Below are positions 1 through 64,000 of a stretch of DNA of 64,000 nucleotides, piece by piece. Numbering within the stretch: position 1 is the stretch's first letter; the number at the start of each line of letters is the position of its first letter. The stretch comes from Nanobdellota archaeon (GTDB lineage Archaea; Nanobdellota; Nanobdellia; Parvarchaeales; Parvarchaeaceae). The notes below the pieces were generated by a model. The model ran no database searches and was not told the origin of the DNA. It was given only the letters and a program-made list of their open reading frames with translations. A program made the translations under genes and the position numbers. The stretch lies in contig JAKAPK010000001.1 of the NCBI GenBank assembly GCA_021807125.1, forward strand, positions 182,354 to 246,353. Direction: 5' to 3'.

Positions 1-24
1 CTAAGCCGGTCCAGGAATATATCT

Positions 25-756
25 TTATACTGCATATTTTCTTAACAATACGAAATAATGTGTGCTGCATGAAACAAAAAATATAAAAAGAAAACTGAAT
101 ATTACACTCGAACCAATAGTAGAAGCGTAAAGACTGAGGCTGAACATATTAAGCAATATATTAAGACCAATGTACACCGCAATCAAGGCCGACACTATAC
201 CAAATACTTCCCAAAATCTCCTGCTTGTAAGCAGATAGGAGCTCTTAAGCGCTAGAAGAGGACCTTTCTTGTTGGATACTACTTCCTGTGCGCTCATTGA
301 TAACTTTATGAAGAGGAATATCGATGGTATGACCAATGCGAAGGAGGATGCGAATATGAACACCCATTTTATTAAGCCGCTCCAAAAAAGAAGAGGGTAC
401 ACCTTTATCGAGTGTAGCAACGGCCTCGGTATGGTTTTTTTGTCCATTTTGTTCATGTATAAGCTAATTGTAAGGGACACTGCGTATACCGTTACGGCGC
501 CAAATATTATCAATGTTATAAGAAACATGTATATGGGCATAAAATTTGTAAGGCCAGCGACAGTGTAGTAATTAAGAGCCAAACTTCTCGTTGAAACGAA
601 GCTCCCGACGCTGATATTTGCGTAGAAAGATAAAAGCAACAAAGATGACATTACGATCATTATCAAGAAAGGCACAAGCAATCTTTTGTCATTGTACATC
701 GACAAGAACCCGTTTTTTATTGATTCATTTAGTATGGATTCCGCGCTTTTTCTCAT
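25..756 (-). CDS. polytopic membrane protein, function unknown
   Basis: 243-aa ORF with several long hydrophobic segments; no recognisable catalytic motif. Confidence 0.5.
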   Translation of the reverse strand: MRKSAESILNESIKNGFLSMYNDKRLLVPFLIMIVMSSLLLLSFYANISVGSFVSTRSLALNYYTVAGLTNFMPIYMFLITLIIFGAVTVYAVSLTISLYMNKMDKKTIPRPLLHSIKVYPLLFWSGLIKWVFIFASSFALVIPSIFLFIKLSMSAQEVVSNKKGPLLALKSSYLLTSRRFWEVFGIVSALIAVYIGLNILLNMFSLSLYASTIGSSVIFSFLFIFFVSCSTHYFVLLRKYAV

Positions 757-876
757 AAAACTTATTATTATCTACAACTTTAAAAGTCTTTCAACTCAGG
801 CAAATTGAGGTTATAAGCAAAGGTATAAATTAGCATGGCTCCTAAAAATAAAACATATGAAGAGAAGCTCTAAAAA

Positions 877-2328
877 TTGGAAAAAGTATCACAAGGATCG
901 CTGGAAGACGAGAAAGAAGAAAATGCTCGACAGGAAGAGAAAGAGAAGACTGATGCGAGAAAGAAGCGTCTAGGCGTATCGCGTGTAAATTCAAGCATAA
1001 AACGTTTTTATACTAATTGTTTTCTTCAACAATTAATGCAAAATACGGCGGATCAGGGCGCTAGGATCGAATGGGGTTATTCAGTGAGCAAGTCCAAAAT
1101 ATCTAGTCTCCTATCCGAGTTAAACGATTTTGCCGAAGAGAAGTATGTCGCCAAAGATTTTAACCACACTATTTATTTCAATAACCTAGAACATGAATTG
1201 CCGTTTGGTCTATCTATGCGCGCAAGAAGATACGCTTCTTATACGCTTCCACATTCCTTTAAATTACGCCCTTATGGAAAATGGCTCTTCGAGACAAAGT
1301 ACAGCGAAGGGGATGGTTCGTCAATAAAAGAAAGAGAGGAGCTTTCGCTTGGCGAATCTTTGTCTGTCGCAAAGTGTAATCCGTGTAATCTAACCTTAAC
1401 TTTGCCGCTAGCACCCCACACTGCTGACAGTTATAACCGCGTGCAGTTTGAGGCAAAAGCAGACAATAGTATACGTATTACAGTGGATAGAAATACCGAG
1501 TTCTTCTGGTTACGCAACGGTCTGAATGGGAATAGCATAGGAAAAGAGAATAAGGCGAGAATAGAGATAAAAATGCCGCTTGATAAAATTGATTCCGAGG
1601 CGACGCACAGCCTGCTCGAATTACTAAGCGATAATGGCGCAATGATAGAAATAGGAAAAAAATACGCTGGATATAAAAAACTTGGCAAGTATCTAAGAGA
1701 AGCGGCAAAAATGCCCGTTGAAGAATCTGACACAGAGATAGAAGCAAAATTGTCTTTAAACAGGAAGGACCAATTTATCTTTCATAGGATAAAATACGAT
1801 TTTTATAATGGAGTTTTTAGTGGTTTCAATGTTAGCGGTAGACTTCCGTGGACACTCGAGAGTTCCGCGGTGCACGTTTATGATTTTAATGAAGCGGGTC
1901 GCGTATTAAGGACCAGTATGAAGAGAACGACCACAAAATCCGGCGAACAAATTATGAACGATGATTTTGGCTTGGGCTGTATCCTGAAAAGGACAGAAAT
2001 AAAAGAGAAGAGTGGCCGCTCAAGCGATGCTACCGATCTTCTCAAGAGCATATCAAACACTATAATAAAGAGACGCAAATATTTCATCGTGGAAGATTCG
2101 AATGGAAGTACTTATTGCGTGTCTATGGACGATTCGAGCAATATGCGCAGACACTTGTTCCAGATAGAAGTCGAAAGAACGCTTCTTTCGCCTTCGAAAA
2201 AGGAGGAGGATGCGGCTGTCGATGGTATAGGCCGAATCACAAATGGAATACTGAAAAGATATCCCTACCTTAAGCCCACGACTCTTACAAAGGCAAAATG
2301 GCTTTCATCGATTAAAAATGGCGCATAG
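877..2328 (+). CDS. hypothetical protein, possible VTC/CYTH-like (triphosphate tunnel) domain
   Basis: 483-aa ORF with TTG start (true start uncertain). 'NHTIYFNNLEHELPFGLSMRARRY...WLFETKYSEG' resembles the YFDN...R-R-Y...E-K strand pattern of VTC/CYTH domains. The function call is weak. Confidence 0.4.
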   Translation: MEKVSQGSLEDEKEENARQEEKEKTDARKKRLGVSRVNSSIKRFYTNCFLQQLMQNTADQGARIEWGYSVSKSKISSLLSELNDFAEEKYVAKDFNHTIYFNNLEHELPFGLSMRARRYASYTLPHSFKLRPYGKWLFETKYSEGDGSSIKEREELSLGESLSVAKCNPCNLTLTLPLAPHTADSYNRVQFEAKADNSIRITVDRNTEFFWLRNGLNGNSIGKENKARIEIKMPLDKIDSEATHSLLELLSDNGAMIEIGKKYAGYKKLGKYLREAAKMPVEESDTEIEAKLSLNRKDQFIFHRIKYDFYNGVFSGFNVSGRLPWTLESSAVHVYDFNEAGRVLRTSMKRTTTKSGEQIMNDDFGLGCILKRTEIKEKSGRSSDATDLLKSISNTIIKRRKYFIVEDSNGSTYCVSMDDSSNMRRHLFQIEVERTLLSPSKKEEDAAVDGIGRITNGILKRYPYLKPTTLTKAKWLSSIKNGA

Positions 2329-2391
2329 GCACAAAAATAATAATTAAGCTTCTTTTCTTAGGTTTTTATATGCTCACTGCATATAATCGGT

Positions 2392-4080
2392 GTGACTGCC
2401 CCAAAGGTAAGGTTGAATGAACTTTTGCATCAGTTATCAGCTAGCGATTCTTTGAATAAACACGAGATAGAAAGAAAATTTCTCTTATCGACTCTCCCTT
2501 CTTTAGAAAATGCGGAAGAGTATGAAATAGAGCAACATTATTTGATTATAGACGATGGCCGAGAAGCCAGAATAAGACACGAAAATAACGATTTTTTCAT
2601 AACCGAGAAACTCGGCAGCGGCATAGATAGAATAGAAAGAGAAATGAGGATAACGGGGTCGGATTTTGAATCTTTGTTGGAGCTTTCAAAAGTTAGCATA
2701 AAAAAACGCCGATACAAGATAGGTGTTCAGGGAATAGCAGCATACATCGACGTTTATTCTGGTAAACTGAACGGCTTGAATACCGTGGAGATAGAATTTC
2801 CATCCACTGCAGAAAGCGGAAAATTCCCAGTTCAACCATGGTTCGGAGTCGAAGTAACAAACGCGAGCCGATACAAGAACGTTAGTTTGGCTACTAATGG
2901 TATCCCAAAAAAATTACGCCTTGAGCTCTCAGATAAAGAATCCGGGCTTAAAGAGGCGAAGGAGAGCATTGAACGTATTCTTTCATCTAAGGATAAGCCG
3001 ACCATAGTGATGGTTGCAGGTGGTTCTGCTTCCGGTAAAACTACAGCAATAGCTAGAGGGATTAAAAACATGTTCCCAGATTCTTCTGCGATACTTTCAA
3101 TGGATGACTATTATCGCGGCACTAAATATATATCGGAGCACAGTTTGAACTTTGATGAGCCAAGGGCATTGGACTTGGAGCTTCTTAAAGTCCAGATAAA
3201 AGAGCTTTCTGAAGGCAGGAAAATAATGGCACCGAACTATAGCTTCAAGATTGGAGAACGGACAGGTTATTCTGAGTTTTCGCCGAACAAGCTCATAATA
3301 GTTGAAGGGCTTTTTGCCCTTAGCCCGGAACTGGAAGGTGTCGGAGACTTGAAAATATTTGTTGACACCGGTTCGCACGGCAGGCTACTCAGGAAAATGT
3401 TCAGGGATGTTGAAAGAGCAAGCTGGTCACCAGCGTACACCTTGGAGTATTCGCTGAGCACGGTCGAACCTATGTACGATAAATACATAAAACCGACGGC
3501 TGAAAACGCCGACATCCTTATCAGTAACGAATATAAACCAGAAATAGAGACCAGATCCTTGAGAAGTTGGGAAAAACAGATAAAGCTCAGGATGATGGAC
3601 GACAAGGATGTGCAGAAAAACATAATACTTCTCGGAGCAGAACATATAGCGACACTTCGGCAGAACGACGACTATTACGTGCCAAAAGACAAAGGGTTTA
3701 CATCCGAGGACGAAATACTAAGGGTAAGACACGAAAGCGACAGCTGTTATTTGACTTACAAAGGCCCAAAAAAGGACGGCTCTTCGGAAAGACCGAAGTT
3801 TGAGTTTGAAATAAACGGCAGAATAGAGAAGGAACTCATATCAAGGCTTTATTCCGTGTATAGTCAAATATCAAAGACGCGGGAAGTGTATAGTCTCAAT
3901 GGGATGATATTCACATTGGACGACGTTTACAGGATAGACGGTCCGGAAAGAAAACACATAGGCAAATTCATAGAGATAAGGCTTCCCAAGGATGGAGAGG
4001 AATCCCAGACGGATAAATTGCTTGATGCCCTGCATTTACAATCCGCGGAAAAAATTAACGGGTCTTATTATAAGATATAG
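2392..4080 (+). CDS. CYTH - uridine kinase/PRK-family P-loop kinase - CYTH fusion protein
   Basis: N-terminal 'EIERKFLL' (ExExK CYTH signature). Central 'VAGGSASGKTT...MDDYY...DEPRALD' matches the uridine kinase family. C-terminal 'ILRVRHESDSCYLTYKGPKKDG...FEFEI...KFIEIR' is CyaB/CYTH-like. GTG start. Confidence 0.75.
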   Translation: MTAPKVRLNELLHQLSASDSLNKHEIERKFLLSTLPSLENAEEYEIEQHYLIIDDGREARIRHENNDFFITEKLGSGIDRIEREMRITGSDFESLLELSKVSIKKRRYKIGVQGIAAYIDVYSGKLNGLNTVEIEFPSTAESGKFPVQPWFGVEVTNASRYKNVSLATNGIPKKLRLELSDKESGLKEAKESIERILSSKDKPTIVMVAGGSASGKTTAIARGIKNMFPDSSAILSMDDYYRGTKYISEHSLNFDEPRALDLELLKVQIKELSEGRKIMAPNYSFKIGERTGYSEFSPNKLIIVEGLFALSPELEGVGDLKIFVDTGSHGRLLRKMFRDVERASWSPAYTLEYSLSTVEPMYDKYIKPTAENADILISNEYKPEIETRSLRSWEKQIKLRMMDDKDVQKNIILLGAEHIATLRQNDDYYVPKDKGFTSEDEILRVRHESDSCYLTYKGPKKDGSSERPKFEFEINGRIEKELISRLYSVYSQISKTREVYSLNGMIFTLDDVYRIDGPERKHIGKFIEIRLPKDGEESQTDKLLDALHLQSAEKINGSYYKI

Positions 4081-4123
4081 AGGATAGAATCTATTATTAA
4101 TGGCAAAATATATCAATCTATAA

Positions 4124-4250
4124 GCAGAGGTAGCGAAGTCCGGTCCAACGTACAGGACTTAAGCCCATTATCTGTCTTGTATCAAAACCGATGCAAGGTA
4201 AGACATCCTGCGGCTCAGCGCCCTCGTGGGTTCAAATCCCACCCTCTGCA
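4124..4250 (+). tRNA. tRNA-Leu(UAA) with ~41-nt intron after the anticodon loop position 37
   Basis: Acceptor gcagagg/cctctgc plus discriminator a. Anticodon stem cagga/tcctg is interrupted at 4164-4204. Loop is ct-TAA-g[intron]a. Long variable arm; T arm gtggg-ttcaaat-cccac. Confidence 0.85.
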
Positions 4251-4449
4251 ATTTTATTTTTAAGCTAGTTGTCGGAGAGCGCACCGAACAGGGCAAGTAT
4301 CAATTTACGTAAGTAATCATTGTATCAATACCCCCTTTATAAGCCTGCAATTTACCGTTCTTTTGGGCATTTAACTTACGATCGAACCTAAGGGATATGG
4401 TTAAGCGTTTCCGTGTTTACAACGTCTATCGAATAAGATTTATAAGTGA

Positions 4450-4794
<345 letters not shown>

Positions 4795-4864
4795 TTCTAA
4801 CCGCATTTGATACATTGCAAAGTATTTTAACGACGTCTGTTTCTATCATAAAATCAATAATAGT

Positions 4865-4949
4865 GCTCAGGTAGCGAAATCTGGTAAACGCGTACGACTG
4901 GAGATCGTATGAGAGAAATCTCGCGTGGGTTCAAATCCCACCCTGAGCG
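4865..4949 (+). tRNA. tRNA-Ser(GGA)
   Basis: Acceptor gctcagg/cctgagc plus g. Anticodon arm tacga-ctGGAga-tcgta. Long variable arm; T arm gtggg-ttcaaat-cccac. Confidence 0.85.
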
Positions 4950-4950
4950 C

Positions 4951-5505
4951 TCAGTTTTTGAATAGGTTCTTAGCCGCGTTTACATACTCGGATAGATCAC
5001 TTTCGTGGAAAAGCACCAAAAATATTGTATCTATGCTGTCTTCCGAGTATACAAAGTCTGCAATTGCATTTAATGCCGTTGGAGCCGCAAGCTTTACCGG
5101 GTAACCAAAAGCGCCCGTGCTTATAGAAGGAAAAGATATTGTTTTTAACGAGTTTCTTTTGGCCATAAGCAACGAATTGAAATAAGTATTTTTTAGCAGT
5201 TCTGGTTCCCCGTGCGAGCCGCCGTTCCATACGGGACCAACCGTGTGTATGATTCTTTTTGCTTTTAGCAGTCCAGAGTTCGTCATAACGGCTTCGCCAG
5301 TTGGGAGTCCCATCGGCAGAGTCTTGCGTATCTCTATGCACTCAGCGAGTATGGAAGGCCCGCCCTTTTTGTGTATCGCACCGTCCACACCCCTGCCGCC
5401 CATAAGGGAGCTGTTGGCGGCGTTTACTATCACATCCGTTTCTTCGTCAGTTATGTCTCCTAATTTTATTTTCAATCTAGTATTTTTGATTTTGAATTCG
5501 TACAT
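4951..5505 (-). CDS. macro-domain protein (ADP-ribose / O-acetyl-ADP-ribose hydrolase family)
   Basis: 'GDITDEETDVIVNAANSSLMGGRGVDGAIHKKGG...HTVGPVW...ISFPSISTGAFGYP' are canonical macro-domain motifs. Confidence 0.85.
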   Translation of the reverse strand: MYEFKIKNTRLKIKLGDITDEETDVIVNAANSSLMGGRGVDGAIHKKGGPSILAECIEIRKTLPMGLPTGEAVMTNSGLLKAKRIIHTVGPVWNGGSHGEPELLKNTYFNSLLMAKRNSLKTISFPSISTGAFGYPVKLAAPTALNAIADFVYSEDSIDTIFLVLFHESDLSEYVNAAKNLFKN

Positions 5506-5543
5506 AAAAATCGCTGCACTAAAGTCCTATGTTTTATCGAAAG

Positions 5544-5615
5544 TGGGCCTAAGGAGAGTTGAACTCCTATCTCATCCGTGTAAGGGACGCGTCATAGCCG
5601 TTAGACTATAGGCCC
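5544..5615 (-). tRNA. tRNA-Val(UAC)
   Basis: Reverse complement folds with acceptor gggccta/taggccc plus a, anticodon arm cgtcc-ctTACac-ggatg, and T arm aggag-ttcaact-ctcct. Confidence 0.85.
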
Positions 5616-5647
5616 ATAAAGCACATACGCAAATAACCTATTAATCT

Positions 5648-6235
5648 TTGCAATGCGATTATATAAAAATTATGGATTTAGAAAATTCGAAAAGCGAATG
5701 GAAAACCATAGGAAGACCAGGTTATTTCGGCGCCAAGAGAAATGACACATACTCGCAGTACGACTCAATTTATGGCAAGGACAATTGGAGGATAGTATGG
5801 AAAATAGAAGGTCACTTTTTTGATAAGTATACTGTGTGCACCCTTTATGAGGACGCGTATTTCAGTTTCCTCAAGAACAATCCGAGTATTTTAGAGCAAT
5901 TAGTTTCTTCTGCATCTGATGTATATGACGATGATATATCCAATATGACTTCGGGACTGGATTATGGTGCACAGGAAACAAATAGGACCCATATACAGGA
6001 CATAGCGATAAGACGAGTATTAACCCGGCTTGGAACGAAATTCAAGGGAAGCGAACCGATACAGATAAGGGACAGGTTGGGTACGCATCCATTGAGTAGG
6101 ATACTTTCACCAGGTCAGGTTCCATTCCATAGACAGGAATTAATAGAGAAACCAGAGCTTGAGGGCTGGTGGAACAAATCTTCTGTCGAAAGTTTTTATC
6201 AATCCAACAAGTATCTACAAGTTAAGAAGTCTTAA
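5648..6235 (+). CDS. hypothetical protein
   Basis: 195-aa ORF from TTG; an in-frame ATG at 5672 is a more likely start. No recognisable motif. Confidence 0.5.
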   Translation: MQCDYIKIMDLENSKSEWKTIGRPGYFGAKRNDTYSQYDSIYGKDNWRIVWKIEGHFFDKYTVCTLYEDAYFSFLKNNPSILEQLVSSASDVYDDDISNMTSGLDYGAQETNRTHIQDIAIRRVLTRLGTKFKGSEPIQIRDRLGTHPLSRILSPGQVPFHRQELIEKPELEGWWNKSSVESFYQSNKYLQVKKS

Positions 6236-6263
6236 TAAACCTCAAAAGGATATTATTAAAATC

Positions 6264-6337
6264 GGGCTCGTAGCTCAACTCGGTAGAGCAGCTGGCTCTT
6301 AACCAGCTTGTTGCGGGTTCAAATCCCGTCGGGCCCA
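6264..6337 (+). tRNA. tRNA-Lys(CUU)
   Basis: Acceptor gggctcg/cgggccc plus a. Anticodon arm gctgg-ctCTTaa-ccagc. T arm gcggg-ttcaaat-cccgt. Confidence 0.9.
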
Positions 6338-6456
6338 TTTTTAGTTTTCGAAAATTTTTAAGGTTTAAAATGTTTAGTTAAAAACCTGTACTAATCTAGA
6401 GTTATTGCCGAACTAAAGGTTACACGTTTGCCTTATTCCTGCAAGAGTAACTGCCC

Positions 6457-6487
6457 ATACACTTTTCGGGACTTAGCATTATCCCCC
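6457..6487. repeat. casposon right-TIR-like motif, copy A
   Basis: 'atacacttttcgggacttagcattatccccc' aligns with copies at 7252, 32361, 50378 and 60841. The shared core is ACAyTTTycGG.A..TA.cAyTATCCC. Confidence 0.6.
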
Positions 6488-6556
6488 AAGTGAAGTAATC
6501 AGCATATAGCACGCTGACCTCCTTAATTTCACTAATGAAGGCGCAGTAGAGAAAAT

Positions 6557-7090
6557 TTATAATAAACTTTCTAAAATACTTCTAGACTTTAAAAAATCAG
6601 CCAGGGCGTTAATCTCTTCCTGTAACTCTGTTAAAGAAATATCTGAACGGCAATCTCTTAATAATTCTTCCGGTGCGACATCCAAAGGAGAATAAGATAT
6701 ATGGTGTTTCTTGCAGTACTCTGAGCTCTCATTCCATTTCGTATAGTTCTTAAATTTTAATAGATATTTCTCGCTAAGAGCCGGCTTAAGTTCTTTTTGG
6801 ATATGCCCATAAAGTCCGGCGCCGATACTGACTAAATGCCATTTAACTTCTCTACCGGCATTCCATTCTTTTAATCTTTCTATAATTTCTGAAAAATCCC
6901 CTTTTTCATCGCGGAGCTCGACCCATGGAAATGGGTTGGCACGATCGTCGTGTCCTTCGCATGAGGCAGTAGTTGAGTTATACAGATTTACAGCAGCAAC
7001 TAGAGGTCTTATCTTAATATCTAAGTGAAGCCCGTTTCTGTCTACGATTTTATCAAGGTCATCATCTGTTAATATTTTGCAGTTGCTCAT
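6557..7090 (-). CDS. hypothetical protein
   Basis: 177-aa ORF lying between TIR-like copies A and B; no recognisable motif. Confidence 0.45.
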   Translation of the reverse strand: MSNCKILTDDDLDKIVDRNGLHLDIKIRPLVAAVNLYNSTTASCEGHDDRANPFPWVELRDEKGDFSEIIERLKEWNAGREVKWHLVSIGAGLYGHIQKELKPALSEKYLLKFKNYTKWNESSEYCKKHHISYSPLDVAPEELLRDCRSDISLTELQEEINALADFLKSRSILESLL

Positions 7091-7251
7091 ATTTGTTATT
7101 ACAACATAGACGTATTTAAGTATTATACAGTTATTTCGTGGCTTTATAGACGTTAGCGTCAGTATCCTTAACAGTTTGCTATATCTAGATAATACTTGTA
7201 GATATAAGTAAATAGCTTTTGGATCAAATTAGTTTTAACTACAAAGTGAGC

Positions 7252-7283
7252 GTACACTTTTCGGTACTTAATACTATCCTCCC
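7252..7283. repeat. casposon right-TIR-like motif, copy B
   Basis: 'gtacacttttcggtacttaatactatcctccc'. The first 15 nt are identical to the copy at 32363-32377. Confidence 0.6.
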
Positions 7284-7480
7284 TTTTCAGTTTAGGATAA
7301 TCCAAGCCATATAAACTGCACGCATAACGATATGTGCACGCGTATATATCGAACTAGCTATAATCCGTACATTCTTACGTATTTACGAAGTTAGGAAACA
7401 CGAAAAAAGCGGGTATTACTTTTCGACCCGTATTCATAATTAAACCTTTTATACGAGTCTTTTTCTAAGTCTATTTATCA

Positions 7481-7485
7481 GGAGG
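7481..7485 (+). promoter_or_regulatory. Shine-Dalgarno-like GGAGG upstream of gap
   Basis: ggagg lies 6 nt upstream of the ATG at 7492. Confidence 0.35.
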
Positions 7486-7491
7486 GGCGCT

Positions 7492-8508
7492 ATGAATCAG
7501 ACAAGGGTAGGAGTAGTTGGCTATGGTACCATAGGAAAACGTGTAGTTGACGCCATACGTCTTCAACCGGATTTAAAACTTACAGGAGTTTCAAAAGTAC
7601 GCGCGGATTTCGAATCATCATTTATAACTGAACATGGCATACGTCTGTATGCTGTGACGCAGGAAGCAGATGCAGCAATGAAATCCAGCGGGATAAGTAC
7701 ATCTGGATTATTGAAGGACATGCTCGCCGAATCAGATGTCATTATAGACTGCACTCCGGAAGGCACTGGTGCAAAGAACAAGCAGCTTTATCAGAAAGTA
7801 GGCATAAAAGCCGTGTTCCAGGGCGGTGAAAAACCTGATATAGCGCAAACGTCATTTGTCTCAGAAGTAAACTACGCCGACTCATTAGGCAAGGATTTTG
7901 TGCGCGTCGTATCCTGTAATACGACCGGACTTTGCAGGACGCTAAGCAGAATAAACGAAGAAGTTGGACTAAAAAAAGTAAATGCAGTGATAGTTAGGCG
8001 CGCAGCCGATCCAAACGAAATAAAAAAAGGACCAATAAATTCGCTTGTCCCTAATCCTGCTAAGCTCCCCTCACATCATGCGGAAGACGTACGCACTATA
8101 CTAAAAGGCCTGGATATATTTACTTCTGCAGTCATAGCACCAACTACGCTTATGCACGTGCATGTAGTAAGCGCACAGCTTGAACGTGCTTCAACAAAGG
8201 ATAATATATTGAGCGCACTCAGTAAATCAAGGCGCATAAGACTGGTGGATTCTAGCATGGGAATAGACTCTACAGCATCAATACTAGAATTTGCCAAAGA
8301 TCTTAAAAGACCAAGAAACGACATGCCGGAAGTGGTAGTGTGGTCAGATTCCGTATATGTTAAAGACAATGAGGTACATTATATGCAGGCAGTGCATCAG
8401 GAATCTATAGTAGTACCTGAAAACATAGATGCAGTAAGGGCGATGTTGAAGCTGGAAACAGACCCGCAAAAATCGATAGATATTACTAATCAGAGCCTTT
8501 TGGGTTAA
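7492..8508 (+). CDS. gap: glyceraldehyde-3-phosphate dehydrogenase, archaeal type II
   Basis: 'RVGVVGYGTIGKRV' Rossmann N-terminus and the 'VVSCNTTGL' active-site Cys motif. ~338 aa is the typical length for archaeal GAPDH. Confidence 0.9.
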   Translation: MNQTRVGVVGYGTIGKRVVDAIRLQPDLKLTGVSKVRADFESSFITEHGIRLYAVTQEADAAMKSSGISTSGLLKDMLAESDVIIDCTPEGTGAKNKQLYQKVGIKAVFQGGEKPDIAQTSFVSEVNYADSLGKDFVRVVSCNTTGLCRTLSRINEEVGLKKVNAVIVRRAADPNEIKKGPINSLVPNPAKLPSHHAEDVRTILKGLDIFTSAVIAPTTLMHVHVVSAQLERASTKDNILSALSKSRRIRLVDSSMGIDSTASILEFAKDLKRPRNDMPEVVVWSDSVYVKDNEVHYMQAVHQESIVVPENIDAVRAMLKLETDPQKSIDITNQSLLG

Positions 8509-8509
8509 T

Positions 8510-9673
8510 ATGCAGTTTCCTCTAAGAACTTTAAAGGATGCAGACCTAACAAATAAACGCGTCGTGCTCAGAGTAGACTTTAATGTTCCAATAACCAACG
8601 GTAAGGTCACAAACGACAGGCGTATAAGGGAAGCCGTTCCTACAATACGGCACCTCCTTAGTAAAGGTGCAAAAATAACGCTACTATCCCATCTCGGTAG
8701 ACCGAAAGGCAGGGATGATAGCCTTTCTTTAAGACCCGTAGCTGACGAACTGTCAAAGCTGTTAGGCGTTAGAGTCATACTTATAGATGAAATAAATGAA
8801 AAAACATCGGAAAAAATAGCACAGCTTGGACCTAGGGAAATAGCATTATTGGAAAATATAAGATTTCACGAAGGAGAAGAAAAAAACGACCCAGAACTTT
8901 CTAAACTTTTGTCAAATTTGGGTGACATTTTCGTTTCGGATGCCTTTGGTACTGCACATCGTGCACACAGTTCTACCACAGGTATATCCGACCATCTTCC
9001 ATCATATGCTGGCTTCCTGATGGAAAAAGAACTGAACTTCCTGCACTCGTTGTTAAGGGATATCAAAAGACCGTACGTCGTCGTATTGGGCGGCTCGAAA
9101 GTATCCGATAAAACCGCACTTATAGAAAAGTTTATAGAAGTTGCGGATACGGTGATAGTCGGAGGCGCACTTGCGAATTCATTTTTGAAGGCAAAAGGTT
9201 TCGAAATAGGCAGTTCCAAATTCGATTCCGTTGAAATAGCAAACGAGATACTCAAAAAAGACAGGCTAAACAAGATACTGCTACCTGAGGATGTTGTGGT
9301 ATTGGGAAAATACGGTGAAAAAGCGTCAACAGAAGACGTTTCGGAACTTAAACTAGAAAATGCAATATTTGACATAGGCGCAAAGAGTGCGACACGCTTC
9401 TCGGATACAATCAGGAAAGCGAAGACGGTAGTTTTTAACGGTCCGTTGGGTTTGGCAGAGGATGAACGATTTAAGGCAGGTACAATCGCCGTTTGTAAAG
9501 CGATAAAATCCGTAGACGGCATTAAAGTTGCCTGTGGTGGAGATACGGCAGCATTTGTTGAAAACAACGGCTTAAGCGACTGCTTTAGTTACATATCTAC
9601 AGGAGGAGGAGCTTTTCTTGAGGCTCTGGAAGGAAAGGAACTTCCAGGAATTAAAAATCTAGTAGTACAATGA
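8510..9673 (+). CDS. pgk: phosphoglycerate kinase
   Basis: 'VLRVDFNVP', 'SHLGRPKG', 'NIRFHEGEE', 'FVSDAFGTAHRAHSS' and 'STGGGAFLE' are classical PGK motifs. It starts 2 nt after the gap stop. Confidence 0.95.
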   Translation: MQFPLRTLKDADLTNKRVVLRVDFNVPITNGKVTNDRRIREAVPTIRHLLSKGAKITLLSHLGRPKGRDDSLSLRPVADELSKLLGVRVILIDEINEKTSEKIAQLGPREIALLENIRFHEGEEKNDPELSKLLSNLGDIFVSDAFGTAHRAHSSTTGISDHLPSYAGFLMEKELNFLHSLLRDIKRPYVVVLGGSKVSDKTALIEKFIEVADTVIVGGALANSFLKAKGFEIGSSKFDSVEIANEILKKDRLNKILLPEDVVVLGKYGEKASTEDVSELKLENAIFDIGAKSATRFSDTIRKAKTVVFNGPLGLAEDERFKAGTIAVCKAIKSVDGIKVACGGDTAAFVENNGLSDCFSYISTGGGAFLEALEGKELPGIKNLVVQ

Positions 9674-9733
9674 TTATTTACCGAGAATTTTCCGGAACTT
9701 TATAAATCGCAAAAGTGATATCTATTAGACATT

Positions 9734-10600
9734 ATGTTTAATCTTGGACTGGCAATCGCATTTTTCGTGATGCTGTCCTTCGCAGCTTCTGATCTTCTTG
9801 CTAAGAGGGTTTCATCCCAGATAGGCAGTAAGAGAACGACATTTATAATGTTCTGTTTCAGTTTTGTAACTTTCGGTCTGATTGCCCTGTTCGTCGGTGG
9901 GGTAAACGTGAACGTTTTTGCTGCACTTATAGCTGTAGGATCCGGAGCTATATACAGCGTCGCTTATCTCCTTCTTTACAAGTCTCTTGAAAAGCAACAA
10001 GTATCCAATAGCATATCATTGGTAGGAATAGAGTACATATTGATAGCAATATTTTCAATAACCGTTCTAGGTGAGAGTCTGGCTACGATAACGCTCGTGG
10101 CATTTGTAGGCGTTTTCATCGGCGCATTTCTTGTCACGACCAAGGAGAACTTCAGATTCAACAGAGGATATTTGCCAGCAGCATTATCTATGTGTCTTTT
10201 TGGCGTAAATTTCATGTTTTTGGTCTTTGCAGAGCAGGCTTCTGGCAATCTTTTGTTCCCATTATTGGTAAACAGGGCAATAGCTATACCTTTGCTAGGC
10301 ATGTACCTTAAATTTTACCCGGAAAAAACCAAAAGCTTCAGTAGGAGAAGTTTTCGTAACATAGGACTTAAGACTTTGGTGATAAACGCATTTACGGGCG
10401 TTTTCAACGCAACGGGGTCATTTTCACTGCTCTTCCTTGCTTCCTTCGGCGTGTTGGCGTTGGGCTCAACCATAGCCGCTGTTGAACCGGCGCTGGTAGT
10501 CCTTGCAGGTTATCTAATATATAAAGAGCGATTCAAAAAGCACCAGATATTCGGTTTCATTATACTAATAATTAGTACTATAGTACTGAGCGCAGTCTAG
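9734..10600 (+). CDS. EamA/DMT-superfamily transporter
   Basis: 288 aa and ~10 TM segments in two homologous halves, each ending in an 'E...GxxLIxxG'-like segment. Confidence 0.7.
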   Translation: MFNLGLAIAFFVMLSFAASDLLAKRVSSQIGSKRTTFIMFCFSFVTFGLIALFVGGVNVNVFAALIAVGSGAIYSVAYLLLYKSLEKQQVSNSISLVGIEYILIAIFSITVLGESLATITLVAFVGVFIGAFLVTTKENFRFNRGYLPAALSMCLFGVNFMFLVFAEQASGNLLFPLLVNRAIAIPLLGMYLKFYPEKTKSFSRRSFRNIGLKTLVINAFTGVFNATGSFSLLFLASFGVLALGSTIAAVEPALVVLAGYLIYKERFKKHQIFGFIILIISTIVLSAV

Positions 10601-10610
10601 CTTTGTATAA

Positions 10611-11291
10611 TTAATCTTTTAGATCCGACAAAAATTCGTCTTCCATTTTTTTTGCGAGTTTAGGATTGTTTTTTCTGACGAAATTCATTATTTCGATGCA
10701 TTTTTGTCTGCTTGTCGGTGCTATGTCCCCACTTTCTCTATCGATGCCTTCCGGTACCCATAGAAGGTACGCCTGCTCAATGTGCTTCTCGGGATTTTTT
10801 TTGAGAGCATCGTATCGTATGTCTCTTACTTCGTACCAGTACCAATGACTTTGATCACCAGGATATGAATATCTTAAAACCGCAGGTAATGGAAATCCGC
10901 TTGCAATCCCGAATTTATAATCGTCTTCAGCGTACATGTGCTCCTTATTTTTATAACTGTCCCTGCTTACGCTAAAATCCACTGACGTGTATATCTCTTT
11001 GTGGCCCATGCAGAAATAATCGTTTAAAGACAGACCGGCAAATCTTGTGTTTAAGCCTAGTTTATGCCTAAGAGTACGTTTTATTTTTTCTCTTTCGCTT
11101 TTGATTGAATCAATATTAAAATCATTTATTCTTGATGAAGTTTTGCTTCTTTCTTCTTTTATATGGAAATTTATATAAGCAGCAGGCATGATGCCCTCGA
11201 CTACGAGATAAAGATTTAGATGCTCATAGCTAGAAAGATTGTAAGTGTCTGCAAGCCCATTAACAACGTCTTCAAGAGTCTTTCTGGCCAT
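10611..11291 (-). CDS. hypothetical protein
   Basis: 226-aa ORF; no recognisable motif. Confidence 0.5.
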   Translation of the reverse strand: MARKTLEDVVNGLADTYNLSSYEHLNLYLVVEGIMPAAYINFHIKEERSKTSSRINDFNIDSIKSEREKIKRTLRHKLGLNTRFAGLSLNDYFCMGHKEIYTSVDFSVSRDSYKNKEHMYAEDDYKFGIASGFPLPAVLRYSYPGDQSHWYWYEVRDIRYDALKKNPEKHIEQAYLLWVPEGIDRESGDIAPTSRQKCIEIMNFVRKNNPKLAKKMEDEFLSDLKD

Positions 11292-11325
11292 ATCTTTTAC
11301 AAAGATATAAGCTTCTATTTATCCT

Positions 11326-11913
11326 TTATTCAAAGGCTTCCTTCGGGAGAGAAAGCGAAGATACAAGCAGAACGTGTTTTTTTACAGTATCAATCACCGT
11401 GAAGCTTGCATTGTGAACTCGGATACCTAACACCGGAAACTCGTCACACTGTAGTGTCTCCGACATAAACGCCTTTATAGTGTCCCCGTGCGAAACCGCG
11501 ACAATTAAATCCCTGTTTTTGTTGGATTCTATGAATTCCCTCACTCTTTTAGTTATGTCGTTCCACGATTCAAAACCATGTAAATCTCCAGAAGTCAGCA
11601 GTTTTCTATGCCACCCAGGCACTGGCGATATAGGCTTATTATTAAACTCGCCCATATATCTCTCAGCTAATCTTTCATCTATTATTGGTTCAACCCCCAA
11701 TCGACTGCCTATAATCTTAGCTGTCTGATGTGCCCGTAATATATTACTTGAAAACAGCGCTGGTACTATACCCGTTGCTGCTAGCTCTTCTGCCGCATGA
11801 AGTGCTTGTTCTACTCCCTTAGCAGTGAGCGGAAATTTGTCAGGATCATGACTAAGTATGTTTTTTACATTTCCTTCGCTTTGGCCGTGTCTTACTAATA
11901 TTATCTTACTCAT
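11326..11913 (-). CDS. histidine phosphatase family protein (phosphoglycerate mutase-like)
   Basis: 'IILVRHGQSEGN' RHG motif plus a downstream 'VAVSHGDTI' His motif. Confidence 0.8.
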   Translation of the reverse strand: MSKIILVRHGQSEGNVKNILSHDPDKFPLTAKGVEQALHAAEELAATGIVPALFSSNILRAHQTAKIIGSRLGVEPIIDERLAERYMGEFNNKPISPVPGWHRKLLTSGDLHGFESWNDITKRVREFIESNKNRDLIVAVSHGDTIKAFMSETLQCDEFPVLGIRVHNASFTVIDTVKKHVLLVSSLSLPKEAFE

Positions 11914-11993
11914 ACTGTATTTTTTATAAAGAGTTTAGATTGCATCTGCTATTTATCAGTATCCAAGCACAATAAGAGCTCAGAATTAACTGC

Positions 11994-12299
11994 TTATTCT
12001 TCATCTCTGAAGATTTCACCAAAACAAGAAACAAAATATTCCATGGCATCTTCAAGAGATTCTTCCCCTTTTATTGTCAAAGAATATATGATTGCCCTGC
12101 CTTCCTTGTCGCCTTCGACCAATAATCTTTCGTTTAGTTGTTTAAGTGCCGGATACAACGTGCCTGGTTTAGGTTTTTCGCCGCGTCTTTTTTCTATTTC
12201 TTCTGCCAGTTCTTCGCCGTTCATTTCCCGTTTTGATAGAAGCCACATTATCTGAAACGACAGCATGCCGCGCATATCGCAACCGAAATCTCGTATCAT
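11994..12299 (-). CDS. PadR-family winged-helix transcriptional regulator
   Basis: 'LLSKREMNGEELAEEIEKRRGEKPKPGTLYPALKQLNERLLVE' matches the PadR pattern. Confidence 0.75.
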   Translation of the reverse strand: MIRDFGCDMRGMLSFQIMWLLSKREMNGEELAEEIEKRRGEKPKPGTLYPALKQLNERLLVEGDKEGRAIIYSLTIKGEESLEDAMEYFVSCFGEIFRDEE

Positions 12300-12398
12300 A
12301 AAAATATAGGATGACCGATATATTTAAATATTAAGAAAAATAATATAGGATGTCCTATAATGAGATAACGAGTATTCTTATGTCGGACGGGAGGAAAT

Positions 12399-13358
12399 AT
12401 GGTTTTGGCAGGAATCGAAAATGAAATAACAGACTCAGTGGAAAAACTTAGCGAAAGCGTAGTAACAATAAGAAGTACGAGGCTTATTGAAAATTACCCA
12501 TTCAGCGATGCAAAGGTGAACGGTTCAGGATCCGGCTTGATAGTGGACCGCGGCGGCCATATTATTACGAATTATCATGTGATCCAGGATTCGGACGATG
12601 TCGAGGTCATGCTTAAAGACGGAACCAGTTATCTTGGAAAAGTTGTAGGCGGAGACAGAGCTACCGATATAGCAGTGATAAAAGTTGAAGGCAAAAATCT
12701 TCCCGCAGCCGACTTAGGTGATTCTGAAAAATTAAAAGTAGGGCAATTCGCGCTTGCGATAGGAAATGCGCTGGATCTTCCAGGAGCGCCGACGGTTTCA
12801 GTAGGGTCAATAAGTGCTATAGGCAGACCTATGCCGTGGGCCGATTTCATATTTGAAGGGCTTCTGCAGACAGACGCCGCTATAAATCCGGGAAACAGTG
12901 GTGGACCATTAGCAGACATAAGCGGCAAAGTAATAGGCATAAATTCCGCAATAATACCCTTTGCACAGGGAGTGGGTTTTGCAATACCTATAAACACTGT
13001 TAAATGGGTCTTAGAACAAGTCATGGAAAAAGGAAGAGTCACGAGACCAATGTTAGGGGTGTCAGTGATAAATGTTACGCCTGCTTTGTCCCGGCGATTC
13101 AGACTTTATACTGAAGAAGGGGTAATTGTGGCAAATGTCTCTTCAGGCGGGCCAGCGGAACGTTCGGGTCTGAGGGAAGGCGATATAATACAGCGTGTAG
13201 GTCAATATGAAATAAAAAGCGTGAAAGACCTGCTTCGCAGCATGTCCCAAATGCACATAAACGAAAGCGTGCAGATACGGTTCATACGCGGTAAAAGCAG
13301 GCAGGAAACAAAATTAAGACTCGTTGAGATGCCGGTAAGAAGCATAAGAAGACAATAA
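12399..13358 (+). CDS. HtrA/DegP-family serine protease with C-terminal PDZ domain
   Basis: 'ITNYHVI' (His), 'DIAVIKV' (Asp) and 'GNSGGPL' (Ser), followed by a PDZ-like 'GLREGDIIQRVG'. Confidence 0.85.
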   Translation: MVLAGIENEITDSVEKLSESVVTIRSTRLIENYPFSDAKVNGSGSGLIVDRGGHIITNYHVIQDSDDVEVMLKDGTSYLGKVVGGDRATDIAVIKVEGKNLPAADLGDSEKLKVGQFALAIGNALDLPGAPTVSVGSISAIGRPMPWADFIFEGLLQTDAAINPGNSGGPLADISGKVIGINSAIIPFAQGVGFAIPINTVKWVLEQVMEKGRVTRPMLGVSVINVTPALSRRFRLYTEEGVIVANVSSGGPAERSGLREGDIIQRVGQYEIKSVKDLLRSMSQMHINESVQIRFIRGKSRQETKLRLVEMPVRSIRRQ

Positions 13359-13458
13359 ATTTAATTTTATTCGTCTGCTTCTGAAGTGACGTGCAGATGT
13401 TACTTTAGAGAGGCTATATCACCGTATCAAAATACCGCGCAATAATATTATATAGCGC

Positions 13459-14712
13459 GTGGCGTTAATTTTTATGGACTTTGTCCCATTGGCGATACTT
13501 CTGATAGTTTTCGCGCTGATAGCAAGGAGGACCGTAGGCGGCAAGAGGCTCCAGATATGGGAAATAATGTCATTAGGGGCTTTAGGAGCCCTGTTTTTAG
13601 GCCAGATAACGCCGCTCGCAGCCTTTAATTCGATAAACCTTAACGTGATATTCTTTCTGGCAGGGATGTTCATAATCGGTGAAGCCGGCATAAAAAGCGG
13701 TTATATACTGAATCTTTTCACAAGAGTGCTTCACGGCGCAAAGAACATGGACTACTTGATTATAATAATGATATTCTTTGTAGGTCTGATATCGACAATA
13801 CTTTTGAACGATACGCTCGCGATAATAGGTACTCCTGTAATGCTTGTTCTAGCTCGCAGACTCAGGATAAACCATAAGGCGTTGCTATTCACTCTTTCCT
13901 TTGCAATAACTACCGGTAGCGTGATGAGTCCGATAGGCAACCCTCAGAATCTATTGATAGCCGCAAGCGGATTCGTAGGTAATCCATTTGTTGATTTTTT
14001 TAGCCGGCTTTTCGTGCCGACGATAATAAATCTTTTGCTGGTGTATGTGGTGATAAGGTTTTTCTTTGGAAATATTTTTGACGACAAGCCGAGGCGCATA
14101 AACGTATCTCCTATAAAGGATAAATCACTTGCGATGCTGACAAAAAGCTCATTATTGCTGCTGATAGCAATGATGATAATATATTCTTTGTCTTCGTTCT
14201 TCATACATCAAACAATTCCGCTCAGTAGTATAGCGCTTATATCGGCTTTGCCTATAATCATATTCGCTAAGGACAGGTACAAAATAATAAAAAATATAGA
14301 CTGGAAGACAATAGCATTTTTTATATCCATGTTTATCCTCATGCAAAGCGTTTTTCTGTCCGGTGTTTTCCAGACTTTGATAAATTATTACGACATAAAT
14401 GTAACCAGCACAGCAGCGATATTGTCTTTTAGTATAATAGTAAGCCAGTTCTTGTCCAATGTGCCTCTTGTTGCGCTGTTTATACCTATAATAGCGGGAA
14501 GTGGTGCGACCATAGGCTCGTTTATAGCTTTGGCGGCGGGAAGCACAATAGCCGGAAACTTTTTGCTACTTGGCGCAGCCAGCAATATAATAATCGTAAA
14601 TAGCACAGAAAGAATGAAGAAAGAGCCCTATGGCTTTTTGGAATTCGCCAAGATAGGTGCGGTTTTGACGCTTCTTAATGCGCTGGTGTATTGGATTTTC
14701 CTTTCGATATAA
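13459..14712 (+). CDS. ArsB/NhaD-superfamily anion permease (citrate-transporter-like)
   Basis: 417 aa and ~11-12 TM segments. 'GSVMSPIGNPQNLLIA' and 'AGSTIAGNFLLLGAASNII' repeats are typical of this family. GTG start; alternative ATG at 13474. Confidence 0.65.
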   Translation: MALIFMDFVPLAILLIVFALIARRTVGGKRLQIWEIMSLGALGALFLGQITPLAAFNSINLNVIFFLAGMFIIGEAGIKSGYILNLFTRVLHGAKNMDYLIIIMIFFVGLISTILLNDTLAIIGTPVMLVLARRLRINHKALLFTLSFAITTGSVMSPIGNPQNLLIAASGFVGNPFVDFFSRLFVPTIINLLLVYVVIRFFFGNIFDDKPRRINVSPIKDKSLAMLTKSSLLLLIAMMIIYSLSSFFIHQTIPLSSIALISALPIIIFAKDRYKIIKNIDWKTIAFFISMFILMQSVFLSGVFQTLINYYDINVTSTAAILSFSIIVSQFLSNVPLVALFIPIIAGSGATIGSFIALAAGSTIAGNFLLLGAASNIIIVNSTERMKKEPYGFLEFAKIGAVLTLLNALVYWIFLSI

Positions 14713-14745
14713 CAAGTATAAATTTAAAAAAAAACACACCGCTAT

Positions 14746-14922
14746 ATGGCATTCAACAGTGCAGGTGCGATGTCTCTTGGCTTAGAGGTGATTATACTAA
14801 TAATAATAGCAGTCATAATATTGATAGTCCTCATATACTTGATACAATCGGGGCTCCTGAACCAGCTTTTCAATCTTAATAAAATCGCAAACAAGACAGA
14901 AAACAATACACCGATCCCTTAA
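14746..14922 (+). CDS. small membrane protein, possible class III (pilin-like) signal peptide protein
   Basis: 58-aa ORF not in the supplied track: MAFNSAGAMSLGLEVIILIIIAVIILIVLIYLIQSG.... A TATA-like 'aagtataaattt' lies ~25 nt upstream. Confidence 0.4.
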   Translation: MAFNSAGAMSLGLEVIILIIIAVIILIVLIYLIQSGLLNQLFNLNKIANKTENNTPIP

Positions 14923-14952
14923 TTGAGGATTATTGATTATAAAGGAGAGCCT

Positions 14953-15891
14953 TTAAGAAGGCTCTCCTGAAAGGGAGGTATTTAATTCGGGTTCTTGTTC
15001 AATTGCTGATTGTTTTACAGGTCTTTGCAGCAGACCGCGGTAAACCGTTGACATTACTTCAACAGGGTCTGCAGTTGCTAGTGCGTTTTTAACGTGTGTT
15101 GGATCCATCTTTTTCATCTCGTAATCAAGTTGTTTCGCGGTCGTTCCGAGTATTATCTGTTTCATTCTTTCCATCGCACCGGTATTTTTCAAGGCTTTAA
15201 GACCTTCCACGAACATTGCGCGGCCTTTATCTATATACGAACGTGCTTCATCGTTGGTCATAGTGCCGCCTTTTGTATAATCCGTAGGATTGTTTGAAGA
15301 TATATTGTCGTAGAAACCAGTTCCTACGTCTCCTGCCATGTCTTCAGTCCCGTTTACATTGTCAAGTAGTTGTAATAATGTGGCAGGTCTCTGCATTGCA
15401 GGGTTTCCCATAATCTTGCTGGCCAGACCCGGTTTTTTGTTTTTATCTTTCATTATCATAAAAGCAAGCTGCTTATGGGCGTCATCTGGCAACATTGCTA
15501 TTAGTTCATTGCGATACTTGCCGAGCATAGGTTCTATTCTACCGACCATATTACTCAGATAAGGTTCCGTTACGGCATTATTCTGTATAAGCAGACCTAA
15601 CTGCTGGTTTATTATTCCTTCCATCTCGTTGTTGAATTTGCCGTTTATGTAAAGGAAAGGTTTGTAAAGTTTGGCAGCCACTTCATTCGGATCAAAACCA
15701 GGCTGTCCCTTCTGACTCTTGTACTCTGATATAGCGTCAGCGATTACGAAGTAATGGCCATTTCTCGACAGATAACGTTCAAGGCCTGCCTGATCACCAT
15801 TTTTCTTGTCTTTTTGCGGTTTTTGTGGCACCTCGGCGGGCTTTTCAGCCTTAGGTTTCTCAACACTCTTTTTATTGTTTTCTTTAGCCAT
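14953..15891 (-). CDS. hypothetical protein with Lys/Pro-rich N-terminus
   Basis: 312-aa ORF; no recognisable motif. Confidence 0.5.
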   Translation of the reverse strand: MAKENNKKSVEKPKAEKPAEVPQKPQKDKKNGDQAGLERYLSRNGHYFVIADAISEYKSQKGQPGFDPNEVAAKLYKPFLYINGKFNNEMEGIINQQLGLLIQNNAVTEPYLSNMVGRIEPMLGKYRNELIAMLPDDAHKQLAFMIMKDKNKKPGLASKIMGNPAMQRPATLLQLLDNVNGTEDMAGDVGTGFYDNISSNNPTDYTKGGTMTNDEARSYIDKGRAMFVEGLKALKNTGAMERMKQIILGTTAKQLDYEMKKMDPTHVKNALATADPVEVMSTVYRGLLQRPVKQSAIEQEPELNTSLSGEPS

Positions 15892-15994
15892 AACTTAACC
15901 TCCCGATTATTTTATTATTTTATAGTAATGAAATATTCTAATATATAAAGCTTTACTTCTGCGAAAATAGGGGTTTAGGCGAATAATACGCTAT

Positions 15995-16681
15995 TTATTT
16001 CAATAGATATGGCTCAAGATCTTCTGCATTGACTATGGGTTTCTCCAGTTTTTCCATATCATCTATCCCTATCCTTTGACATGCCGTATTTATGAAGACG
16101 TCAATGTCCCGAAACTCATTTAATCTGTTAAAGTTTATTTCATCGCTTATCGTAGAAAAGATTTTCGTTCCGCGTTTTTTTAGCGCTTCTTTAAGAAGAT
16201 TGACGCCGTACGTTTGGCCGCTTTTCATGGACTCCACAAACATGACGTTTTTTGCAGACAGTGCCGTACCTATAGCTTGGAGGACTCTTTTTCGGTATTT
16301 GTCACCGGCTTTACCGTCAATAAAAGTTATAGTCTCGCTTTCCGGGTCTACGTTCAGAAGTGGTTTGCCCAATTTTATAGGTATGCCCAAGAGATGAAAA
16401 ACCCCCTGTGTAAATGCAAGGGTTACATCACAATCCTCGCAACGTGCAGCGTCCACGTCACATCCGAGTATCTGACCCGGATACATTGCGCGGTATTTTG
16501 ACTTTATGACAACGAATTCCTTTTCCTTTATATTTTGTACCACATAATTCATCTGATCAATGTATTGTATGGCCGCAACCGCGTTTATTTTTTTATACTG
16601 CGATAAAGCCTCTTTTATCTTATTCATGAACAAATCGCTAATCTTGCCGTTATATCTCGCTTCAACAAACATTACTTCCAT
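15995..16681 (-). CDS. dph2: Dph2-like diphthamide synthesis protein (short form)
   Basis: 'YPGQILGCDV', 'GVFHLLGIP', 'FINTACQRIGIDD' and 'KPIVNAEDLE' parallel the WPGQVLGC / GIFHPLG / ACPR..DD / KPVLTP motifs of archaeal Dph2 domains 2-3. The N-terminal domain is absent. Confidence 0.6.
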   Translation of the reverse strand: MEVMFVEARYNGKISDLFMNKIKEALSQYKKINAVAAIQYIDQMNYVVQNIKEKEFVVIKSKYRAMYPGQILGCDVDAARCEDCDVTLAFTQGVFHLLGIPIKLGKPLLNVDPESETITFIDGKAGDKYRKRVLQAIGTALSAKNVMFVESMKSGQTYGVNLLKEALKKRGTKIFSTISDEINFNRLNEFRDIDVFINTACQRIGIDDMEKLEKPIVNAEDLEPYLLK

Positions 16682-16702
16682 AAACTATATTTAGTCAAAG
16701 AT

Positions 16703-16715
16703 AAAGGTATAAATA
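16703..16715 (+). promoter_or_regulatory. BRE/TATA-like box upstream of rps6e
   Basis: 'aaaggtataaata' lies ~25-35 nt upstream of the ATG at 16739. The same aaaGGyATAAAt word recurs upstream of other genes. Confidence 0.4.
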
Positions 16716-16738
16716 CGTATCTCTAATTAATCTGTGTT

Positions 16739-17119
16739 ATGGAAACTAAGATTGTTGTCAGCGACCCGAAAACAGGGGAGAGTTTTAATAAAGTGCTCAA
16801 TTCAGAAGAGATGGAAACTCTAATCGGCAAAAAGCTCGGCGAAAACGTAGCACTTTCTTTCATGGGTCTGGATGGATATGAAGCACAGATAACCGGCGGT
16901 AGCTATATGACCGGAATGCCAATGAGGAATGACGTAGATGGAATAGGTCTAAAAAAGATACTTATTGGGAAAGAACTTGGGAACAATGAGAACATAAGAC
17001 TTAAGAAGTCTGTAGCAGGAAACACAATAAGTCAGTTCACTTCACAGGTTAATTTGAAGATAACCAAACAGGGCGAAAAATCCCTTAAAGAGGTTCTCGG
17101 TAAGAAGACTGATGGTTGA
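16739..17119 (+). CDS. rps6e: 30S ribosomal protein S6e
   Basis: 'KIVVSDPKTGESF...ITGGSYMTGMPMRNDVDG' matches the S6e family pattern. Confidence 0.9.
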   Translation: METKIVVSDPKTGESFNKVLNSEEMETLIGKKLGENVALSFMGLDGYEAQITGGSYMTGMPMRNDVDGIGLKKILIGKELGNNENIRLKKSVAGNTISQFTSQVNLKITKQGEKSLKEVLGKKTDG

Positions 17120-18305
17120 AAATATAATAATAGACGTAGTCGGCAGTTTTGCTGACGGTAAAACCACATTGGTGCGTGCGCTTACTAACGAGTCGACGCT
17201 GCGTCACAGCGAGGAAAAAAAGAGGGGTATTACAATAAGATTGGGTTATGCACACTTCGTATTATACAAATGCAAAAAGTGCGGCTATTTGAGCAGAAAA
17301 CAGCAGTGCGAGACATGCGGTTCCGCCTCTGAATTATTCAGAAAGGTATCAATAATAGATTCTCCAGGCCATAAGACATTGATGACAATAATGTTAAGCG
17401 GTGCCGCTCTGGTCAGCGGTGCTATACTTGTTATCGCAGCAAATCAAAAATGTCCACAACCGCAGACCGAAGAGCATCTTAATGCGCTTAGGATAATAGG
17501 AATAAAGAACCTTGTCGTAGCACAGACAAAGGTGGATATAGTGAGTCCGCAGAGAGCGAAGGAAAACTATCAGGAAATAAAGAAGTTCTTGTCAGATAGC
17601 GGTTTCGATAATGTACCCATAATCCCTGTGTTTTCTACTGCTAACGTAAACATTGTCGAGTTGATACAGGAGATAGGCAAGTTTCCTTTGGAAAACAGCG
17701 TAGCAAAGAAGGCACCCGTTATGCTGGCAGTAAGAAGTTTCGATGCAAATCGCCCAGGCACAGCTATAAAAGAACTTGTCGGCGGAATACTCGGCGGTGC
17801 CTTAAAGGAGGGAGAATTGTCCTCTGGTGACGAAATAGAGATATACCCTGGAATCCAGGTTAAAAACGGATGGCAGCCGCTTAAGAGCAAAGTTATAGAT
17901 ATGCACAGTGAGTTTGGCAAAGAGTCAAAAGTTTCAAAAGGGCTGACAGTGGGGCTACAGACAGCTCTCGATCCTGCACTTACAAGGAGAGACAATCTTG
18001 CAGGGAGTCTTATAGTATCGGTTAAGAATCGGCCGCAGCTAAAACCGCGCATTTCATTCGAATACTCCCCTCTGGAGAAACAAGAAAAGAACTTATTCAA
18101 GAGGTCAATTCAAAAGAATGAAGTAGTCCTCCTTAACATTCTTGCCGGCAAAGCTCTAGCTACAGTTACGGCCGTATCCGGCAATAAGGTTGTAGCTGCA
18201 TTAAGCAATTCAGTTCTTCCTTACTACGTGGGAGACAACGCAATAATCTCAAGAAAATTAGACAACGTTTGGACTCTTGCAGGTTCAGGCAAGATATATG
18301 ATTAA
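17112..18305 (+). CDS. eif2g: translation initiation factor aIF-2 gamma subunit
   Basis: GTPase motifs 'GSFADGKTT', 'DSPGHK' and 'QTKVD'. Zn-ribbon insert 'CKKCGY...CETCG'. Conserved position after S6e. Confidence 0.88.
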   Translation: MVENIIIDVVGSFADGKTTLVRALTNESTLRHSEEKKRGITIRLGYAHFVLYKCKKCGYLSRKQQCETCGSASELFRKVSIIDSPGHKTLMTIMLSGAALVSGAILVIAANQKCPQPQTEEHLNALRIIGIKNLVVAQTKVDIVSPQRAKENYQEIKKFLSDSGFDNVPIIPVFSTANVNIVELIQEIGKFPLENSVAKKAPVMLAVRSFDANRPGTAIKELVGGILGGALKEGELSSGDEIEIYPGIQVKNGWQPLKSKVIDMHSEFGKESKVSKGLTVGLQTALDPALTRRDNLAGSLIVSVKNRPQLKPRISFEYSPLEKQEKNLFKRSIQKNEVVLLNILAGKALATVTAVSGNKVVAALSNSVLPYYVGDNAIISRKLDNVWTLAGSGKIYD

Positions 18306-18654
18306 GATAGCTCTGGATACAAATTCTTTAGTGTATATTTTTGACAACAAAACCGACATAGAATCTGCGCTTGACCTCTCTTTGGGAGGACCCTACAAAC
18401 TTTTTGTACCGCAATGCTGCATAAACGAACTGATAAAACTTAAACGACAGGATGTCGTCAGTCTTATCAAATCCTTAAGGTTCAACGTAATCGAAAGCGA
18501 ACCGGGAGACGTTGATGGAGAACTTATACGCCTTGCGAAAGAAAAAAATATGCATGTAATGACCGAAGACCGCAAGCTTATAGCAAAAGCTAGGCTCGCA
18601 GGTGTAGTTATAATACGCAGGTCAGGGAAGGATCATTTTAGTATTATCACTTGA
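18277..18654 (+). CDS. PIN-domain nuclease (Fcf1/VapC-like)
   Basis: 'IALDTNSLVY' N-terminal acidic motif, 'DGELIRLA' and 'VMTEDRKL'. The likely start is the ATG at 18298, overlapping the aIF2-gamma stop. Confidence 0.7.
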   Translation: MQVQARYMIKIALDTNSLVYIFDNKTDIESALDLSLGGPYKLFVPQCCINELIKLKRQDVVSLIKSLRFNVIESEPGDVDGELIRLAKEKNMHVMTEDRKLIAKARLAGVVIIRRSGKDHFSIIT

Positions 18655-18709
18655 GTCTCTTATGCAAAAATGAAACATATAAATATTATAATAAGTATGC
18701 AATAGCGAT

Positions 18710-18985
18710 ATGGATAATGGTGCGGTGCTGATAGGTAAAAAACCAATGATTTCATACGTCCTTGCCGTTTTGACCCACATAAATTCGGGAAACGACTTGG
18801 TTGTCATAAAAGCAAGGGGTTCTCTTATATCTAAGGCCGTAGACGTATCACAAATTGTTATGCGTAAGTTCTCTCAGGGTCTAGCGATAACAAAAATAGA
18901 CGTAGGTACAGAAGAGCTTAAAGGAGAAGACTCTAAAATAAGAAAGGTTTCCTTTATATCGATAGAAATGAAAAAGGGAATATGA
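18710..18985 (+). CDS. albA: Alba DNA/RNA-binding protein
   Basis: 'VLIGKKPMISYVLAVLTHINSGNDLVVIKARGSLISKAVDVSQIV' matches the Alba family pattern. Confidence 0.9.
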   Translation: MDNGAVLIGKKPMISYVLAVLTHINSGNDLVVIKARGSLISKAVDVSQIVMRKFSQGLAITKIDVGTEELKGEDSKIRKVSFISIEMKKGI

Positions 18986-19629
18986 TAAACGAAAGCGACT
19001 TCGTGTTTATAAATTTTATAGGGAAAATACTGCAGACGGGTAAAATTTTCGATTTGAACTACAAAGACCTCGCCGAAAAGGAGGGTATAAAATCGGAAAA
19101 CATGAAATTCGAACCCATACTTGTCGTACCGAATGCTAAATACACTTTATCGGTCATATCCAAATCGGTTGTAGGTAAAGAAGTTGGGGACAAGTATACT
19201 CTTGACATAAAACCAAAGGAAGGATTCGGAGATTTCAATCCAAAACTCGTAAGAACATTTAGTCTGAATACATTCATGGAAAACAGAATAAATCCTTCGG
19301 TAGGTGATGTTGTAGCTCTGGATGATAAGATAGCAACTGTAATGTCGGTAAGCGGCGGCAGGGTAATGGTCAATTTTAATCACCCTCTTGCAGGAAAGGA
19401 TTTAAGATATGAGATAGAGATAATAAAAAAAATAGAAAGTGACAATGACAAGTGCGATGCAATATTCACGCATTACGTGGGAAGCAAGCCACAAAGCGTA
19501 GAAATTTCCGGAAACAATATAAAGATAGCATATTCAGGTGACGTGCAAAAGTATGTCGCCGACGCCATCTCAACTGACATAGTGAAATACATAAATAAAG
19601 AATTTAAAGTAGAGATTACTAAATCTTAA
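18982..19629 (+). CDS. FKBP-type peptidyl-prolyl cis-trans isomerase (SlyD-like)
   Basis: '[15 protein letters not shown]' and '[18 protein letters not shown]' match the HPLAGK.L.FE. signature of archaeal/SlyD FKBPs. Confidence 0.8.
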
Positions 19630-19630
19630 T

Positions 19631-20761
19631 ATGGATTTCGATAAACTAAAACAGCCTTCTATATCCAGTGAAGGGGTTAAGACGCCAAATTTCGATGCAA
19701 GTAAGACTAAAGAGTTCGATAAGTCGCTAGAAGACCTTATAATGTCAAAGAGAGCCAGCATAAAAGTTGTCGGTGTCGGTGGTTCTGGCAATAACACCCT
19801 TAATCGTATGTTTGAAGTCGGCATAAAAGGTGCTGAACTTATAGCACTGAATACGGATGCAGCAGATCTTTTGTGCAGTCCTGCCGATAAAAAAATTCTT
19901 ATAGGCAAAGAGTTGACTGGTGGACTTGGTGCAGGAGCAAACCCGGAAGTAGGTGAAGCGGCAGCAAAGGAACAGGAACAGGAGATAAAGGAGTCTTTGC
20001 AAGGTGCAGATATGGTCTTTATATGCGCAGGTATGGGCGGAGGAACGGGAACCGGTGCAGCACCGATAGTCGCTCAGGTTGCTAAGAGATTAGGCGCACT
20101 CACTATAGCCGTAGTAACATTACCGTTCAAAATGGAAGGAAGGCCTAGAAACAATTCTGCAATGAATGGGGTAGAGAAATTAAAGAACATAGTAGATACC
20201 CTTATAGTAATACCAAACGAGAAACTTAGGGCGATAGCGCCTGATTTGCCCCTCGCAATATCTTTTAAAATAGCTGATGATGTGCTTACAAACGCCGTGA
20301 AGGGCATAACAGAGCTTATAACCAGACCCGGTTTGGTAAACGTAGATTTTGCCGACGTGCGCAGAATAATGTCTAATGGCGGAGTCGCGCTTATAGGCTC
20401 AGCTGAAAGTGACGCTAAAGATAAAAGACTTGAAGCTATAGTTGATAAACTTTTGAATAATCCACTGATAGATGTCGATGTATCCAGTGCGAAGGGCATG
20501 CTTATAGATGTCAGCGGAGGGCCGTCTCTGACTTTGGAGGAAGCGAACCGTGCAGTAGAGCTTATAAACTCAAAACTTCCAGAAGACATAAATACAATAT
20601 GGGGTGTGCACATATTCTCCGATCTTAAAACTACAGTGAAGGTTATGGCCATAATAACCGGTGTCACATCAAAACAGATAACTGGTCGCTCCGTAAAGGA
20701 AGAAAAGGACGAAAAACAGAAAAAGGAAGTAGAAGACGAACTTGGCATAAGGTTCCTCTGA
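19631..20761 (+). CDS. ftsZ: cell division protein FtsZ
   Basis: '[10 protein letters not shown]', 'NTDAADL' and '[15 protein letters not shown]' tubulin signature. Confidence 0.95.
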
Positions 20762-20779
20762 TTTTAAATAGATTAGCAT

Positions 20780-21232
20780 ATGGATACAAACAAAAGCCTC
20801 GCGGATGCAAATAAGAATAGTACCGAAGATAAAGACAATCCGCAGGTAAACGCTAATGAACAGCCTCAACAACCTGCTCAAGACCAGCAAAAACAAACTC
20901 CAGATAGCACGACTAAAGAGACCACAGTGCAGCAGCATCAGCCGCCAACAATGCAGGCAGAAGTTAAGGATGAGCACAAGCAAAAAACCGAGCCAAATAA
21001 GAATGGTCACGGCATAAAATTCAACAATCCATTTTCAAGATTGAAATTACTTAAAATAGCGAATTTGCGCAGTAAACTTGGTTATATATTTTTTGAATAT
21101 AAGAGAGTACTGTCACTCGCAAGAAAGCCCACAAGACGGGAATATAGGGAACTTGCTATAATGGTTATAGTTGGAACATTCATAATAGGTGGTATAGGAT
21201 TCCTAGTGCAAATGCTTATACAATTCATTTGA
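20780..21232 (+). CDS. secE: preprotein translocase SecE/Sec61-gamma with long Q/P-rich N-terminal extension
   Basis: The C-terminal ~60 aa 'YKRVLSLARKPTRREYRELAIMVIVGTFIIGGIGFLVQMLIQFI' form the SecE core. Conserved ftsZ-secE neighbourhood. Confidence 0.75.
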   Translation: MDTNKSLADANKNSTEDKDNPQVNANEQPQQPAQDQQKQTPDSTTKETTVQQHQPPTMQAEVKDEHKQKTEPNKNGHGIKFNNPFSRLKLLKIANLRSKLGYIFFEYKRVLSLARKPTRREYRELAIMVIVGTFIIGGIGFLVQMLIQFI

Positions 21233-21282
21233 AACGCACCTTACAATTCAGATTTAAATACTTTCGATTTATCTATTAATTA

Positions 21283-22698
21283 ATGATTAATAAAGCGCTT
21301 TTACCTTCATTGGTATTGCTTTCATTGCTTTTAGTAGGTACATCACTGGCATTGCAAATAAGCCCGACTAGCATAACAATACCCAGCAACAAGCTTTCAT
21401 ACTACAACATAACTTTTTACAATAATCAGAACGTTACTTTAAACATATCACTAGACACGGCCTTAGCAAAGATAGATTACTCGTATCTGTTCTACAACAT
21501 AGGCGCGAGACCTGATGTTTTCTCATTGGCACCGGGACAATCCCAAAGAGTTCTGTTCTCATTTGGAACAAAAGATATATACTTCTCCTTTCCGATACCA
21601 TTAAATTTTACATACATAGAAAATGGAGTGCAGAGATCCTTCGTCATAAATGCACCGATCCCTCCTCAAAGCGCTTCCAACTCTATTTATATCTATTCAC
21701 TTGTTGCAAACAAGTCTTTGTATCCATACCAGCCTTTGTTCATGACTGTGAACATAATAAACAGCATAGGCCAGTCTGGAGTAGTAGTACCGTTCAACTA
21801 TTCTCTTTCATATAACGGAAACAGGATTTATTCAACGCAAACGCGGTTCGTTTTAAGTGACCTCGGATTAAATCAGTTTAATCTTAGTTTAAACCTAGAC
21901 AATAAGACGCCGTCAGGAACCTATACTTTATTTGTTTCCACAAGTTATAATACGAACATATCACAGCTTTCTCAAAATGTTACTGTATTGCCGTATCATT
22001 TTGCAGTGATAAGCAATAGCTCGACGTTTAATGCGTTTGGCGGTACATCCTCGTTGAGTATAAAGAACGATGGCAATTATCCTCTTCCACTGAACAGCAC
22101 AGTTTTATCTGTGTCGTCGTTCAATTCCATATTCATATCTTCTGAAACTGCATCTATAGGTTCCGTAGTTGGTACGTCTTCAGGATTAATGTCTTCCTTG
22201 GTAGCGCTTGCACCGGGACAGCAGCTCACGATTTCTTATACTGTTTCTTATTTCCCCATATACGCAGCGATCGTGGTTATAATCGCCGCAATTCTTATCG
22301 CTCTCTACTTTAACAGAAAGATCGTCGTTTCAAAGGAAGTTATTGAAAGAAGGGCTTCAGGTGGTTTTATAGACGTGAAACTCGCAGTTAGGATAAAAAA
22401 TATATCCAAGAGGACACTTTCAGAACTGGTAATAACAGACGGTGCGCCGCAAACTGCGTTAAAGGTTTCTATGATGGGGCCAAAGGAAGGGAAAGTCGAA
22501 AGAACTGCACACGGTATGCGCTTCGTTTGGAAAGAACTGGAATTAAGCGCAGGTGACGAGTTGATACTTATGTATGAGATAAAAAGCAAGATTGGTATAG
22601 TCGGAAGCGTTAATCTTTCGCCGGCAGAGTGTACGTTTAAATATGGCAATAAGAGCTATTCAAAGAAATCGAATTCTTTGATACTTAACATTAGGTAA
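21283..22698 (+). CDS. secreted/membrane-anchored Asn-rich (N-glycosylation sequon-rich) protein
   Basis: N-terminal signal-like 'LLPSLVLLSLLLVGTSLA', many N-x-S/T sequons, and one TM segment 'IYAAIVVIIAAILIALYF' followed by a ~130-aa domain. Confidence 0.5.
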   Translation: MINKALLPSLVLLSLLLVGTSLALQISPTSITIPSNKLSYYNITFYNNQNVTLNISLDTALAKIDYSYLFYNIGARPDVFSLAPGQSQRVLFSFGTKDIYFSFPIPLNFTYIENGVQRSFVINAPIPPQSASNSIYIYSLVANKSLYPYQPLFMTVNIINSIGQSGVVVPFNYSLSYNGNRIYSTQTRFVLSDLGLNQFNLSLNLDNKTPSGTYTLFVSTSYNTNISQLSQNVTVLPYHFAVISNSSTFNAFGGTSSLSIKNDGNYPLPLNSTVLSVSSFNSIFISSETASIGSVVGTSSGLMSSLVALAPGQQLTISYTVSYFPIYAAIVVIIAAILIALYFNRKIVVSKEVIERRASGGFIDVKLAVRIKNISKRTLSELVITDGAPQTALKVSMMGPKEGKVERTAHGMRFVWKELELSAGDELILMYEIKSKIGIVGSVNLSPAECTFKYGNKSYSKKSNSLILNIR

Positions 22699-22762
22699 TA
22701 TAAAACACAATAAAAGGCATTTATATTTAGTTATATTATAATCTAAAATATTGATAGTCTAA

Positions 22763-22835
22763 GCCCCGATAGTCTAGTGGCCTAGGATCTACCCCTGTCA
22801 CGGGTGGGACGCGGGTCCGAATCCCGCTCGGGGCG
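22763..22835 (+). tRNA. tRNA-Asp(GUC)
   Basis: Acceptor gccccga/tcggggc plus g. Anticodon arm taccc-ctGTCac-gggtg. T arm gcggg-tccgaat-cccgc. Confidence 0.9.
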
Positions 22836-22969
22836 TTGTGACTAACATTTAGAAGGAAAACTTCTAATCGGTGAAAGAATCAAGTTCGCAACCAATTAAA
22901 CTGTTCGACGCCACTATTGCACTTATTTTTAGCATCAATGTGAAAACTAAGAAGTACGAGTATATTTTT

Positions 22970-23884
22970 CTATTTTAAAACTTTGGACATAAGGCGCTTT
23001 AGTTTTTTAGGATCATGTTCATAGGGTATGTCCTTATTTACAAGGTCAGCAGATATTATCTTGTCATTCGGCATATCGTTCTCTACGAAACCCTTAAGTC
23101 TTCCGTATTTGCTGGTTATCTCCTTAATTTCTGGGTTTTTGTTATTGTATATGATTTTGTCCAATTCTATTCCGTGTTTCTTAAAGGCATCGAAAAAATC
23201 CGAGGTCTTGAACCCGATGGTTTCATTGTCCTTCATCATTATATTACATACGAGTATCTTTTTCGCTTTGGACGCATTTACCGCATCGACAAAACCAGGT
23301 ACAATTACATTGGCTAATATTGAGGAATAAAGGTCGCCTGGACCGAATATTATATAGTCTGCCGATGTTATAGCTTTACTCGCATTTTCGCCTATTCTAA
23401 TAGGTGAATCGAGCCATATGTCAAGCACCCGCAAGTCCTGTTGCAAATCCAAATTGTGTTCGCCGACAAAAACACCCCTGTCGCTTTTTATGACAAGGTT
23501 GCCTTTATAATTTACATCGTCAATAACCGGTACTATTCTTATATTTTTTGCTATGCCCAATGCACATTGTAGATGATCCAAATATTTAGCGCCATATATT
23601 TTTATTGCGGACAGCAAGACAAGATTTCCGACATTATGTTTCTGGCCGTTCACTTCTATTCGATTAGACATTATCTCTTTTAACGCATTGTTTTCGGAAG
23701 CCGCCAGCAGATTAGCTCTGAGATCCCCCAAAGCGTAGATTCCCGATTCACGTCTTATTATGCCGGTAGAACCGCCGGAATCCAGGACCGAAACAACAGA
23801 CGTAGTAAATGAATTCTTTATATCTCGCACGGAAAGAAGAGTGACCTTACATCCGCAGCCTCCAACTATACAAAACTTTTTCAT
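22970..23884 (-). CDS. YvcK/CofD-like (UPF0052) family protein
   Basis: 'VLDSGGSTGIIRRESGIYALGDLRANL' matches the DDGGSSG.LR...GD.RN signature of the YvcK/CofD-like family. Confidence 0.7.
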   Translation of the reverse strand: MKKFCIVGGCGCKVTLLSVRDIKNSFTTSVVSVLDSGGSTGIIRRESGIYALGDLRANLLAASENNALKEIMSNRIEVNGQKHNVGNLVLLSAIKIYGAKYLDHLQCALGIAKNIRIVPVIDDVNYKGNLVIKSDRGVFVGEHNLDLQQDLRVLDIWLDSPIRIGENASKAITSADYIIFGPGDLYSSILANVIVPGFVDAVNASKAKKILVCNIMMKDNETIGFKTSDFFDAFKKHGIELDKIIYNNKNPEIKEITSKYGRLKGFVENDMPNDKIISADLVNKDIPYEHDPKKLKRLMSKVLK

Positions 23885-25140
23885 TTTTTGACTTCCTGCG
23901 CTAATTTCACTATATTTTCCCGTTTTTCATACACAAGATTATCACTTTCAATTGTGCCTTTTATTTGAGTGTCTGCGCCTATTATGCATCTTTGCCCCAC
24001 TATCGTGCCAGGCATTGTGGACACGTTTATTCCCGTATGTACATCATCACCTATTATACAGCCAAGTCCATTGAGTTTCGAATCTACATTCTCGTTCTTT
24101 ATTGTAACCCTTACGTTGTTTCTGTCTATTCTTTTGTTGGCAGTTATAAAGTTCGCGCCTATTCTTACTCTTACGCCTATTATTGAGTCCCCCAAATAAC
24201 CGGAATGTATGTGTGAAGATTTTCCTATTATACTCCTGGCGACTTCGGTGCCGAAACCAACTTCAGAATCGGACTCCATGAATGAGTCCCTTATAAGACA
24301 GTTATCCCCGATGAACGAATTTTTGCCCAGGAAAGACCTCCCTTTTACGGTTGTATTATTGCCTATTTTTACGCCATCGGATACTATTACTGTTTTTTCT
24401 ATTATGGAATTCTTGCCAAGCTTTATCTTTTTTTTGTGTTTTTTATTCGCTTTTAGGAGTACATCATATATTTCTTCCTTTAATGTAAGAAGGTCGTGCG
24501 CATACTTGAGCGAGTGAACGGTTTTGTTTTCTATTATTGCGTTTAATCTCCCGCTATCTGCGTACTGAGCTAATATTTTTTCGAAGGTGTACTCATCGGA
24601 GTTCGGATATACGGAACATCGTTCCATGAATTCCTGATCCAGTTTGTAAACGCCAAGAACAGAACAATTGCCCCCCTGGAACTTCGCCTTTTCTATCAGC
24701 TTTGTTATCTTTCCGTTTTCTACGGAGGCTATCCCTTTTGTAAGTTCATCTCCTTCAGCGTATGTTTTTACAAGTATGCTAGGTGTTTTTGCTTTGAATA
24801 CCACGTTTAATCTCAAGGCAATCTCCAAATGATAAGGCAGTATCACAAGGAACTCGCCTTTAAGCAGATGCTTTGCAGACATTATGGCATCGTGCATGCC
24901 CTTTGCTTCCCGCTGTACAGCGATTTTTACGCGAGGATACTTTTTTGTAAGTGATGACAGCCTGCCGTTCTCTCTGACTACTACAACGACGTTGGTGTTC
25001 TTGTAACTCGAAAGGATATCAAGCATATGCTCGATTATGGGTTTTCCACCCAGTATAAATTCGCTTTTGTGGGCTTTTTCAGAGAATGGAAAGAACCGTG
25101 AAGATTCGCCTGCAGCAAGTACCAACACATTTTTTTCCAT
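23881..25140 (-). CDS. sugar-phosphate nucleotidyltransferase with C-terminal left-handed beta-helix (GlmU-like)
   Basis: 'VLVLAAGESSRF' NTP-transferase motif at the ATG-start N-terminus (the track ORF extends to a GTG at 25200). The C-terminus has hexapeptide repeats. 4-nt overlap with the downstream gene. Confidence 0.75.
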   Translation of the reverse strand: MEKNVLVLAAGESSRFFPFSEKAHKSEFILGGKPIIEHMLDILSSYKNTNVVVVVRENGRLSSLTKKYPRVKIAVQREAKGMHDAIMSAKHLLKGEFLVILPYHLEIALRLNVVFKAKTPSILVKTYAEGDELTKGIASVENGKITKLIEKAKFQGGNCSVLGVYKLDQEFMERCSVYPNSDEYTFEKILAQYADSGRLNAIIENKTVHSLKYAHDLLTLKEEIYDVLLKANKKHKKKIKLGKNSIIEKTVIVSDGVKIGNNTTVKGRSFLGKNSFIGDNCLIRDSFMESDSEVGFGTEVARSIIGKSSHIHSGYLGDSIIGVRVRIGANFITANKRIDRNNVRVTIKNENVDSKLNGLGCIIGDDVHTGINVSTMPGTIVGQRCIIGADTQIKGTIESDNLVYEKRENIVKLAQEVKK

Positions 25141-25268
25141 GATAATTATACGTAGATAACTGATATTATATCGTATTAAAACGTTTAATAGCTTACCCAC
25201 TTACATCCAATAAATAGTCTTACAGCCAAGGAACGCGAAATAAAACGAAAAAACCGTAGATTTGAGTC

Positions 25269-27668
25269 TTATCTTTTGAACTCCGAGAATTTCTTAAATA
25301 AAATCACTTTTATTTCATCTATCGCTAATAGCGATAAAATCGACACCGCGAATACGCTGGCTATCTCACTAATAGATATCGACTGCATAAGTATCCCGAA
25401 ATAAGCCATTACTGCTCCGAGAGCCATCCCGAGAATCGTCGCAAGTAAGAGCGCATTACTGGGCCTAGAATGCCAAAAATGTCCTCTCTCTCTTATACTG
25501 AAAATTGTCAATTCTATACTTACATCGAATACTAAGAAGAGAAACGTCTGAAAAGCAGGAATTCCCATATTAAATATATACAAACCTAAAATCGAGAAGA
25601 TTATCGTTTCTATAAGTAGGAGTCCGCCCATTATGGACGATGCATACACTATCGCATTCACATCCCACGCATCCGGCTTATTTGAATACTGTTCGTTATC
25701 AGTTGCCAACGTTATGCTTGAAACGTCGTTCAAGAACACCAAAGCCACTAATTGCAACGGGAGTATGGGCAAAAACCCGAGTGCTATAAATGCTATACTA
25801 AGAAAAAACACTATTTGTACTATCTTTACAATTTTCATCACTGTATATGTTATCATCCTCTCGAAAATCTTCCTGCTTTCCTTTATAGTGTCTATTATGA
25901 CTCCGAGACCCGGAAGTGTTAACACTACGTTGGCAGATGCTCTTGCTATATCGGTGGCGTTTGACACCGCAATGCCCACCTGTGCCTTTTCAAGAGCAGG
26001 TGCATCATTTATGCCGTCGCCAGTCATTCCGACTGAGAATCCCCCGTTTTGTATGGCATTTACTATTGAGTACTTGTTTTCTGGCAGAACATCCGCAAAT
26101 CCAGCGGCTCTGTTGACGATTGCAGATAGGACTTTGTCTGTCTTGTTCTTTATGCTGTCTATTTCTACTATTTCACCACCCATTCCTATTTCTTTTGCTA
26201 TGTGCCTTGCTATGTAAACGTTATCTCCTGTAAGCATTTTTATAGACAGACCTAATCCGTTCAGTTCCTTTATCAATTGTCCAATGTTTGCTCTTGGTTT
26301 ATCATATAGAGTAAGCAGGCCAGCAAGACGTTTTACAGAACCCTCTTTAATCGAAACGGCAATGGTCCGCAGTCCCCCTTTGGATAGGTTATCTGCTTCC
26401 GCATCCATCTTTTGTTTGACATCTTTGTTCAATCCTTTATTAAGATATGTTACAGATCCCTTTGATATAGTCATTTTTTTGCCCTTGTAGATGACAATCG
26501 CACTAGAACTCTTCGTATCGACGTCAAATGGGATTACCTTTTCTACCTTGTATTTCGTCGTTTTTATCCTGTGAGCTTTTGCATATTCAAGTATGGCATT
26601 GTCTATAGGATCCTGGTCTTCCTTGCGCACCGTAAGGAGTGCTAACGCAACTACATCTTCAGCCGAAAAACCGTTGTTTGGTACTGGCTCACCCAGTACA
26701 AGACGATTTTCGGTTATAGTGCCGGTCTTATCCAAGCATAGTACATTTATGGTAGAAGCCTCTTCTATTGCGGATAATTTCGTTAGAAGCACACCCTTGT
26801 CTAATAGTTTCCTTGTGCCTAATGCCATAGCTACTGTAAATGCCACCGGCAGCGCTACCGGTACAGAGCCTATCATAAGTACGAGTATGAATGGCACTAC
26901 AGAAGAAAGAGGTTCTGCTATAACAAGTGCATAAATCGCAACTATAACTATAAGGAACGCATTTATGGCCATTATACGTTTTACGATTCCCATTACCGCA
27001 CCCTCTATGCGAGTCTTTGTTTTCGTGTCCTTCACAAGTTCCACTATTTTACCGAAATAAGTATTCTTTCCGGTTGAAAGAACCAATGCGGTGGCTTCAC
27101 CCCTTTTTATAAGCGAACCGGAAAAACAAAGTTTTCCAGTGGTCTTCGTAGAAGGCAGCGATTCACCCGTAAGTACGGATTCGTCCACCATTATTGCTTC
27201 ATTATCTATTATTCTGCAGTCCGCTGGTACTATGTCGCCCGCTTTTAATCGTATTACGTCGCCTGGCACGAGATAAGTTGCCGCCGCATGTATCCACTCG
27301 CCATTTCGCAAAACTATGCTCCTTAGCGTTAGCCTCGCCTTTAATAGCTCTATAGCGCTGGTGGCATGATGTTCTTCGATAAAACCTATTATAGCGTTGA
27401 ATATGAGCATTGCCAGTATTATATAAGTTATCGCATAATCTTCCAGAACATACGAAGCCACCAACGTGAATTCTAACATTACCGGTATTGGTCCGAGGAA
27501 TTTTGAAAGAAACGTGATCAGCGAGCTTTTTTTCTTAGCTTTTATCTCGTTGTAACCGTATGAATCTAGCCTTACTTTTGCTTCCTTCTCGGAGAGGCCA
27601 TTACGGGATGAATCGACAAGCTTGAAAGAATCTTCCAGAGGACTTTTTTCTGTTTTTTCAGTATCCAT
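25269..27668 (-). CDS. P-type ATPase, plasma-membrane H+-ATPase-like (type III)
   Basis: 'TGES', 'CLDKTGTITEN', 'KMLTGDN' and 'MTGDGINDAPALEKAQVGIA'. 799 aa. Confidence 0.88.
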   Translation of the reverse strand: MDTEKTEKSPLEDSFKLVDSSRNGLSEKEAKVRLDSYGYNEIKAKKKSSLITFLSKFLGPIPVMLEFTLVASYVLEDYAITYIILAMLIFNAIIGFIEEHHATSAIELLKARLTLRSIVLRNGEWIHAAATYLVPGDVIRLKAGDIVPADCRIIDNEAIMVDESVLTGESLPSTKTTGKLCFSGSLIKRGEATALVLSTGKNTYFGKIVELVKDTKTKTRIEGAVMGIVKRIMAINAFLIVIVAIYALVIAEPLSSVVPFILVLMIGSVPVALPVAFTVAMALGTRKLLDKGVLLTKLSAIEEASTINVLCLDKTGTITENRLVLGEPVPNNGFSAEDVVALALLTVRKEDQDPIDNAILEYAKAHRIKTTKYKVEKVIPFDVDTKSSSAIVIYKGKKMTISKGSVTYLNKGLNKDVKQKMDAEADNLSKGGLRTIAVSIKEGSVKRLAGLLTLYDKPRANIGQLIKELNGLGLSIKMLTGDNVYIARHIAKEIGMGGEIVEIDSIKNKTDKVLSAIVNRAAGFADVLPENKYSIVNAIQNGGFSVGMTGDGINDAPALEKAQVGIAVSNATDIARASANVVLTLPGLGVIIDTIKESRKIFERMITYTVMKIVKIVQIVFFLSIAFIALGFLPILPLQLVALVFLNDVSSITLATDNEQYSNKPDAWDVNAIVYASSIMGGLLLIETIIFSILGLYIFNMGIPAFQTFLFLVFDVSIELTIFSIRERGHFWHSRPSNALLLATILGMALGAVMAYFGILMQSISISEIASVFAVSILSLLAIDEIKVILFKKFSEFKR

Positions 27669-27943
27669 GTATAAGGAAGCGATGGCTTTCTAGAGATATA
27701 AGTATACCAGCTCAAAGTCAAAAGCACAGGGAGCAGCAAATCAAACCCAGAACATCCACTCTTTTTCACTGATTTTCCTACTTATATGCTAACTGCTAAT
27801 CTGTTGTTTCTCATGACGAGAGCCAACAATATCAGCATATACAGGAAAATCATTCCCAAAATTATTATGCTGTCCATAATCTTTTCCCCACATTCTATAA
27901 TATGAAAGGTCCTAGAATATAAATTTTTCTGCTTTTTATAGCC

Positions 27944-28438
27944 TCATTTCCTGTGGAAAAGACGGATCAATCTTTCGTATACTGCTTCGGGCACGTATTT
28001 TTTTACTGCTTCTTCCCAGCCTTTCGGACCGATAAGTCCTTTAACCACGCTGGAACTGACTTCCGAAAGTTCTTCCGGCGGTATTAGAAAAACAGTATAT
28101 ACTTCCGAATTAAGTGCATAGTTTATCCTGTGCATTCCTTTTTCATATTCATAGTCCTTAGAATTTCTGATTCCTCTAAGGACATAGCTCGCGCCTATGG
28201 ATTTTGCATAATTTACCAGGAACTGCTTTTCAAAGGAATCTACCGTAACATTTTTATTCGTTTTAACAGCTTCTTTCAGCATTTCAAGCCTATCTCCTAA
28301 GGAGAACATTGGTTTTTTTTCGGGGTTCACGCCTACGGCCACAACTAATTCATCGAATAGTTTTGCCCCTTGGGATATCATCCAGACATGCCCGTTTGTA
28401 AGAGGATCGAAACTTCCCGCATACACGCATTTCGTCAT
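27944..28438 (-). CDS. coaD: phosphopantetheine adenylyltransferase, bacterial CoaD type
   Basis: 'VYAGSFDPLTNGHVWMI', 'LRGIRNSKDYEYE' and 'SSSVVKGL' are colinear with the bacterial CoaD motifs (GSFDP.T.GH, RG.R...D.E.E, ISS...). Confidence 0.85.
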   Translation of the reverse strand: MTKCVYAGSFDPLTNGHVWMISQGAKLFDELVVAVGVNPEKKPMFSLGDRLEMLKEAVKTNKNVTVDSFEKQFLVNYAKSIGASYVLRGIRNSKDYEYEKGMHRINYALNSEVYTVFLIPPEELSEVSSSVVKGLIGPKGWEEAVKKYVPEAVYERLIRLFHRK

Positions 28439-28511
28439 AACAATTGTATACTGCGGTTTTAAATATAAATGTCGATTTGGAGTGGTTTCGCACGTATCTA
28501 CTTTCCAGCCA

Positions 28512-29162
28512 TCATTTCCTTAAACTTCTCCAAAGATATATCGCCGCTATTGTACGATAAGGCGCCCAGTCTCCCGATATTTTTTCTATACTTTTTCTTT
28601 CAGGCAAATTTCTAAGTCCGTAAGCTTTTTTTATGGCTTTTCTTATCCCAAGATCATCAGCTGGCAATACGTCCAACCTGCCAAGGTTTGATATAAGGAA
28701 CATTTCGGCAGTCCATCTCCCTATTCCCTTTACAGCATCCAATTCGCCTATTATATCCTCGTTTTCAAGTTTGTTCATTTTTTTTAGTTCCAGAGACCCG
28801 TTCTTAATTCGTTTACAGAGATCCCTAAGGTACAATAGTTTCTGTGGAGATATTCCGGCGGATCTTAATCTTTTTCCGTTGGTTTTTAGTAGTCTTCCCG
28901 GCGATGGGAGTCTACCATCGAATAAGGATTTTAACCGTCTTATTATAGAATCTGCGGCTGAATCCGATATCTGTTGTGATATTATTGCAATAACAAGGGA
29001 TTCATAAGGGTTTCCCCTATGGTAATTTTCCGACAATTTGAAAAGTTCATGGTAATCGATCCCTTTTATCAATTTTTGCATTGTTTTATCGACTTTGCAC
29101 AGGTGCGAAGTTCCCATACTCCATTCTTTTATGTCGGATAAAAGCCGTTTTAAGTGTGCCAT
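28512..29162 (-). CDS. HhH-GPD DNA glycosylase (AlkA / 3-methyladenine glycosylase II-like)
   Basis: 'LDAVKGIGRWTAEMFLI...LPADDLGIRKA' gives the HhH motif, Gly/Pro loop and catalytic Asp. Confidence 0.8.
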   Translation of the reverse strand: MAHLKRLLSDIKEWSMGTSHLCKVDKTMQKLIKGIDYHELFKLSENYHRGNPYESLVIAIISQQISDSAADSIIRRLKSLFDGRLPSPGRLLKTNGKRLRSAGISPQKLLYLRDLCKRIKNGSLELKKMNKLENEDIIGELDAVKGIGRWTAEMFLISNLGRLDVLPADDLGIRKAIKKAYGLRNLPERKSIEKISGDWAPYRTIAAIYLWRSLRK

Positions 29163-29215
29163 AAAAATATGAATTTTATTTAAATAATGACTTTATTAAT
29201 TAAATAGTTCATGAT

Positions 29216-29719
29216 ATGCCGACAAAACGAATGATCATAATGGGGGAAACGCACGGATTTCTTGAGGACAAGCTTAATCAGGCGCGTATAATACGCAGAA
29301 TAAAACCGGGATACGTACTGATGGAACAAGAGTCTTCAGATTCTGATCCAGATGAGACATACGATGCACAAAAAAGAGGCAATCAAGAGCTTCTCTTAGC
29401 GATAAAGGAAACCGGAACCGAGATCATAAGATGCGACGCACAGCTTAATAACGCGCCAGAAAATCGCTTAGCCGCAATGTTATACGTCCTTTTTAACAAT
29501 GGCACGAGGGAAAAGGAGATGGGCTATATAGCTGTCAGCTACTATCAAAAGACCGACTCAAGTATCGTAGTGATAGTGGGAGAAGGCCATGCCAGACAAA
29601 AATCAAAGATATACAAGGTTTTAAGATCTGAAGGAGTCCCTTACGAAGTAGTAAGATCGATTTACAAACCCCAGAACGGCCTAGAAGAAATACTAAAAGG
29701 GTTTATTGACTCAGTTTAA
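29216..29719 (+). CDS. hypothetical protein, possibly ChaN/TIKI-like
   Basis: 'MGETHG' and 'VGEGHAR' pair is reminiscent of the GxxH motifs of the ChaN/erythromycin-esterase/TIKI superfamily. Weak. Confidence 0.35.
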   Translation: MPTKRMIIMGETHGFLEDKLNQARIIRRIKPGYVLMEQESSDSDPDETYDAQKRGNQELLLAIKETGTEIIRCDAQLNNAPENRLAAMLYVLFNNGTREKEMGYIAVSYYQKTDSSIVVIVGEGHARQKSKIYKVLRSEGVPYEVVRSIYKPQNGLEEILKGFIDSV

Positions 29720-29768
29720 CGCTTTATACCCAGCATGTTAATATTATTGATATACGAGGAGTAAGTTG

Positions 29769-30332
29769 ATGAAGCACGATATATCAGGCCGACACACACG
29801 TGAGTTTTCGCATAGGGATTACAAGACATTAAAGCACGAGCTAAACAGGAGAAACGTGCTGATACCGATATTTTTAAGCTCTGTTGCGCTCGTAGCGATA
29901 GTGTTCATTTTACAGGAATTGAACCTTTACATAACCAAAATAAGCGGTTCTTCGGCCCTGATATTTGCATCCTTTGCGAGCAGTGCTTTCACACTCCTTT
30001 TGATGCCTTATTCAAAGGCCGCAAAAAGAAAAAGATTTGTAAAGAGTTATATCATAGCGGCAGTTTTCGGTTATCTTGGTTTCCAGCTTTCAACTTACAT
30101 AAATTTTTATTTTTCGTTCAGCATAGTTTTTTTCGTAGTCTCTCTTTTGTTGTTTGAGACGGACAGTGAACACCCGCCCGCATTAGGGATAGCCGCGGCG
30201 TTCCTATTGTTTGGCGTACCTGCCGAAGGGATAATAACCATAGCGCTTGGCGTAGCATTACTAGTGTTGCTTAAAACCCTTTTCCAGAGACTAGGAGTCC
30301 TTAGTAAGTCAAGCGCATTTAGAGTCAGATAA
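29769..30332 (+). CDS. HPP-family membrane protein
   Basis: Four TM segments and a 'DSEHPPALG' HPP motif. Confidence 0.55.
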   Translation: MKHDISGRHTREFSHRDYKTLKHELNRRNVLIPIFLSSVALVAIVFILQELNLYITKISGSSALIFASFASSAFTLLLMPYSKAAKRKRFVKSYIIAAVFGYLGFQLSTYINFYFSFSIVFFVVSLLLFETDSEHPPALGIAAAFLLFGVPAEGIITIALGVALLVLLKTLFQRLGVLSKSSAFRVR

Positions 30333-30340
30333 CCGGATGT

Positions 30341-30790
30341 CTATAGCTTACGGTAACCTAAGTCGCTCAGCGTATTGAACGGCACCATATCGACCTTTGA
30401 AAGTTTAAGCTCATCATTATATTTATCGTAGTCTCCAATGTAAGCTATGGCAGAGTGTCCCTCGCAGTTTGGAAGTTTTCCTGCGATTATAAATCCATAC
30501 AGTGAATAACAACTTTCGGCAAGAGAATCTCCACTTGGGTCAAAACCGCTCCTTATAACCCACGTAGACTTGTTGTGTTGCACGAAATAAATGGTGTAAG
30601 CGAGACGTGGATCATTTAGCTTTCGATCAGTAACAAACTTGCTCCTTCTTATCCTTGAATGATCTATTTCACCAATAACAGATTCCAACCTTCTCTTCCA
30701 CTCTTTCTTAACGGCAGCAGTTCTTTTCGTTTCAAGCCCTAGCTTCTCTTTTAGGCCGGCTATGAATGAGTTCTCTAATTGCATTGCCAT
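30341..30790 (-). CDS. hypothetical protein
   Basis: 149-aa ORF; no recognisable motif. Confidence 0.45.
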   Translation of the reverse strand: MAMQLENSFIAGLKEKLGLETKRTAAVKKEWKRRLESVIGEIDHSRIRRSKFVTDRKLNDPRLAYTIYFVQHNKSTWVIRSGFDPSGDSLAESCYSLYGFIIAGKLPNCEGHSAIAYIGDYDKYNDELKLSKVDMVPFNTLSDLGYRKL

Positions 30791-30991
30791 ACTAAGCTTA
30801 GCTGCTATTTAAATCTTAAACTAAATAAACTGCCGTGCAGTCTATAGTGAAAGATAAGCCTGCTGTAAAATGAAAAACCACTATAGTGCCTTTAAGTAAG
30901 ATTTATGTTGAAAGGATAGAAAAAACTATGATACGAGTTCGAGTATGCTGCAAAATAAACTTCTAATGTGATCCTTCATCATTTTTCTGTT

Positions 30992-31492
30992 TTAATAAAG
31001 AATATCCCACTCTCTATAAAGGTGAATAGCTATTATAGCATTCAAGCCGATGCTAAAAATCCCAATAAGCATAAGCGCAAGAGATAGTTCTGGAGGAGCA
31101 AGAGAAACAAAAGTAAAAGCAAGAATACCAAGGCCGAATATTATCAAGATAGCACTAAAAGGCACTGTTATGGTCAATAATCCTAATGTTAATATGCTGG
31201 AGATATCGTTTTTTTTCCACACTAAAATCGCGTCTAATATATAAAAACAGGCAACAACTATCGCCATATACGATAATGCCCTGCTAATAAGTAAGAACCC
31301 GATTTTTTGGAACAGGCTTCCCTGAAAAAGCAGCACGTCTAAAGCAAGGAAGACCCAAAATACACCCAAGAAAATCAAAGACGCTGAAAAGAGCAGGGAG
31401 CCTTTTCTTATAGTAGGTCTGTGTACTAACAGCTTAGCTTTGTTTTTTACAACAAGTGTTTTTTCTATAGTAATATAATGCGTATTGTTCAT
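30992..31492 (-). CDS. hypothetical membrane protein
   Basis: 166 aa with ~4 TM segments. Confidence 0.45.
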   Translation of the reverse strand: MNNTHYITIEKTLVVKNKAKLLVHRPTIRKGSLLFSASLIFLGVFWVFLALDVLLFQGSLFQKIGFLLISRALSYMAIVVACFYILDAILVWKKNDISSILTLGLLTITVPFSAILIIFGLGILAFTFVSLAPPELSLALMLIGIFSIGLNAIIAIHLYREWDILY

Positions 31493-31662
31493 AAAACAGT
31501 TTATTTTTAGGGAAGTCGCCTACAGAGAGATTATGCGACAGCACTCGAACCAGTTACAAGAGTAACTTACTGACGCTTTTTGGTAGATGCGACTAGTTGC
31601 TACTTTATTCAAGGATATGCTATACCACGGAATGACATAACTTGATACACTAAAATAGAAAG

Positions 31663-32304
31663 TCATCTTATCATGCTGTTTAGTTTTTTGTACAAAACAT
31701 CGTAGGTCTTTTTAGTCCTGTGTTTTCTATAGTTCTTGAGAAAGCCCATGATTGCTCGTATTCCTCTTTTCTTTATTAGAAGGCGTGTAGCTAAGTAGCT
31801 GTTTCTATAGAATTCCTTTGCATCTCCATCGCTTTCTTTTAAATCTTCTTTGGAAAAGGAGTATCTCAGATACGCGGCATTAATCTGTCCACTACATTTT
31901 TTATCTTCCAGTTCATCCATGTTCATGGCTAATCCCTCAAAAAGCCATATCGGTGTGCATGTACCCACAAAGTTCATGTAAAAGATATGATTCATCTCGT
32001 GAATCAATGTCTGTAGATAGCCAGATAGTTTGTGTGAAGTCAGTCGTTCGAATACCGAAGGTGCAAATATTACTATTATTTTTTGGTCGCTAGTGAACGC
32101 GCAATTCCATGTCTTTGTTTTATACCCTGCCTGTTTATCGAAGTCCGCACGTGAATAGACGGGCTTGATTTTAATTGCTACGTCAATCTTCCAGAATTTC
32201 TTATTTACGCCGTATGCTTTCTTGACGTACTTCTCAAATTTTTCTTTATCTCCAGCAGGAACATTCTTTGGGATATTTAGTTTGTCTTTATAACGCGTAA
32301 TCAT
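31663..32304 (-). CDS. hypothetical protein with HExxH zinc-metallopeptidase motif
   Basis: 'LIHEMNHIFY' followed by 'FEGLA' (possible third ligand Glu). It is the last gene before TIR-like copy C. Confidence 0.5.
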   Translation of the reverse strand: MITRYKDKLNIPKNVPAGDKEKFEKYVKKAYGVNKKFWKIDVAIKIKPVYSRADFDKQAGYKTKTWNCAFTSDQKIIVIFAPSVFERLTSHKLSGYLQTLIHEMNHIFYMNFVGTCTPIWLFEGLAMNMDELEDKKCSGQINAAYLRYSFSKEDLKESDGDAKEFYRNSYLATRLLIKKRGIRAIMGFLKNYRKHRTKKTYDVLYKKLNSMIR

Positions 32305-32360
32305 GTTTCGTATAGTAAATTTATAATTATATAATCTAAATTTTAGTTCTTAATCCTAAA

Positions 32361-32391
32361 GTGTACACTTTTCGGTAGATAGCACTATCCC
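32361..32391. repeat. casposon right-TIR-like motif, copy C (solo, adjacent to tRNA-Arg(UCU))
   Basis: 'gtgtacacttttcggtagatagcactatccc'. By hand alignment 21/30 identical to the intact right TIR at 60841-60870. Spacing to the tRNA is the same (10 nt). Confidence 0.7.
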
Positions 32392-32401
32392 AAAAGATTA
32401 C

Positions 32402-32476
32402 TGCCCTCGACAGGATTTGAACCTGTGACACGCAGATTAGAAGTCTGCCGTTCTGTCCAAGCTGAACTACGAGGGC
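32402..32476 (-). tRNA. tRNA-Arg(UCU)
   Basis: Reverse complement has acceptor gccctcg/cgagggc plus a, anticodon arm gcaga-ctTCTaa-tctgc, and T arm cacag-gttcaaatc-ctgtc region. Confidence 0.9.
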
Positions 32477-32499
32477 TTATACATAGATTTTTGATACGC

Positions 32500-32652
32500 T
32501 TACTTATTAACCTTCTTCTTTATATCGTTTTTATTATTTTTGAAGCAGATGTTGCAAACAACCTTCGATTTTCCGTCTATCTTTAGTACATTGCCTTTTA
32601 TCTTATTAAGAAATGTAGTTTCTATCTCTTTTCCGCAAATCGCGCATTTCAT
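32500..32652 (-). CDS. small zinc-ribbon protein (50 aa)
   Basis: Not in the ORF track: MKCAICGKEIETTFLNKIKGNVLKIDGKSKVVCNICFKNNKNDIKKKVNK. It has two CxxC pairs, and its ATG overlaps the srp54 stop (ATGA). Confidence 0.45.
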   Translation of the reverse strand: MKCAICGKEIETTFLNKIKGNVLKIDGKSKVVCNICFKNNKNDIKKKVNK

Positions 32653-33962
32653 AGGTTAAGACCGAATCTTTTCATTAATCCAGCTACTTGTCTATTACCA
32701 GCCATTTTCATTACTTGCTTAGTTTTCCTGTACTGGTCCAATAGTTCCCTGACGATTTCTTCCGGCTGCCCGCTTCCGTGAGATATCCTGCTTATCCTTT
32801 TAGAGTCTATCATCTTGGGATCTTCAAGCTCCTTTTTTGTCATTGAATCCATCACTGTTGTGAACTTACCTATATTCATCCCTTGTTTTTCTATGAGCTC
32901 CTTGGTTTTGCCGGATGCAGGCATTCCAGGGATCATGCTCGCTATTTTGTCAAGAGGCCCCATCTTCTTAGTGTTGGCGTACTGCTCATACATGTCAATT
33001 AAGTTAAAGTCCCCCTTGACTATCTTTTTTGCGCTTTCTTCGCTTATTTTCACGTTTTCTTCCTCTGCTTTCTTGAGGATGCTCTCGAGCCCGTCAAGGC
33101 CCAATAAGCGTGAAGAAAACTTCTTCGGATCAAATTCTTCTATGTCATTTATCTTTTCTCCAGCACCTATAAAAGTGACCTTTGCGCCGCTTATGTACGC
33201 TGCAGTAAGCGCACCACCGCCGTTTGCGGTTCCGTCCGTCTTGGTAAGAATTATGTTGTTTAGCCCCAAGAGATCATGAAATGCCCTTACCTGTATTCCC
33301 GCATTCTGACCGAGATCGGCGGGTATAACTAGCGTGATATTGTTCGGTTTAAGGGTGTTTTGAATGCCTTTTATTTCCTTTACAAGTTGTTCGTCAAGCG
33401 CGTCTCTTCCAGCGCTGTCCACTATTATTATGTCGTGGTTTTTGAATGTGGCTTCCGCGCCTTTTATTATATTTATAGGATCCTTTCCACCCCCGACGAC
33501 CTTTACGTTTATTTGTTTTCCCAATTGAGTAAGTTGTTCAAAAGCGGCCGGCCTAAAGGTGTCTAGAGCAAGCAGAAGTACGCGGTAGCCTCGCTTTTTG
33601 TAGTAATTCGCGAGCTTCGCGGCTGTAGTAGTTTTTCCGGAACCGAAAAGACCTACCAGTAGTATCTTGTAGGGAATGGTGTTTATTTCAAGCTTTGTTT
33701 CGCCGCTTCCGAGTATGACAACAAGGTTTTCGTATATCACGTCTATGACGCGTTCTTTTGTGAAAAGGCCTTTGCCTTTGTTGGATTTTATGTCCGCTCT
33801 GACCTTTTCTATGAATTTATCGACTACGCCGGGTTCTACGTCGCCTTCTAATAGTGCGCGTTTTATGTCCTCAAGAACTTCCTCTACTTTCTCGTTACCG
33901 GTGGAGTTGAGAAGCTTTTTTATCCCTTCCTTAAGTTTATCGGCTAATGAATCGAACACCAT
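32649..33962 (-). CDS. srp54: signal recognition particle protein SRP54
   Basis: 'GLFGSGKTTTAAKLA', 'DTFRPAA', 'VDSAGR', 'TKTDGTANGGGALT' and a Met-rich C-terminal M domain. Confidence 0.95.
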   Translation of the reverse strand: MVFDSLADKLKEGIKKLLNSTGNEKVEEVLEDIKRALLEGDVEPGVVDKFIEKVRADIKSNKGKGLFTKERVIDVIYENLVVILGSGETKLEINTIPYKILLVGLFGSGKTTTAAKLANYYKKRGYRVLLLALDTFRPAAFEQLTQLGKQINVKVVGGGKDPINIIKGAEATFKNHDIIIVDSAGRDALDEQLVKEIKGIQNTLKPNNITLVIPADLGQNAGIQVRAFHDLLGLNNIILTKTDGTANGGGALTAAYISGAKVTFIGAGEKINDIEEFDPKKFSSRLLGLDGLESILKKAEEENVKISEESAKKIVKGDFNLIDMYEQYANTKKMGPLDKIASMIPGMPASGKTKELIEKQGMNIGKFTTVMDSMTKKELEDPKMIDSKRISRISHGSGQPEEIVRELLDQYRKTKQVMKMAGNRQVAGLMKRFGLNL

Positions 33963-33995
33963 ATGGATTATACGAGAAACTACCTATTAATTGAT

Positions 33996-34172
33996 TTATT
34001 CTTCTCTTTTTACGGTGAGAGGCAGGATCCCTTTTTCAAGTTCTTTCTTTGCTATGTCTATAAAATTATCCCTGTTCTTGTCAGCTTTAACGAGTATTGG
34101 TGCGCCAAGAGCTATCTGCAGCGCCCTGGCCCCTATCAATCTTGCCTTTTCGAACTTGTTATACTCTTCCAT
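33996..34172 (-). CDS. rpoK: DNA-directed RNA polymerase subunit K (Rpo6/Rpb6 homolog)
   Basis: 58-aa ORF missing from the track: MEEYNKFEKARLIGARALQIALGAPILVKADKNRDNFIDIAKKELEKGILPLTVKREE. It matches the 'ryEkArliGaRAlQlamGAp' RpoK signature. Confidence 0.8.
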   Translation of the reverse strand: MEEYNKFEKARLIGARALQIALGAPILVKADKNRDNFIDIAKKELEKGILPLTVKREE

Positions 34173-34179
34173 ATAATCC

Positions 34180-34938
34180 TTATTTAGGCGAACTAGTTAA
34201 TAAATCTTTTAATTCGCCGCCCAGATCGAACGCTTTACCGATGCAGAAATCTACTTCTTCCGGTGTAAAAAACCCTACGCCGCCTTTCTGCATGGAATTT
34301 ACCGCTGTGCTCACGGCTATGCTGATTTTCGCATCCGAGGCGTTTTCCTCGAGTCTCATAGGATCCAGGAAAACGTTTTTACCTATTTTTACAAACGTGC
34401 TGCTGAACGACATTTTCTGCAGATCGAGAGGTAAACTTTCAGGTTCGCTTTCTGGCGTTCTCTTGAATTTCGCGTCAAGAAGAGCAGCTAAGGCCGCTAT
34501 ATTGGACGCATCCAGTAGATTTCCATCGTTGTTTAGCGCGTATATGTCTATGTACACAAAGAAAGACTTCTTTCCGGCTTCTATAACCATCTTCTTCATG
34601 TCTATCACTCTAGACTCACGTATTCCTCTGTCTGTAACACGGCCCACTTCTACTCCGTATATCAATCTGTCTTTAGGGTAGTCATCGGCCAATTCCGTAG
34701 GTTCAAAACTGACTATCAGTGATCCTTCGTCGGGCTTGTCAGGATAAGGTACGCCTTCGAGCACTTTTACGCCGGCCATAACCTTCGTCTGCCCCAATTC
34801 AACGTACGCAGAACCGTCCGCGTGGTTTATAACTTTTCTTTTTATGTTTATTGCGCGTCTTTGTACCGGTTTGCGCTGGTCAAGTCGCTCCCCTTTGTCA
34901 GCAATCTCCCTTAGGTATTCATTATTCTCTAAATTCAT
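34180..34938 (-). CDS. rrp42: exosome complex component Rrp42 (RNase PH-like, non-catalytic)
   Basis: RNase PH fold pattern 'RLDQRKP...R...I.....ADGSAYVELGQTKV'. Sits in the exosome operon. Confidence 0.85.
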   Translation of the reverse strand: MNLENNEYLREIADKGERLDQRKPVQRRAINIKRKVINHADGSAYVELGQTKVMAGVKVLEGVPYPDKPDEGSLIVSFEPTELADDYPKDRLIYGVEVGRVTDRGIRESRVIDMKKMVIEAGKKSFFVYIDIYALNNDGNLLDASNIAALAALLDAKFKRTPESEPESLPLDLQKMSFSSTFVKIGKNVFLDPMRLEENASDAKISIAVSTAVNSMQKGGVGFFTPEEVDFCIGKAFDLGGELKDLLTSSPK

Positions 34939-36248
34939 ACTTTTTTCATCTCCGTTAAAGCTTCGCCAAGATTCTTCACCATGGCATCTGTTATCTCGCC
35001 TTTCTTTGCCATTCTTTCGACTCTATCCTCGTTTGCAGTGGTAACAGAATCGCCTTCCTTCTTGACAGCGATATCAAAAGTTACTATCTTCGAGAACTTA
35101 GGGAATATTTCCGGTTTGAATGTCAGCATACTTTCACTGCCGTTTTCCTTCTTTATGCTTATGAAGTTCTTCTCACAGTCTATGACGTACGTTTTACCCC
35201 AGTCGCCTCGTGTAGTTACCGTTATTCCTTTTACCTTGCTGCCTTCCAGTATCACTTCTTCCACGCTTCCATCGACTCTGTAAGAAGTACCGTTTAGCCT
35301 GGAAAATATCAGTCTATAAGGTTTATTCTTTATCGGACCATATCTTAGCAGCGTCTCGTTTATTTTTTGCAGCAGGTCTTTGTCCGAAACTTTGTCGAGA
35401 ATCGACTCTGACAAATCCGTCAATATGGTATAACCTGCGGACTTAAGACTGTGGTGTCCTTCTATTGTCGGCATAACGGCGTTTCTTATGTCGTCAAGTT
35501 TTGACTTGTCGTCCTTACTGAAGGTTATAAATATCTTATTAACTCCTTCATAAAGAACAGCTGAATCGTTAGCACTGTTGAACTTGTCGTTTATATCCTT
35601 TTCCTGTTCAATCAATTTTGCCAGTTCTTCTTTAAGTACGGCCTCGTCCTTATTTTCGGCGCCTTGTATCCACAGGATGCCCCAGTCCTTAAGATTAAGA
35701 CCCTTAGCTATCTCGTAAAGCTTGTCCCTGCCTTCATGGGATCGTATGCCTTTACTCATCTTCGTGAAACCATTCTTTATTATTATCAGGTTGTCACCGA
35801 ATATCCTTATCTGGGTGGAAAGCATCGTCTTGCCATCATAAGTCCCCTTTGACTGTACTAGTATCTTCGAACCGGGCTTAACATAACCCCAGAAATTCCT
35901 AAGATCGAGTACTCCTTCTTCTCCGTTTCCAAGAGATATAATTATCGATTTTGACTTTTGATCCGTGTTGTTTATTATTCCACAGTATATCTTGCCTATG
36001 TCTTCCCTGTAGAAGACGCTGTTTGGCAGTTTTTGTTTTAAGTATTCAACGAGTTTCAGAACGTCGTTACCGTACAGATACACACCTTCCTTTGATTCTA
36101 TATCTTCTACCGTGACGTCCGGCTCGGATTCCTCCGTTATTTTTAATGCGTTCTTTATAGCATCGGCAGCCTGTGTGACCTCAAAGCCACCATCAAGCAT
36201 TAATTTTATAAGAGCTGTCGAATATATTCCCCTAACTTTTACTTTCAT
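34935..36248 (-). CDS. fau-1: FAU-1-like RNase E/G-type RNA-binding ribonuclease
   Basis: N-terminus 'MKVKVRGIYSTALIKLMLDGGFEV' matches the characteristic start of archaeal FAU-1 (..VR.RGIYATALTKLL.D.GF.I). The ~440-aa length also fits. Confidence 0.65.
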   Translation of the reverse strand: MKVKVRGIYSTALIKLMLDGGFEVTQAADAIKNALKITEESEPDVTVEDIESKEGVYLYGNDVLKLVEYLKQKLPNSVFYREDIGKIYCGIINNTDQKSKSIIISLGNGEEGVLDLRNFWGYVKPGSKILVQSKGTYDGKTMLSTQIRIFGDNLIIIKNGFTKMSKGIRSHEGRDKLYEIAKGLNLKDWGILWIQGAENKDEAVLKEELAKLIEQEKDINDKFNSANDSAVLYEGVNKIFITFSKDDKSKLDDIRNAVMPTIEGHHSLKSAGYTILTDLSESILDKVSDKDLLQKINETLLRYGPIKNKPYRLIFSRLNGTSYRVDGSVEEVILEGSKVKGITVTTRGDWGKTYVIDCEKNFISIKKENGSESMLTFKPEIFPKFSKIVTFDIAVKKEGDSVTTANEDRVERMAKKGEITDAMVKNLGEALTEMKKV

Positions 36249-36936
36249 TTGAAAACCTCCGTTTAAGAGCTTCTTTCTCTATTTCGTATATTTTTAAGGC
36301 ACCGACTTTGCCTACTTCTATTACTTTTTTCATGTCCTCTCTACTTACTGCACCATCAAGTTGCAGCAGCACTATCTCGTTTTTAGAGGGCAGAAAAGCT
36401 ATTGGTACGTCAGTAGTGCCTCCTTCATAGTCCTCTTCTTCCTTCGTAAGGTCAAGAACTACGGAATCGCCAACAGTACCTGCAGCAACGGCTGCAATCA
36501 AGTCCCTCATTGGCAAACCTGCATCTGCACATGCCATAGAAGCCGCAGTCAGACTAGCACATCTTGTGCCTGCGTCTGCCTGAGTCACGTAAACGTAAAC
36601 GCCTATCATGGACTTAGGGAATTCCTCGACCATTACCGCTCTGTTAAGTGCATTTGTTATTACCTCGCCTATCTCCATATCACGGCGATCCACGCCAGGT
36701 TTAGCACGATCCGGTACGGAGAAGGACATCATGTCATATTTGCACATTATTACTGCTCTGTCCAGCTTCTCAAGATGTTTTGGCTTAACTTCCGTCGGGC
36801 CGTAAACCGCAGCTATCGCTTCGGTATTTCCTATGCGAAATCTTGCGCTGCCGTCGGCATTCGGTATTATGCCAGTTTCAGCCTCAATAGGCCTTAATTC
36901 ATCGAATTTTCTTTTATCAAACCTTTCTTCATACAT
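36232..36936 (-). CDS. rrp41: exosome complex exonuclease Rrp41 (RNase PH)
   Basis: 'DELRPIEAETGIIPNADGSARFRIGNTEAIAAVYGP' and 'VTQADAGTRCASLTAASMACADAG'. Confidence 0.9.
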   Translation of the reverse strand: MYEERFDKRKFDELRPIEAETGIIPNADGSARFRIGNTEAIAAVYGPTEVKPKHLEKLDRAVIMCKYDMMSFSVPDRAKPGVDRRDMEIGEVITNALNRAVMVEEFPKSMIGVYVYVTQADAGTRCASLTAASMACADAGLPMRDLIAAVAAGTVGDSVVLDLTKEEEDYEGGTTDVPIAFLPSKNEIVLLQLDGAVSREDMKKVIEVGKVGALKIYEIEKEALKRRFSNESKS

Positions 36937-37591
36937 AATGCAACAACTCCTTTACCCTGTTTACAAGGTCTGGATCGTAATACTTGTCGTTGACCAGGTT
37001 TATAGCCATCAACGCAAGATCCACCTGTTCTTTCGGTCCATTAACCCATATTATACCATTTTGTCCGACTATTATGTCGCACTTCGTGGCATCTTTTATA
37101 GTGTTTATCATAGAACCCTCTTTTCCTATCAGTCTAGGTATCTTCGTAGGATCTATCTTTGCTATCATCTTACTTGGCAATTTTGTGTATCTTGGCGTTC
37201 TCATCCCAAGATCTACGGTTCTGTTCGTGGTTACGCGCTCTATCTTTGCATAAACCAGATCATCGACATCCATTATCGAAGCCAAATCCCCCGGTGCGAC
37301 TCTGAAGCCCACATCCCTTATGTCTATCCTTGTGGAATATGGCACGTCGATGTTAACAGTCCAGTATTTGTCGCTGACTTCGACTATCTTACCTATTATG
37401 TCGTCGCCTTCTTCAGGTACATATTTACCAGAAAGAGGTCTTATGTTTATTATATTCCCATTCATGGACACCATACCGAAGTATTTCGAGAAAACTTTCT
37501 CCTGTTCCATGTACGTTCCCTCACCGCCGATTCCGCCTTCAGCCAGAAGCTCTCCCGGCGTCACTATATCATAGTTCTTAAATTGCGTCAT
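36929..37591 (-). CDS. rrp4: exosome complex RNA-binding protein Rrp4 (S1 + KH)
   Basis: 'VTPGELLAEG...YVPEEGDDIIGKIVEVSDKYWTVNI' (S1) and 'IPRLIGKEGSMINTIKDATKCDIIVGQNGIIWV' (KH). Confidence 0.9.
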   Translation of the reverse strand: MTQFKNYDIVTPGELLAEGGIGGEGTYMEQEKVFSKYFGMVSMNGNIINIRPLSGKYVPEEGDDIIGKIVEVSDKYWTVNIDVPYSTRIDIRDVGFRVAPGDLASIMDVDDLVYAKIERVTTNRTVDLGMRTPRYTKLPSKMIAKIDPTKIPRLIGKEGSMINTIKDATKCDIIVGQNGIIWVNGPKEQVDLALMAINLVNDKYYDPDLVNRVKELLHYV

Positions 37592-37594
37592 ATT

Positions 37595-38272
37595 TCATTT
37601 CATCTCCTTTATGTTTACGTTACCATGCGTTATCCCTTTAAGTTTGCTAACGAGTTCGTCCTTGTTGCCTGCTTTTACGGAAAAATAAGCCGTAACGTTG
37701 CTGTCGTTTCTTTCGCTCGATTTGAGCGATCCGAGTCTTTTTATAACTGACAGAGCATCATTTGCGTACAATGCAGTGGTTTCCGCTACAAAACTAAGTT
37801 CACCTATTTTTAGCGGAAGCGTTTTCTTTAATTTTTCTACTATTTCGATTTCTTGCTCCTTTTCCGGCTTGTTCAAATCAAAATTATAATGTACGTTTTC
37901 CATTGCCAGTTCTATTCTTTTTCTGGGAATAGGAATATTGGTAGTGGAATCTATAGCCATAGAAGTTATCTCGTCTATTATCCTGTTTTTAAGCAAAGAT
38001 ACCTGTTTGTCGCGGTATGAGCTGCTCAGCTGTATTTCACCGCGCTTAACTATTTCTCCCGCTATTTTATATATGTCGTCGGTATCGAAGTACCTGTTCA
38101 AATCCCCAGCAACATCACCCTTTCTCGCGTCCCTAAAGACTTTTTCGACCAGGAGCGCAGAATTAACGTCATTGCTCTTACCGTTCTTTATGAGCATCGC
38201 TTTTTCGCAATCTACCCAAATTTCGAACTTTTTGTCCTTTATCTGCAGTTTCGCCAATACTCTATCTTCCAT
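37595..38272 (-). CDS. SBDS/Sdo1-family ribosome maturation protein
   Basis: 'VLAKLQIKDKKFEIWVDCEKA' N-terminal FYSH domain pattern. Conserved position in the superoperon. Confidence 0.85.
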   Translation of the reverse strand: MEDRVLAKLQIKDKKFEIWVDCEKAMLIKNGKSNDVNSALLVEKVFRDARKGDVAGDLNRYFDTDDIYKIAGEIVKRGEIQLSSSYRDKQVSLLKNRIIDEITSMAIDSTTNIPIPRKRIELAMENVHYNFDLNKPEKEQEIEIVEKLKKTLPLKIGELSFVAETTALYANDALSVIKRLGSLKSSERNDSNVTAYFSVKAGNKDELVSKLKGITHGNVNIKEMK

Positions 38273-38299
38273 TATTTAATTACAATTTTTTGGAGCTGA

Positions 38300-39007
38300 T
38301 TATAAGTACTTACCTACTTCTTCTTTACCGAGTTTTTTAAAGCCGCTTTTATCTACAACGGCTATTTCGAATCTATCGGCACTAAGTTTTATACTACCTG
38401 ATTTCAGTGCTTTTATGGCGAGAGCTATAAGCGAGTCACTGTCCATATTTTCCTTGAAACCAGCTTCAAGATGTTTGTTTATTTCAACTGAATTTTCACC
38501 TATCGCTATCGCCTTGTACTGGAAGAATATACCGCTAGGTTCAAGCATGAATAGCACGGGTTTTTCGCTCCTTAAACCTCCGAAGAGTATGCTTACTCCG
38601 AAAGGCCTTGCCCCGCCCCATTGGGTATAACTTTGCATTTCAGTACTTATGTCTTTTATGACCATCAATATATCCATCTCGTTGTATGTCATCCTATCCC
38701 GTTGCGCGCCTAACTGGGCCTTTTCTATCAGTACTCTACCATCAGCTATCATCCCTGAAATTGCGGCACCTATATTCTGGTCTATTTTAAATATTTTTTC
38801 TATACTTTCCGGCACTATTAGTTTTTCCACTTCCGGCAGCCTTTTGTCGGCTACAAAAACCACACTATCCTTGCCGACCAACCCTATGGTAGCAGAACCT
38901 TGTGAAACCGTCTTTCTTGCGTATTCTACTTGTAAAAGCCTTCCATCCGGGCTGAACAGTGTTATAGCCCTATCATAGCCCATTATGTCATTTTGCATCT
39001 GATCCAT
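38300..39007 (-). CDS. psmA: proteasome alpha subunit
   Basis: 'YDRAITLFSPDGRLLQVEYA' and 'GSATIGL...VVFVADKR'. Confidence 0.95.
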   Translation of the reverse strand: MDQMQNDIMGYDRAITLFSPDGRLLQVEYARKTVSQGSATIGLVGKDSVVFVADKRLPEVEKLIVPESIEKIFKIDQNIGAAISGMIADGRVLIEKAQLGAQRDRMTYNEMDILMVIKDISTEMQSYTQWGGARPFGVSILFGGLRSEKPVLFMLEPSGIFFQYKAIAIGENSVEINKHLEAGFKENMDSDSLIALAIKALKSGSIKLSADRFEIAVVDKSGFKKLGKEEVGKYL

Positions 39008-39317
39008 ACGTATTTAGCCTCTTTTTGGTACGCTTTAGCGTACCACTTATTCCTAATGTAAGTACGTCTCTTGAAAAGACTCTCTTCATTAACGATAATG
39101 TAAATATTACATCGTATTTATACCTATTGTTTACGCTTATTATGCCCGTATACGCGTCATCGGAAATCGAATAAACGTCCTTTATTATCTTCACGTTCGC
39201 CCGTATTACCAGTAATGGGTAGAATTTGTTTATCGTTGAATAAACGCTGTTTGAAAATTCGTCCTGACTACTTACCCCTGTTATGCGCAGTATTATATAG
39301 CGTCGTTTATATCTCAT
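38988..39317 (-). CDS. rnp2: RNase P protein component 2 (Pop5/Rpp14 homolog)
   Basis: 'MRYKRRYIILRI' start and 'GISGTLKRTKK' near the C-terminus. Conserved position upstream of psmA. Confidence 0.7.
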   Translation of the reverse strand: MRYKRRYIILRITGVSSQDEFSNSVYSTINKFYPLLVIRANVKIIKDVYSISDDAYTGIISVNNRYKYDVIFTLSLMKRVFSRDVLTLGISGTLKRTKKRLNTYGSDAK

Positions 39318-39328
39318 ATTTTGAGAGT

Positions 39329-39544
39329 CTAGCCTATATCAAAGTGATACATTGCGTATACAGACAATATCGATACCGCAAGCGCGGCGGCAGTTAACAA
39401 TATTGGATCGGCTTTTGTAACGAATATAGTATCAATCCAGCTGTAAATCATAGCCACCATTCCGATGAATATTACTGCACCAATAGTGCTTAATTCAAAT
39501 AGCCTCTCTAGTTTTGGCAATTCCATTGATAGTTTCTGTTGCAC
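39329..39544 (-). CDS. small membrane protein
   Basis: 71 aa with two hydrophobic segments. Confidence 0.4.
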   Translation of the reverse strand: MQQKLSMELPKLERLFELSTIGAVIFIGMVAMIYSWIDTIFVTKADPILLTAAALAVSILSVYAMYHFDIG

Positions 39545-39665
39545 GGCTATTTAAACTTTTTCAACAGGTAACATAAATTAATTCTAAACTTCAATCGATG
39601 TTGAATTCAGTTAGACTGCATACTTAATAAAAAGATATTATATACACTCTGTTTTTAACAATAAG

Positions 39666-39680
39666 CAAAGGCATAAATAG
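39666..39680 (+). promoter_or_regulatory. BRE/TATA-like box
   Basis: 'caaaggcataaatag' lies ~25 nt upstream of the ATG at 39701. Confidence 0.35.
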
Positions 39681-39700
39681 CTTGGATAGACAGCACATTT

Positions 39701-40192
39701 ATGGTAGGCACAACGCTTAAGAGATACGGGCTGGAGAGCGTGGCAAAGATATTCATAGTTTTCGGATTGCTGCTTGTTCTTTTTTCCTGGCTCGCAGGTG
39801 TCTATTATTTCGAATCAATAGGCAAGATCACGCTGTTAATAGCGCCTTTAGTATTCACATGCGTTTCGGCGCTGTTGCTTTTGATGATTCGATATAGATA
39901 CATGCTATTCGAAAGATACCCATATCTTATGACGCTTCCTTCATTGTTCTACCGCATTGGAGAACGAAAAGGTAAAAATCAGAGTATTGCGTTCAGCATG
40001 ATATTCACTGTGCACGCGTTTGTAATTGCAGTCATAGGGTTCTTGAGTCTGCTTTTGACGGTCATGGTAGGTTCCAGCATTAAGAGCGACGTCGCATCTC
40101 CGCTTCTATATGTATATCTGGCGACAGCAGTAATCTTGGTCATAGCAGTCTTGTTGCAGTACCGTAGAATTTACATTAGGTTTGTTAAGTAA
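39701..40192 (+). CDS. hypothetical membrane protein
   Basis: 163 aa with 4 TM segments. Confidence 0.5.
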   Translation: MVGTTLKRYGLESVAKIFIVFGLLLVLFSWLAGVYYFESIGKITLLIAPLVFTCVSALLLLMIRYRYMLFERYPYLMTLPSLFYRIGERKGKNQSIAFSMIFTVHAFVIAVIGFLSLLLTVMVGSSIKSDVASPLLYVYLATAVILVIAVLLQYRRIYIRFVK

Positions 40193-40280
40193 AATTACAA
40201 GCAGCTTCTGTACTATAACTATATATAGTTCCCTACGCAGCTCACATCGATAGGTAGTTTCGTCAGTTTCACGCATTGTT

Positions 40281-41366
40281 TCAAGATTGCAGTTGCGTTT
40301 TTATCTCAATATGCTGTATTGAAGATTTATGAATTATTTTTAGATTAGGGTATATCTTTGCCAGTCTAAGTGTGCTGTAATCTCCAAGCTTTACGTTTTC
40401 CCCAAGCACTGAATTTTCCACAAAAGAACCCTTGCCTATTTCGCATCCGAAATCCAAGAAACTGCTCTTTAAAGTGGAATCTGATTTTACCCTCGATTCA
40501 AAAACAACGCTGCCATCAACAACAGCACCTTTTTCAACAACAGTATCCCCATATAGGGCACTATTTCTTACTATTGCACCTTCTTCTACAACTACATTAT
40601 CATCTATCCAAAAACCGTCTTTAAGTTCCCCCTTAAAAATTGCCTTTTCAGACAGAAATTGTTTGCCATTCAACATGTCAGTTTGCGCTTCTAAATATGA
40701 GCTAACCTTCCCTATATCAGTGAATTTGTTAGGATTTACGTACCCGAATATTTTAAGCCCCTTATTAAGGAGATCAGGAAAGATGCTTCCCGTAGAATCA
40801 TAAAATTCATTACTGATAGACTCCATTACACTGTTTTTGAATACATATATGCCGGCCGATGCATAAGAAGCACCAGCGTAATTTGATGATTTCTCACGAA
40901 AATCAAGCACTCTTCCGGAAGATGATATTTTAACGGCGCCGTATTCACTACAGTCTTTTACCTTGGACAGCACAAGAGTGACATCAGATCCTTTCTTATA
41001 ATGAAATTCTATAAGCCGTTTATAATCGACTGAAATTATGTTATCTCCCAAAACAACAATGAAATCATCTTTCATGTCCGAATATATAGCAGCATTCTTT
41101 ATCGCTTTTACACCACCTAGCCGCTCATTTTCTATAATATATCTTATTTCACAGCCAAAATCCGAACCGTCGTCAAAATAATGGCTTATCGACTGAAAAC
41201 GCCTGTTAGTCGATATAATAATATCCTTTATCCCCTGCTCTGCGAGAGAGGATATTATATGCTGCAAAATAGGCTTCCCAAGGAGCTTTATCATGTGTTT
41301 AGGCTTATTTACGGTTATTGGCAGCAAGCGGGTCCCGTAACCTCCCGCAAGTATCAGCGCTTCCAT
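40281..41366 (-). CDS. sugar-1-phosphate nucleotidyltransferase with LbH C-terminus
   Basis: 'MEALILAGGYGTRLLPITVNKPKHMI' and 'VVLGDNI'. Hexapeptide-repeat C-terminus. Confidence 0.8.
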   Translation of the reverse strand: MEALILAGGYGTRLLPITVNKPKHMIKLLGKPILQHIISSLAEQGIKDIIISTNRRFQSISHYFDDGSDFGCEIRYIIENERLGGVKAIKNAAIYSDMKDDFIVVLGDNIISVDYKRLIEFHYKKGSDVTLVLSKVKDCSEYGAVKISSSGRVLDFREKSSNYAGASYASAGIYVFKNSVMESISNEFYDSTGSIFPDLLNKGLKIFGYVNPNKFTDIGKVSSYLEAQTDMLNGKQFLSEKAIFKGELKDGFWIDDNVVVEEGAIVRNSALYGDTVVEKGAVVDGSVVFESRVKSDSTLKSSFLDFGCEIGKGSFVENSVLGENVKLGDYSTLRLAKIYPNLKIIHKSSIQHIEIKTQLQS

Positions 41367-42890
41367 CTAATCTTTGAATAGTCCTTTGTAGATTTTGCCA
41401 AGACCAGCAGGTGAAAGATTAAATATCACCGTCTTTATGACGGTCATCTCCTCTAGACTATAGCCAACGCCTTCTTTGCCTTGGCCAGAATTTTTTACAC
41501 CGCCGAATGGAAAGTACGCAGTGCCATGAGAAGGAGCAGCGTTAAGTGTGACGTTGCCTACTTGAAGACTCTTCATTATTTTCCATGCCGAATAGAAATT
41601 CTGAGTAAACACACACGAATCCAAGCCGTACTGTGATTTATTTGCTATAGATATTGCCTCTTCCTCGCTACTGCATGTTATGACCGTTATTACGGGCCCG
41701 AACGTTTCCTCTTCAGCTATTCGTGAATCAAGTGGAACATCAGTCAACAGGGTGGGTTCATAATATGCCCTATCGAACTTACCGCCAGCAACAAGCTTTG
41801 CACCATGCTTTAAAGCATCCTTTATAAGACCATCAATCCTTATCGCTGACTTTTCGTTTATTACAGGTCCCATACTTACTTTATTGTCATCCGATGGATT
41901 GCCCAAAGTGTAATCTTTTAGATGGGCCACCAACTTCTTTTCTAATGCGTCCTTCGCCTTTTTTACGACAAGTATACGACTTATTGCGTCGCAGCGCTGG
42001 CCTGACAATTCAAGTGAGCCTTTTACACACTCCTTTGCCGCAAGTTCTATATCAGCATCCTCCAATACGATTGCAGTGCCCTTTCCCCCCAGCTCCAAGT
42101 GCAGTTTCTTCAGGCCTGCAGTTTGCGATATTTCCTTACCTACAGAAGTGCTTCCCGTAAAACTTATCATGTTTATGTCATCATTTCTTATGAGATACTT
42201 GCCAGCAGTCTCTCCATCGCAAGTGACTACCTGCAGCGTACCGGATGGGACACCGCATTTTCTGAATATTTCTGCGCACATAAGGAAAGCCACTGGATCT
42301 GCACTTGGCGGTTTTAGAACCACCGAATTTCCAGCCAATAACGCAGGTACTATCTTTGCCACGCTTGTATACACGGGGTAATTAAACGGAGATACGCCCA
42401 ATACGACGCCTATCGGTTCTCTTATTACCAATGCCATCTTTTGCGATGTATCGCTCGACCAGTCTCCTGGCAAATATTCACCATACACCTTTTTTGAATC
42501 TTCCATACTTAGTCGCATTCTTTCCAATGCAGCGTTTATTTCTCCTCTTGCGCTATTTATAGACTTACCGGATTCATTTACAAGTATATTAACCAATTCA
42601 TCAACATGCTTTCCAAGTTCAAGTCTTATAGAATTTATTAGCTCTAATCTATCTATCGCCGCCATATCCCTTATCTTCGATTGATTTGCCTTTGCAGATG
42701 ACACTGCCTTTTTCAGTTCTTCTTCGTTTGCAGACGAGATCTCAGCTATCTTTTTGCCGTCTAAGGGTGAGATCAAGTCACAGCCATTCTTTGTGTCAAT
42801 CCATTTTCCGTCCACCAAAACTTTAAACTTTGGTACTTCAGCGTCATTATAAATTTCAGAGAAATACTTAGAAAGTGAGATTTTTGCCAT
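41367..42890 (-). CDS. aldehyde dehydrogenase family protein (GapN-like, non-phosphorylating)
   Basis: 'FTGSTSVGK', 'LELGGKG', 'GQRCDAISR' (catalytic Cys) and 'EETFGPV'. Confidence 0.88.
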   Translation of the reverse strand: MAKISLSKYFSEIYNDAEVPKFKVLVDGKWIDTKNGCDLISPLDGKKIAEISSANEEELKKAVSSAKANQSKIRDMAAIDRLELINSIRLELGKHVDELVNILVNESGKSINSARGEINAALERMRLSMEDSKKVYGEYLPGDWSSDTSQKMALVIREPIGVVLGVSPFNYPVYTSVAKIVPALLAGNSVVLKPPSADPVAFLMCAEIFRKCGVPSGTLQVVTCDGETAGKYLIRNDDINMISFTGSTSVGKEISQTAGLKKLHLELGGKGTAIVLEDADIELAAKECVKGSLELSGQRCDAISRILVVKKAKDALEKKLVAHLKDYTLGNPSDDNKVSMGPVINEKSAIRIDGLIKDALKHGAKLVAGGKFDRAYYEPTLLTDVPLDSRIAEEETFGPVITVITCSSEEEAISIANKSQYGLDSCVFTQNFYSAWKIMKSLQVGNVTLNAAPSHGTAYFPFGGVKNSGQGKEGVGYSLEEMTVIKTVIFNLSPAGLGKIYKGLFKD

Positions 42891-42983
42891 ACTATAAATA
42901 AAGCACCCAAAAGTATTAATTCTTAATCGCTAAGACAGCATTAAGGTTAGCAATTATTTAATTGCGAATGGACATCCGATAAT

Positions 42984-43712
42984 ATGAGAAACACGTATCT
43001 GCTATTAGCTGTTTCGATAGTTATAGCGGCAGCAGCGACGTTATATCCCTACAAACAGGTTTCTGTAGCCGATGGGACGATCTTTCTGACTGTTATCGGC
43101 GTCACTTATGGCCTTATATCAGCATTTTCTATAAACAACGCGGACAAGTGCCTGGACCAGCTCAGGGACTCGTTCGCACATGAGGCAAGTTCTTTGCGTG
43201 CGATATTCTTGATGTCCAGAAAGCTAAAAGACAACTCTATAAAGAAAAAGATAAAACATCTTTTGGAAGATTATTGCAAAGATACAATAAATTTAGATAT
43301 AAAGGAATATGAGAACGGCGTATCAGCGCATGAAAAATTCAACGATCTTGCTAACGCAGTATTTGAGACAAAATCCAAGATGGATTCGGACAATCGGCTT
43401 CTCACAAGCATGACACAGGAATTAGTCAAAGCTTCCTCATTAAGAGACGAGCAGATCGTTTTAGCTAGGGACAGATTACCCGCCACACAATGGGCGCTGG
43501 AGCTGTTCCTATCTATAGTCTTGATAAGCGGATTATCTATGACAAATTTTCAGGATTCCATGTCTCACATATTCGTCTTCATGCTCAATCTGTCTGTCTT
43601 GGTAATACTGGTTGTGATATATAAGCTCGATTCGGTTACAGATTTTGAGGAAGAAGTATCAAATGAACCGTACCGTAGCTTACTTAGACTGATTCAGCAT
43701 ACAGGGATGTAG
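42984..43712 (+). CDS. hypothetical membrane protein
   Basis: 242 aa with TM segments at both ends and a soluble middle. Confidence 0.5.
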   Translation: MRNTYLLLAVSIVIAAAATLYPYKQVSVADGTIFLTVIGVTYGLISAFSINNADKCLDQLRDSFAHEASSLRAIFLMSRKLKDNSIKKKIKHLLEDYCKDTINLDIKEYENGVSAHEKFNDLANAVFETKSKMDSDNRLLTSMTQELVKASSLRDEQIVLARDRLPATQWALELFLSIVLISGLSMTNFQDSMSHIFVFMLNLSVLVILVVIYKLDSVTDFEEEVSNEPYRSLLRLIQHTGM

Positions 43713-43796
43713 GCTTACAAAATGTCCATCATAATCCATAATCACATAATTTACTATGCTTAGTACGATGTTAAGCGTATCAGGACTTCTTCGAAT

Positions 43797-44537
43797 CTAA
43801 GCCCACACGGCTTTTTTCGCGCCTTTTTCATCCCCATTTATAATGGCATCCAGCTCTTCGTTCATTAGTTCGAGAGAGCTGTAATCGTTTCTTACACACT
43901 TGTGAATTTCGTAATACATAGCTTCAAACCAGGGGTCTATGAGTTTCACCTGTAAATCTACAGACGCAATCATTACGTTTGGAGGCCATAAGTCTCCGTG
44001 ATAAACTCTCGCGCTTTTTAGCGCGTAAACAGCACAATTAAGTTCCTGCCGTATTTTAAGCAGGCCATCGACATTTATTTTATTTTTTTTGTTTTCGCCG
44101 GATTTGGCGTCATAATATTCAAAATACACGGTGCCGTCACTGGATATTTTCCCTCTCAGAATGTCGCATAATCTATATCCATCTATAAACTCCATGATAT
44201 AACCATATAACCCTTGCGCAGTTTTCGTCAACGCATACACTTTCGGCGAAGCTTCAGGTATTAACTGATTTACATCATAAGCCCTTATGGCTTCCCTTTC
44301 CAAATGACCTGACAGGATATTCCCGCTTTCGCCGCTTCTTTTCCAAAATAGTCCATAAGATTGAAGTTCAGCGTCAGATAGCCTTTCTAATCCGGACACT
44401 ATGCCTGCGTTCAATAATGGCAGGCCGGGTTTGACCAGACTTATATTTCGGACTATGTTTTCTGGCGTTGCGCTTGATAAAAGTTCTGCAAGAGGACCAC
44501 CAATCCCTTTTTCCGATAAAAGTCTTTCTAGTCTCAT
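43797..44537 (-). CDS. protein-kinase-like fold protein (Bud32/RIO/Kdo-like)
   Basis: Catalytic-loop-like 'YHGDLWPPNVMI' followed by 'VKLIDPWF'. Confidence 0.5.
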   Translation of the reverse strand: MRLERLLSEKGIGGPLAELLSSATPENIVRNISLVKPGLPLLNAGIVSGLERLSDAELQSYGLFWKRSGESGNILSGHLEREAIRAYDVNQLIPEASPKVYALTKTAQGLYGYIMEFIDGYRLCDILRGKISSDGTVYFEYYDAKSGENKKNKINVDGLLKIRQELNCAVYALKSARVYHGDLWPPNVMIASVDLQVKLIDPWFEAMYYEIHKCVRNDYSSLELMNEELDAIINGDEKGAKKAVWA

Positions 44538-44664
44538 AATGTTTTTTATTAGATGTTTTTGACTATTAATAGGTTTAAGCGATGTTTTACGTTAAAATTA
44601 CTCATAGCCGTTAAGCGCATGCTGGCAGCCAATGCTATTTAAGCCACAGAACTAATAGTTTAAG

Positions 44665-45591
44665 ATGGCATTTCAATTTTTTAACATAATTTTTGATGGT
44701 CTGCTGTCAGGTTTGCTGTTATCTTTCTTATTAGGCCTTCTGCACGGCATAACTCCCGATGAACACACCTGGCCCATAACGTTTTCTTATGCTATAGGGA
44801 GCTATTCCACAAAAAAAGGCGCTGAAGTTGGTCTTATATTCTCGTCAGGTTTTACTCTCCAGCGTGCGATAATGTCCGAAATTTTTTATCTTATATTTAA
44901 CGATGCGCTTGGAGGAATAAGCAACATAGTGGAATCTGCAGCTTTTTTCGCTTTAGTCTATATACTTGTCAGTTTTTTCATGGCGATTGCGGGTTATTAC
45001 ATAAAATACGGCAGATGGGTTCCGCACTTAAACTTTGACAGGTTCATAGGTAAGGGATTAAATAATCGTTTTAAACACGAATCAGAGGATTTTTACGCTA
45101 AAAATGTGTCCCCGTGGATGGCTTTAGTCCACGGACTGATAGCTGGGTTCGGGATGGGAGCGTTTGCACTTATAACTTTTACAGTTATCGCACCAAACAT
45201 GCCAAATGCATATTTGGGCTTTATGCCCGGATTATTCTACGGTCTAGGAACGATGGCAATGCAGATAATTTTCGGTGCGACGTTTGGCGCCTCTATGCTC
45301 AAGATAAAGAAACTTACGAGCAGAGGTCTAGAATTTCTTGCACATTTTATGTCGTCTTACGTGCTCTTGTACGGTGGTATAGTATTCATGCTGGCCGGTA
45401 TATCCAGCTTTGTCTTTCCTGTGCTACTGAACGCAGGCGTCTCTACGGGTATACCGGTATATAATCTTAATTCTTTCAATCTTGGCTTCGTATTAGTCAT
45501 TATAACGGTTGGAATAATAGGGTTAGCAGCCTATCTGAAAGGTATAAAGATTGCAAAATCCATAAAAAACGGGAAACGCGCGCCTTTTTAG
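44665..45591 (+). CDS. polytopic membrane protein (possible metal-ion transporter)
   Basis: 308 aa and ~8 TM segments. An 'HGITPDEHTWP' motif sits in TM1. Confidence 0.45.
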   Translation: MAFQFFNIIFDGLLSGLLLSFLLGLLHGITPDEHTWPITFSYAIGSYSTKKGAEVGLIFSSGFTLQRAIMSEIFYLIFNDALGGISNIVESAAFFALVYILVSFFMAIAGYYIKYGRWVPHLNFDRFIGKGLNNRFKHESEDFYAKNVSPWMALVHGLIAGFGMGAFALITFTVIAPNMPNAYLGFMPGLFYGLGTMAMQIIFGATFGASMLKIKKLTSRGLEFLAHFMSSYVLLYGGIVFMLAGISSFVFPVLLNAGVSTGIPVYNLNSFNLGFVLVIITVGIIGLAAYLKGIKIAKSIKNGKRAPF

Positions 45592-45677
45592 ACAAAGACT
45601 GCGAACAATAAATGTTCACTTACATAAAGATAAAGTGAAAAATTAAACCGTCTTCTGGCGATGGAAAAATTGTTAAT

Positions 45678-46730
45678 ATGGTAGATGATGACGAGCTTAT
45701 TATTGAGGCTTTTGCAACAAAGGGAATAGAATTCGTTGCGGAAAGGGAAATAAGACGGGCATTTCCGGAAGTCAACATAGAACATAAGTTGGACAAGCGC
45801 ATAATTTTTCGTTTAAAAGCTGCAAGCTTGAAAGAGCTTTTTAAACTTAGAACAGTGGACGACGTCCAATTGATGCTAAAAGAATTCAGCGACGTAAAAG
45901 GACTTGATGAGCAGTTTATACTGGACAACGCGCCTTTATATGAAATTGAACGTGCGGTTAAAACAATTGAAAAACTGCGCCCATTAAACAAAACTTTCTC
46001 TTTAACATTGTCAAAATATAAGAACTCCGAAATTGATCTGAATTCTCTGCAACAAAAATTTAGTGAAAAGATCGCTGATTCATTTAAGATTGCGTATACC
46101 GAGCGCGACCATAAAAATTTCGACCTGCGCGTGCATATAGAAGCCTCGAACCTATTTTTTTCCTGCAGGATTCCACGCAATAGCTTGTATTCAAGACAGT
46201 ATAAACTCTGCAAAAGAAAAGGCTCTCTGAAATCAACGATAGCAGCTTCACTTTGCATGCTGTTAGATTCACAAAAAGGAAAAAGACTGGTGGATAATTT
46301 TTGTGGGAGCGGTACCATACTTTGTGAAGCCGCATTGCAGGGCCTAGAACCGTTTGGTGGGGATATAGATGAAGACAGTGTAGAATGCGCCCAGACCAAC
46401 ATGCGCAGTTTGTCGAAAGAATGCGTAAAAAACATAAAGCATCTTGACGCAATGGCGACAAGGTGGCCGAATAATTATTTTGATTATGCGGTTTCAAATT
46501 ATCCTTGGGGCAAACAGATACAATTAAAAGGTATGGTCAAAATGTATGAAAATTCCATTCGCGAGTATGCGAGGATAATTAAAAAAGACGGAAAGATGGT
46601 GTTGCTCGGGGTTAATCCAGATCTAATCATAAAAGACGTAAAAAAGTATTTTCCCGGTCATTCTATAGAAAAATTTAAGATAGGCTTTTTAGGACAAACC
46701 CCTTGGATAGTGTACGTCCATCCAAAATAA
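45678..46730 (+). CDS. THUMP-domain RNA (guanine-N2) methyltransferase (Trm14/TrmN-like)
   Basis: N-terminal THUMP-like region. SAM motif 'DNFCGSGTILCEAA' and catalytic 'SNYPWG' ((D/N)PP(Y/W)-type). Confidence 0.78.
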   Translation: MVDDDELIIEAFATKGIEFVAEREIRRAFPEVNIEHKLDKRIIFRLKAASLKELFKLRTVDDVQLMLKEFSDVKGLDEQFILDNAPLYEIERAVKTIEKLRPLNKTFSLTLSKYKNSEIDLNSLQQKFSEKIADSFKIAYTERDHKNFDLRVHIEASNLFFSCRIPRNSLYSRQYKLCKRKGSLKSTIAASLCMLLDSQKGKRLVDNFCGSGTILCEAALQGLEPFGGDIDEDSVECAQTNMRSLSKECVKNIKHLDAMATRWPNNYFDYAVSNYPWGKQIQLKGMVKMYENSIREYARIIKKDGKMVLLGVNPDLIIKDVKKYFPGHSIEKFKIGFLGQTPWIVYVHPK

Positions 46731-46787
46731 GTAATATTTAATTATAAATTATACTTTCAGTAATAACAACACATTTTGGCGGTTTTT

Positions 46788-47090
46788 TCAGTTTTGAAGT
46801 CTTCTTATGTATGCATATGTGCTTCTTTTGAATCCGAGCTTATTATACAGTTTTATTGCCGATTTGTTTTTATCATTTGTTAGTATTATCACCGATTCAG
46901 CGCCAAGCGTTCTTAATCTCTCAATCATTTCTTTTATTAACGCAGATGCAATACCTAATTTTCTGAATGGTGGAGCAACATAAAGCTCTTCAATAGTTCC
47001 ATACGTAAAATCTGCGTAAGTTATAAGAAGACCTAATGCAAAACCCGTTAGCTCCTTATTTTCTTCAGAGATTAAAATCAGGTCTTTCAT
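46788..47090 (-). CDS. GNAT-family N-acetyltransferase (short)
   Basis: 'EELYVAPPFRKLGIASALIKEMIERLRTLGAESVIL' is GNAT motif A (R/Q-x-x-G-x-A). Confidence 0.7.
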   Translation of the reverse strand: MKDLILISEENKELTGFALGLLITYADFTYGTIEELYVAPPFRKLGIASALIKEMIERLRTLGAESVIILTNDKNKSAIKLYNKLGFKRSTYAYIRRLQN

Positions 47091-47116
47091 TTATTAGCGT
47101 TGGCATTTCATATCAG

Positions 47117-47131
47117 TAAAAGGTATAAATA
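47117..47131 (+). promoter_or_regulatory. BRE/TATA-like box
   Basis: 'aaaaggtataaatat' lies ~25-35 nt upstream of the ATG at 47156. Confidence 0.35.
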
Positions 47132-47155
47132 TCTGTAATCTTCTTCATATGATTC

Positions 47156-47509
47156 ATGGTACCATCACCTGATAAACATACTTTGGAAGGCATAATAGAA
47201 AAAGTACTTTTTAAAACTCATGAAAAATTGGGCTCTACAACGACCATAAAATTCGAAAGCCAAGTAGGGGTTGCATACATCAAGGATATTCGCGGCACCC
47301 TCCCTTTTGTTGTCGGCAATAAAGTAAGGGTTTCTTATACATATGAAAGAGACGGTGATGTGTTCCTACCAATAATAGATACTATAGATATGTACAGTAA
47401 AGATGGCGTACACCAGTTTAAAATCGATGAAATAGCTCCTTCCACTCCCCTGATTGCAGACATAGGGCGTCTCTACTCTAAACCCCTACAATTACCGCGT
47501 TCAGAGTAG
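47156..47509 (+). CDS. hypothetical protein
   Basis: 117-aa ORF; no motif. Confidence 0.45.
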   Translation: MVPSPDKHTLEGIIEKVLFKTHEKLGSTTTIKFESQVGVAYIKDIRGTLPFVVGNKVRVSYTYERDGDVFLPIIDTIDMYSKDGVHQFKIDEIAPSTPLIADIGRLYSKPLQLPRSE

Positions 47510-47554
47510 AACGCTGTAAATAGCTTAAAGATGCAACTACAATAGACATTCGCT

Positions 47555-48380
47555 ATGGAAAGTACACACAATACAAAATTCGAACTTTGGATGCCAAAGG
47601 ACAACCGTGCCTACCTTTTTGATTCTTTTTTTGAAGCGTCTTTCCCGCAAAAACTACTTGCCGATTATAAATCACATTGTAAAAGAGGATGTGAACTTGG
47701 TTTGGAAGAGATAATCAAAGGAATAAGTGCTAATCAGCCGGCAGAGAAACTCATACCAGCTATAAACGATAGAATAGAGAAGATTGACCATAGAGATGCG
47801 TCTATTTTTGCGGTTTCTTTTAAACCGAAAACTTATGGTGATGAACCTACGACTATAAATTGTTTAGGCCATGCCACCGTTTTGGTCTGTTCGCTGGAAA
47901 AAACTTGGGCGATATGACATATTAGCGGATATAAAAGTGAAAACCTCGTCGGATCACGTTTGGCTGTTTTATGATGGCGAGAGAAAATTTGATATTAATG
48001 GTTCTGGAGAATCTATATTAAGACCTTTGGAATCTCTACTTATTGGAAATTTAAACGCATGTGCGCAGAATTTGGCATCTATGGAAACGACTGGAGATGA
48101 TGAAGCACAAAAGAAAGACATAATTAAAGAAGCCCAAAAGAAGGCTGAAGAATCTCTCTCTATCGACCCAAACGAACCGTACTCTCTTGATGTAGCTGGA
48201 AAATTGTTCTGGCTTCAAGCAAAAGCAGAAAAAAATTTGGTATTTTACAATGCTGGCGTAGAATGCTTAGAGAAAGAATTCGAATCTAAAGGTCTGACAT
48301 CATCGATAAGGTTATCACTTTTAGCAGAGCTTATACAAATACGAAGCGAACGTGATAGTCTGGCAAATCAATATATTTAG
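47555..48380 (+). pseudogene. hypothetical gene split into two overlapping frames (47555-47917 and 47871-48380)
   Basis: The two ORFs overlap by 47 nt in different frames around an A6 run (47898-47903). This fits a single ~275-aa gene carrying a frameshift. Confidence 0.35.
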
Positions 48381-48592
48381 ATATACCGATTTCTTCTCTT
48401 TAACTTTAAAGTGTAAATTTTTAGTAAAAACAACAATCTTAATTCTAAGATAGCAAAGTAATTAGTTGACTAACAACGATACTAAAGCTTATAGACATTA
48501 CAAATTTATTTTATACTCTATTTTATGTGTATAATTACTGCCTTATCATATAAAGGGTTACAAAACGTCAGCGCACTAATGTAAAGTCTGGA

Positions 48593-49267
48593 TTATACCA
48601 GGGGTGCCTTTAAAACACCAAGCAAAACCCACAATGACGCAGCGACAGCTTCCGAAATAAGAAATGGCACCAAAACGGCTTCGATGCCGGCTATGACACC
48701 GTGAGACTTTCCGCGAAAGTCTATCATTGTAATAGGTATAAAGACTATAACGGAATAAACTATCCATACCACAGGAAGTTCTATAAAAATGGAAAAAGGA
48801 TTGTGAAGAAAAGCGCCTGATACAAATATCTCGTACAGTACGCCTGTAAAGGCAGAATACAGGACTGCTTCTGGTGGTGAGAATGCAAATTTTCTGCTCA
48901 CCCATAATTTCCACATGACCAGCCAAGTTAACCATGTTGCATCAATAAAAACAAGATCCACCCACAGAACTGGTTGTGCAAGCGTTCCACCCAAAATATA
49001 CACTAAGTATTCCTCTACCGACGATATAATTATTACTATGATAGAGAACCCGACTATGTTGTCTATTAATGAACCTTTAATTATGTCACGTATTCGTTCT
49101 CTAAAAAGCCATGAGGCACCGCCGAATACAACGCACCAAACAATCGCAAAATAAACAGAACTCCAGGAGCCTATAGAAGCGAGCACGGCAATAGATAAAA
49201 CGAACCAAGCAAAAATAAATCTCCAGTACCACGCAACCGCTGAGAATTTTACCAATATTTTAAACAT
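48593..49267 (-). CDS. hypothetical polytopic membrane protein
   Basis: 224 aa with ~7 hydrophobic segments. Confidence 0.5.
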   Translation of the reverse strand: MFKILVKFSAVAWYWRFIFAWFVLSIAVLASIGSWSSVYFAIVWCVVFGGASWLFRERIRDIIKGSLIDNIVGFSIIVIIISSVEEYLVYILGGTLAQPVLWVDLVFIDATWLTWLVMWKLWVSRKFAFSPPEAVLYSAFTGVLYEIFVSGAFLHNPFSIFIELPVVWIVYSVIVFIPITMIDFRGKSHGVIAGIEAVLVPFLISEAVAASLWVLLGVLKAPLV

Positions 49268-49345
49268 ATAAACCGATTTGACAGCCGCATAGCGGTATGT
49301 GTTATCTTGTTGTTATATCTTATTTAGACTTAGTATAATTTATAA

Positions 49346-49523
49346 AGAACACTACTTTCAGAAGACGTTACATAAAAATTTATTTCTGCAGTGCCATAGC
49401 CAACACAAGCCCGATAATAATCACGATCATGGCTTATTTTGCGTACAAAGAAAAATTGACGAAACTACAGGTATCCGGACTGTTATTGGCCGTCATCGGT
49501 GCAGTCATCATAAACCTGCTCTG
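49346..49523 (+). pseudogene. C-terminal fragment of a DMT/EamA- or SMR-type transporter gene
   Basis: Open frame '...YFCSAIANTSPIIITIMAYFAYKEKLTKLQVSGLLLAVIGAVIINLL*' looks like the last two TM helices of an EamA/SMR protein. It is preceded by an in-frame stop at 49343 with no N-terminal part. Confidence 0.4.
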
Positions 49524-49555
49524 ATTGAAAAACAGGTTCTAGATCTGCAGCGACC

Positions 49556-50335
49556 TTATTTGAATCCTGGTTTCCTTGAAACGTAATCATACAGTTTTAA
49601 TATGTTTCTTGGCTCGGACACAAGGTATCTCCGCCAGTAAGGCATAAGCTTCAGCTTTGTTGTCCGTAATTCCGGGTGCCCGAAGAAAGGAGGATACCTT
49701 CCGGTGTTCAGCCTGACTCTAAGCTCCTCGTCCACTGCCAGTTCAAGCAGTGCGTGGCCGACATCGTTCCTAGGCAGCTTTGAGTGTAGGATCTCGTGCC
49801 ATATATAAATAACGGAATAATTCTTGAAGTCCTCGTTGTGGCCGTAAGCGATCTCGTTGTCGCCGAGATATAATCCGTTCTTCAGGGACGGGTGGGTTAT
49901 ATACACCGTGTATGTCGTATCGAACTCGAGACCTGTGATTTCAGACATGGCGTGACTGGTTAACCTGCTTTTTTTCTCCCAGGTTTCCCGGCAGAAGTTC
50001 ATGTACACCTCGGTCTGTTTTAATATCTTTTTGAATCGCTGATTTTTCTTTATGGCGTCCATGTACGACGGCAGGCCGAGGATCGCTTTGTTCAGGACCA
50101 TGCTACTAGGCCTACCGGGCCAGACGGCGGGCTTGTCCGCACCAGACAAGAGCAAATATGATTCTTTGGATTTTTCCCAAGCATAATCCTGTAATTCAAT
50201 GATGTCGTGATTGAATTTTTTTGACGAAAACCCTATTGTGGCGGGCGTGTTGTACAAAACGTACGCTAGGAGGTAGTTTTGATCTATCACAAACCTGACG
50301 TTAGGCACGCTTGCACTCTTCTGCTCGTTACCCAT
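49556..50335 (-). CDS. hypothetical protein with HExxH motif
   Basis: 'YIWHEILHSKL'. It is the last gene before the solo TIR remnant at 50378-50407. Confidence 0.5.
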   Translation of the reverse strand: MGNEQKSASVPNVRFVIDQNYLLAYVLYNTPATIGFSSKKFNHDIIELQDYAWEKSKESYLLLSGADKPAVWPGRPSSMVLNKAILGLPSYMDAIKKNQRFKKILKQTEVYMNFCRETWEKKSRLTSHAMSEITGLEFDTTYTVYITHPSLKNGLYLGDNEIAYGHNEDFKNYSVIYIWHEILHSKLPRNDVGHALLELAVDEELRVRLNTGRYPPFFGHPELRTTKLKLMPYWRRYLVSEPRNILKLYDYVSRKPGFK

Positions 50336-50377
50336 ATTAATAATATTGAAACTACAGTTTTAAACTTTGTAAAAAGT

Positions 50378-50407
50378 AGTGCCATTTCTTTGAGATAGCA
50401 TTATCCC
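50378..50407. repeat. solo copy of the casposon right TIR (remnant of an earlier insertion)
   Basis: 'agtgccatttctttgagatagcattatccc' is 25/30 identical to 60841-60870, with the terminal 17 nt identical. It is followed by the same 14-nt target copy. Confidence 0.75.
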
Positions 50408-50421
50408 CAGATAAAACTGCC
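50408..50421. repeat. target-site duplication, left copy (CAGATAAAACTGCC)
   Basis: Perfect 14-nt direct repeat of 60871-60884, immediately outside the left TIR. Confidence 0.85.
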
Positions 50422-50474
50422 GGGATAATGCTATCTCCTCAAAATGAGACTAAAAGTTGTAAAGATTACAAGCT
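50422..50474 (+). repeat. casposon left terminal inverted repeat
   Basis: 'gggataatgctatctcctcaaaatgagactaaaagttgtaaagattacaagct' against the reverse complement of 60818-60870. 27/30 terminal nt and 46/53 overall are identical (hand alignment). Confidence 0.85.
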
Positions 50475-50543
50475 AGGTTTTTTATTATTGTATTTTTGTT
50501 CAATTACGCTTAAAAACGAATAATAACATATTATAAAGTAAAT

Positions 50544-51110
50544 ATGGCAGAAAAGCAAGTTAAAAGAGTCTTAAATCGACGCGTAGACGATAGACACTTT
50601 AAAAATAATTCGTCCGGTAGTAAGAGTCGAGCTTCGCTCTTAAAGAAAGTAAATACTGGCGGGCAATTTCCGACAAAAACATCTGGCCAAGTAACAGAAT
50701 TCGAATTTTTAGCTGGGTTTTATATGCTAGCCCCTATTTTAGTGATATTACTAATTGCATTTACGCAGTTTATCGGGTTTGTAATTTTGATTATATGTTT
50801 TATCATCATCCTTATTGTTACAAAGAAAAAGTATTCCTTAATTGTATCGATTTCATTTATATTTTGCAGCGTTCTTCTTGGACTTGCTACATTGTATTCA
50901 GCGACAAATTCAAACAATTCAATTTATACAAATTTTACGATTCCACTTTACATTGCGCTTGGGGCTACATCTTTTGTCCTTTACATAGAATATGTCATAA
51001 AAGACTTGAACGAGTTTTATAAACTGAAAGGACCCATTGCAATCCTAAAATGGAACGAGTCTATCAAGGACTATTTATTTTCGAAATATTTCCGTAAAAA
51101 AGGTCGCTAG
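50544..51110 (+). CDS. casposon-borne membrane protein
   Basis: 188 aa with a basic N-terminus and 3-4 TM segments. Confidence 0.5.
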   Translation: MAEKQVKRVLNRRVDDRHFKNNSSGSKSRASLLKKVNTGGQFPTKTSGQVTEFEFLAGFYMLAPILVILLIAFTQFIGFVILIICFIIILIVTKKKYSLIVSISFIFCSVLLGLATLYSATNSNNSIYTNFTIPLYIALGATSFVLYIEYVIKDLNEFYKLKGPIAILKWNESIKDYLFSKYFRKKGR

Positions 51111-51149
51111 ATAATTAGACTACCAAAATTAACCAACGGTTTTAAGACT

Positions 51150-53747
51150 CTATTTTTTAAGTGTTTTCTTCCACCTATAAAACGTTGCTCTAGACACACC
51201 GTGCGCTATAGCCCAGTCCAACCCCTTCTCCACAACTTCCTTTTTAAGGACCTCTTTACTCCGATATGTGACTACGCTGATTGATTCAAGACCGCTCAAG
51301 TTATGTTCAATTTTGTTAGCCTCTTTTCCGATGTAGAGTATGTTATTTGCGAAGACATGCCGTCTGTCCAGTAAACCAATCTTGTCGGTATCATCGAACT
51401 TTGCCTCGGGATGTTTTATATAGTCTAAAAGCACTTCGCTTAACGGTAACCAGTATTCCGGACCGTTATAGATCTTTCCAGTCTTATAGTCTATGAAGTC
51501 TCCATAGACCGCGCTTTGCGTATCTTTCGAATACGGTGCTATCGGTTTAATGTTTTTATTGGTTCCAAAGCCTATCAGGAAGAAGTTAAACGGCTTTATT
51601 GTAGCTTCTGGATGCTTCTTGTTATACTTAGCGAACCTTTTGAGGAGACTCGGGCTAGAGACGATAAACTGGGAAACAGCGTAATAATCTTTGTACTCCT
51701 CTATAAAATTATCTAGAGTAATCTGACCATAATGAAGTTTAAGAATATCGAGCCATATCCTTTTCTGCCATTTGGTTTCCTTGTCTCCGAATGGATTCAT
51801 CAAATGGCCCAGACCGTGCAGAGAATAGTTCTCATCGTCCTCTGATTCGTCTATTACGAACTCTCCGTTCTCGATTCGATATAGAACGTATCTTTTGGCG
51901 CTTATACCGTAAAACCATACGTCGGTTTCCTCTTCTTTCAGTAGAGAGTCTACGTTAGAATACGGATTCAGAGGGTCAAAGAACGCCTTTATTTCTTTCG
52001 TATACCTCGGAGGTACGAACATGCTGTCCGTGTCGCAATAAACTATATTTTCTCCGTGCTTCTGGAGTATGCAATCTCCGATACCCAACAGTAGTTTGGA
52101 GCCGCCGGTTATCAGCGTTGCTATTATAGGGTCGAACGATTTTCCAGGCTTTTCGAATCGGTTCTTGTCGTCAAATACCTCGCTTCCGTATACCTCCAGT
52201 TCCTCGTCATAGTCTTCTGGATTCATCTCTATGAAAATCCCGTAGCTCGTGGCGTTTGCCAGAATCTTTATTGCACGTTGTACAGAATCCAGTCTTTCAT
52301 ATTCCATGCTGCCCTTTTTCTCCTTATCGCGCAATCGTTGTATTTCCTGTCGTTTCTCTATAAGCACTTTGAACAGGTTGTCTTTTGATGGGTCTATCGT
52401 AACTCCTAATACGTCCGTAGATTTCAGTGTCTTTTGCTTTCCTACTGCATCGAATCGGATGGCCTTTACGATTTTCGGTGTCTTTCCTGTGAGCAGTTTC
52501 GATAGCACTATCTCACCCAGCGTATAATATACTGGCCGTGTCGAAGTAAGGTAATTGAACCCTACTGTAAAGGTGTCTTTGTTATATCTGGCCCTTACTG
52601 ATAACAAATCGTCGTTAGGAATTATTTTCACGATTACGTTTAGCCGTTTCCACGTCTCTAGTTTCCTTAGGTCTTCGAGAGTCACGCTCTCTACAAAATG
52701 TATAATTGCGTCGGTATCTTCGCGGTATTCTATTCTTTCAGCCGTTACAAAGTCCCATAGGCCGAGTAGTATGAACATCGTCGGGTACATAGACTTGAAG
52801 TCCAATACCGACACCTTTACAGGCTCTTTCCTTACACGGCATTCGCATCGGCCGCCATAATAGGTCTGCATTACATATCCGAGTAATTCGGGAGGAAAAT
52901 TAGGATTCGTGGCGCCAAACGAGTTTATGCCTAACTTTTCGAGACAGAATTTTCCGATTGTCGCGGATGAGTAGATCTCGTTTAAAGGTATCGGCAAGGA
53001 GTACTTCTCGAACTCTTCCCTTAGCCGCGTAAATAGCTCGGCCGTAGCTAGAGTGTCGTTTATGTTGTATTCTATATATTTTCGATTGATTTTACCGTGT
53101 TCTTTGGTCTCAAGTTTATGATAAGCCTTATTGAACATCTCACACGCACGTTTTAGATTTAGGTGTTTCTTATCCGTCAAAGTAACACCTAAGGTCTTCA
53201 AATCCACAAAGAAGCCGGGCTTGTGTTCGTAGCTCGTAGACCTGAAGTTAATGAAAGCTTGACTGGAACTGTTGTGTTTTATGCGTATCGGTGGAAACTT
53301 TCGTTCATAGTGTAGCTTCAGAGCAAATCCTCCGCGCATGCCTCTCTTTGAAGGCACTGGGTTAAATGTCGAAAGCCTGGGTAAATCAAAGGGCAAATTA
53401 AACCCTATGCAAGGAATTTGTCTTTTGTATACGTAGGGATAGAATACGTCTTCTATAAACTCGTTTAAGGCGTATAGTTTGACTATGCCATTTTCTTTGC
53501 AGTAGGCCTTTAGCTCTTTAAGCTCCTTATCCGATACTTTTGTCGGATTATAGAATAACCCTATCAATTGTACAGAATTACCAGTTTGTATCACGAACGA
53601 ACCGAACTTAAGGTCTTGAGCTTGGTCTACGGTGGTTTCTGTGTCTAGGACCAGTATCGTGCTGAAGTCCGGGATAGCTGTTTTTCTTTCATAAGGCTTG
53701 CGCTTCCGTTTAGGTACCGTGTATGCTCTGACCGCGATGTCGGTCAT
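51150..53747 (-). CDS. polB: family-B DNA polymerase (protein-primed-type, casposon PolB)
   Basis: Exo I 'LVLDTETT', exo II-like 'YNINDTLAT', motif A 'VLDFKSMYPTMF', motif B 'KILANATSYGIF' and motif C 'VYCDTDSMFV'. 865 aa. Confidence 0.9.
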   Translation of the reverse strand: MTDIAVRAYTVPKRKRKPYERKTAIPDFSTILVLDTETTVDQAQDLKFGSFVIQTGNSVQLIGLFYNPTKVSDKELKELKAYCKENGIVKLYALNEFIEDVFYPYVYKRQIPCIGFNLPFDLPRLSTFNPVPSKRGMRGGFALKLHYERKFPPIRIKHNSSSQAFINFRSTSYEHKPGFFVDLKTLGVTLTDKKHLNLKRACEMFNKAYHKLETKEHGKINRKYIEYNINDTLATAELFTRLREEFEKYSLPIPLNEIYSSATIGKFCLEKLGINSFGATNPNFPPELLGYVMQTYYGGRCECRVRKEPVKVSVLDFKSMYPTMFILLGLWDFVTAERIEYREDTDAIIHFVESVTLEDLRKLETWKRLNVIVKIIPNDDLLSVRARYNKDTFTVGFNYLTSTRPVYYTLGEIVLSKLLTGKTPKIVKAIRFDAVGKQKTLKSTDVLGVTIDPSKDNLFKVLIEKRQEIQRLRDKEKKGSMEYERLDSVQRAIKILANATSYGIFIEMNPEDYDEELEVYGSEVFDDKNRFEKPGKSFDPIIATLITGGSKLLLGIGDCILQKHGENIVYCDTDSMFVPPRYTKEIKAFFDPLNPYSNVDSLLKEEETDVWFYGISAKRYVLYRIENGEFVIDESEDDENYSLHGLGHLMNPFGDKETKWQKRIWLDILKLHYGQITLDNFIEEYKDYYAVSQFIVSSPSLLKRFAKYNKKHPEATIKPFNFFLIGFGTNKNIKPIAPYSKDTQSAVYGDFIDYKTGKIYNGPEYWLPLSEVLLDYIKHPEAKFDDTDKIGLLDRRHVFANNILYIGKEANKIEHNLSGLESISVVTYRSKEVLKKEVVEKGLDWAIAHGVSRATFYRWKKTLKK

Positions 53748-54040
53748 ATTGTCTTCTTCAACTTTTCAAGCGCTCTTCGTTTTATTCTTGTCCCTACAGT
53801 ATCGAGCAATCCAGCTATTGAGATTTCTTCATAAGCGTCTTTTTCAATCTGACTTGCATTCTTACTTCTGGCTTTAGGAGAGATGCCATTCTGCTCTGTA
53901 GTTATCTTATCATGGCAGTTGTGGCAGAGCCAAACGGTTTCCGGGCTATTGTTTCTCCCGAACACGTGATGCTCTTCCTTGATAACTCTCGGGTCGTCTT
54001 CACCACAGATAGCGCAGGGCGGCTTAGTCGTATATCTCTC
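53744..54040 (-). CDS. HNH endonuclease (open frame lacks an in-frame start for its N-terminal half)
   Basis: The frame reads '...KPPCAICGEDDPRVIKEEHHVFGRNNSPETVWLCHNCHDKIT'. This gives CxxC...HH...N...CxxC-H, i.e. HNH. The first start codon (GTG at 53965) lies after the CxxC and HH. 4-nt overlap with the polB start. Confidence 0.6.
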   Translation of the reverse strand, partial: ERYTTKPPCAICGEDDPRVIKEEHHVFGRNNSPETVWLCHNCHDKITTEQNGISPKARSKNASQIEKDAYEEISIAGLLDTVGTRIKRRALEKLKKTI

Positions 54041-54518
54041 CTAACTCGTGCTCTTCACGTCGTAGTTCTATCTCCTGTATTTTGGTAGGGTCCGTTTCAA
54101 GATGATGGGTTTTGCCGTAAATATTCTTGATTCTGGTCCGTTTGTATTTTTTCAGTGCACGCCAATCACCAGAGTACAGGCCCTTCTTCACATCATTATA
54201 GTACCGGCCTATTATCGCAGCCTGCTTAGAGCCTTTAACGATTACCGTTCGTCTCCGACCGTTTTCGTATATTATCAGTTCTCTCTCCAAGGTATCGGAC
54301 TTTTTCGCACGCCACTTACGCTTGCATTTGTATAAGACGGACCCCAAATTATGTCTAACGGTGTCCGGCTTTAGACCCAACTCTCCGGATGCTCTTGTAA
54401 GCGACTTGCCCTCGCGGATTAACCTTAGCACATCGAGCGATTTTACTCTCAAAGCTCTCTCTTCTTTCGATAGCTTAAGCCAGCGTTTGATATGCCGATG
54501 TTTCCGTCGTTTCACCAT
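54024..54518 (-). CDS. casposon HTH DNA-binding protein
   Basis: Basic N-terminus, then 'GKSLTRASGELGLKPDTVRHNL', a resolvase/terminase-type HTH. 164 aa. Confidence 0.6.
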   Translation of the reverse strand: MVKRRKHRHIKRWLKLSKEERALRVKSLDVLRLIREGKSLTRASGELGLKPDTVRHNLGSVLYKCKRKWRAKKSDTLERELIIYENGRRRTVIVKGSKQAAIIGRYYNDVKKGLYSGDWRALKKYKRTRIKNIYGKTHHLETDPTKIQEIELRREEHELGEIYD

Positions 54519-54833
54519 TTACTGTTGGCCACCCCCACGTCGTCTAAAAAGGACCACCAGTATAATGGCCAGCACGGCACCACCTAATCCCAGCCAACCC
54601 CAACTAGAAGATGAATGGCGTTCGGCGATTTCTCTACTACCATCAGAGGGTCGATCCTCTGCTGGTAGCGATTCAACCACTGGTGCGGCATCGCTTACAG
54701 TAGCTGCTTGTTCTACCGGTTCGCTTTCTGGTTCCGGCAGCGCTTGGCCGCGATGAAACCTGCTTTTGTGCACGCGATAGCTTGCACCACTCTTAAACTC
54801 CTTCCCGTCAAACGGGCATATTCTTATGGACAT
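54519..54833 (-). CDS. C2H2 zinc-finger protein with C-terminal TM anchor
   Basis: 'CPFDGKEFKSGASYRVHKSRFH' (C-x2-?..H-x5-H type) and C-terminal 'WGWLGLGGAVLAIILVVLF'. The ATG at 54833 is preceded by GAGGTGA; the track ORF extends to 54902. Confidence 0.55.
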   Translation of the reverse strand: MSIRICPFDGKEFKSGASYRVHKSRFHRGQALPEPESEPVEQAATVSDAAPVVESLPAEDRPSDGSREIAERHSSSSWGWLGLGGAVLAIILVVLFRRRGGGQQ

Positions 54834-54879
54834 ATATTTCACCTCAAAAGTAAATCTACGTTTGTCAGATAATGTTATC

Positions 54880-54931
54880 GTATTACCTCCAAGAAAAATC
54901 AAGATATTTATTAGGGGTAATGTATTACCTC
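54880..54931. promoter_or_regulatory. divergent-promoter region with direct repeat GTATTACCTC x2
   Basis: gtattacctc occurs at 54880-54889 and 54922-54931, each preceded by (t)aatgt. It lies between the divergent starts at 54833 (-) and 54935 (+). A TATA-like 'gatatttatta' sits at ~54902. Confidence 0.35.
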
Positions 54932-54934
54932 TTT

Positions 54935-55942
54935 ATGACATTGACGAGAGAAGAAAAGAAAATCGTGGCATTTTTAGAAGCCAGTAAAGATGCTGGTAGG
55001 TCTTCTGAAGAAATCGCAGCGCGATTGGATTTAGCCAAGAAAAACATTCTAAAGAAAGTCAATAGATTGAAGGCCTTAAACATAGTGTCAAAATTCGGTA
55101 CTACTAGAGTAGTTCGTTATCGTCTAAGTAAGTATGACCCGGAGGAGGTTCAGAAAACAAAGATGTACCGACTTATTAAAAGTACCGAAACGCGCAGAAA
55201 GCAGGAAGACAAAAAACGGTATAAAGATAATGCAGAATTTCGTTCATATCTACTAAGCAGTCTAGATTCGTTTCTGATACAGATTTCGCACGTTTTAGAT
55301 TGTGATTTAAAGACGTTAGAAGTGACTATAGACGATGAAGAAACTTTCAAAAAACTGGTGCTGCATGCTAAGATGCGATCACTGTCAAAAAATATCTTAT
55401 TCGCGATAAATGATTATTTAAAAGAGGGGCTTAAAGAGGCGTTAACACGACCACATGCCCAGATAGAGGTATACGAACAGAAGATGATTAAAAACATCTT
55501 AGATGAAATAGATTATTGCGCGCCAAATCTAAATCATAAAGCTTGTTATGATGCAATTGAAATACATATAGATCCAAGGTATGAAGACCTTTCATTTTCA
55601 GAGGAGCTTAAAAACTTTGTGAATGGCGATGACCGAAACAGTTTATGGGATAAAGAAATAAGAGATGCGCTTAATAGCTATGGTGTTATTCTAAGCGAGT
55701 TTATCAAATATTTAGACGGTATAAAGATTGCACATAAGATAAGCAGCTCTGGCCTCGAAATACTTTTCGATGCAGATGATCTGGAACATTGGATACGAAA
55801 CTTAAGGGAGACTCTCAGTCATATTATTAAAATGGCTCTTGAGCTCAAGTATTTTTTAGACAAAATGCAAAAGGAGCAGGGACAATTCAGAAAGCGTGGA
55901 AAAGTCTTGAAATATAAAGTAGAGACGCTTACTTCTCTTTAG
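54935..55942 (+). CDS. winged-helix (MarR/ArsR-like) DNA-binding protein with long C-terminal domain
   Basis: 'LTREEKKIVAFLEASKDAGRSSEEIAARLDLAKKNILKKVNRLKALNIVSKFGTTRVVRYRL' is a wHTH. The start is taken at the internal ATG; the track ORF begins at 54872. Confidence 0.6.
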   Translation: MTLTREEKKIVAFLEASKDAGRSSEEIAARLDLAKKNILKKVNRLKALNIVSKFGTTRVVRYRLSKYDPEEVQKTKMYRLIKSTETRRKQEDKKRYKDNAEFRSYLLSSLDSFLIQISHVLDCDLKTLEVTIDDEETFKKLVLHAKMRSLSKNILFAINDYLKEGLKEALTRPHAQIEVYEQKMIKNILDEIDYCAPNLNHKACYDAIEIHIDPRYEDLSFSEELKNFVNGDDRNSLWDKEIRDALNSYGVILSEFIKYLDGIKIAHKISSSGLEILFDADDLEHWIRNLRETLSHIIKMALELKYFLDKMQKEQGQFRKRGKVLKYKVETLTSL

Positions 55943-56066
55943 GTCGGTCCCAATATGGACTATGGCATTTTGGGCAAAGTGGTGGCTTAACCCTTTTTCT
56001 AGGCGTCCACTTATGACCGCACCTATTGCATAGATACCCCTTTACTTGAATAGTTGTCTCCGGCAT
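55929..56066 (-). CDS. small zinc-ribbon protein (45 aa)
   Basis: Not in the track: MPETTIQVKGYLCNRCGHKWTPRKRVKPPLCPKCHSPYWDRPKEK, with two CxxC pairs. Convergent 14-nt overlap with the preceding gene. Confidence 0.5.
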   Translation of the reverse strand: MPETTIQVKGYLCNRCGHKWTPRKRVKPPLCPKCHSPYWDRPKEK

Positions 56067-56091
56067 GCAAACTTATTTCATTTTTAATATT

Positions 56092-56106
56092 AAAAGTTTA
56101 TATATT
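56092..56106 (+). promoter_or_regulatory. TATA-like box upstream of cas1
   Basis: 'aaaagtttatatatt' lies ~26-40 nt upstream of the ATG at 56132. Confidence 0.35.
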
Positions 56107-56131
56107 ATCTAATACTTATTAGTTAATACGT

Positions 56132-57361
56132 ATGAGACCACTATTGTTATCTGGGTTTGGTATAAACGTTATCGTTAGCGGTAGAAAGCTCGTTATCGAA
56201 AATCATCAGACTAACGAAATATCAGAGTTTTATCCTCATCAGATACCTTATGATAATGTTATTATAGATGGCTACTATGGTCTGATTTCATTTGAGGCCC
56301 TCAGATGGTTATCAAAGCACGGTATAGGAATTACGCTCCTTAATTGGGATGGTAATTTGTTATCGGTGACAACACCCAAAGAGCCGATTGCTGGAAAACT
56401 GAAAATAAAACAATACAAAACGTATCTTGATAAAGAAAAAAGATATACTATTGCGTATAAGATTATAGAACAAAAGATAGGTAAATCGTATGAATTGCTA
56501 TCTTTGTTATCAAACTTCTATAACTCTATTAATATGAAAGAAATGAAAGCTATCTTTGATAACGAATTACGTAATTTTGATAACAATTCTAAGAGAATTT
56601 CGTTATCTGATAACGAAAACATCAAAGAACGTATAAGAAACGTAATGTCATATGAAGGAAGGATAGCTGATTATTATTGGAAAACGTTATCAAAAGTCTT
56701 CAATAGGCTATATCCAGAGTTTCCTTTCAAAAGAAGAAATAATTCATTAGACTCTCATAACAGAAACGCTTCAGATTATATCAATGCGTTATTGAATTAC
56801 GGGTATGCCATACTAGAAAGCGTTATCCGAAGGGATATTAATGTTATCGGACCGGATCCCGACATCGGCTTCTTACACGAGATTGCTACCAGTAAACAAC
56901 CATTAGTCTATGATTTACAAGAATTATATAGATGGCTGATAGATTTGAGCGTTATCCAGCTTCTTGAAGACAAAAAGTTGCGTAAGTCTGACTTTATTGT
57001 TACAGAGAATTACCATTTACGTCTTAGGGAGTCGGGTATCAAGTATCTTGTAGAGAAGATTGCGTCTAATATGAATAAACTCGCATTATACAGAGGAAAA
57101 CGTTACACATTTGATACTATCTTACTGAATAACGTCCGAAATTTAGCAAAATGCATAGAAAAAGATGAGAATAACGTTAGCTTTGAGGTCCCTAAGATTG
57201 AAAGCTATCGAAATGATAAGTTTGAATTACGTAATCGGATAATGTCGATAACGCCTGAAGAGCGTAAGAAATTAGGTATCAACAAGAGTACGCTCTGGTA
57301 TCAGCAAAAAGCTATAAAAGAGAACAGAAAAATAAAGGTATACAACAAAGTTCAAAAATAA
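56132..57361 (+). CDS. cas1: Cas1 homolog with C-terminal HTH (casposase)
   Basis: N-terminal beta domain 'LLLSGFGINVIVSGRKLVIEN...VIIDGYYGLISFEALRWLSKHGIGITLLNWDG'. Catalytic-region motifs 'MSYEGRIADYYW', 'NALLNYGYAILES' and 'GFLHEIATSKQPLVYDLQELYRWLID'. C-terminal 'RKKLGINKSTLWYQQKAI' HTH. Confidence 0.88.
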   Translation: MRPLLLSGFGINVIVSGRKLVIENHQTNEISEFYPHQIPYDNVIIDGYYGLISFEALRWLSKHGIGITLLNWDGNLLSVTTPKEPIAGKLKIKQYKTYLDKEKRYTIAYKIIEQKIGKSYELLSLLSNFYNSINMKEMKAIFDNELRNFDNNSKRISLSDNENIKERIRNVMSYEGRIADYYWKTLSKVFNRLYPEFPFKRRNNSLDSHNRNASDYINALLNYGYAILESVIRRDINVIGPDPDIGFLHEIATSKQPLVYDLQELYRWLIDLSVIQLLEDKKLRKSDFIVTENYHLRLRESGIKYLVEKIASNMNKLALYRGKRYTFDTILLNNVRNLAKCIEKDENNVSFEVPKIESYRNDKFELRNRIMSITPEERKKLGINKSTLWYQQKAIKENRKIKVYNKVQK

Positions 57362-57363
57362 CT

Positions 57364-57573
57364 TTATTTATTTAGCCTAGAAGCAATTATCCATTGATTT
57401 TGTCTGCCTATCTTGAAGTATTTTACTTTCCCTTCTTGCTGTAATTTGAATAAGTGCATCTGGGCGGTATACCATGCTGTTTTAGTTGCTTTACCTACCA
57501 TCTCGGTGGTCGCAGAAAACGGTATACTTCTAAGATAGTCTAAAATTTTCCTATCAATTTCTGAGTCTTTCAT
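57364..57573 (-). CDS. small winged-helix DNA-binding protein
   Basis: 69 aa: 'RKILDYLRSIPFSATTEMVGKATKTAWYTAQMHLFKLQQEGKVKYFKIGRQNQW'. Confidence 0.55.
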   Translation of the reverse strand: MKDSEIDRKILDYLRSIPFSATTEMVGKATKTAWYTAQMHLFKLQQEGKVKYFKIGRQNQWIIASRLNK

Positions 57574-57639
57574 ACGTTATCTGTATTATACAATGTATTG
57601 TATAATCGGATTTAAATATATTTAGTTGCCTTACATAAT

Positions 57640-60030
57640 ATGGCTAAACGCAAAAAATCAACGAAATTTCCGTTAGCTTCTAAATGTCTGTTTATAATAA
57701 TCATTGCTGTTGTGATAGTTGCGACAACTTTAGCGATTTTATTTGTTAATAATGGGGGTCAGAATCAGCAAACAACAAAAATACTTGGCAGGATTACTTC
57801 GGTAGCATTAAATAGTAATTATTCAACGGCGCATCATATTAGTTACGTTGGCTCTTTCAGTGGTTTTGATTATAGCTCTGGGGCAACAGAAAGATATACG
57901 CTAAACATAACAAATAATGGAAATCGTTCAATAATTATTAACAACGTTTATACAAATACGCCGCTTTTTAATATTACAAATTTTATCGCTCCGTTTATAA
58001 TAGCACCCGGCATAACAAAGAGTATAATTTTAGCCATACAAACTCCAAAGATTTCTTATAATGGGACATTGGTTTTGTTATATAGCTACTCGTTCACTCT
58101 CATTACTATTACAAATTCTTCTGGATCATCAAATAATCAGTCTTCTGGTGGCACGACCAAAAATAACTCATCTAGTTCGTTGAGTTCTTGTTATATAACA
58201 GGAGGGAATTCTTCATACTACGGTACAACCGTACTAGCGCAGGGGGGACAAACATGCGCATTACAGCCGAATTATCATGAAACTCTCGGATTTACAACTT
58301 ATGGTCCAACAGAATTATCAGGTACGTTCTCAACAAATAATAACACGGTAAGCGTATACGTTCTAAGCCAAAGTGAATACAATGCTTTCGAATCTGGTGG
58401 AAGTATTACTTCTTACCAGTGTACCTTGGGAAGTGTAATAACCGGTTCCTTTAATTGTGAAGTTCCAGCAGGTCAGTGGTATCCAGTTATTATAAACTAT
58501 GGCTCTCAAACTAGTCAGATAACATTTACGTCAAATGTAACAGTTGGTTATGTTGCGTATACTGAAACCTCGCCATGGACGATAGTTACTTCGAATACAA
58601 ATTGGCAAATCTCTCAAGGTCGTTATTATTATGAGTGGTTTCAATTGAATAATGCAGCATTAATAACTGGCAGCTTTTCTAGCTCTGGAAATGTAGAGGG
58701 ATATATAATGAACTATTCAGAACTGGAAGCGTTCAATTCAACTGGTAAACCAACCAATTATTATTGTACAGTCGGTACAGTAACTACAGGAGTAATTGGT
58801 TGTGAGCTTGGCATAGGAACGTGGTATCTAGTTCTTGATAATCCAAGTACTTATAATAGCACAAGTGTAAATTGGATAAATCCACTCTCAGCTTATTATT
58901 TGTTAGAAGGCACTACGAACAATGCCTTGTATGATGAGCAATTTGGTCTTACATTCGTAGATAATTTCAACGTTTTAACATACAATGTAACGGCAACAGC
59001 ACAAACAGATCCAAGTGGCTTAGGACCGGGATATCTTCTGAATGGGCTCTCGAATACAGGGTATTGGTACCAAATAGGCGTTTCCTATAACTGGGCGGAT
59101 GGCACACAACATGAAAACGGCTTTTATGCAAATTATGAGGTGTTTAATCCTAGCGGGACGAGTATTTACCCTTATGGTGGTGGCGGAGGACTAAGCTCCT
59201 TTTCTGGACCGGTTTATAATGGTGATACTATAACGTTGACGCTTTACTTTTCAAGCGGCAATGTAATAATGAGTGCAACGGACTTGAATACTGGAGCATA
59301 TGCTAGTTTTTCTTACAATGCTGAAGGCGCAGACGAATTTGTAGGAAATCCAACATCTACGAGTACCAATGGTTTCTTTACAGGACTTATGACTGAATGG
59401 TATCATGTTTTACCATGGTATGGTCCAGGCGATCTAGTCACTTATAATCCATATGGTAGTATCAGCTCACCGGCGTGGCTATGGGTCGACGAGTTCTACT
59501 GTTATTCTTCAAGCTGTTCGGGTCAGAATAACAATATACAATTATTTTCGAACGCGACTATAAATTCCGTATATCCAGAATATACGTTTAATTCAAATGC
59601 GGCACTTTTGAAGTACTTAACAAATGGAGAATTTACAACGGGCCTGCAAAGTTCCAGTACTCAATCCTCTGGAGGTAGCGGATCTGGTAGCGTACTTAAT
59701 GTATCTAGCTACGGTTCTTGTGGTAATTTTGAAATTAGTGAAAATTCTGCAAACCAGGCTAAATTAGGGCAATGTACATGGAGTGGCGGCAATATTACAG
59801 TTACTGATAATGAAGGACAGTTCCAAGGCGCAACTGTATGGATTAATAGCACCGGATCTCCGAACAATATTTACATCTTAGATCAAAGCGTATATGACTA
59901 TCCTTCATGTAGCACGGACTCTAAGTCATACTATTTCCCTGCAGGGACTTATAACGTTTACATAAAAACAAAGTCTACAGGCGCTTCTTGTGCAAATAGT
60001 TATGCTTATGTAGACTTAAGTGTTACTTAA
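57640..60030 (+). CDS. large secreted/anchored Asn/Ser/Thr-rich protein with tandem beta-rich repeats (casposon cargo)
   Basis: N-terminal 'KKSTKFPLASKCLFIIIIAVVIVATTLAILF' signal/anchor and dozens of N-x-S/T sequons. Internal ~70-aa repeat (…VYVLSQSEYNAFESGGSITSYQCTLGSVITGSFNCEVPAGQWYPVIINYG / …GYIMNYSELEAFNSTGKPTNYYCTVGTVTTGVIGCELGIGTWYLVLDNPS). A later region 'GYLLNGLSNTGYWYQIGVSY...GLMTEWYHV' is reminiscent of G1/thermopsin-like beta-sandwich peptidases (weak). Confidence 0.6.
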   Translation: MAKRKKSTKFPLASKCLFIIIIAVVIVATTLAILFVNNGGQNQQTTKILGRITSVALNSNYSTAHHISYVGSFSGFDYSSGATERYTLNITNNGNRSIIINNVYTNTPLFNITNFIAPFIIAPGITKSIILAIQTPKISYNGTLVLLYSYSFTLITITNSSGSSNNQSSGGTTKNNSSSSLSSCYITGGNSSYYGTTVLAQGGQTCALQPNYHETLGFTTYGPTELSGTFSTNNNTVSVYVLSQSEYNAFESGGSITSYQCTLGSVITGSFNCEVPAGQWYPVIINYGSQTSQITFTSNVTVGYVAYTETSPWTIVTSNTNWQISQGRYYYEWFQLNNAALITGSFSSSGNVEGYIMNYSELEAFNSTGKPTNYYCTVGTVTTGVIGCELGIGTWYLVLDNPSTYNSTSVNWINPLSAYYLLEGTTNNALYDEQFGLTFVDNFNVLTYNVTATAQTDPSGLGPGYLLNGLSNTGYWYQIGVSYNWADGTQHENGFYANYEVFNPSGTSIYPYGGGGGLSSFSGPVYNGDTITLTLYFSSGNVIMSATDLNTGAYASFSYNAEGADEFVGNPTSTSTNGFFTGLMTEWYHVLPWYGPGDLVTYNPYGSISSPAWLWVDEFYCYSSSCSGQNNNIQLFSNATINSVYPEYTFNSNAALLKYLTNGEFTTGLQSSSTQSSGGSGSGSVLNVSSYGSCGNFEISENSANQAKLGQCTWSGGNITVTDNEGQFQGATVWINSTGSPNNIYILDQSVYDYPSCSTDSKSYYFPAGTYNVYIKTKSTGASCANSYAYVDLSVT

Positions 60031-60052
60031 CTCGTCAGATAACGTTCCTTCA

Positions 60053-60781
60053 CTATAAAGGCAGTTTATTGTTTAACATTAGAATAGCCGAATAAAAGAG
60101 ATTTACGGCCCCCAACAACACAAAACTCACTCCAAAGACGTTTATGATATAATTATCTCCTAGACCGACCGCAGTAAATAAACTAAGAAGTATCGCAAAA
60201 AGAAAAAACTCGGCAGTGGCCAGTAATGAGGTAAATTTAACTCTTAACAGTGGCGGATTCATATTACTCGAAGCAAAGGCTATCGAAGTGATAATAAGCG
60301 CGAATGAACCCAGCTCAAAATAATTGGTGGGCGAAAATGGCAGAATTATATTATTCGTCGGCACACTTACTGCAAGCACATAAATCAAGAATACAAAACC
60401 AAGAAGCATGACGATTTGTGATAAAATCAATTTCCAATAAGCTACTTGTCGTTCCTCCATTATCTTGAGTTGAGTCGCAAAGCCAAATAAGATAATACAC
60501 CCTCCAAAAAATAAGAAAATTAGGAATATTACTGGAGTTAAAAACTCTGTGTTTAGATGAAACCAAGAAAAGATAAATATTGTTAATATTGGAAGAAACG
60601 AGAAAATTATATATATCACAATCCCTAGAAATACCAGCTTACCGAGAGACGTTCTAGCAATCCAACCATAGACTTCGTGCCCGCACTTTGGACACAACCC
60701 ACTCGAAGTGTTTGTCGGGTCGCATTCGCATGCGCAAGCCACTTTATTTTTTGTCGGATAGATTACACATCTTTTACACAT
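60053..60781 (-). CDS. membrane protein with N-terminal Cys-rich zinc-ribbon
   Basis: 'MCKRCVIYPTKNKVACACECDP...GLCPKCGHEVYGW' followed by ~6 TM segments. Confidence 0.5.
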   Translation of the reverse strand: MCKRCVIYPTKNKVACACECDPTNTSSGLCPKCGHEVYGWIARTSLGKLVFLGIVIYIIFSFLPILTIFIFSWFHLNTEFLTPVIFLIFLFFGGCIILFGFATQLKIMEERQVAYWKLILSQIVMLLGFVFLIYVLAVSVPTNNIILPFSPTNYFELGSFALIITSIAFASSNMNPPLLRVKFTSLLATAEFFLFAILLSLFTAVGLGDNYIINVFGVSFVLLGAVNLFYSAILMLNNKLPL

Positions 60782-60817
60782 GGCATATACAAGACGATAC
60801 GTTACTTATATAATTTA

Positions 60818-60870
60818 AGTTTGTAATCTTTACAAGAATTAGTCTCATTTTAGTGAGATAGCATTATCCC
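60818..60870 (-). repeat. casposon right terminal inverted repeat
   Basis: The reverse complement 'gggataatgctatctcactaaaatgagactaattcttgtaaagattacaaact' pairs with 50422-50474. Confidence 0.85.
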
Positions 60871-60884
60871 CAGATAAAACTGCC
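60871..60884. repeat. target-site duplication, right copy (CAGATAAAACTGCC)
   Basis: Identical to 50408-50421. Its last 4 nt (tgcc) are the reverse complement of the tRNA-Arg(GCG) 3' end (GGCA). Confidence 0.85.
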
Positions 60885-60954
60885 CCCGGCCGGATTTGAA
60901 CCAGCGTCTTCGCCTCCGCAGGGCAATGTTCTGTCCAAGCTAGACTACGGGAGC
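60881..60954 (-). tRNA. tRNA-Arg(GCG)
   Basis: Reverse complement has acceptor gctcccg/cgggggc (one G-U) plus a, anticodon arm ttgcc-ctGCGga-ggcga, and T arm gctgg-ttcaaat-ccggc. Confidence 0.85.
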
Positions 60955-60955
60955 T

Positions 60956-61846
60956 TTACTCATACACTGTCAACCCCATCTCCATTGCAGTCTTTTTTAT
61001 AGCCTCTATTCGTTTCTCCAGAGACGGATGGGTTGAAAATAAGTTCGTAATACTGTGCGTTGAGAGGTTGTTTACGATGAATAAAGATGAAAATGATGCT
61101 GCCTGGGGATTCGGTCTGGAAACATTTCTGGGCTGTGAGTTTACCGATACACTGCTTATTTTTTTCAATGAAGATATGAGTTCGTTAGGTTTTTTTACCA
61201 GTTTTACAGACCCAACATCCGCGTACGACTCCCGGCTTCGCGATATACCTAGCTGCACGAACATCGCACCGATAGGTATGAGTATCGCTGATAAAATCAC
61301 AAGAAAACCAAGGTTGTTGTCGTTACTGTTATTGAAAAGCATGGAAAAAAGCATTATGTTCCCTATGTAAGACACTATCGTTGCAATCGAGGCAGCAATT
61401 GTCGTTACGAGGATGTCTCTGTGCGTGACGTGGCTTATCTCATGCCCTATAACTGCTTCCAGCTCTTTATCATCCAACATCTTGAGTATACTAGAAGTGG
61501 CAACAACAACTGCGTGTTTCTCGTCTCTGCCAGTAGCGAATGCGTTCGGTACGGAGGAGTCCATTATTCCTATCTTCGGCATCGGTATCCCAGCCTCTTC
61601 CGATACCTTTTTAACAACGTTATAAAGTCTGGGATTTTCGCTTTTGGACGTGATCCGCGATCGAGTCAGCCTAAGCGCTATGGTATCACTCTTAAAATAG
61701 AAAAACACGTTCAGGCCGATTGCAAATATGAACATAGCTCCCATTATTAGGTATGGGCTGCCAAAGAACAATCCGAGCACGCCGCCCATAGCAACCATAA
61801 AAAGCGCTAACAGCGTAAAAAGCAGTACTATCTTAAACAATGCCAT
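60956..61846 (-). CDS. htpX: HtpX-family M48 zinc metalloprotease
   Basis: 'AVIGHEISHVTHRD' HExxH, four TM segments and 'THPSLEKRI' near the C-terminus. Confidence 0.88.
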   Translation of the reverse strand: MALFKIVLLFTLLALFMVAMGGVLGLFFGSPYLIMGAMFIFAIGLNVFFYFKSDTIALRLTRSRITSKSENPRLYNVVKKVSEEAGIPMPKIGIMDSSVPNAFATGRDEKHAVVVATSSILKMLDDKELEAVIGHEISHVTHRDILVTTIAASIATIVSYIGNIMLFSMLFNNSNDNNLGFLVILSAILIPIGAMFVQLGISRSRESYADVGSVKLVKKPNELISSLKKISSVSVNSQPRNVSRPNPQAASFSSLFIVNNLSTHSITNLFSTHPSLEKRIEAIKKTAMEMGLTVYE

Positions 61847-61876
61847 TCAATTATAGGATAGTTTAGGTATAAAAAG

Positions 61877-62374
61877 TTAAAGCCGTTTTTCCATGTTTAA
61901 GTAACTTCTAAGTACCCTGTCAAAGCGGTAGTTCATGTGTTCGGCGAAAGCAACGAGCTGCATGGGTGCTTTAACTTCTTTATAATCAGATGAAAACGAT
62001 GCGAACATGCAGTTTACATCATGGTCATAACACAGTTTTGCGTTTATGAGTATGTTTTTGTAAGTTCGGAAGAATTCAGTCGATTCTAGCAGATTTTTTA
62101 GTTTGAATATTACAAACATGCCGTTTTCCTTTAATTTTGAGCATAGCCCTTTATCCAATAAGATGTTATTAATTTCCAAATCTGTAACTATATCCGTTTT
62201 ATGTTTCTGCACGAAGACGTTTATGTCCTTGCCGCCGTATACCTTCAGTTCAAAACCCTTCTTTTCGCAGTCGTGTAATAATCCGTCCTCTATATATAGA
62301 ACCCTATTAAAACCCAAGTAGTGCAGTCTTTCAAGTAGCACTTTGTCGCACTTAGGAACGATATCAAAATACAT
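61877..62374 (-). CDS. rnp3: RNase P protein component 3 (Rpp30-like), short
   Basis: 'MYFDIVP' start and 'DIVTDLE...' pattern. C-terminal 'CMFASFSSDYKEVKAPMQLVAF' resembles the Rpp30 '..sS.A....e.R.P.dl'. Moderate. Confidence 0.55.
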   Translation of the reverse strand: MYFDIVPKCDKVLLERLHYLGFNRVLYIEDGLLHDCEKKGFELKVYGGKDINVFVQKHKTDIVTDLEINNILLDKGLCSKLKENGMFVIFKLKNLLESTEFFRTYKNILINAKLCYDHDVNCMFASFSSDYKEVKAPMQLVAFAEHMNYRFDRVLRSYLNMEKRL

Positions 62375-62437
62375 ATTATAAACGTATGATAGATAGCTAT
62401 TTATATATACGTCTTAATATAGTCAAAATTGTAAAAT

Positions 62438-62623
62438 ATGGAGAAAGCGAATCCGATAGCAGACAATCGACTGTTCAAGGGAGTATACGTTTGTAGAAAT
62501 TGCAAGGCAAAAATACGCGCACCAAATGCAAAATTGATACGTTTGAACAAAGTCAGGTGCAGACGCTGCGGGAGCATCGCTCTAAGGCCTAAGCATAAAG
62601 AACTAAGGAAGCTCAAGGTCTAA
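62438..62623 (+). CDS. rpl40e: 50S ribosomal protein L40e
   Basis: 'RLFKGVYVCRNCKAKIRAPNA...RCRRCGSIALRPKHKE' is the L40e zinc-ribbon pattern. Confidence 0.88.
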   Translation: MEKANPIADNRLFKGVYVCRNCKAKIRAPNAKLIRLNKVRCRRCGSIALRPKHKELRKLKV

Positions 62624-62628
62624 ATAGT

Positions 62629-63870
62629 ATGTCCTTGGCGTCGTTTTTCTATGCTAATGAAAACAATATAATAGCCTTGGTAATAATCGGCATAATTCTA
62701 GCATTTGTAATAATAAATCGAAAGAAATTTGACGTCGAAGGCAAGGTCGTATTCATATATCGCACGAAGATAGGGCTAAACATAATGAAAAGATTTTCCG
62801 CATATAAGCGGTTTTTCAATATTTACGGCATTTTAGGCGTAGTGGCTGGCCTGGGGTCTGTAATCCTGTTCTTGTATCTTATAATCTGGTATTATTTGAA
62901 AATAGCGCTGATTTCTCCGTCAAAGGCGCTTCCCGCAGCGTCATTTGTACTTCCGTTCACAGGAATACCTTATGTAATAGGTGTACCGGTTTTCTATTGG
63001 CTTATAGCTTTGATAGTCGTAGTCGTATTCCATGAGGCTTCGCACGGCATCATAGCACTGTCCAAAAAAGTGAAAGTGAAACATTCTGGTTTCGGTTTTT
63101 TCCTCGGTTTTCTTCCCCTTGCATTCGTAGAACCGGATGAAAAACAGTTCGAGAAAATAAAGACATTTGACAGGTTAAAGGTACTCGCCGCGGGCTCATT
63201 CACCAATCTTCTTATGGGTTTGATATTCTTGGTACTGATAGTAGGTATTTCGAATTATATAATTGCGGGTGGACTTGTCAGCTATGCTCCTATCTATATG
63301 AATATCGTAGGCGTCCAAACAGGCTCGCCTGCGAATCTGTCCGGATTGACAGCAGGTACGACAATCACCAAAATAAATAACATCTCATTTTTGAACTCCG
63401 GACAGTTCGATTCATTTATGCTGGCTATAAAACCAAATCAGACGCTGAGTCTGACGTCATCAAACGGCAATGTATATGATATGGTTTCTATTTACAACAG
63501 CTCAATAAAAAACACGTACCACGGTTACATAGGAGTATACGCCCAAGCCTATTATTCCAGCTATCAACAGACTTTCGGCTTGTTGGGATTGGGGCTTCCG
63601 CCGAATGCATTTCCTATTAACAATCCCGCGTCGCAGTCACTAGTTTGGATAGATGGGCTTCTAGTGTGGATCTCAATAATAGCCTTGGGACTGGCAATAG
63701 CAAATTTCCTTCCTATATTCTATATAACTGATGGGTGTAAAATGTTCTACGAGTTTATGGGTCTCATATTCAAAGATAAAAAAAGACAGCTAAAGGCAAC
63801 AAATGCGATTATTATTGCATTTTCAGCGCTTTTCATATTCTTACTGATACCTCCTTCGTTGTTTTTGTAA
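62629..63870 (+). CDS. site-2 protease family (M50) membrane metalloprotease with PDZ-like insert
   Basis: 'VVVVFHEASHGIIA' HExxH in a TM segment. PDZ-like 'GSPANLSGLTAGTTITKINN' and C-terminal 'NFLPIFYITDG' (NxxPxxxxDG). Confidence 0.82.
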   Translation: MSLASFFYANENNIIALVIIGIILAFVIINRKKFDVEGKVVFIYRTKIGLNIMKRFSAYKRFFNIYGILGVVAGLGSVILFLYLIIWYYLKIALISPSKALPAASFVLPFTGIPYVIGVPVFYWLIALIVVVVFHEASHGIIALSKKVKVKHSGFGFFLGFLPLAFVEPDEKQFEKIKTFDRLKVLAAGSFTNLLMGLIFLVLIVGISNYIIAGGLVSYAPIYMNIVGVQTGSPANLSGLTAGTTITKINNISFLNSGQFDSFMLAIKPNQTLSLTSSNGNVYDMVSIYNSSIKNTYHGYIGVYAQAYYSSYQQTFGLLGLGLPPNAFPINNPASQSLVWIDGLLVWISIIALGLAIANFLPIFYITDGCKMFYEFMGLIFKDKKRQLKATNAIIIAFSALFIFLLIPPSLFL

Positions 63871-63904
63871 TGTTTATAAGTTATAAGTAAATATAAGAAG
63901 AGTA

Positions 63905-64000
63905 TGGCGAAAGTTAAAAAGAGAGCTAAGTTATCCAAGAAGAGACCTATCAAGAGCAAAATCAAAAAAATAAGGCCCAAGAAGGTCATAGTGGACATAA
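63905..64000 (+). CDS. partial ORF with highly basic N-terminus (continues beyond window)
   Basis: MAKVKKRAKLSKKRPIKSKIKKIRPKKVIVDI... It competes with an antisense hydrophobic ORF (63747-63998), so which one is real is unclear. Confidence 0.3.

Follow-up and report, generated by a model that had tools for sequence, protein, structure and literature searches.

In this window, a stretch of 64,000 nt from the genome of a Nanobdellota archaeon, a tRNA-Arg(UCU) gene is adjoined at its 3' end by a lone casposon-type terminal inverted repeat (TIR), and the TIR closes a block of accessory, that is, sporadically distributed, DNA of ~2.06 kb (30333–32391). Three ORFs lie in the block, a second and decayed TIR copy separates two of them, and the block stops on its left at a conserved gene (Table 1). 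The same window holds a resident casposon (50422–60870) with Cas1 (Pfam 6e-52), PolB, 53-nt TIRs and a 14-nt target-site duplication (TSD), located at tRNA-Arg(GCG).

Table 1. Features of the tRNA-Arg(UCU) locus, in window coordinates
Feature	Position	Strand	Evidence or remark
TM_HPP gene (Pfam), conserved	29766–30332	+	Left limit of the block; gene-order break
149-aa ORF, accessory	30341–30790	-	3/32 genus genomes; left of the boundary first proposed
Hairpin and T-rich tail containing the ACTGCC word	30825–30845	-	Terminator-like scan
166-aa multi-pass membrane protein, accessory	30992–31492	-	4/32 genus genomes
Decayed second type-B (B1) TIR	31555–31599	+	Oriented as the solo TIR, 792 nt upstream of it
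14-nt spacer, GCTACTTTATTCAA	31599–31612	.	Resembles target of a plus-strand tRNA ending GCTA (tRNA-Gln type)
Candidate decayed left-type TIR tip, GGATATGCTATACCACGGAA	31613–31633	+	Inverted relative to the solo TIR
213-aa HExxH...E protein, putative MA-clan zincin-like metallopeptidase, accessory cargo	31663–32304	-	
Likely promoter region upstream of the HExxH gene	32305–32360	-	Directly against the solo TIR
Solo right TIR, type B, GTGTACACTTTTCGGTAGATAGCACTATCCC	32361–32391	+	nhmmer profile and exact core motif; tRNA-adjoining
14-nt target copy, AAAAGATTACTGCC	32392–32405	.	10-nt trailer plus last 4 nt of the tRNA
tRNA-Arg(UCU)	32402–32476	-	ARAGORN; Rfam RF00005, 68.1 bits

The 31-mer quoted in the initial annotation is present at 32361–32391, and it is confirmed as the terminal inverted repeat of a casposon. 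An nhmmer profile made from relatives only placed its best match in the genome at 32353–32391 (E = 6.7e-10), the terminal 12 nt are common to the resident Cas1+PolB casposon, and the tip lies exactly 10 nt from the 3' end of tRNA-Arg(UCU), which is the spacing of the intact casposon at tRNA-Arg(GCG) (60870/60881). The profile match and the spacing uphold the original proposal of a casposon-type right TIR in standard geometry, followed after 10 nt by the 3' end of a minus-strand tRNA-Arg. Its count of 21 positions identical to the intact right TIR was also correct, while the aligned length is 31 rather than 30 (21/31, counted from the alignment). The adjoining 14 nt, in the register occupied by CAGATAAAACTGCC (60871–60884) at the intact casposon, are the expected tRNA-side copy of a TSD. 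Ungapped and gapped scans across 26000–32360 found neither a second copy of this target nor a significant left TIR, and for this reason a single complete insertion is not demonstrable. A 14-nt palindrome at the inner end of the solo TIR (AAAGTGTACACTTT) is absent from the other copies and was dropped.

The core motif TAGCAYTATCCC occurs six times in the window at no more than one mismatch, compared with an expectation of 0.5, and has seven exact copies genome-wide. Three of the exact copies end 10 nt from a tRNA 3' end (tRNA-Arg(UCU), tRNA-Arg(GCG), and tRNA-Gln(UUG) at C7:48486), two are the left TIR of the casposon (50422) and a solo TIR stacked on it (50396), and one, at 6474 in the window, is near tRNA-Lys in a non-standard geometry. 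Together with a copy that has one mismatch and ends 10 nt from tRNA-Arg(CCU) (C3:146975), tRNA-adjacent sites are found at four different tRNAs in a genome of 653 kb. The motif counts, including those of the genome-wide search that had been proposed earlier, thus rule out a generic repeat: the copies in the window exceed expectation, and four copies across the genome sit at tRNA 3' ends.

The association with tRNAs also raises the idea that the ~30-nt motif is a host signal downstream of tRNAs, for instance for termination or processing, that casposons have copied. Type-B copies (see below) directly adjoin a tRNA in 17 of 19 cases in relatives, the others in that genus search being a stack junction (L029) and a copy that was not placed (G004), and in two of four cases in this genome; in addition, the motif is more conserved than the adjoining 10-nt trailers. 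However, its presence at a given tRNA is patchy among species, TSD-flanked elements with Cas1 and PolB have it as their inverted repeat at either end, and internal TIR/TSD/TIR junctions lie far from tRNAs. Moreover, 13 of the 29 tRNAs in this genome have another T-loop word, and none of them has the motif. We regard the host-signal reading as largely refuted and give it almost no weight.

Judged by its sequence, the solo TIR belongs to a second lineage, type B (consensus ...CGTACACTTTTyGGnAGATAGCAyTATCCC), and is not a copy of the TIR of the resident type-A casposon. No autonomous type-B copy was found in this assembly. In a related MAG (L126), a 6.97-kb element is bounded on either side by a type-B TIR, is flanked by a perfect 14-bp TSD (CCCATTTTGAATAA) at tRNA-Pro, and carries PolB fragments (43–50% identity) and Cas1 fragments (65–75% identity to the resident Cas1). 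Clear non-autonomous casposon derivatives are present in L126 and in another relative, L043; in the literature searched, we found no description of natural ones. At the orthologous tRNA-Arg(UCU), beside SRP54, a full Cas1+PolB element of ~15.5 kb is present in G011, an intact type-B TIR in G014 and G018, and a decayed one in G004 and G020, and the TIR is absent from G019, G042, G012, and G016. Two further relatives (G013 and G045) have in common 1.79 kb of DNA that is 97.8% identical and has a type-B TIR at its end, in each of them at a different tRNA, which shows recent movement of type-B-ended DNA. The notion that type-B TIRs survive only beside tRNAs was set aside as partly an assembly effect: L126 retains both ends, and 7 of the 14 element-side stretches that were fetched break off where their contig stops, no more than about 8 kb from the TIR, and four more loci were too near a contig end to fetch.

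A common target rule emerges from these sites. GATTTGA, equivalent to the T-loop word TCAAATC, starts 22 nt from the TIR tip at 24 tRNA-adjacent tips of types A, B, and C, a count that took in tips of G000, genus relatives, and L126; of two other rows, L029 is an internal stack junction without a tRNA, and one in L126 is tRNA-adjacent and reads 23, from a one-base coordinate offset. The tRNAs used as sites are Arg(UCU, CCU, GCG), Gln(UUG, CUG), Lys, Val, Pro, and Ser, all with TCAAATC at the fixed distance. Among the 29 tRNAs of this genome, a TIR is carried by 4 of 16 with TCAAATC vs. 0 of 13 without it. The initial annotation had suggested a casposase target that is tRNA-Arg-like at more than one locus; several loci are indeed used, and it is the restriction to Arg that falls, given the Gln, Lys, Val, Pro, and Ser sites. 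With the recognised word located in the T-loop, roughly one tRNA in two is a potential target.

The rule is close to what has been established for known casposons. AciBoo-C1 of Aciduliprofundum boonei integrates at a tRNA 3' end with TCAAATC 8 bp upstream of a 14–15-bp TSD, the distal half of which is sequence-independent (Beguin et al. 2016, 2019; PMC5137440, PMC6614799), and in Methanosarcina mazei a 14-bp TSD overlaps 4 bp of tRNA-Leu (PMC6977970). The tRNA-Arg(UCU) site fits, with a 14-bp target over the last 4 nt of the tRNA and TCAAATC 8 bp upstream, and we propose that the T-loop word plus 8 bp of tRNA-Arg(UCU) would act as the “leader” of a casposase target. The spacing read from the sequences here is identical to that of the AciBoo-C1 target. 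While A. boonei requires CC at +1/+2, the first two TSD bases here are GG (Arg), GC (Gln), or CC (Lys, Val, Pro), and while A. boonei uses one tRNA-Pro, many tRNA species are used here. As in the tRNA-Leu casposons of M. mazei, the 14-bp target includes the final 4 bp of the tRNA, but the conserved CGCA that opens the TSD there is absent. An analogy has been drawn between casposons and Tn7 islands at attTn7 (PMC4779613, PMC4046053), and as in Tn7, insertion here is site-specific just past a conserved gene that stays undamaged, and dead elements accumulate there; however, the Tn7 transposase TnsABCD is unrelated to the Cas1 casposase, and attTn7 is a single gene, whereas the target word here is common to about half of the tRNAs. 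At least three casposon TIR lineages make use of tRNA 3' ends as common landing sites in Parvarchaeum (ARMAN-type DPANN archaea), and because the target spacing is that found in vitro for A. boonei, these genomes provide natural multi-site support for the rule.

The genes of the block are of the accessory kind. The 213-aa HExxH gene was present in 2 of 24 genus genomes sampled, and its family comprises eight clusters, most of them on short contigs. The HEMNH motif and, further downstream, the WLxEG residues do not vary among 10 homologs of the protein, six of which have Peptidase_MA_2 matches below cut-off (best E 1.9e-5). The AF2 model has a pLDDT of 81; Foldseek gave no match at E <= 0.001, and several of its weak top matches are zincin peptidases. 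Metagenomic homologs of the gene (60–74% identity) have no adjoining TIR in any instance, and lie among TA, HEPN/MNT, and Cdc6 genes. As for the upstream region, 32213–32354 is 86% identical to a region in G016:C3, where it too is succeeded by a decayed type-B TIR; SRP54 DNA between genus members is about 68% identical. The 166-aa protein has no Pfam family above cut-off and the 149-aa ORF has no Pfam match. Similarity to Cas1 or PolB was absent from 28500–32391 in sequence searches and in Pfam searches of the ORFs. Comparison of the DNA inside different TIRs (tblastx, blastp) revealed no common cargo other than a Cas1 C-terminal fragment, found ~3.9 kb inside the tRNA-Gln TIR.

The surroundings of the block were compared within the species and across the genus. 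The TM_HPP gene is present in seven of eight fetched loci of relatives; in six of these seven, what comes next is tRNA-Ser(GGA), at a distance of 12 nt to about 2.8 kb, rather than the accessory block. Contigs from four other samples contain the block with identical flanking proteins and DNA that is 99.8–100% identical where aligned, and the block is fixed in the sampled population. No strain without it was found among these contigs, and so the insertion event is not directly witnessed in the species; at genus level, no usable empty site was found, as relatives are rearranged and their genes on the left side come in differing orders. The presence/absence comparison that had been suggested earlier is therefore favourable in one part only: the three ORFs are sporadic in the genus, and the four-sample contigs hold no empty-site allele. 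A casposon origin for the block is nevertheless suggested by the presence and location of the TIRs and by the uneven occurrence of its genes.

Within the block, the decayed second TIR was matched at 31555–31588 by the B1 profile from relatives (nhmmer; genome-wide E 0.02, rank 7 after six recognised TIR copies), and an independent direct repeat pairs 31573–31595 with 32365–32387 at 78%. This copy would be the end of an older stacked element. The candidate tip at 31613 is weak and was missed by nhmmer; it was the top gapped left-TIR match in a 6.4-kb scan (local P = 0.006) and lies ~13 nt after the decayed right-type TIR. The resulting TIR/spacer/TIR junction (31555–31633), between the 166-aa and 213-aa ORFs, is the sole internal boundary with statistical support, and the HExxH gene may sit in a TIR-bounded unit of ~0.78 kb stacked on the older end. 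Stacking is also seen elsewhere, at 50378–50437 in the window and in L043 and L126.

The initial annotation had drawn the element differently, as a non-autonomous unit of ~1.55 kb (30835–32391) with the 166-aa and 213-aa genes and a decayed left TIR and TSD at 30821–30860. That end is intergenic, its ACTGCC (30829–30834) is identical to the final 6 nt of the Arg target, and an outer Arg-flanked left end would be expected to the left of the 166-aa gene if two stacked units had made a composite move. However, the TSD plus TIR match at 20/45, which is less than the best score of 23 that shuffles of the 6.4-kb region reach on average, no profile matches there even in local nhmmer, and a 9-bp hairpin accounts for the ACTGCC word, which is one of its arms. 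Neither does the outline of the element stand: accessory DNA continues to 30333, with the 149-aa ORF further left being equally sporadic in the genus, and the internal junction falls within the proposed element and splits its two ORFs. We consider the 1.55-kb two-gene element highly improbable; what may persist of a non-autonomous derivative is the ~0.78-kb unit with the HExxH gene only. A gene order like that of the remnant left of the intact casposon had also been claimed, and this must be withdrawn given that the 213-aa and 259-aa HExxH ORFs are without homology (blastp; hhalign probability 1.2%) and that no other ORF pair between the two flanks gave a blastp match at E <= 1.

The 14-nt spacer is the feature that fits least well with a stack built in place. 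It matches the Arg target at 5 of 14 positions (counted by hand), so an in-situ stack needs heavy decay or a complex history, and it matches the reverse complement of the tRNA-Gln TSD of G018 at 12 of 14 (P about 4–7e-4 per register, with ~7 registers tried), in plus-strand tRNA orientation. This tRNA-Gln-like look would be explained if two tRNA-Gln-stacked units had moved together to tRNA-Arg(UCU), or if plus-strand tRNA-Gln and minus-strand tRNA-Arg arrays had met and been fused by deletion or rearrangement. The gene-order break at the left border of the block and the 1.79 kb common to G013 and G045 are consistent with such a history. Arrangements in which both ends look tRNA-proximal recur; G041 has two convergent tRNA-Gln-type ends with TIRs inward (L033), and G016:C4 has tRNA-Arg(GCG)(+), a TIR, a HExxH homolog, a TIR-like word, and a tRNA-like fragment. 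On the other hand, tRNA trailers are all T-rich, so the 12/14 match is partly compositional, and no tRNA-Gln or tRNA fragment lies to the left of 31555. Composite casposon transposition is, to our knowledge, without precedent, and MAGs may hold misassemblies. We view a block that was not built in place as somewhat unlikely.

Our preferred explanation, in which we have good confidence, is that the solo TIR is the tRNA-side end of a casposon at the tRNA-Arg(UCU) target, since reduced to a fixed and immobile remnant. From published biochemistry and the geometry here, the casposase would read the T-loop word TCAAATC and join the 3' ends of the element at two positions staggered by 14 bp, of which the first is 8 bp past the word and 4 nt inside the tRNA 3' end, and the tRNA would be left intact with the TIR ending 10 nt beyond it. 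An older type-B element end (31555–31599) and then the ~0.78-kb HExxH unit would have formed a stack by repeated insertion at one target, with two further accessory ORFs remaining in the block, the outer left end lost, and the block stopping at the gene-order break. We infer this order of events, and mobilisation by a casposase in trans. A TSD-flanked pair of inverted TIRs and a precise empty-site polymorphism, as looked for in a complete casposon, were not found at the locus, which has what marks a remnant: TIR homology, a casposase target, and no full-length element or casposase gene attached.

Solo-TIRs, stacking, and the target geometry are already published for Methanosarcina and A. boonei, and the finding is a modest one, a real but dead scar of known type. 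The solo-TIRs of M. mazei, single TIRs at the conserved target without a casposase, are read as degraded elements and outnumber intact copies (Krupovic et al. 2016, PMC4779613). Like them, the solo TIR here is a lone TIR at a casposon target from which the casposase is absent. Unlike them, it is in a DPANN host (Parvarchaeum), is of a variant without an autonomous copy in the assembly, and has kept, besides an older second TIR copy, some 2 kb of cargo; in addition, the M. mazei scars are mainly in one intergenic site, whereas here they are at the 3' ends of four tRNAs in a 653-kb genome. Tandem stacks have been described for Methanosarcina (PMC4779613), where repeated target use results in adjacent elements split only by a TSD copy (PMC6977970, PMC4779613). 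In contrast to those arrays, the stacked units here are very short (0.4–2.3 kb), and most are without cas1 and polB.

A bolder reading, in which single-gene cassettes bounded by TIRs (e.g., the ~0.78-kb HExxH unit) are moved in trans by the resident casposase and pile up head-to-tail at tRNA 3' ends, strikes us as decidedly unlikely. If true, it would give a natural array of same-orientation TIRs, each with a 14-bp target copy, beside a tRNA “leader”, which is reportedly the sort of intermediate by which casposons and CRISPR arrays have been proposed to be linked, and the array would also be an integron-like gene-capture site in reduced DPANN genomes. Because TIR sites coincide with accessory genes, and at tRNA-Arg(UCU) also with a gene-order break, casposons may contribute notably to the plasticity of archaeal genomes of very small size.

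The 31-mer quoted in the initial annotation, beside tRNA-Arg(UCU), is a real casposon solo-TIR (a single terminal inverted repeat, TIR) at a standard tRNA target, and belongs to a second TIR lineage. Between its tip at 32391 and the tRNA end are 10 nt, and the 14 nt beyond the tip include the final 4 nt of the tRNA. The right-hand half of that annotation, a casposon-type right TIR in standard geometry, is solid, since a profile HMM built from relatives' copies only had this copy as its best genome match (E 6.7e-10). The window holds six occurrences of the 12-nt TIR core, where 0.5 would be expected. The genome-wide search for this core near tRNA 3' ends, suggested at the same time, found four tRNA-adjacent copies in identical register with at most one mismatch; further copies at this threshold are the left TIR of the resident casposon and the solo TIR stacked against it. 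A core copy also lies near tRNA-Lys at 6474, with a more degenerate neighbour at about 7252-7281.

The genome is a MAG of 653 kb in seven contigs (40% GC), of which the window covers C7:182354-246353, and all data in our analysis are MAG assemblies. When public genomes were scanned for the type-B TIR pattern, the host genus grouped with Candidatus Parvarchaeum ARMAN-4, ARMAN-5, and "Nanoarchaeota" MAGs, and the host is therefore a DPANN archaeon. The resident element at 50422-60870 is a true casposon: it encodes Cas1 (Pfam 6e-52) and a family-B polymerase, has 53-nt TIRs with 87% complementarity and a 14-nt target-site duplication (TSD; CAGATAAAACTGCC), and its right tip stops 10 nt short of the tRNA-Arg(GCG) 3' end. 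In-register alignment separates the TIR copies of this genome into two types, A and B; a third, type C (GGGGTATAGKATATCTC), forms the ends of full elements in the relatives G011 and G016. Type B is present in 14 of 33 genus genomes, while a reversed control pattern gave 0 matches, and its copies are conserved over about 33 nt, or about 55 nt in a subfamily with longer conservation that we name B1. Type B is a real casposon end: the element at L126, a locus in a related MAG, has type-B TIRs at both ends, a perfect 14-bp TSD, and truncated polB and cas1. The 5' parts of both genes are absent, apparently through one internal deletion, and the element is stacked on an older type-A end (left tip). 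The TIRs of the G016 casposon are 60 nt and perfect, which suggests a very recent insertion.

Location of TIRs, elements, and genes (coordinates without prefix are window positions, or positions within the named locus of a relative; C3 and C7 are contigs of the genome of study)
Feature	Coordinates	Strand	Description
TM_HPP	29766-30332		First conserved gene left of the accessory block
Inner type-B TIR	31555-31599		ACAAGAGTAACT...CTTTTTGGTAGAT; same orientation as 32361-32391; between 166-aa and 213-aa ORFs
31-mer of the initial annotation	32361-32391		
tRNA-Arg(UCU)	32402-32476	minus	
177-aa ORF	6557-7090	minus	Between TIRs at 6429-6485 and 7227-7279
tRNA-adjacent core copies	C3:146975 (Arg-CCU); C7:48486 (Gln-UUG)		Arg-UCU; Arg-GCG; Arg-CCU (1 mismatch); Gln-UUG
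Type A TIR	50407 (stacked solo copy)		...GAGATAGCATTATCCC; intact element, stacked solo copy, tRNA-Gln copy
Type B TIR	6485; 7279		...CGTACACTTTTyGGnAGATAGCAyTATCCC; also Arg-UCU, Arg-CCU
Element in L126 (JAJYYF010000001.1)	131-7104		6.97 kb; type-B TIRs at both ends; at tRNA-Pro(UGG)
Full-length casposon in L075 (G016:C8)	1560-15095		About 13.5 kb; type-C TIRs; at tRNA-Ser(CGA)
Full-length casposon in L070 (G011:C9)	912-16382		Type-C TIRs; at tRNA-Arg(UCU)
tRNA-Arg(UCU) site, G011			Full Cas1+PolB element, about 15.5 kb
tRNA-Arg(UCU) site, G014 and G018			Type-B TIRs, intact
tRNA-Arg(UCU) site, G004 and G020			TIRs decayed, same register

At each of 24 tips next to a tRNA (types A, B, and C; four sites in this genome and 20 in genus relatives), the distance from the tip to the start of a T-loop word, GATTTGA as displayed, is exactly 22 nt, and the 14-bp target therefore lies 8 bp downstream of TCAAATC. 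Two further rows are the tRNA-adjacent L126 tip, which reads 23 through a one-base coordinate offset, and an internal stack junction without a tRNA. The A. boonei casposase has the same motif and spacing, mapped there by mutagenesis, although CC is needed there, whereas the first two TSD bases here vary (GG, GC, CC) (PMC6614799); the 4-nt tRNA overlap is the same as that described for the M. mazei target (PMC6977970). Target tRNAs include Arg(UCU, CCU, GCG), Gln(UUG, CUG), Lys(CUU), Val(CAC), Pro(UGG), and Ser(CGA), and the target determinant of the casposase would be a T-loop word common to about half of tRNAs. The initial annotation had proposed recognition of "tRNA-Arg-like" 3' ends at more than one locus; several loci are indeed used, but the limit to Arg is too narrow because the word sits at fixed spacing in many tRNA species. 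In Methanosarcina, elements are known to insert in tandem at one target, and a single species can have several target loci (PMC4779613). TCAAATC is carried by 16 of the 29 tRNAs of this genome, with a TIR beside four of these 16 versus none of the 13 without it (one-sided Fisher p about 0.08 by hand calculation with 29 tRNAs; 0.039 computed with 25 ARAGORN tRNAs); from these counts alone, the association is only suggestive. Rfam gives 29 tRNAs versus 25 by ARAGORN, which missed an intron-containing tRNA at 4124-4250 (+; Rfam 46.9 bits).

The tRNA-Arg(UCU) gene beside SRP54 is conserved across the genus, and the state of its TIR ranges from a full element to decayed copies, with no TIR found at this site in G019, G042, G012, or G016. 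In G014, an older right TIR and a Cas1 C-terminal fragment lie 2.6 kb further in. This patchiness fits repeated insertion and decay, and does not fit a host signal beside the tRNA, as which the motif might otherwise be read. Solo-TIRs have been read as degraded casposons in Methanosarcina (PMC4779613), and since precise excision there leaves no TIR (PMC10359463), the scar at 32361-32391 is one of decay and not an excision footprint. Such remnants are already a known type; this one is from a second TIR lineage and sits at a standard tRNA target.

On the left side, the boundary of the initial annotation (30821-30860) and its gene-order argument are wrong. The TSD+TIR composite at 30821 matches at 20/45, versus an average of 23 for shuffles of the region; local profile searches for this end returned nothing, and its ACTGCC word is part of a 9-bp hairpin. 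The "same gene order" as the remnant left of the intact casposon falls because the 259-aa "HExxH" ORF beside that other solo TIR is unrelated to the 213-aa protein. The 149-aa ORF left of 30821 (3/32 genomes) is as sporadic in the genus as the 166-aa (4/32) and 213-aa (2/24) ORFs, and TM_HPP is present in 7/8 fetched relatives' loci, followed in 6/7 by tRNA-Ser(GGA) and not by this block. From the failed end, the sporadic 149-aa ORF, and the conserved TM_HPP, we therefore place the accessory block at 30333-32391, where it ends at a gene-order break. Proteins identical to those flanking the block occur on contigs from four other samples; three of these contigs were aligned (99.8-100% DNA identity), all with the same arrangement, and in the population sampled the block seems to be fixed. 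Gene-order breaks versus genus members fall at tRNA genes (4865-6337 vs 27944-30332; relatives' loci L080-L086), and tRNA-Ser(GGA), the usual TM_HPP neighbor, is now found next to tRNA-Val and tRNA-Lys, at a distance of about 25 kb; tRNA sites loaded with casposons may be hot spots of rearrangement.

The inner type-B copy was detected by a B1 profile from relatives (genome-wide E 0.02, ranked behind six recognized TIR copies), and an independent repeat search paired 31573-31595 with 32365-32387 at 78% identity. In a 6.4-kb scan with gaps allowed, the expected left tip is matched best at 31613 (local P 0.006), a weak match that gains weight only because of its position 14 nt after the inner TIR. 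The resulting order (right tip, 14 nt, left tip, HExxH gene, right tip, 14 nt, tRNA) is that of a stack, as at 50378-50437 and in the relatives' loci L043 and L126. Along with the solo TIR, some 2 kb of fixed cargo persists, as does the end of an older stacked element, and the stack may have formed in situ at tRNA-Arg(UCU), followed by spacer decay. The inner 14-nt spacer matches the Arg target at only 5/14, and matches the tRNA-Gln target of the relative G018 at 12/14 in opposite orientation (P about 5e-4 per register), as would be expected of a block imported or fused from a tRNA-Gln array, an origin we consider unlikely. Pairs of copies in the same orientation are also present at C3:146489/146975 and 6485/7279.

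In the 213-aa protein, HExxH and a downstream WLxEG are invariant and Peptidase_MA_2 matches are weak; the fold matches of its AF2 model (pLDDT 81) are all non-significant, several being zincin peptidases. A putative MA-clan metallopeptidase is the best reading, at low confidence. A fragment on G016:C3 shares 86% identity with the 5' end of the gene and the region upstream, versus about 68% for core DNA between these species, and this fragment too is followed by a TIR, a decayed B1 copy; gene and TIR have therefore moved together on at least one occasion. Further homologs sit among TA, HEPN/MNT, and Cdc6 genes, with no adjacent TIR.

The interest is mainly genus-wide: many tRNAs targeted via the T-loop word, three TIR lineages, stacks, and mini-casposons. 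A literature search returned no description of casposons in Parvarchaeum or of natural non-autonomous casposons, which is an absence of a match and not proof. In L043 (G045:C23, 4141-6424), a 2.3-kb element is bounded on both sides by type-A TIRs and has a perfect 14-nt TSD (AATAATAGGATGGG) at a tRNA; it contains nothing similar to Cas1 or PolB, lies stacked on a type-B solo TIR, and is a clear natural non-autonomous casposon derivative. Outside the window, a type-A solo TIR (C7:48471-48486) lies 10 nt from tRNA-Gln(UUG), and about 3.9 kb inside it, at about C7:44435-44587, is a Cas1 C-terminal fragment (51 aa at 74% amino acid identity with the resident Cas1); together they are another decayed casposon. 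A type-B TIR at C3:146946-146975 is 10 nt from tRNA-Arg(CCU), with a decayed B1 copy in the same orientation about 450 nt inward (C3:146489-146526; nhmmer E 4.4e-7), the layout seen at tRNA-Arg(UCU). The same-orientation type-B copies at 6429-6485 and 7227-7279, 794 nt apart, lie downstream of tRNA-Lys(CUU) and point away from it; local rearrangement is likely because the homologous TIR in G016 adjoins tRNA-Lys in standard geometry. Two species share 1.79 kb at 97.8% identity (L032, G013:C9, an ARMAN-4 scaffold, 5803-7594; L042, G045:C28, 818-2608), starting inside a polB 3' fragment and with the same type-B TIR end at different tRNAs (Gln, Lys), which points to DNA that moved recently between species or else to a binning artefact. 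In L071 (G016:C4, 6167-9186), tRNA-Arg(GCG)(+) and tRNA-Arg(UCU)(-) are convergent and 2.9 kb apart; the DNA between them holds one decayed type-B tip together with an ORF resembling methyltransferases, an HExxH homolog (38% identity), a word resembling a TIR, and a tRNA-like 3' fragment.

Follow-up and report, generated by a model that had tools for sequence, protein, structure and literature searches.

How does a casposon come to be bordered, on the side away from its tRNA target, by what resembles the end of another casposon? The question is raised by a stretch of about 60 nt within the 64,000 nt of DNA that we analysed as a whole (hereafter the window), where a casposon lying beside a tRNA-Arg(GCG) gene is preceded by a long direct repeat and a perfect palindrome. 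An earlier note on this DNA had proposed that the left flank of the casposon already carried a terminal inverted repeat (TIR) of an older, related element, and that the present casposon had inserted into the target regenerated next to it. Our analysis supports this proposal in its main lines. We consider it highly probable that in the 60-nt stretch two successive generations of casposons, inserted at the 3' end of tRNA-Arg(GCG), meet head to tail.

A casposon at the 3' end of a tRNA-Arg gene

The segment 50422-60870 (plus strand) spans 10,449 bp and is a casposon of the family-2 type, defined by its Cas1 and PolB genes, its TIRs, a perfect target-site duplication (TSD) and its location at a tRNA 3' end; it is also absent from four near-identical strains (see below). 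A repeat search revealed its TIRs as two arms of 53 nt that are 87% complementary, the left one at 50422-50474 (plus strand) and the right, tRNA-proximal one at 60818-60870 (minus strand). The casposase, a Cas1-family protein of 409 aa encoded at 56132-57361 (plus strand), matches Pfam Cas_Cas1 with an E-value of 6e-52; its best solved relative is the casposase of Methanosarcina mazei (PDB 6opm; E 1e-71, residues 1-399), and it shares 55% identity with the casposase of Aciduliprofundum boonei. The nearest named record found with this casposase is a MAG labelled 'Nanoarchaeota archaeon'. On the opposite strand, the ORF at 51150-53747 (865 aa) matches PF00136 just above the cut-off (24.1 bits for a cut-off of 23) and retains all the catalytic motifs of a family B polymerase (Exo I LDTE34, A DFKSMYP316, B KILANATSYG494 and C YCDTDS570). 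Searches of PDB and NCBIfam with this protein gave no matches, so that its identity rests on Pfam and on the motifs; by these signatures, we take it to be a divergent family B DNA polymerase. No Cas2 was seen in the window, and the families listed in a repeat search of 30000-64000 included no repeat array.

The integration target, tRNA-Arg(GCG) (60881-60954, minus strand), is still predicted by ARAGORN beside the casposon; 21 nt separate the end of its T-loop, GGTTCAAATCC, from the TIR. The last 4 nt of this tRNA are shared with the TSD, and overlaps of 4-7 nt between tRNA genes and inserted casposons have been reported before (Krupovic 2014, PMC4046053).

A composite direct repeat and a palindrome at the left junction

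As the earlier note had claimed, the sequence 50391-50421 is identical, over 31 of 31 nt and on the same strand, to 60854-60884 (tgagatagcattatccccagataaaactgcc). The bases that border the two copies differ on both sides (T/G before, G/C after). No longer exact direct repeat exists in the 64-kb window, and the longest repeats in 20 mononucleotide shuffles measured 14-18 nt. The composition announced for this repeat was also recovered: it consists of the 17-nt tip of the right TIR followed by the 14-nt TSD, cagataaaactgcc, whose copies at 50408-50421 (distal to the tRNA) and 60871-60884 (proximal to it) are perfectly identical. Since the predicted tRNA occupies 60881-60954, the tRNA contributes no more than the final 4 nt of the right copy, which correspond to the 3' end of the gene.

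The palindrome extends over 50392-50437, with perfect 16-nt arms at 50392-50407 and 50422-50437 on either side of a 14-nt spacer. Folded as single-stranded DNA, the palindromic stretch reaches -16.7 kcal/mol (z = -8.8). The older TIR ends at 50407, the TSD copy occupies 50408-50421 and the new left TIR starts at 50422; the joint thus brings together ends of the same orientation with one TSD copy between them, and the tip of the old TIR faces the tip of the new left TIR across the TSD.

The older TIR and its lineage

The remnant had first been described as a 30-nt copy of the right TIR with 25 identical positions. Our recount gives the same 25/30; however, the TIR likeness of the remnant spans about 50 nt in total. 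Over 50358-50407 (minus strand), it matches the right TIR of the present casposon at 39/50 positions and the left TIR at 36/50, and the repeat search listed it in a direct pair of 64 nt at 83% and in an inverted pair with 50-nt arms at 72%. The 33 nt immediately to the left of the 31-nt repeat, that is, the inner part of the remnant, still match the right TIR at 22/33. Past the TIR, ungapped identity to the inside of the casposon falls to 24% over the next 200 nt, as expected of random sequences. A longer duplication including non-TIR sequence, which the earlier note had named as the finding that would speak against its reading, is therefore not what is observed: the similarity stops at the TIR.

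Within the genus, an nhmmer profile built from 50 TIR tips retrieved the remnant as the top-scoring match in the genome (37 bits, E 1e-9). The terminal 16-mer of the TIR, GGGATAATGCTATCTC, was recovered by a pattern search allowing up to two mismatches from 27 of 33 species-level genomes in the genus, and it is this genus-wide conservation of the terminal 16 nt, not a recent origin, that accounts for the perfect identity of the tips. Relic casposon TIR tips are widespread among these genomes. In its inner part, the old TIR has a different affinity. Positions 17-40 match the TIR at G020:C8 at 22/24 but the adjacent right TIR at only 15/24, and this inner part is closer to TIRs of other species than to either TIR of the adjacent casposon. 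Judging from this inner sequence, the old TIR belongs to a different and common lineage ('...AGAAATGGCACTA...'), listed in our annotation as the 'GGCACTA' TIR lineage, and marks the tRNA-proximal end of an older casposon-type element.

Sister strains without the casposon

Contigs lacking the casposon were found in public assemblies through exact or near-exact matches to the flanking proteins. Four assemblies, L075 (GCA_021788735.1), L077 (GCA_027370795.1), L080 (ERZ27233565) and L079 (SRR13170412), have flanks 98.9-99.8% identical to those of the window and no casposon between them. The 40.9-kb contig of L077 is collinear with 44492-50421 and then with 60885-64000. Compared with a model in which the flanks are directly joined (50300-50421 followed by 60885-60990), L075, L077 and L080 are identical at 226/228 positions without gaps and L079 at 149/150. 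All of them read from the inner sequence of the old TIR into its tip, then into one copy of the 14-nt sequence and then into tRNA-Arg, and the old TIR is unchanged in L075, L077 and L080. The landing site that had been postulated, a regenerated target beside an older TIR, therefore exists in four near-identical assemblies. The presence of the TIR in strains without the casposon, together with the match of its inner part to the TIR at G020:C8, bears out the attribution of this TIR to an older related element. The search for variants of the site in relatives, which the earlier note had proposed, recovered the casposon-free state as well as empty and TIR-occupied tRNA-Arg(GCG) sites (see below).

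Sequences of the casposon and its ends are found in independent Logan contigs of the run SRR13206618, which are 100% identical to the window and contain the TIR tip, TSD and left TIR (L081), the right TIR and TSD (L082) and the interior of the casposon (L076). In all likelihood, this presence/absence polymorphism, among strains 99-99.8% identical in their flanks, shows that the casposon has been mobile recently.

A model for the formation of the joint

The organization of the locus would be explained as follows. An older casposon-type element would have inserted at tRNA-Arg(GCG), so that its tRNA-proximal TIR (50358-50407) adjoined the 14-nt target. The casposase would find its site via a 'leader' located in the tRNA (the T-loop) and would cut at a fixed distance from it; with the leader inside the tRNA and the cutting distance fixed, the target on the tRNA side would stay usable. 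The present casposon would then have integrated between the tRNA and the old TIR by two staggered strand transfers 14 nt apart, and gap filling would have duplicated the 14 nt, one copy staying with the tRNA and the other being left between the TIR of the old element and the left TIR of the new one. The palindrome would simply be the two facing TIR tips, and the 31-nt repeat the common 17-nt tip plus the 14-nt duplication. We infer the enzymology by analogy with the casposases of A. boonei and M. mazei, and likewise infer the order of events, with an insertion here and not an excision elsewhere. The joint itself is a by-product that serves no function, and the old TIR, which lacks a partner end, should be inert.

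Both the geometry of the window and the casposon-free strains place the newer element between the older one and the leader (tRNA). The target of the A. boonei casposase consists of the TSD segment and 18 bp upstream in the tRNA (T-loop region), whereas the downstream sequence is dispensable, and from this the authors predicted that a newly arriving casposon would always be placed nearer to the leader than its predecessor, with a TSD in between (PMC5137440). In vivo, re-integration of MetMaz-C1 at its original site also produced tandem structures (PMC10359463). The present locus fits this 'leader plus ruler' mode of targeting and the polar stacking predicted from it, a property which links casposons to CRISPR spacer acquisition. 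In leader-proximal spacer acquisition, as in the pile-ups of Tn7 elements at attTn7, a fixed recognition element directs polar and chronological insertion, with duplicated repeats between the inserted units. The comparison with the stack described here is nevertheless only an analogy, as no CRISPR array is involved.

The same site and the same joint across the genus

The distance between the T-loop and the TIR is nearly constant in the genus: in a sample of 30 tRNA-adjacent TIR tips, the offset from GGTTCAAATCC to the start of the TIR is 21 nt for 27 and 20 nt for the other 3. The tRNA species used include Arg, Gln, Pro, Lys, Val, Ser and Glu. Among tRNA-Arg(GCG) genes with the canonical T-loop, those of G000, G022, G045 and G010 are occupied and those of G019 and G004 are empty; that of G018 is probably occupied, the sequence downstream having by eye the appearance of a degenerate TIR. 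In G022 and G010, the TIR has the usual distance from the tRNA, and the sequence examined around it contains no match to the casposase or PolB. These two TIRs were considered as possible orthologues of the remnant, being located at the same tRNA, and were discarded since the TIR alone aligns and the flanks do not. Nine genomes have a variant T-loop, GATTCAAATTCC, in tRNA-Arg; none of these nine sites is occupied, and three of the nine genomes have a TIR at the neighbouring tRNA-Pro. As these genomes are related, the association between the variant T-loop and non-occupancy is a lead and not a test. The 9-kb insert located between tRNA-Arg and tRNA-Pro in G012 was also considered as a candidate casposon and rejected, our probes detecting in it no TIR, Cas1 or PolB.

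The arrangement TIR, 14 nt, TIR, with the newer element beside the tRNA, was found in two other species of the genus: at tRNA-Pro(CGG) in G045:C23, with a perfect TSD, and at tRNA-Gln(TTG) in G043:C18, with a TSD matching at 13/14 positions. A third exact match to the junction pattern, in G187, a genome from another family, turned out to be a chance match in coding sequence without TIR or tRNA.

Alternative explanations

The strain comparison is unrooted and, taken by itself, does not orient the event: the casposon could be ancestral to all strains, and the casposon-free assemblies could have lost it by precise excision, in which case the old TIR would still be older than the casposon. MetMaz-C1 does excise precisely in vivo, leaving one target copy and no footprint (PMC10359463), and the casposon-free junctions here are equally clean. 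We nonetheless regard excision as unlikely. It would have to account for four or five assemblies, diverged by 0.2-1.1%, that all lack the casposon, whereas the element is present only in the lineage of this genome and in its source run; excision has been measured in M. mazei at very low frequencies, from 1e-5 to 1e-9 per genome (PMC10359463), and the perfect TSD and the intact ORFs are in keeping with a recent gain.

Far less probable is an assembly artefact, in which a casposon-free chromosome and a circular or tandem-dimer form of the casposon, with a joint made of right TIR, TSD and left TIR, would have been wrongly paired at the 31-nt repeat. A circular intermediate has been hypothesized for MetMaz-C1 (PMC10359463), and the Logan contigs of SRR13206618 break exactly at the repeat (L078 at 60855, L081 at 50392 and L082 at 60883), so that both pairings fit them. 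These contigs were presumably built with k = 31. Moreover, among the contig sequences compared, the integrated arrangement is seen only in the large contig of this genome. That 316-kb contig nevertheless crosses both junctions, and two large public contigs carry the casposon genes. Metagenome assemblers usually end with k-mers longer than 31, which need reads spanning the whole repeat. The tandem arrangement is, in addition, found in two more species, as described above, which argues against mis-pairing as its source.

The two remaining explanations deserve very little credence. Direct repeats at both ends of a 10-kb insert located by a tRNA gene superficially resemble attL and attR sites, and the earlier note had warned that the 31-nt repeat could be mistaken for the att site of an element mobilized by a tyrosine or serine recombinase. 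This warning was well founded: the whole 653-kb assembly contains no match to PF00589 or PF00239, in a search in which control genomes were positive, and none of the ORFs of the element matches an integrase family. The element encodes a casposase instead, only 4 of the 31 nt come from the tRNA, and another 17 form the tip of an inverted repeat with which the element also terminates on its other side. For annotation, the lesson is that a 31-nt direct repeat next to a tRNA gene can be a TIR tip plus a TSD and not an att site. It is equally improbable that a segmental duplication, or repair synthesis copying the right junction leftward, produced the left copy without any older element. The perfect identity over precisely the tip and the TSD could be read in this way, but the sequence further to the left is still TIR-like, both with respect to the right TIR and, more closely, to the TIR of another species, identity is random beyond the TIR, and the TIR is already located beside the tRNA in strains that have no casposon.

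The nature of the older element

The earlier note had described the remnant as a solo right TIR. The TIR is indeed real, and full-length at about 50 nt, but it is probably not a bare solo TIR, as a few kilobases of old cargo are probably still attached to it. Left of the old TIR, a segment of 4.7 kb (45678-50335) shows no synteny with relatives, in which the gene for an aldehyde dehydrogenase, here at 41367-42890, is found 2-3 kb from tRNA-Arg. This segment contains a DNA methyltransferase gene, a GNAT gene, orphan ORFs, a frameshifted gene (47555-48380) and an ORF of 259 aa whose start lies 23 nt inside the old TIR. The 259-aa ORF and the GNAT gene have homologues that occur together behind a tRNA-proximal TIR in G004:C21, and the 259-aa family has a patchy distribution across CPR bacteria and DPANN archaea. 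The known cargo of casposons includes methyltransferases and acetyltransferases (PMC4046053). From the lack of synteny and the cargo homologues, we consider it probable that 45678-50335 is what survives of the right arm of the older element.

No left TIR of the older element was detected upstream in the window, either with a plus-strand regular expression allowing up to five mismatches or with the 50-sequence nhmmer TIR profile. A search of the window for a third copy of the TSD gave only hits at chance level; the one at 42695-42708, considered as a possible older left end or TSD, is of this kind and falls inside the aldehyde dehydrogenase gene. A tblastn search with the casposon proteins found no Cas1 or PolB fragment to the left of 50358 in the window. 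The genes that adjoin the old TIR (49556-50335) and the new right TIR (60053-60781) gave no sign of homology to each other. The older element may have been either a full casposon or a non-autonomous derivative.

Comparison with known casposons

The type of structure described here is already known. In Methanosarcina, tandem casposons share a TSD between them and one of the two is degraded (Krupovic et al. 2016, PMC4779613). The family-2 tandems of Methanosarcina sp. 2.H.T.1A.3/.6/.8/.15 and 2.H.A.1B.4 similarly combine two elements at one target with one degraded copy, and a tRNA 3' end is among the targets of these tandems, as here (PMC4779613). Our case differs from them in that the older partner has no Cas1, PolB or second TIR, the TIRs are of clearly different lineages, the target is tRNA-Arg(GCG) and the element resides in a DPANN archaeon whose genome is <1 Mb. 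Solo-TIRs were described in M. mazei in a study of 43 strains; they are likewise single TIRs next to a target motif, and they outnumber intact casposons (PMC4779613). In contrast to these, the site next to the solo TIR has here been reused, and both states are kept in near-identical strains.

The closest mechanistic parallel is AciBoo-C1 of A. boonei (PMC5137440, PMC6614799), which also uses a tRNA 3' end, a leader in the T-loop region and a fixed TSD length, and whose casposase is the one compared above. The TSD is, however, 14 nt here and 15 nt there, and many tRNA species are used in the present genus. Precise excision of MetMaz-C1 in vivo restores one target copy (PMC10359463), which is the configuration of our sister strains; those were laboratory events of very low frequency, whereas the present case is a natural polymorphism.

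What is new is the DPANN host and the survival, in closely related strains, of both the occupied and the casposon-free state. We found no paper on casposons of this DPANN group in the literature searched. The locus provides a clean natural pair, in which the same site is seen with and without a 10.4-kb element in strains about 99% identical, the older TIR serving as a fixed landmark, and it extends recent casposon mobility to a DPANN archaeon with a genome of less than 1 Mb.

Short elements with casposon ends

TIR-bounded short elements without a casposase also occupy tRNA 3' ends in this genus, with TSDs of 14 nt. In G045, an element of 1,039 bp encoding an Asp/Glu racemase is located at the same tRNA-Arg(GCG) with a perfect TSD, and an element of 2.28 kb, also with a perfect TSD, is present on contig C23. 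An element of 2.9 kb in G004 carries a gene for a thermopsin-like protease and a C-terminal fragment of PolB. A 2,023-bp element encoding a surface-repeat protein is found at tRNA-Gln(TTG) in both G043 and G042, with 97.6% identity between the copies and opposite orientations, in a host flank that is just 65% identical. These short elements look like natural non-autonomous casposons, of which we found no description in the literature searched.

It is tempting to suggest, although we hold this to be somewhat less probable than not, that casposon ends constitute a general cassette system in the genus. The T-loop and the 14-nt target would form a reusable dock, at which both full casposons and short single-gene elements would be stacked in their order of arrival, exchanged between species and moved in trans by rare autonomous copies, called rare here because a full-length casposase is found in just 3 of 33 genomes. 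If this were true, our junction would mark the limit between two layers of such a stack.

Fifteen other genomes gave only weaker or partial casposase matches, mostly C-terminal fragments, many of them with stop codons. Since the Cas1 fragments start at variable points across the genus and many contain stop codons, they are best read as pseudogene relics. The 55-aa ORF at G000:C7:44434-44601, which matches the casposase C-terminus and had been considered as a possible stand-alone HTH protein, is one of these relics.

TIRs and casposases across the genus

The 16-nt tip of the casposon terminal inverted repeat (TIR) is present in 27 of the 33 genomes compared within the genus, and a full-length casposase was found in only three of them: the genome under study (G000), G011 (C9:11938-13113) and G016 (C8:53495-54670; G denotes genomes, C contigs and L fetched stretches). 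Fifteen further genomes contain weaker or partial casposase matches only, mostly C-terminal Cas1 fragments, many of them with stop codons.

TIRs also bound short elements at tRNA 3' ends. A 2,023-bp element occupies tRNA-Gln(TTG) in both G043 (C18; L058:2140-4162) and G042 (C25; L062:5695-7717), with target-site duplications (TSDs) matching at 13/14 and 11/14 positions, respectively. Its cargo is a 385-aa surface-repeat protein; neither copy carries a casposase or a polymerase, and we did not find a full-length casposase in either genome. The two copies are 97.6% identical, whereas the flanking DNA of these two species is only about 65% identical, and the orientation of the element at the tRNA is reversed from one species to the other. 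It looks like a non-autonomous casposon that has spread recently. Two other short elements come from G045 and have perfect TSDs: one of 1,039 bp (C27; L064:2046-3084), which encodes an Asp/Glu racemase and sits, with a 14-nt TSD, at tRNA-Arg(GCG), the tRNA used by the casposon of the window, and one of 2.28 kb (C23; L057:4141-6424), which encodes a 672-aa ORF. A 2.9-kb element in G004 (C13; L063:8593-11492) contains a thermopsin-like protease and a C-terminal fragment of a family B DNA polymerase (PolB).

Occupancy of tRNA-Arg(GCG)

Occupancy of tRNA-Arg(GCG) was compared across loci L043-L055, L064 and L065. Where the T-loop reads GGTTCAAATCC, the site is occupied in four of seven genomes and, judged by eye, probably in a fifth (G018). 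None of the nine genomes with the variant T-loop GATTCAAATTCC is occupied at this tRNA, and three of these nine have a TIR at the neighbouring tRNA-Pro(AGG) instead. T-loop sequence and occupancy go together; this match is only a lead because the compared genomes are phylogenetically related. An insertion of some other kind is present in one genome: about 9 kb separates tRNA-Arg(GCG) from tRNA-Pro(AGG) in G012 (C7; L054:5583-14613), as against about 30 nt in sister species, and no casposon TIR, Cas1 or PolB is detectable in this insert.

Partnerless TIRs and possible relics in the genome under study

A second partnerless TIR of the window, of the 'AAAAGTGTAC' lineage (32356-32391, minus strand), adjoins tRNA-Arg(TCT) (32402-32476) at the standard spacing, and the 14 nt beside it, aaaagattactgcc, finish with the final 4 nt of this tRNA. 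Neither a partner TIR nor casposon genes were found upstream of it. tRNA-Lys(CTT) is followed, 148 nt further downstream, by a copy of the TIR tip (GGGATAATGCTAAGTC; 6459-6485, minus strand). This copy is not flanked by a tRNA on the outside, and it could be the distal end of an element deleted almost entirely. Elsewhere in the genome, a partnerless TIR at tRNA-Gln(TTG) (C7:48450-48486) and, 3.9 kb inside from it, a C-terminal casposase fragment (C7:44428-44586; 72-75% identity over about 50 aa) represent an older, truncated casposon. tRNA-Arg(CCT), too, has a TIR at the standard spacing, a degenerate one (C3:146934-146975; E value 0.075).

Separately, a 21-nt exact direct repeat has one copy (4924-4944) in the 3' half of tRNA-Ser(GGA) (4865-4950) and the other (4225-4245) upstream of it, at a distance of about 700 nt. 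Another integration event might have left this repeat behind.

Genes left of the older TIR

In the near-identical strain L077, one 274-aa gene takes the place of two overlapping ORFs of 120 and 169 aa (47555-48380), which also correspond to a 253-aa paralogue at C7:7331-8092 of the genome under study. Either the gene is frameshifted here or the split is an error of the assembly. The 259-aa protein (49556-50335) belongs to a family that lacks Pfam, NCBIfam or PDB-derived annotation, one member being labelled 'transposase' by one source. Its members share 35-52% identity among DPANN archaea, a Methanobacteriota MAG and CPR bacteria (Microgenomates, Wolfebacteria), and this patchy distribution suggests a mobile gene.

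Follow-up and report, generated by a model that had tools for sequence, protein, structure and literature searches.

A probable family-2 casposon at a tRNA-Arg(GCG) gene of a Parvarchaeota-like (DPANN) archaeon

Introduction

Casposons are self-replicating transposons whose integrase is a Cas1 protein. Among the described family-2 casposons, AciBoo-C1 of Aciduliprofundum boonei T469 (NC_013926, positions 380320-389403; L010 in our set), our reference, is the one for which in vitro work has defined the casposase and the target rules, including a recognition motif mapped by mutagenesis (PMC6614799; PMC5137440). It resides in a thermoacidophilic euryarchaeon at a tRNA-Pro gene, its target site duplication (TSD) starts with CCCA, its terminal inverted repeats (TIRs) are 40 nt long and 95% identical, and it carries a 967-aa MTase/REase as cargo. 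The family-2 casposons of Methanosarcina (MetMaz-C1 and the tandem Met2HT1A3), whose hosts are methanogens, have 14-nt TSDs at tRNA 3' ends (tRNA-Leu) or intergenic targets with an invariant CGCA; tandem integration with a shared TSD between elements, solo TIRs, both orientations at the tRNA and presence/absence polymorphism between strains have been described for them (PMC4779613), as has excision in vivo to a clean empty site (PMC10359463). A further family-2 element, MetArv-C1 of Methanocella arvoryzae MRE50, was already listed in 2014 with a length of 14.5 kb, 134-nt TIRs and a 14-nt TSD at tRNA-Arg (Krupovic et al. 2014, Table S1, PMC4046053), and this listing is the basis on which we compare it.

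In the literature open to our search, we found no description of a DPANN host range for casposons. Here we compare these systems with a locus from a DPANN archaeon and with related casposons from DPANN metagenomes (L012-L014, JGI 3300034091 and others; L015, ENA ERZ27236996). The window, by which we mean the whole stretch of DNA analysed, is 64 kb long.

Results and Discussion

The element occupies positions 50422-60870 of the window and hence 10,449 bp (Table 1), the length originally predicted, while the remainder of the window consists of housekeeping genes. Ungapped alignment of the left TIR with the reverse complement of the right one gave 46 identities in 53 nt (87%), which reproduces both the coordinates and the identity counts of the original prediction; a gapped alignment of the first 50 nt gave 92%. 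The TIRs are thus longer and less alike than those of AciBoo-C1. Left and right TIR open with GGGATAATGCTATCTC, and the predicted perfect 14-bp duplication proved exact, since the 14-mer CAGATAAAACTGCC occurs in two copies only in the 64 kb, one on each side of the block. TIR end and 14-mer together form 31-bp identical direct repeats (50391-50421 and 60854-60884); a 64-nt direct repeat, D1, holds the 31-nt perfectly identical stretch. Three exact copies of the 16-nt TIR terminus were found, while only 0.59 would be expected even if three mismatches were allowed, and this copy number is far beyond chance.

The third copy belongs to a solo TIR (X in Table 1), located immediately left of the left TSD copy. 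It is 84% identical to a TIR of L015, while its identity to the resident TIRs is 72-78%, and no partner end scored above the shuffled background. A lone end of another casposon lineage at this position indicates that the target site was reused. Tandem site reuse of this kind is already published (PMC4779613). Sequences resembling TIR termini were also found at 32362-32391, 6456-6485 and about 7253-7282, and a second solo TIR was detected 10 nt from tRNA-Arg(TCT). Neither solo TIR X nor the other TIR-like termini were mentioned in the original prediction.

Table 1. Features of the casposon locus (positions within the window).
Feature	Position	Strand	Basis or remark
Solo TIR X, remnant of a different casposon that used this target before	50358..50407	-	terminus GGGATAATGCTATCTC pointing to tRNA
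Left TSD copy (tRNA-distal), CAGATAAAACTGCC	50408..50421	+	single copy in empty alleles
Left TIR	50422..50474	+	alignment to right end
188-aa predicted membrane protein, cargo	50544..51110	+	translation
Family-B DNA polymerase, 865 aa, 'CDTDS' type, C-terminal HTH-like tail	51150..53747	-	PF00136 and homology
HNH endonuclease reading frame (CAICG...HHVFGRNNSPETVWLCHNCH)	53744..54040	-	homologous to HNH proteins of L012 (104 aa) and AciBoo (144 aa)
164-aa HTH protein, family-2 core gene	54024..54518	-	homology and weak HTH_29 match
127-aa small protein, C-terminal transmembrane segment	54519..54902	-	gene callers give shorter 104-aa form
335-aa protein (356-aa ORF from 54872)	54935..55942	+	N-terminal wHTH-like region, then all-helical domain
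Cas1 casposase, 409 aa, family-2 C-terminal HTH	56132..57361	+	PF01867, 6OPM match
69-aa winged-helix protein	57364..57573	-	PF04703 FaeA-like, 23.2 bits, cutoff 20.7
796-aa Ser/Thr/Asn-rich protein, N-terminal transmembrane or signal segment	57640..60030	+	translation
242-aa protein, N-terminal Cys-rich (Zn-ribbon-like) segment, multiple transmembrane helices, cargo	60053..60781	-	translation
Right TIR	60818..60870	-	alignment to left end
Right TSD copy (tRNA-proximal)	60871..60884	+	last 4 nt = tRNA 3' end GGCA
tRNA-Arg(GCG), target or 'leader'	60881..60954	-	T-loop motif TCAAATC at 60893-60899

The protein predicted as Cas1 with a C-terminal HTH was confirmed as such by its ORF and by profile search (Pfam PF01867, 177 bits). 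Amongst PDB chains it matched 6OPM best, which we take to be the M. mazei casposase, with 245 bits over residues 1-399 and thus including the HTH, while the best other Cas1 chain reached 90 bits. This reading of 6OPM fits PMC6977970. The alignment to 6OPM reveals substantial divergence, and identity to the A. boonei Cas1 is 55%; the catalytic residues E175, H249 and D261/E264 as well as the HTH motif GINKSTLWY are invariant in the alignment. Score gaps, HTH fusion and gene context together support a placement in the casposase clade. One might object that Pfam and NCBIfam label the protein 'CRISPR-associated endonuclease Cas1' and that the 3' ends of tRNAs classically serve as att sites, which would fit a CRISPR-adaptation enzyme or a tyrosine-integrase-type tRNA-targeting element that merely carries cas1 and polB. 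However, searches of the block and of the window as a whole yielded no cas2, CRISPR array or integrase. Nor did the 64 kb yield a tandem array or any further cas gene; the absence of CRISPR arrays and of cas genes besides cas1 had been predicted. Furthermore, all CRISPR-subtype Cas1 models of NCBIfam scored far below their cutoffs, the match to 6OPM as best structural relative spans an HTH domain that is absent from CRISPR Cas1 (PMC4046053), and the block ends in inverted repeats flanked by a 14-bp TSD instead of in long direct att repeats. We consider this objection effectively refuted within the window and give it practically no weight.

The polymerase likewise bore out its prediction: Exo I-III and the motifs A, B and C (YCDTDS) can be made out in the translation, and the profile search gave a marginal match to PF00136 (24.1 bits, cutoff 23). 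It shares 41% identity over about 850 aa with the PolB of AciBoo-C1 and 49% with that of L012; a cluster of CDTDS polymerases from casposons has been described (PMC7544198). The stop codon of the adjacent HNH frame overlaps the polB start (ATGA). Upstream of the HNH catalytic motif neither ATG, GTG nor TTG was found; among canonical starts the frame offers just a GTG at 53965, within the motif (73-aa ORF), and an ACG stands at 54031-54029 where relatives carry ATG. The original prediction made no mention of this start. Without a canonical start, this core protein may be made only in part. Consequently, the initial description of the block as intact-looking holds for Cas1 and PolB, both full-length with all their catalytic motifs, but needs qualification for the HNH gene.

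The core gene order PolB(-), HNH(-), HTH(-), small protein(-), HTH-helical protein(+) and Cas1(+) is common to the window, L012, L015, L019 and AciBoo-C1. The 164-aa HTH protein shares 40% identity with a 190-aa protein of AciBoo-C1 and 51% with a 170-aa protein of L012. The following 127-aa protein was predicted to be a C2H2 finger, which was not substantiated, as it matched no family in Pfam or NCBIfam, though a 105-aa homolog (42% identity) occupies the same position in L012. The 335-aa protein stands where family-2 elements carry their 'HTH-HEAT' core gene and gave weak matches to the wHTH of Sta1 and Csa3. It lacks significant similarity to its positional equivalents and has one homolog only amongst 5.8 billion clusters; its AF2 model is all-helical (pLDDT 64) and found no fold match. 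For the 188-aa and 242-aa cargo proteins Pfam, NCBIfam and PADLOC gave no match, and the 796-aa protein, presumably secreted or surface cargo, matched no family as well. Over residues 431-677 it shares 50% identity with a 547-aa protein that L012 carries as cargo. Surface and membrane proteins take the place of the MTase/REase of AciBoo-C1; the cargo of L012-L015 otherwise differs from that of the window and comprises a C5 MTase, an MmeI-like R-M system and an M78 peptidase/DUF4411.

The coordinates of tRNA-Arg(GCG) confirm that the last 4 nt of this gene (GGCA) form part of the right TSD copy and that the TIR terminus lies 10 nt past the tRNA end. The T-loop motif TCAAATC of this tRNA occupies positions -15 to -9 with respect to the TSD, which is the position of the casposase recognition site in A. 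boonei (PMC6614799). The order TCAAATC, 8 nt, TSD and TIR is identical at five sites: the tRNA-Pro of AciBoo, tRNA-Arg(GCG) and tRNA-Arg(TCT) of the window, tRNA-Arg(GCG) of L012 and the tRNA-Glu of L015. Further features shared with AciBoo-C1 are TIRs that open with GGG(G)ATA and a TSD of 14-15 bp over the tRNA 3' end, while the first TSD bases, GGCA, differ from those of both AciBoo-C1 and Methanosarcina. A tRNA-Arg target was originally regarded as a novelty, for which MetArv-C1 however sets a precedent, even if this element differs in length and TIRs. Moreover, L015, the closest relative (Cas1 75% identity, same target geometry), sits at tRNA-Glu(TTC), and therefore arginine identity is not the determinant. 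The L012 casposon (Cas1 64% identity) is found at the orthologous tRNA-Arg(GCG) beside the same M48 peptidase gene, but in opposite orientation relative to the tRNA and with another TIR after its right TSD.

The predicted recent mobility is confirmed directly by empty sites at tRNA-Arg(GCG), which were found in three assemblies, ERZ27233565, GCA_027370795.1 and GCA_021788735.1, whose flanks are 99-99.6% identical to the window. They read solo TIR, one 14-mer, tRNA, and solo TIR X is present in all of them. In another assembly of sample SRR13206618, by contrast, the casposon is 100% identical over 7.7 kb. Three near-identical assemblies without the element indicate that it is or recently was mobile. 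In principle, the polymorphism might be an assembly artefact of the repeated TIR and TSD around a decaying, non-autonomous casposon fixed at the site. The HNH gene would fit such decay, and the Logan contigs L004 and L005 end inside the right TIR, exactly at the end of the repeated 31-mer, so that the repeat does disturb k=31 assemblies. However, L007 and L008 are contigs in the 'k141' style of MEGAHIT, for which, by the principle of de Bruijn assembly, a false join through a 31-nt repeat would be impossible; the empty junction is identical in three independent assemblies with strain-specific SNPs in both flanks, and Cas1 and PolB are complete, with every catalytic motif. We thus regard an artefact as very improbable.

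Another scenario could be envisioned, in which the casposon was ancestrally present in this population and the empty alleles arose later by its loss, whether the casposase excised it precisely or the 31-bp repeats underwent homologous recombination. When the M. mazei casposon excises in vivo, one target site without a footprint is left behind (PMC10359463), which is how the empty alleles look, and recombination within the identical stretch of D1 would yield the same product. On the other hand, such excision is very rare (1e-5 to 1e-9; PMC10359463), the casposon copies are 100% identical, and the filled state is demonstrable only in the population of the window, while three of the assemblies sampled are empty. 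Since recent gain is the more economical explanation, we consider ancestral occupancy rather unlikely.

The biochemistry of A. boonei and M. mazei suggests a mechanism of insertion. The casposase would bind the TIR ends and would recognise the T-loop sequence TCAAATC, situated 9-15 bp upstream from where insertion occurs, as well as the bases with which the TSD begins (here GGCA, tRNA positions 70-73). Each 3'-OH end of the element would be joined to one target strand, at positions offset by 14 bp; repair of the gaps would duplicate these 14 bp and regenerate the tRNA 3' end. PolB presumably copies the element. As the target would be restored beside the tRNA after each insertion, the site would be reusable, with the newest element next to the tRNA and older relics such as solo TIR X pushed outwards.

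Taken together, Cas1-HTH, CDTDS PolB, TIRs, TSD and a gene order collinear with AciBoo-C1 support the family-2 identity originally predicted. Overall, the block is very probably a near-complete casposon, autonomous or nearly so, in a Parvarchaeota-like (DPANN) archaeon, and in kind it is typical of a family that has been described before.

Boundaries of the Element

The element residing at tRNA-Arg(GCG) comprises 10,449 bp, the size given in the original prediction. A repeat finder delivered terminal inverted repeats (TIRs) of 53 nt with 46 of 53 positions (87%) complementary, both arms starting with GGGATAATGCTATCTC, which reproduces the predicted repeats. The 16-nt TIR terminus is present in three exact copies, while only 0.59 copies are expected even if three mismatches are allowed. 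As predicted, the element is flanked by a perfect 14-bp target-site duplication (TSD, CAGATAAAACTGCC), whose two copies are the only mismatch-free occurrences in the window. The tRNA coordinates determined by ARAGORN agree with the predicted overlap as well: GGCA, with which the tRNA ends, is contained in the right TSD copy, and 10 nt separate the tRNA end from the TIR terminus. An integrative element of the tyrosine- or serine-recombinase type was ruled out, since no integrase family was detected among the ORFs of the block and its ends are inverted repeats.

Features of the resident element and of related sites in the window
Feature	Position	Strand	Remark
TIR-like relic	6456-6485	minus	
ORF, 177 aa	6557-7090		between the two relics
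TIR-like relic	~7253-7282	minus	
ORFs beside solo TIR Y (three)	30341-32304		no family matches
Solo TIR Y	32362-32391	minus	GGGATAGTGCTATCTACCGAAAAGTGTACA
tRNA-Arg(TCT)	32402-32476		
Variable island	43800-50340		GC ~0.37
DNA methyltransferase	45678-46730		PADLOC mad2 and type II MTase matches
Solo TIR X	50358-50407		orientation of the right TIR
Left TSD copy	50408-50421		
Resident element	50422-60870		
Left TIR	50422-50474		
PolB	51150-53747	minus	PF00136 24.1 bits, cutoff 23
HNH frame	53744-54040	minus	
Cas1	56132-57361	plus	PF01867 177 bits
Right TIR	60818-60870		
Right TSD copy	60871-60884		
tRNA-Arg(GCG)	60881-60954	minus	
M48 peptidase	60956-61846		host gene

Casposase, Polymerase and Accompanying Genes

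The Cas1 protein of the element found its best PDB match in 6OPM (245 bits, residues 1-399), while the next Cas1 chain reached 90 bits; 6OPM we take to be the casposase from M. mazei that PMC6977970 deals with. The protein P0109 of Aciduliprofundum boonei (55% identity, full length) is among the more than 1,300 homologs obtained. A. boonei and other relatives have the same catalytic Glu, His and Asp/Glu residues without variation, and likewise GINKSTLWY, the HTH block at the C-terminus. Together with the Pfam match and the alignment to 6OPM through residue 399, this bears out the predicted Cas1 with a C-terminal HTH. In contrast, all CRISPR-subtype NCBIfam models scored 40-103 bits against cutoffs of 120-560. 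As neither cas2 nor another cas family was detected among the ORFs scanned within the window, and no tandem array is present in its 64 kb, the predicted lack of CRISPR components holds for the window, and a CRISPR-Cas adaptation module was ruled out there. The closest named casposase relatives stem from Micrarchaeota, Marsarchaeota, Thaumarchaeota and Aciduliprofundum, and many close homologs from the first three groups are already labelled Cas1 in public annotation. A genome-representative scan with Cas1 delivered one partial relative only, from a Nanoarchaeota MAG; the source genome itself is not a GTDB representative. The three closest homologs, P0001-P0003 (491-580 aa; loci L015, L016 and L019), are enlarged by insertions into the linker that joins the N-terminal domain to the catalytic one; these comprise about 80 aa in P0001 and, judged by protein length only, are probably larger in P0002 and P0003. 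Outside the insertion, P0001 is 68-75% identical to the window Cas1. An intein or extra domain was ruled out for the insertion of about 80 aa, which is a variable linker.

The predicted family-B polymerase was likewise found. Besides the match to PF00136, PolB is 41% identical over ~850 aa to the PolB of AciBoo-C1, the family-2 casposon of A. boonei T469, and 49% identical, nearly over full length, to that of L012, a casposon locus in a related DPANN contig. Its translation contains the Exo I-III and the Pol A, B and C motifs. Motif C reads YCDTDS, the motif after which the divergent 'PolB_CDTDS' cluster, including the A. boonei casposon polymerase, was named (PMC7544198). Residues 286-408 of the window Cas1 match the C-terminus of the L012 PolB (735-859; E = 2e-8); direct comparison of the window Cas1 with the window PolB gave no similarity at E <= 1e-3.

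The gene order PolB(-), HNH(-), HTH(-), small protein(-), HTH-helical(+), Cas1(+) is common to the window, L012, AciBoo-C1 and the two further loci L015 and L019. Of the two distinct conserved HTH proteins of family 2, one is represented by a 164-aa protein with 40% identity to the 190-aa HTH protein of A. boonei. The HNH frame holds the full motif CAICG...HHVFGRNNSPETVWLCHNCH (CxxC...HH...N...CxxCH) and is homologous to the HNH proteins of L012 and A. boonei. However, ATG, GTG and TTG are all absent ahead of the motif, and thus expression of the full-length HNH protein is uncertain: the 73-aa ORF as called has its start at a GTG within the motif, an ACG (54031-54029) occupies the position of the relatives' ATG, and the HNH frame shares 17 nt with the end of the 164-aa ORF upstream of it, lying in the +1 frame. 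Loss of the start codon, a non-canonical start or frameshifting could account for this arrangement.

For the second of these, which in family 2 has a C-terminal HEAT/helical domain, a 335-aa protein is a candidate: it takes the position and orientation of the family-2 'HTH-HEAT' gene and gave weak wHTH matches. Only one homolog was found in 5.8 billion clusters, and no significant similarity to the positional equivalents was detected. Its model is all-helical (pLDDT 64) and had no Foldseek match, the best PDB E-value being 0.08 to generic helical bundles. For the cargo no family, defence or structural assignment was obtained. It consists of a 796-aa protein that is rich in Ser, Thr and Asn and has a hydrophobic segment at its N-terminus, of two membrane proteins, and of a winged-helix protein of 69 aa. 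A 250-aa domain is common to the 796-aa protein and a cargo protein of the L012 casposon; an AlphaFold model of this domain, computed without alignment, was unusable (pLDDT 39). A PADLOC scan of the cargo revealed no defence system; the only weak matches concerned the wHTH of the 356-aa protein, the longer form of the 335-aa one, and a methyltransferase outside the element. No paralogy was found between proteins of the element and neighboring ORFs.

The other larger ORFs of the window are archaeal housekeeping genes, including those for PGK, GAPDH, FtsZ, eIF2-gamma, exosome, proteasome, SRP54 and CofD. The SRP54 of the window shares 68-72% identity with proteins that bear the names Candidatus Parvarchaeota or Parvarchaeum ARMAN-4 and ARMAN-5, and thus the host is a Parvarchaeota-like DPANN archaeon. 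The contig from which the window was taken comprises 367,738 bp.

Empty Sites and Recent Mobility

With the exact protein of the M48 peptidase gene beside the tRNA as query, we obtained contigs that belong to further assemblies, either of this organism or of one very close to it. Three of them, L003 (GCA_027370795.1), L006 (GCA_021788735.1) and L007 (ENA ERZ27233565), carry the peptidase gene and the tRNA directly followed by a 259-aa ORF that in the window lies on the far side of the resident block. The empty tRNA-Arg(GCG) site that the original prediction had proposed to look for thus exists in close relatives. While the flanks are 98.9-99.6% identical to the window (Megablast), all three assemblies show the junction ...GAGATAGCATTATCCC | CAGATAAAACTGCC | CCCGGCCGG(tRNA) in which the 14-mer occurs once; the missing stretch is exactly 10,463 bp, i.e., the element and one TSD copy. 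In addition, the interior of the element is matched at 100% identity by L001, a 7.7 kb contig of sample SRR13206618. A false join by a 31-nt repeat should be impossible at least in L007, which is a k141-type contig. Such an exact filled/empty pair in near-identical flanks indicates that the element is a discrete unit gained or lost very recently, and the predicted recent mobility is thereby supported by presence and absence at an otherwise identical locus. The M. mazei casposon was shown to excise in vivo, leaving a single clean target site (PMC10359463), and consequently the empty alleles do not separate a site never inserted into from an excised one. The same empty-site product would result if the two direct repeats, identical over 31 nt, recombined with each other.

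Target Recognition

When the A. boonei target was mutated, its casposase proved to depend on TCAAATC, located 9-15 bp upstream of the point of insertion, and on the first two TSD bases (PMC6614799), and the minimal target consists of the TSD and 18 bp coding for the T-psi-C loop (PMC5137440). We compared five target sites on the tRNA sense strand.

Target sites on the tRNA sense strand
Site	Target
AciBoo	TCAAATC-CGGGCGGC-CCCACTACGAGGAG-TIR
Window, Arg(GCG)	TCAAATC-CGGCCGGG-GGCAGTTTTATCTG-TIR
Window, Arg(TCT)	TCAAATC-CTGTCGAG-GGCAGTAATCTTTT-TIR
L012, Arg(GCG)	TCAAATC-CGGTCGGG-GGCAAATATTATG(G)-TIR
L015, tRNA-Glu(TTC), intron-bearing	TCAAATC-CCGGTCGG-GGCAATTCGAGAAA-TIR

All five agree in geometry, and TCAAATC of the window site falls on the positions known from A. 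boonei, -15 to -9. Within the subclade of the window Cas1 the TSD always starts with GGCA (tRNA positions 70-73). The tRNA-Lys and tRNA-Ser of the window contain TCAAATC as well, end with CCCA and GCGC, respectively, and are unoccupied. From these alignments we infer that the T-loop motif together with GGCA, and not arginine identity, would determine the target.

Solo TIRs and Older Insertions

Directly to the left of the left TSD lies a solo TIR (X). Owing to it, 50358-50421 and 60821-60884 form a 64-nt direct repeat of 83% identity. Since X is found in all empty alleles, it is older than the resident element. Over 50 nt it shares 84% identity with a TIR of locus L015, whereas its identity to the resident TIRs is only 72-78%, and thus it is a relic of a different casposon lineage. 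Consequently, at least two insertions have taken place at the target site, the newer one being tRNA-proximal. A 2016 study of Methanosarcina (PMC4779613) described both solo TIRs and tandem casposons parted by a shared TSD.

A second solo TIR (Y) ends exactly 10 nt from the 3' end of tRNA-Arg(TCT), where the geometry TCAAATC-N8-GGCA is that of tRNA-Arg(GCG). Relatives are identical at this site and hence no polymorphism was found among them. We searched for left partner ends of X (42.9-50.3 kb) and of Y (22.9-32.3 kb), and in both cases shuffled controls scored no lower than the best local alignments. A second bounded casposon at 43.8-50.4 kb was therefore ruled out.

Between X and the conserved bestrophin and aldehyde-dehydrogenase genes lies a variable island with ORFs lacking assignment, a GNAT acetyltransferase and a DNA methyltransferase gene, the latter outside the resident element. 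The syntenic stretch of L012 carries wholly different genes, and tblastx of the island against L012 delivered nothing. The island may represent decayed cargo of the older casposon. Further TIR-like relics near the left end of the window have the core CCGAAAAGTGTA in common with Y; neither of them adjoins the 3' end of a tRNA, the end of tRNA-Lys being at 6337. At least 120 metagenome loci with the exact 16-nt TIR terminus were dismissed as chance matches, their downstream TIR identity being at background and their flanks not tRNA-like.

Related Casposon Loci

The L012 casposon occupies the orthologous tRNA-Arg(GCG) with the same peptidase gene adjoining, in opposite orientation. Both orientations are known at the tRNA-Leu of M. 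mazei (PMC4779613), and TIR-TIR inversion was observed in E. coli assays (PMC5137440). At 11723-12653 and 12164-12199 of L012, the right TSD is directly followed by another TIR copy in tandem arrangement, and the region after this TSD contains long imperfect inverted repeats with arms of up to 162 nt at 81%.

The L015 casposon comprises 12.1 kb at tRNA-Glu(TTC), and its right TIR encloses a 20-nt copy of the 3' end of the same tRNA. At 15050-15135 (and 2921-3060), a spacer of 10 nt comes after this copy and then a TIR terminus with 84% identity to X, and thus a complete tRNA-end/target/TIR junction is borne inside the end of another element. A Rfam scan of the junction gave no match. ARAGORN with default settings misses intron-bearing archaeal target tRNAs, and this tRNA-Glu (2921-3009) was found only with -i. 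Similarly, the A. boonei target (5023-5144 of its locus) received no default call and, with introns allowed, was called as tRNA-Leu with a 47-nt intron; in the literature it is tRNA-Pro.

Two further loci, L017 and L018 (Cas1 P0004, 62% identity), contain a Cas1-HTH gene without full-length PolB nearby. IS-type DDE transposases are found within the region, a tRNA-Gln at its edge and an M48 peptidase gene ~9 kb off. Probably this is a decayed or IS-invaded casposon.

Classification and Significance

Family 2 is defined by Cas1-HTH with a similar PolB HTH, a five-gene core and targets over the last 4-7 tRNA nt (PMC4046053). The window element shares Cas1-HTH, the CDTDS PolB, the 4-nt tRNA overlap and a TSD of 14 bp. 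Taken together, Cas1-HTH, PolB, TIRs with TSD and the tRNA 3'-end target support, at the level of sequence, the predicted assignment, a real and recently mobile family-2 casposon. However, the prediction had further argued from the tRNA-Arg target and the cargo set for a new variant. This claim fails, since MetArv-C1, the casposon of Methanocella arvoryzae, with a tRNA-Arg target and a 14-nt TSD as here, is already contained in Table S1 of PMC4046053. What seems to be undocumented is the host range: no description of casposons in DPANN or Parvarchaeota was found in the searchable literature, and a 2023 review still calls family 2 euryarchaeal.

One might speculate further and combine these observations into a single scenario, which we consider rather unlikely as a whole: a generic TCAAATC-8 nt-GGCA code, hopping among tRNAs, stacked tRNA-proximal reloading, shuttling between DPANN cells and hosts, and cargo that affects attachment. 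The lineage would then not be specific for tRNA-Arg and could move between several tRNA genes; insertions or scars are present at Arg-GCG, Arg-TCT and Glu-TTC. The same site would be reloaded repeatedly, always from the tRNA-proximal side, and tRNA-anchored stacks of TIR relics with 14-nt units in between would result. Given that the closest named casposase relatives occur in Micrarchaeota, Marsarchaeota, Thaumarchaeota and Aciduliprofundum, the element might shuttle between DPANN cells and their hosts, while the large surface-protein cargo might influence cell-cell attachment. If true, such TIR stacks in a DPANN episymbiont with a reduced genome would parallel, in nature, the leader-proximal growth of CRISPR arrays.

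The adaptation machinery of CRISPR is presumed to descend from casposons. To our knowledge, evidence for their movement in nature comes almost entirely from Methanosarcina strains. The value of the present locus lies in useful confirmations and in a clean substrate for in vitro work rather than in a new mechanism. The in vitro target rule of one enzyme gains comparative support across casposases that are only 55% identical and use different tRNAs, and the leader-proximal polarity of repeated insertion is seen in the wild. Furthermore, besides the Methanosarcina strains, the locus provides a second, independent case of movement in nature with an exact filled/empty pair, and it does so in a very different host, a Parvarchaeota-like DPANN archaeon with a small genome.
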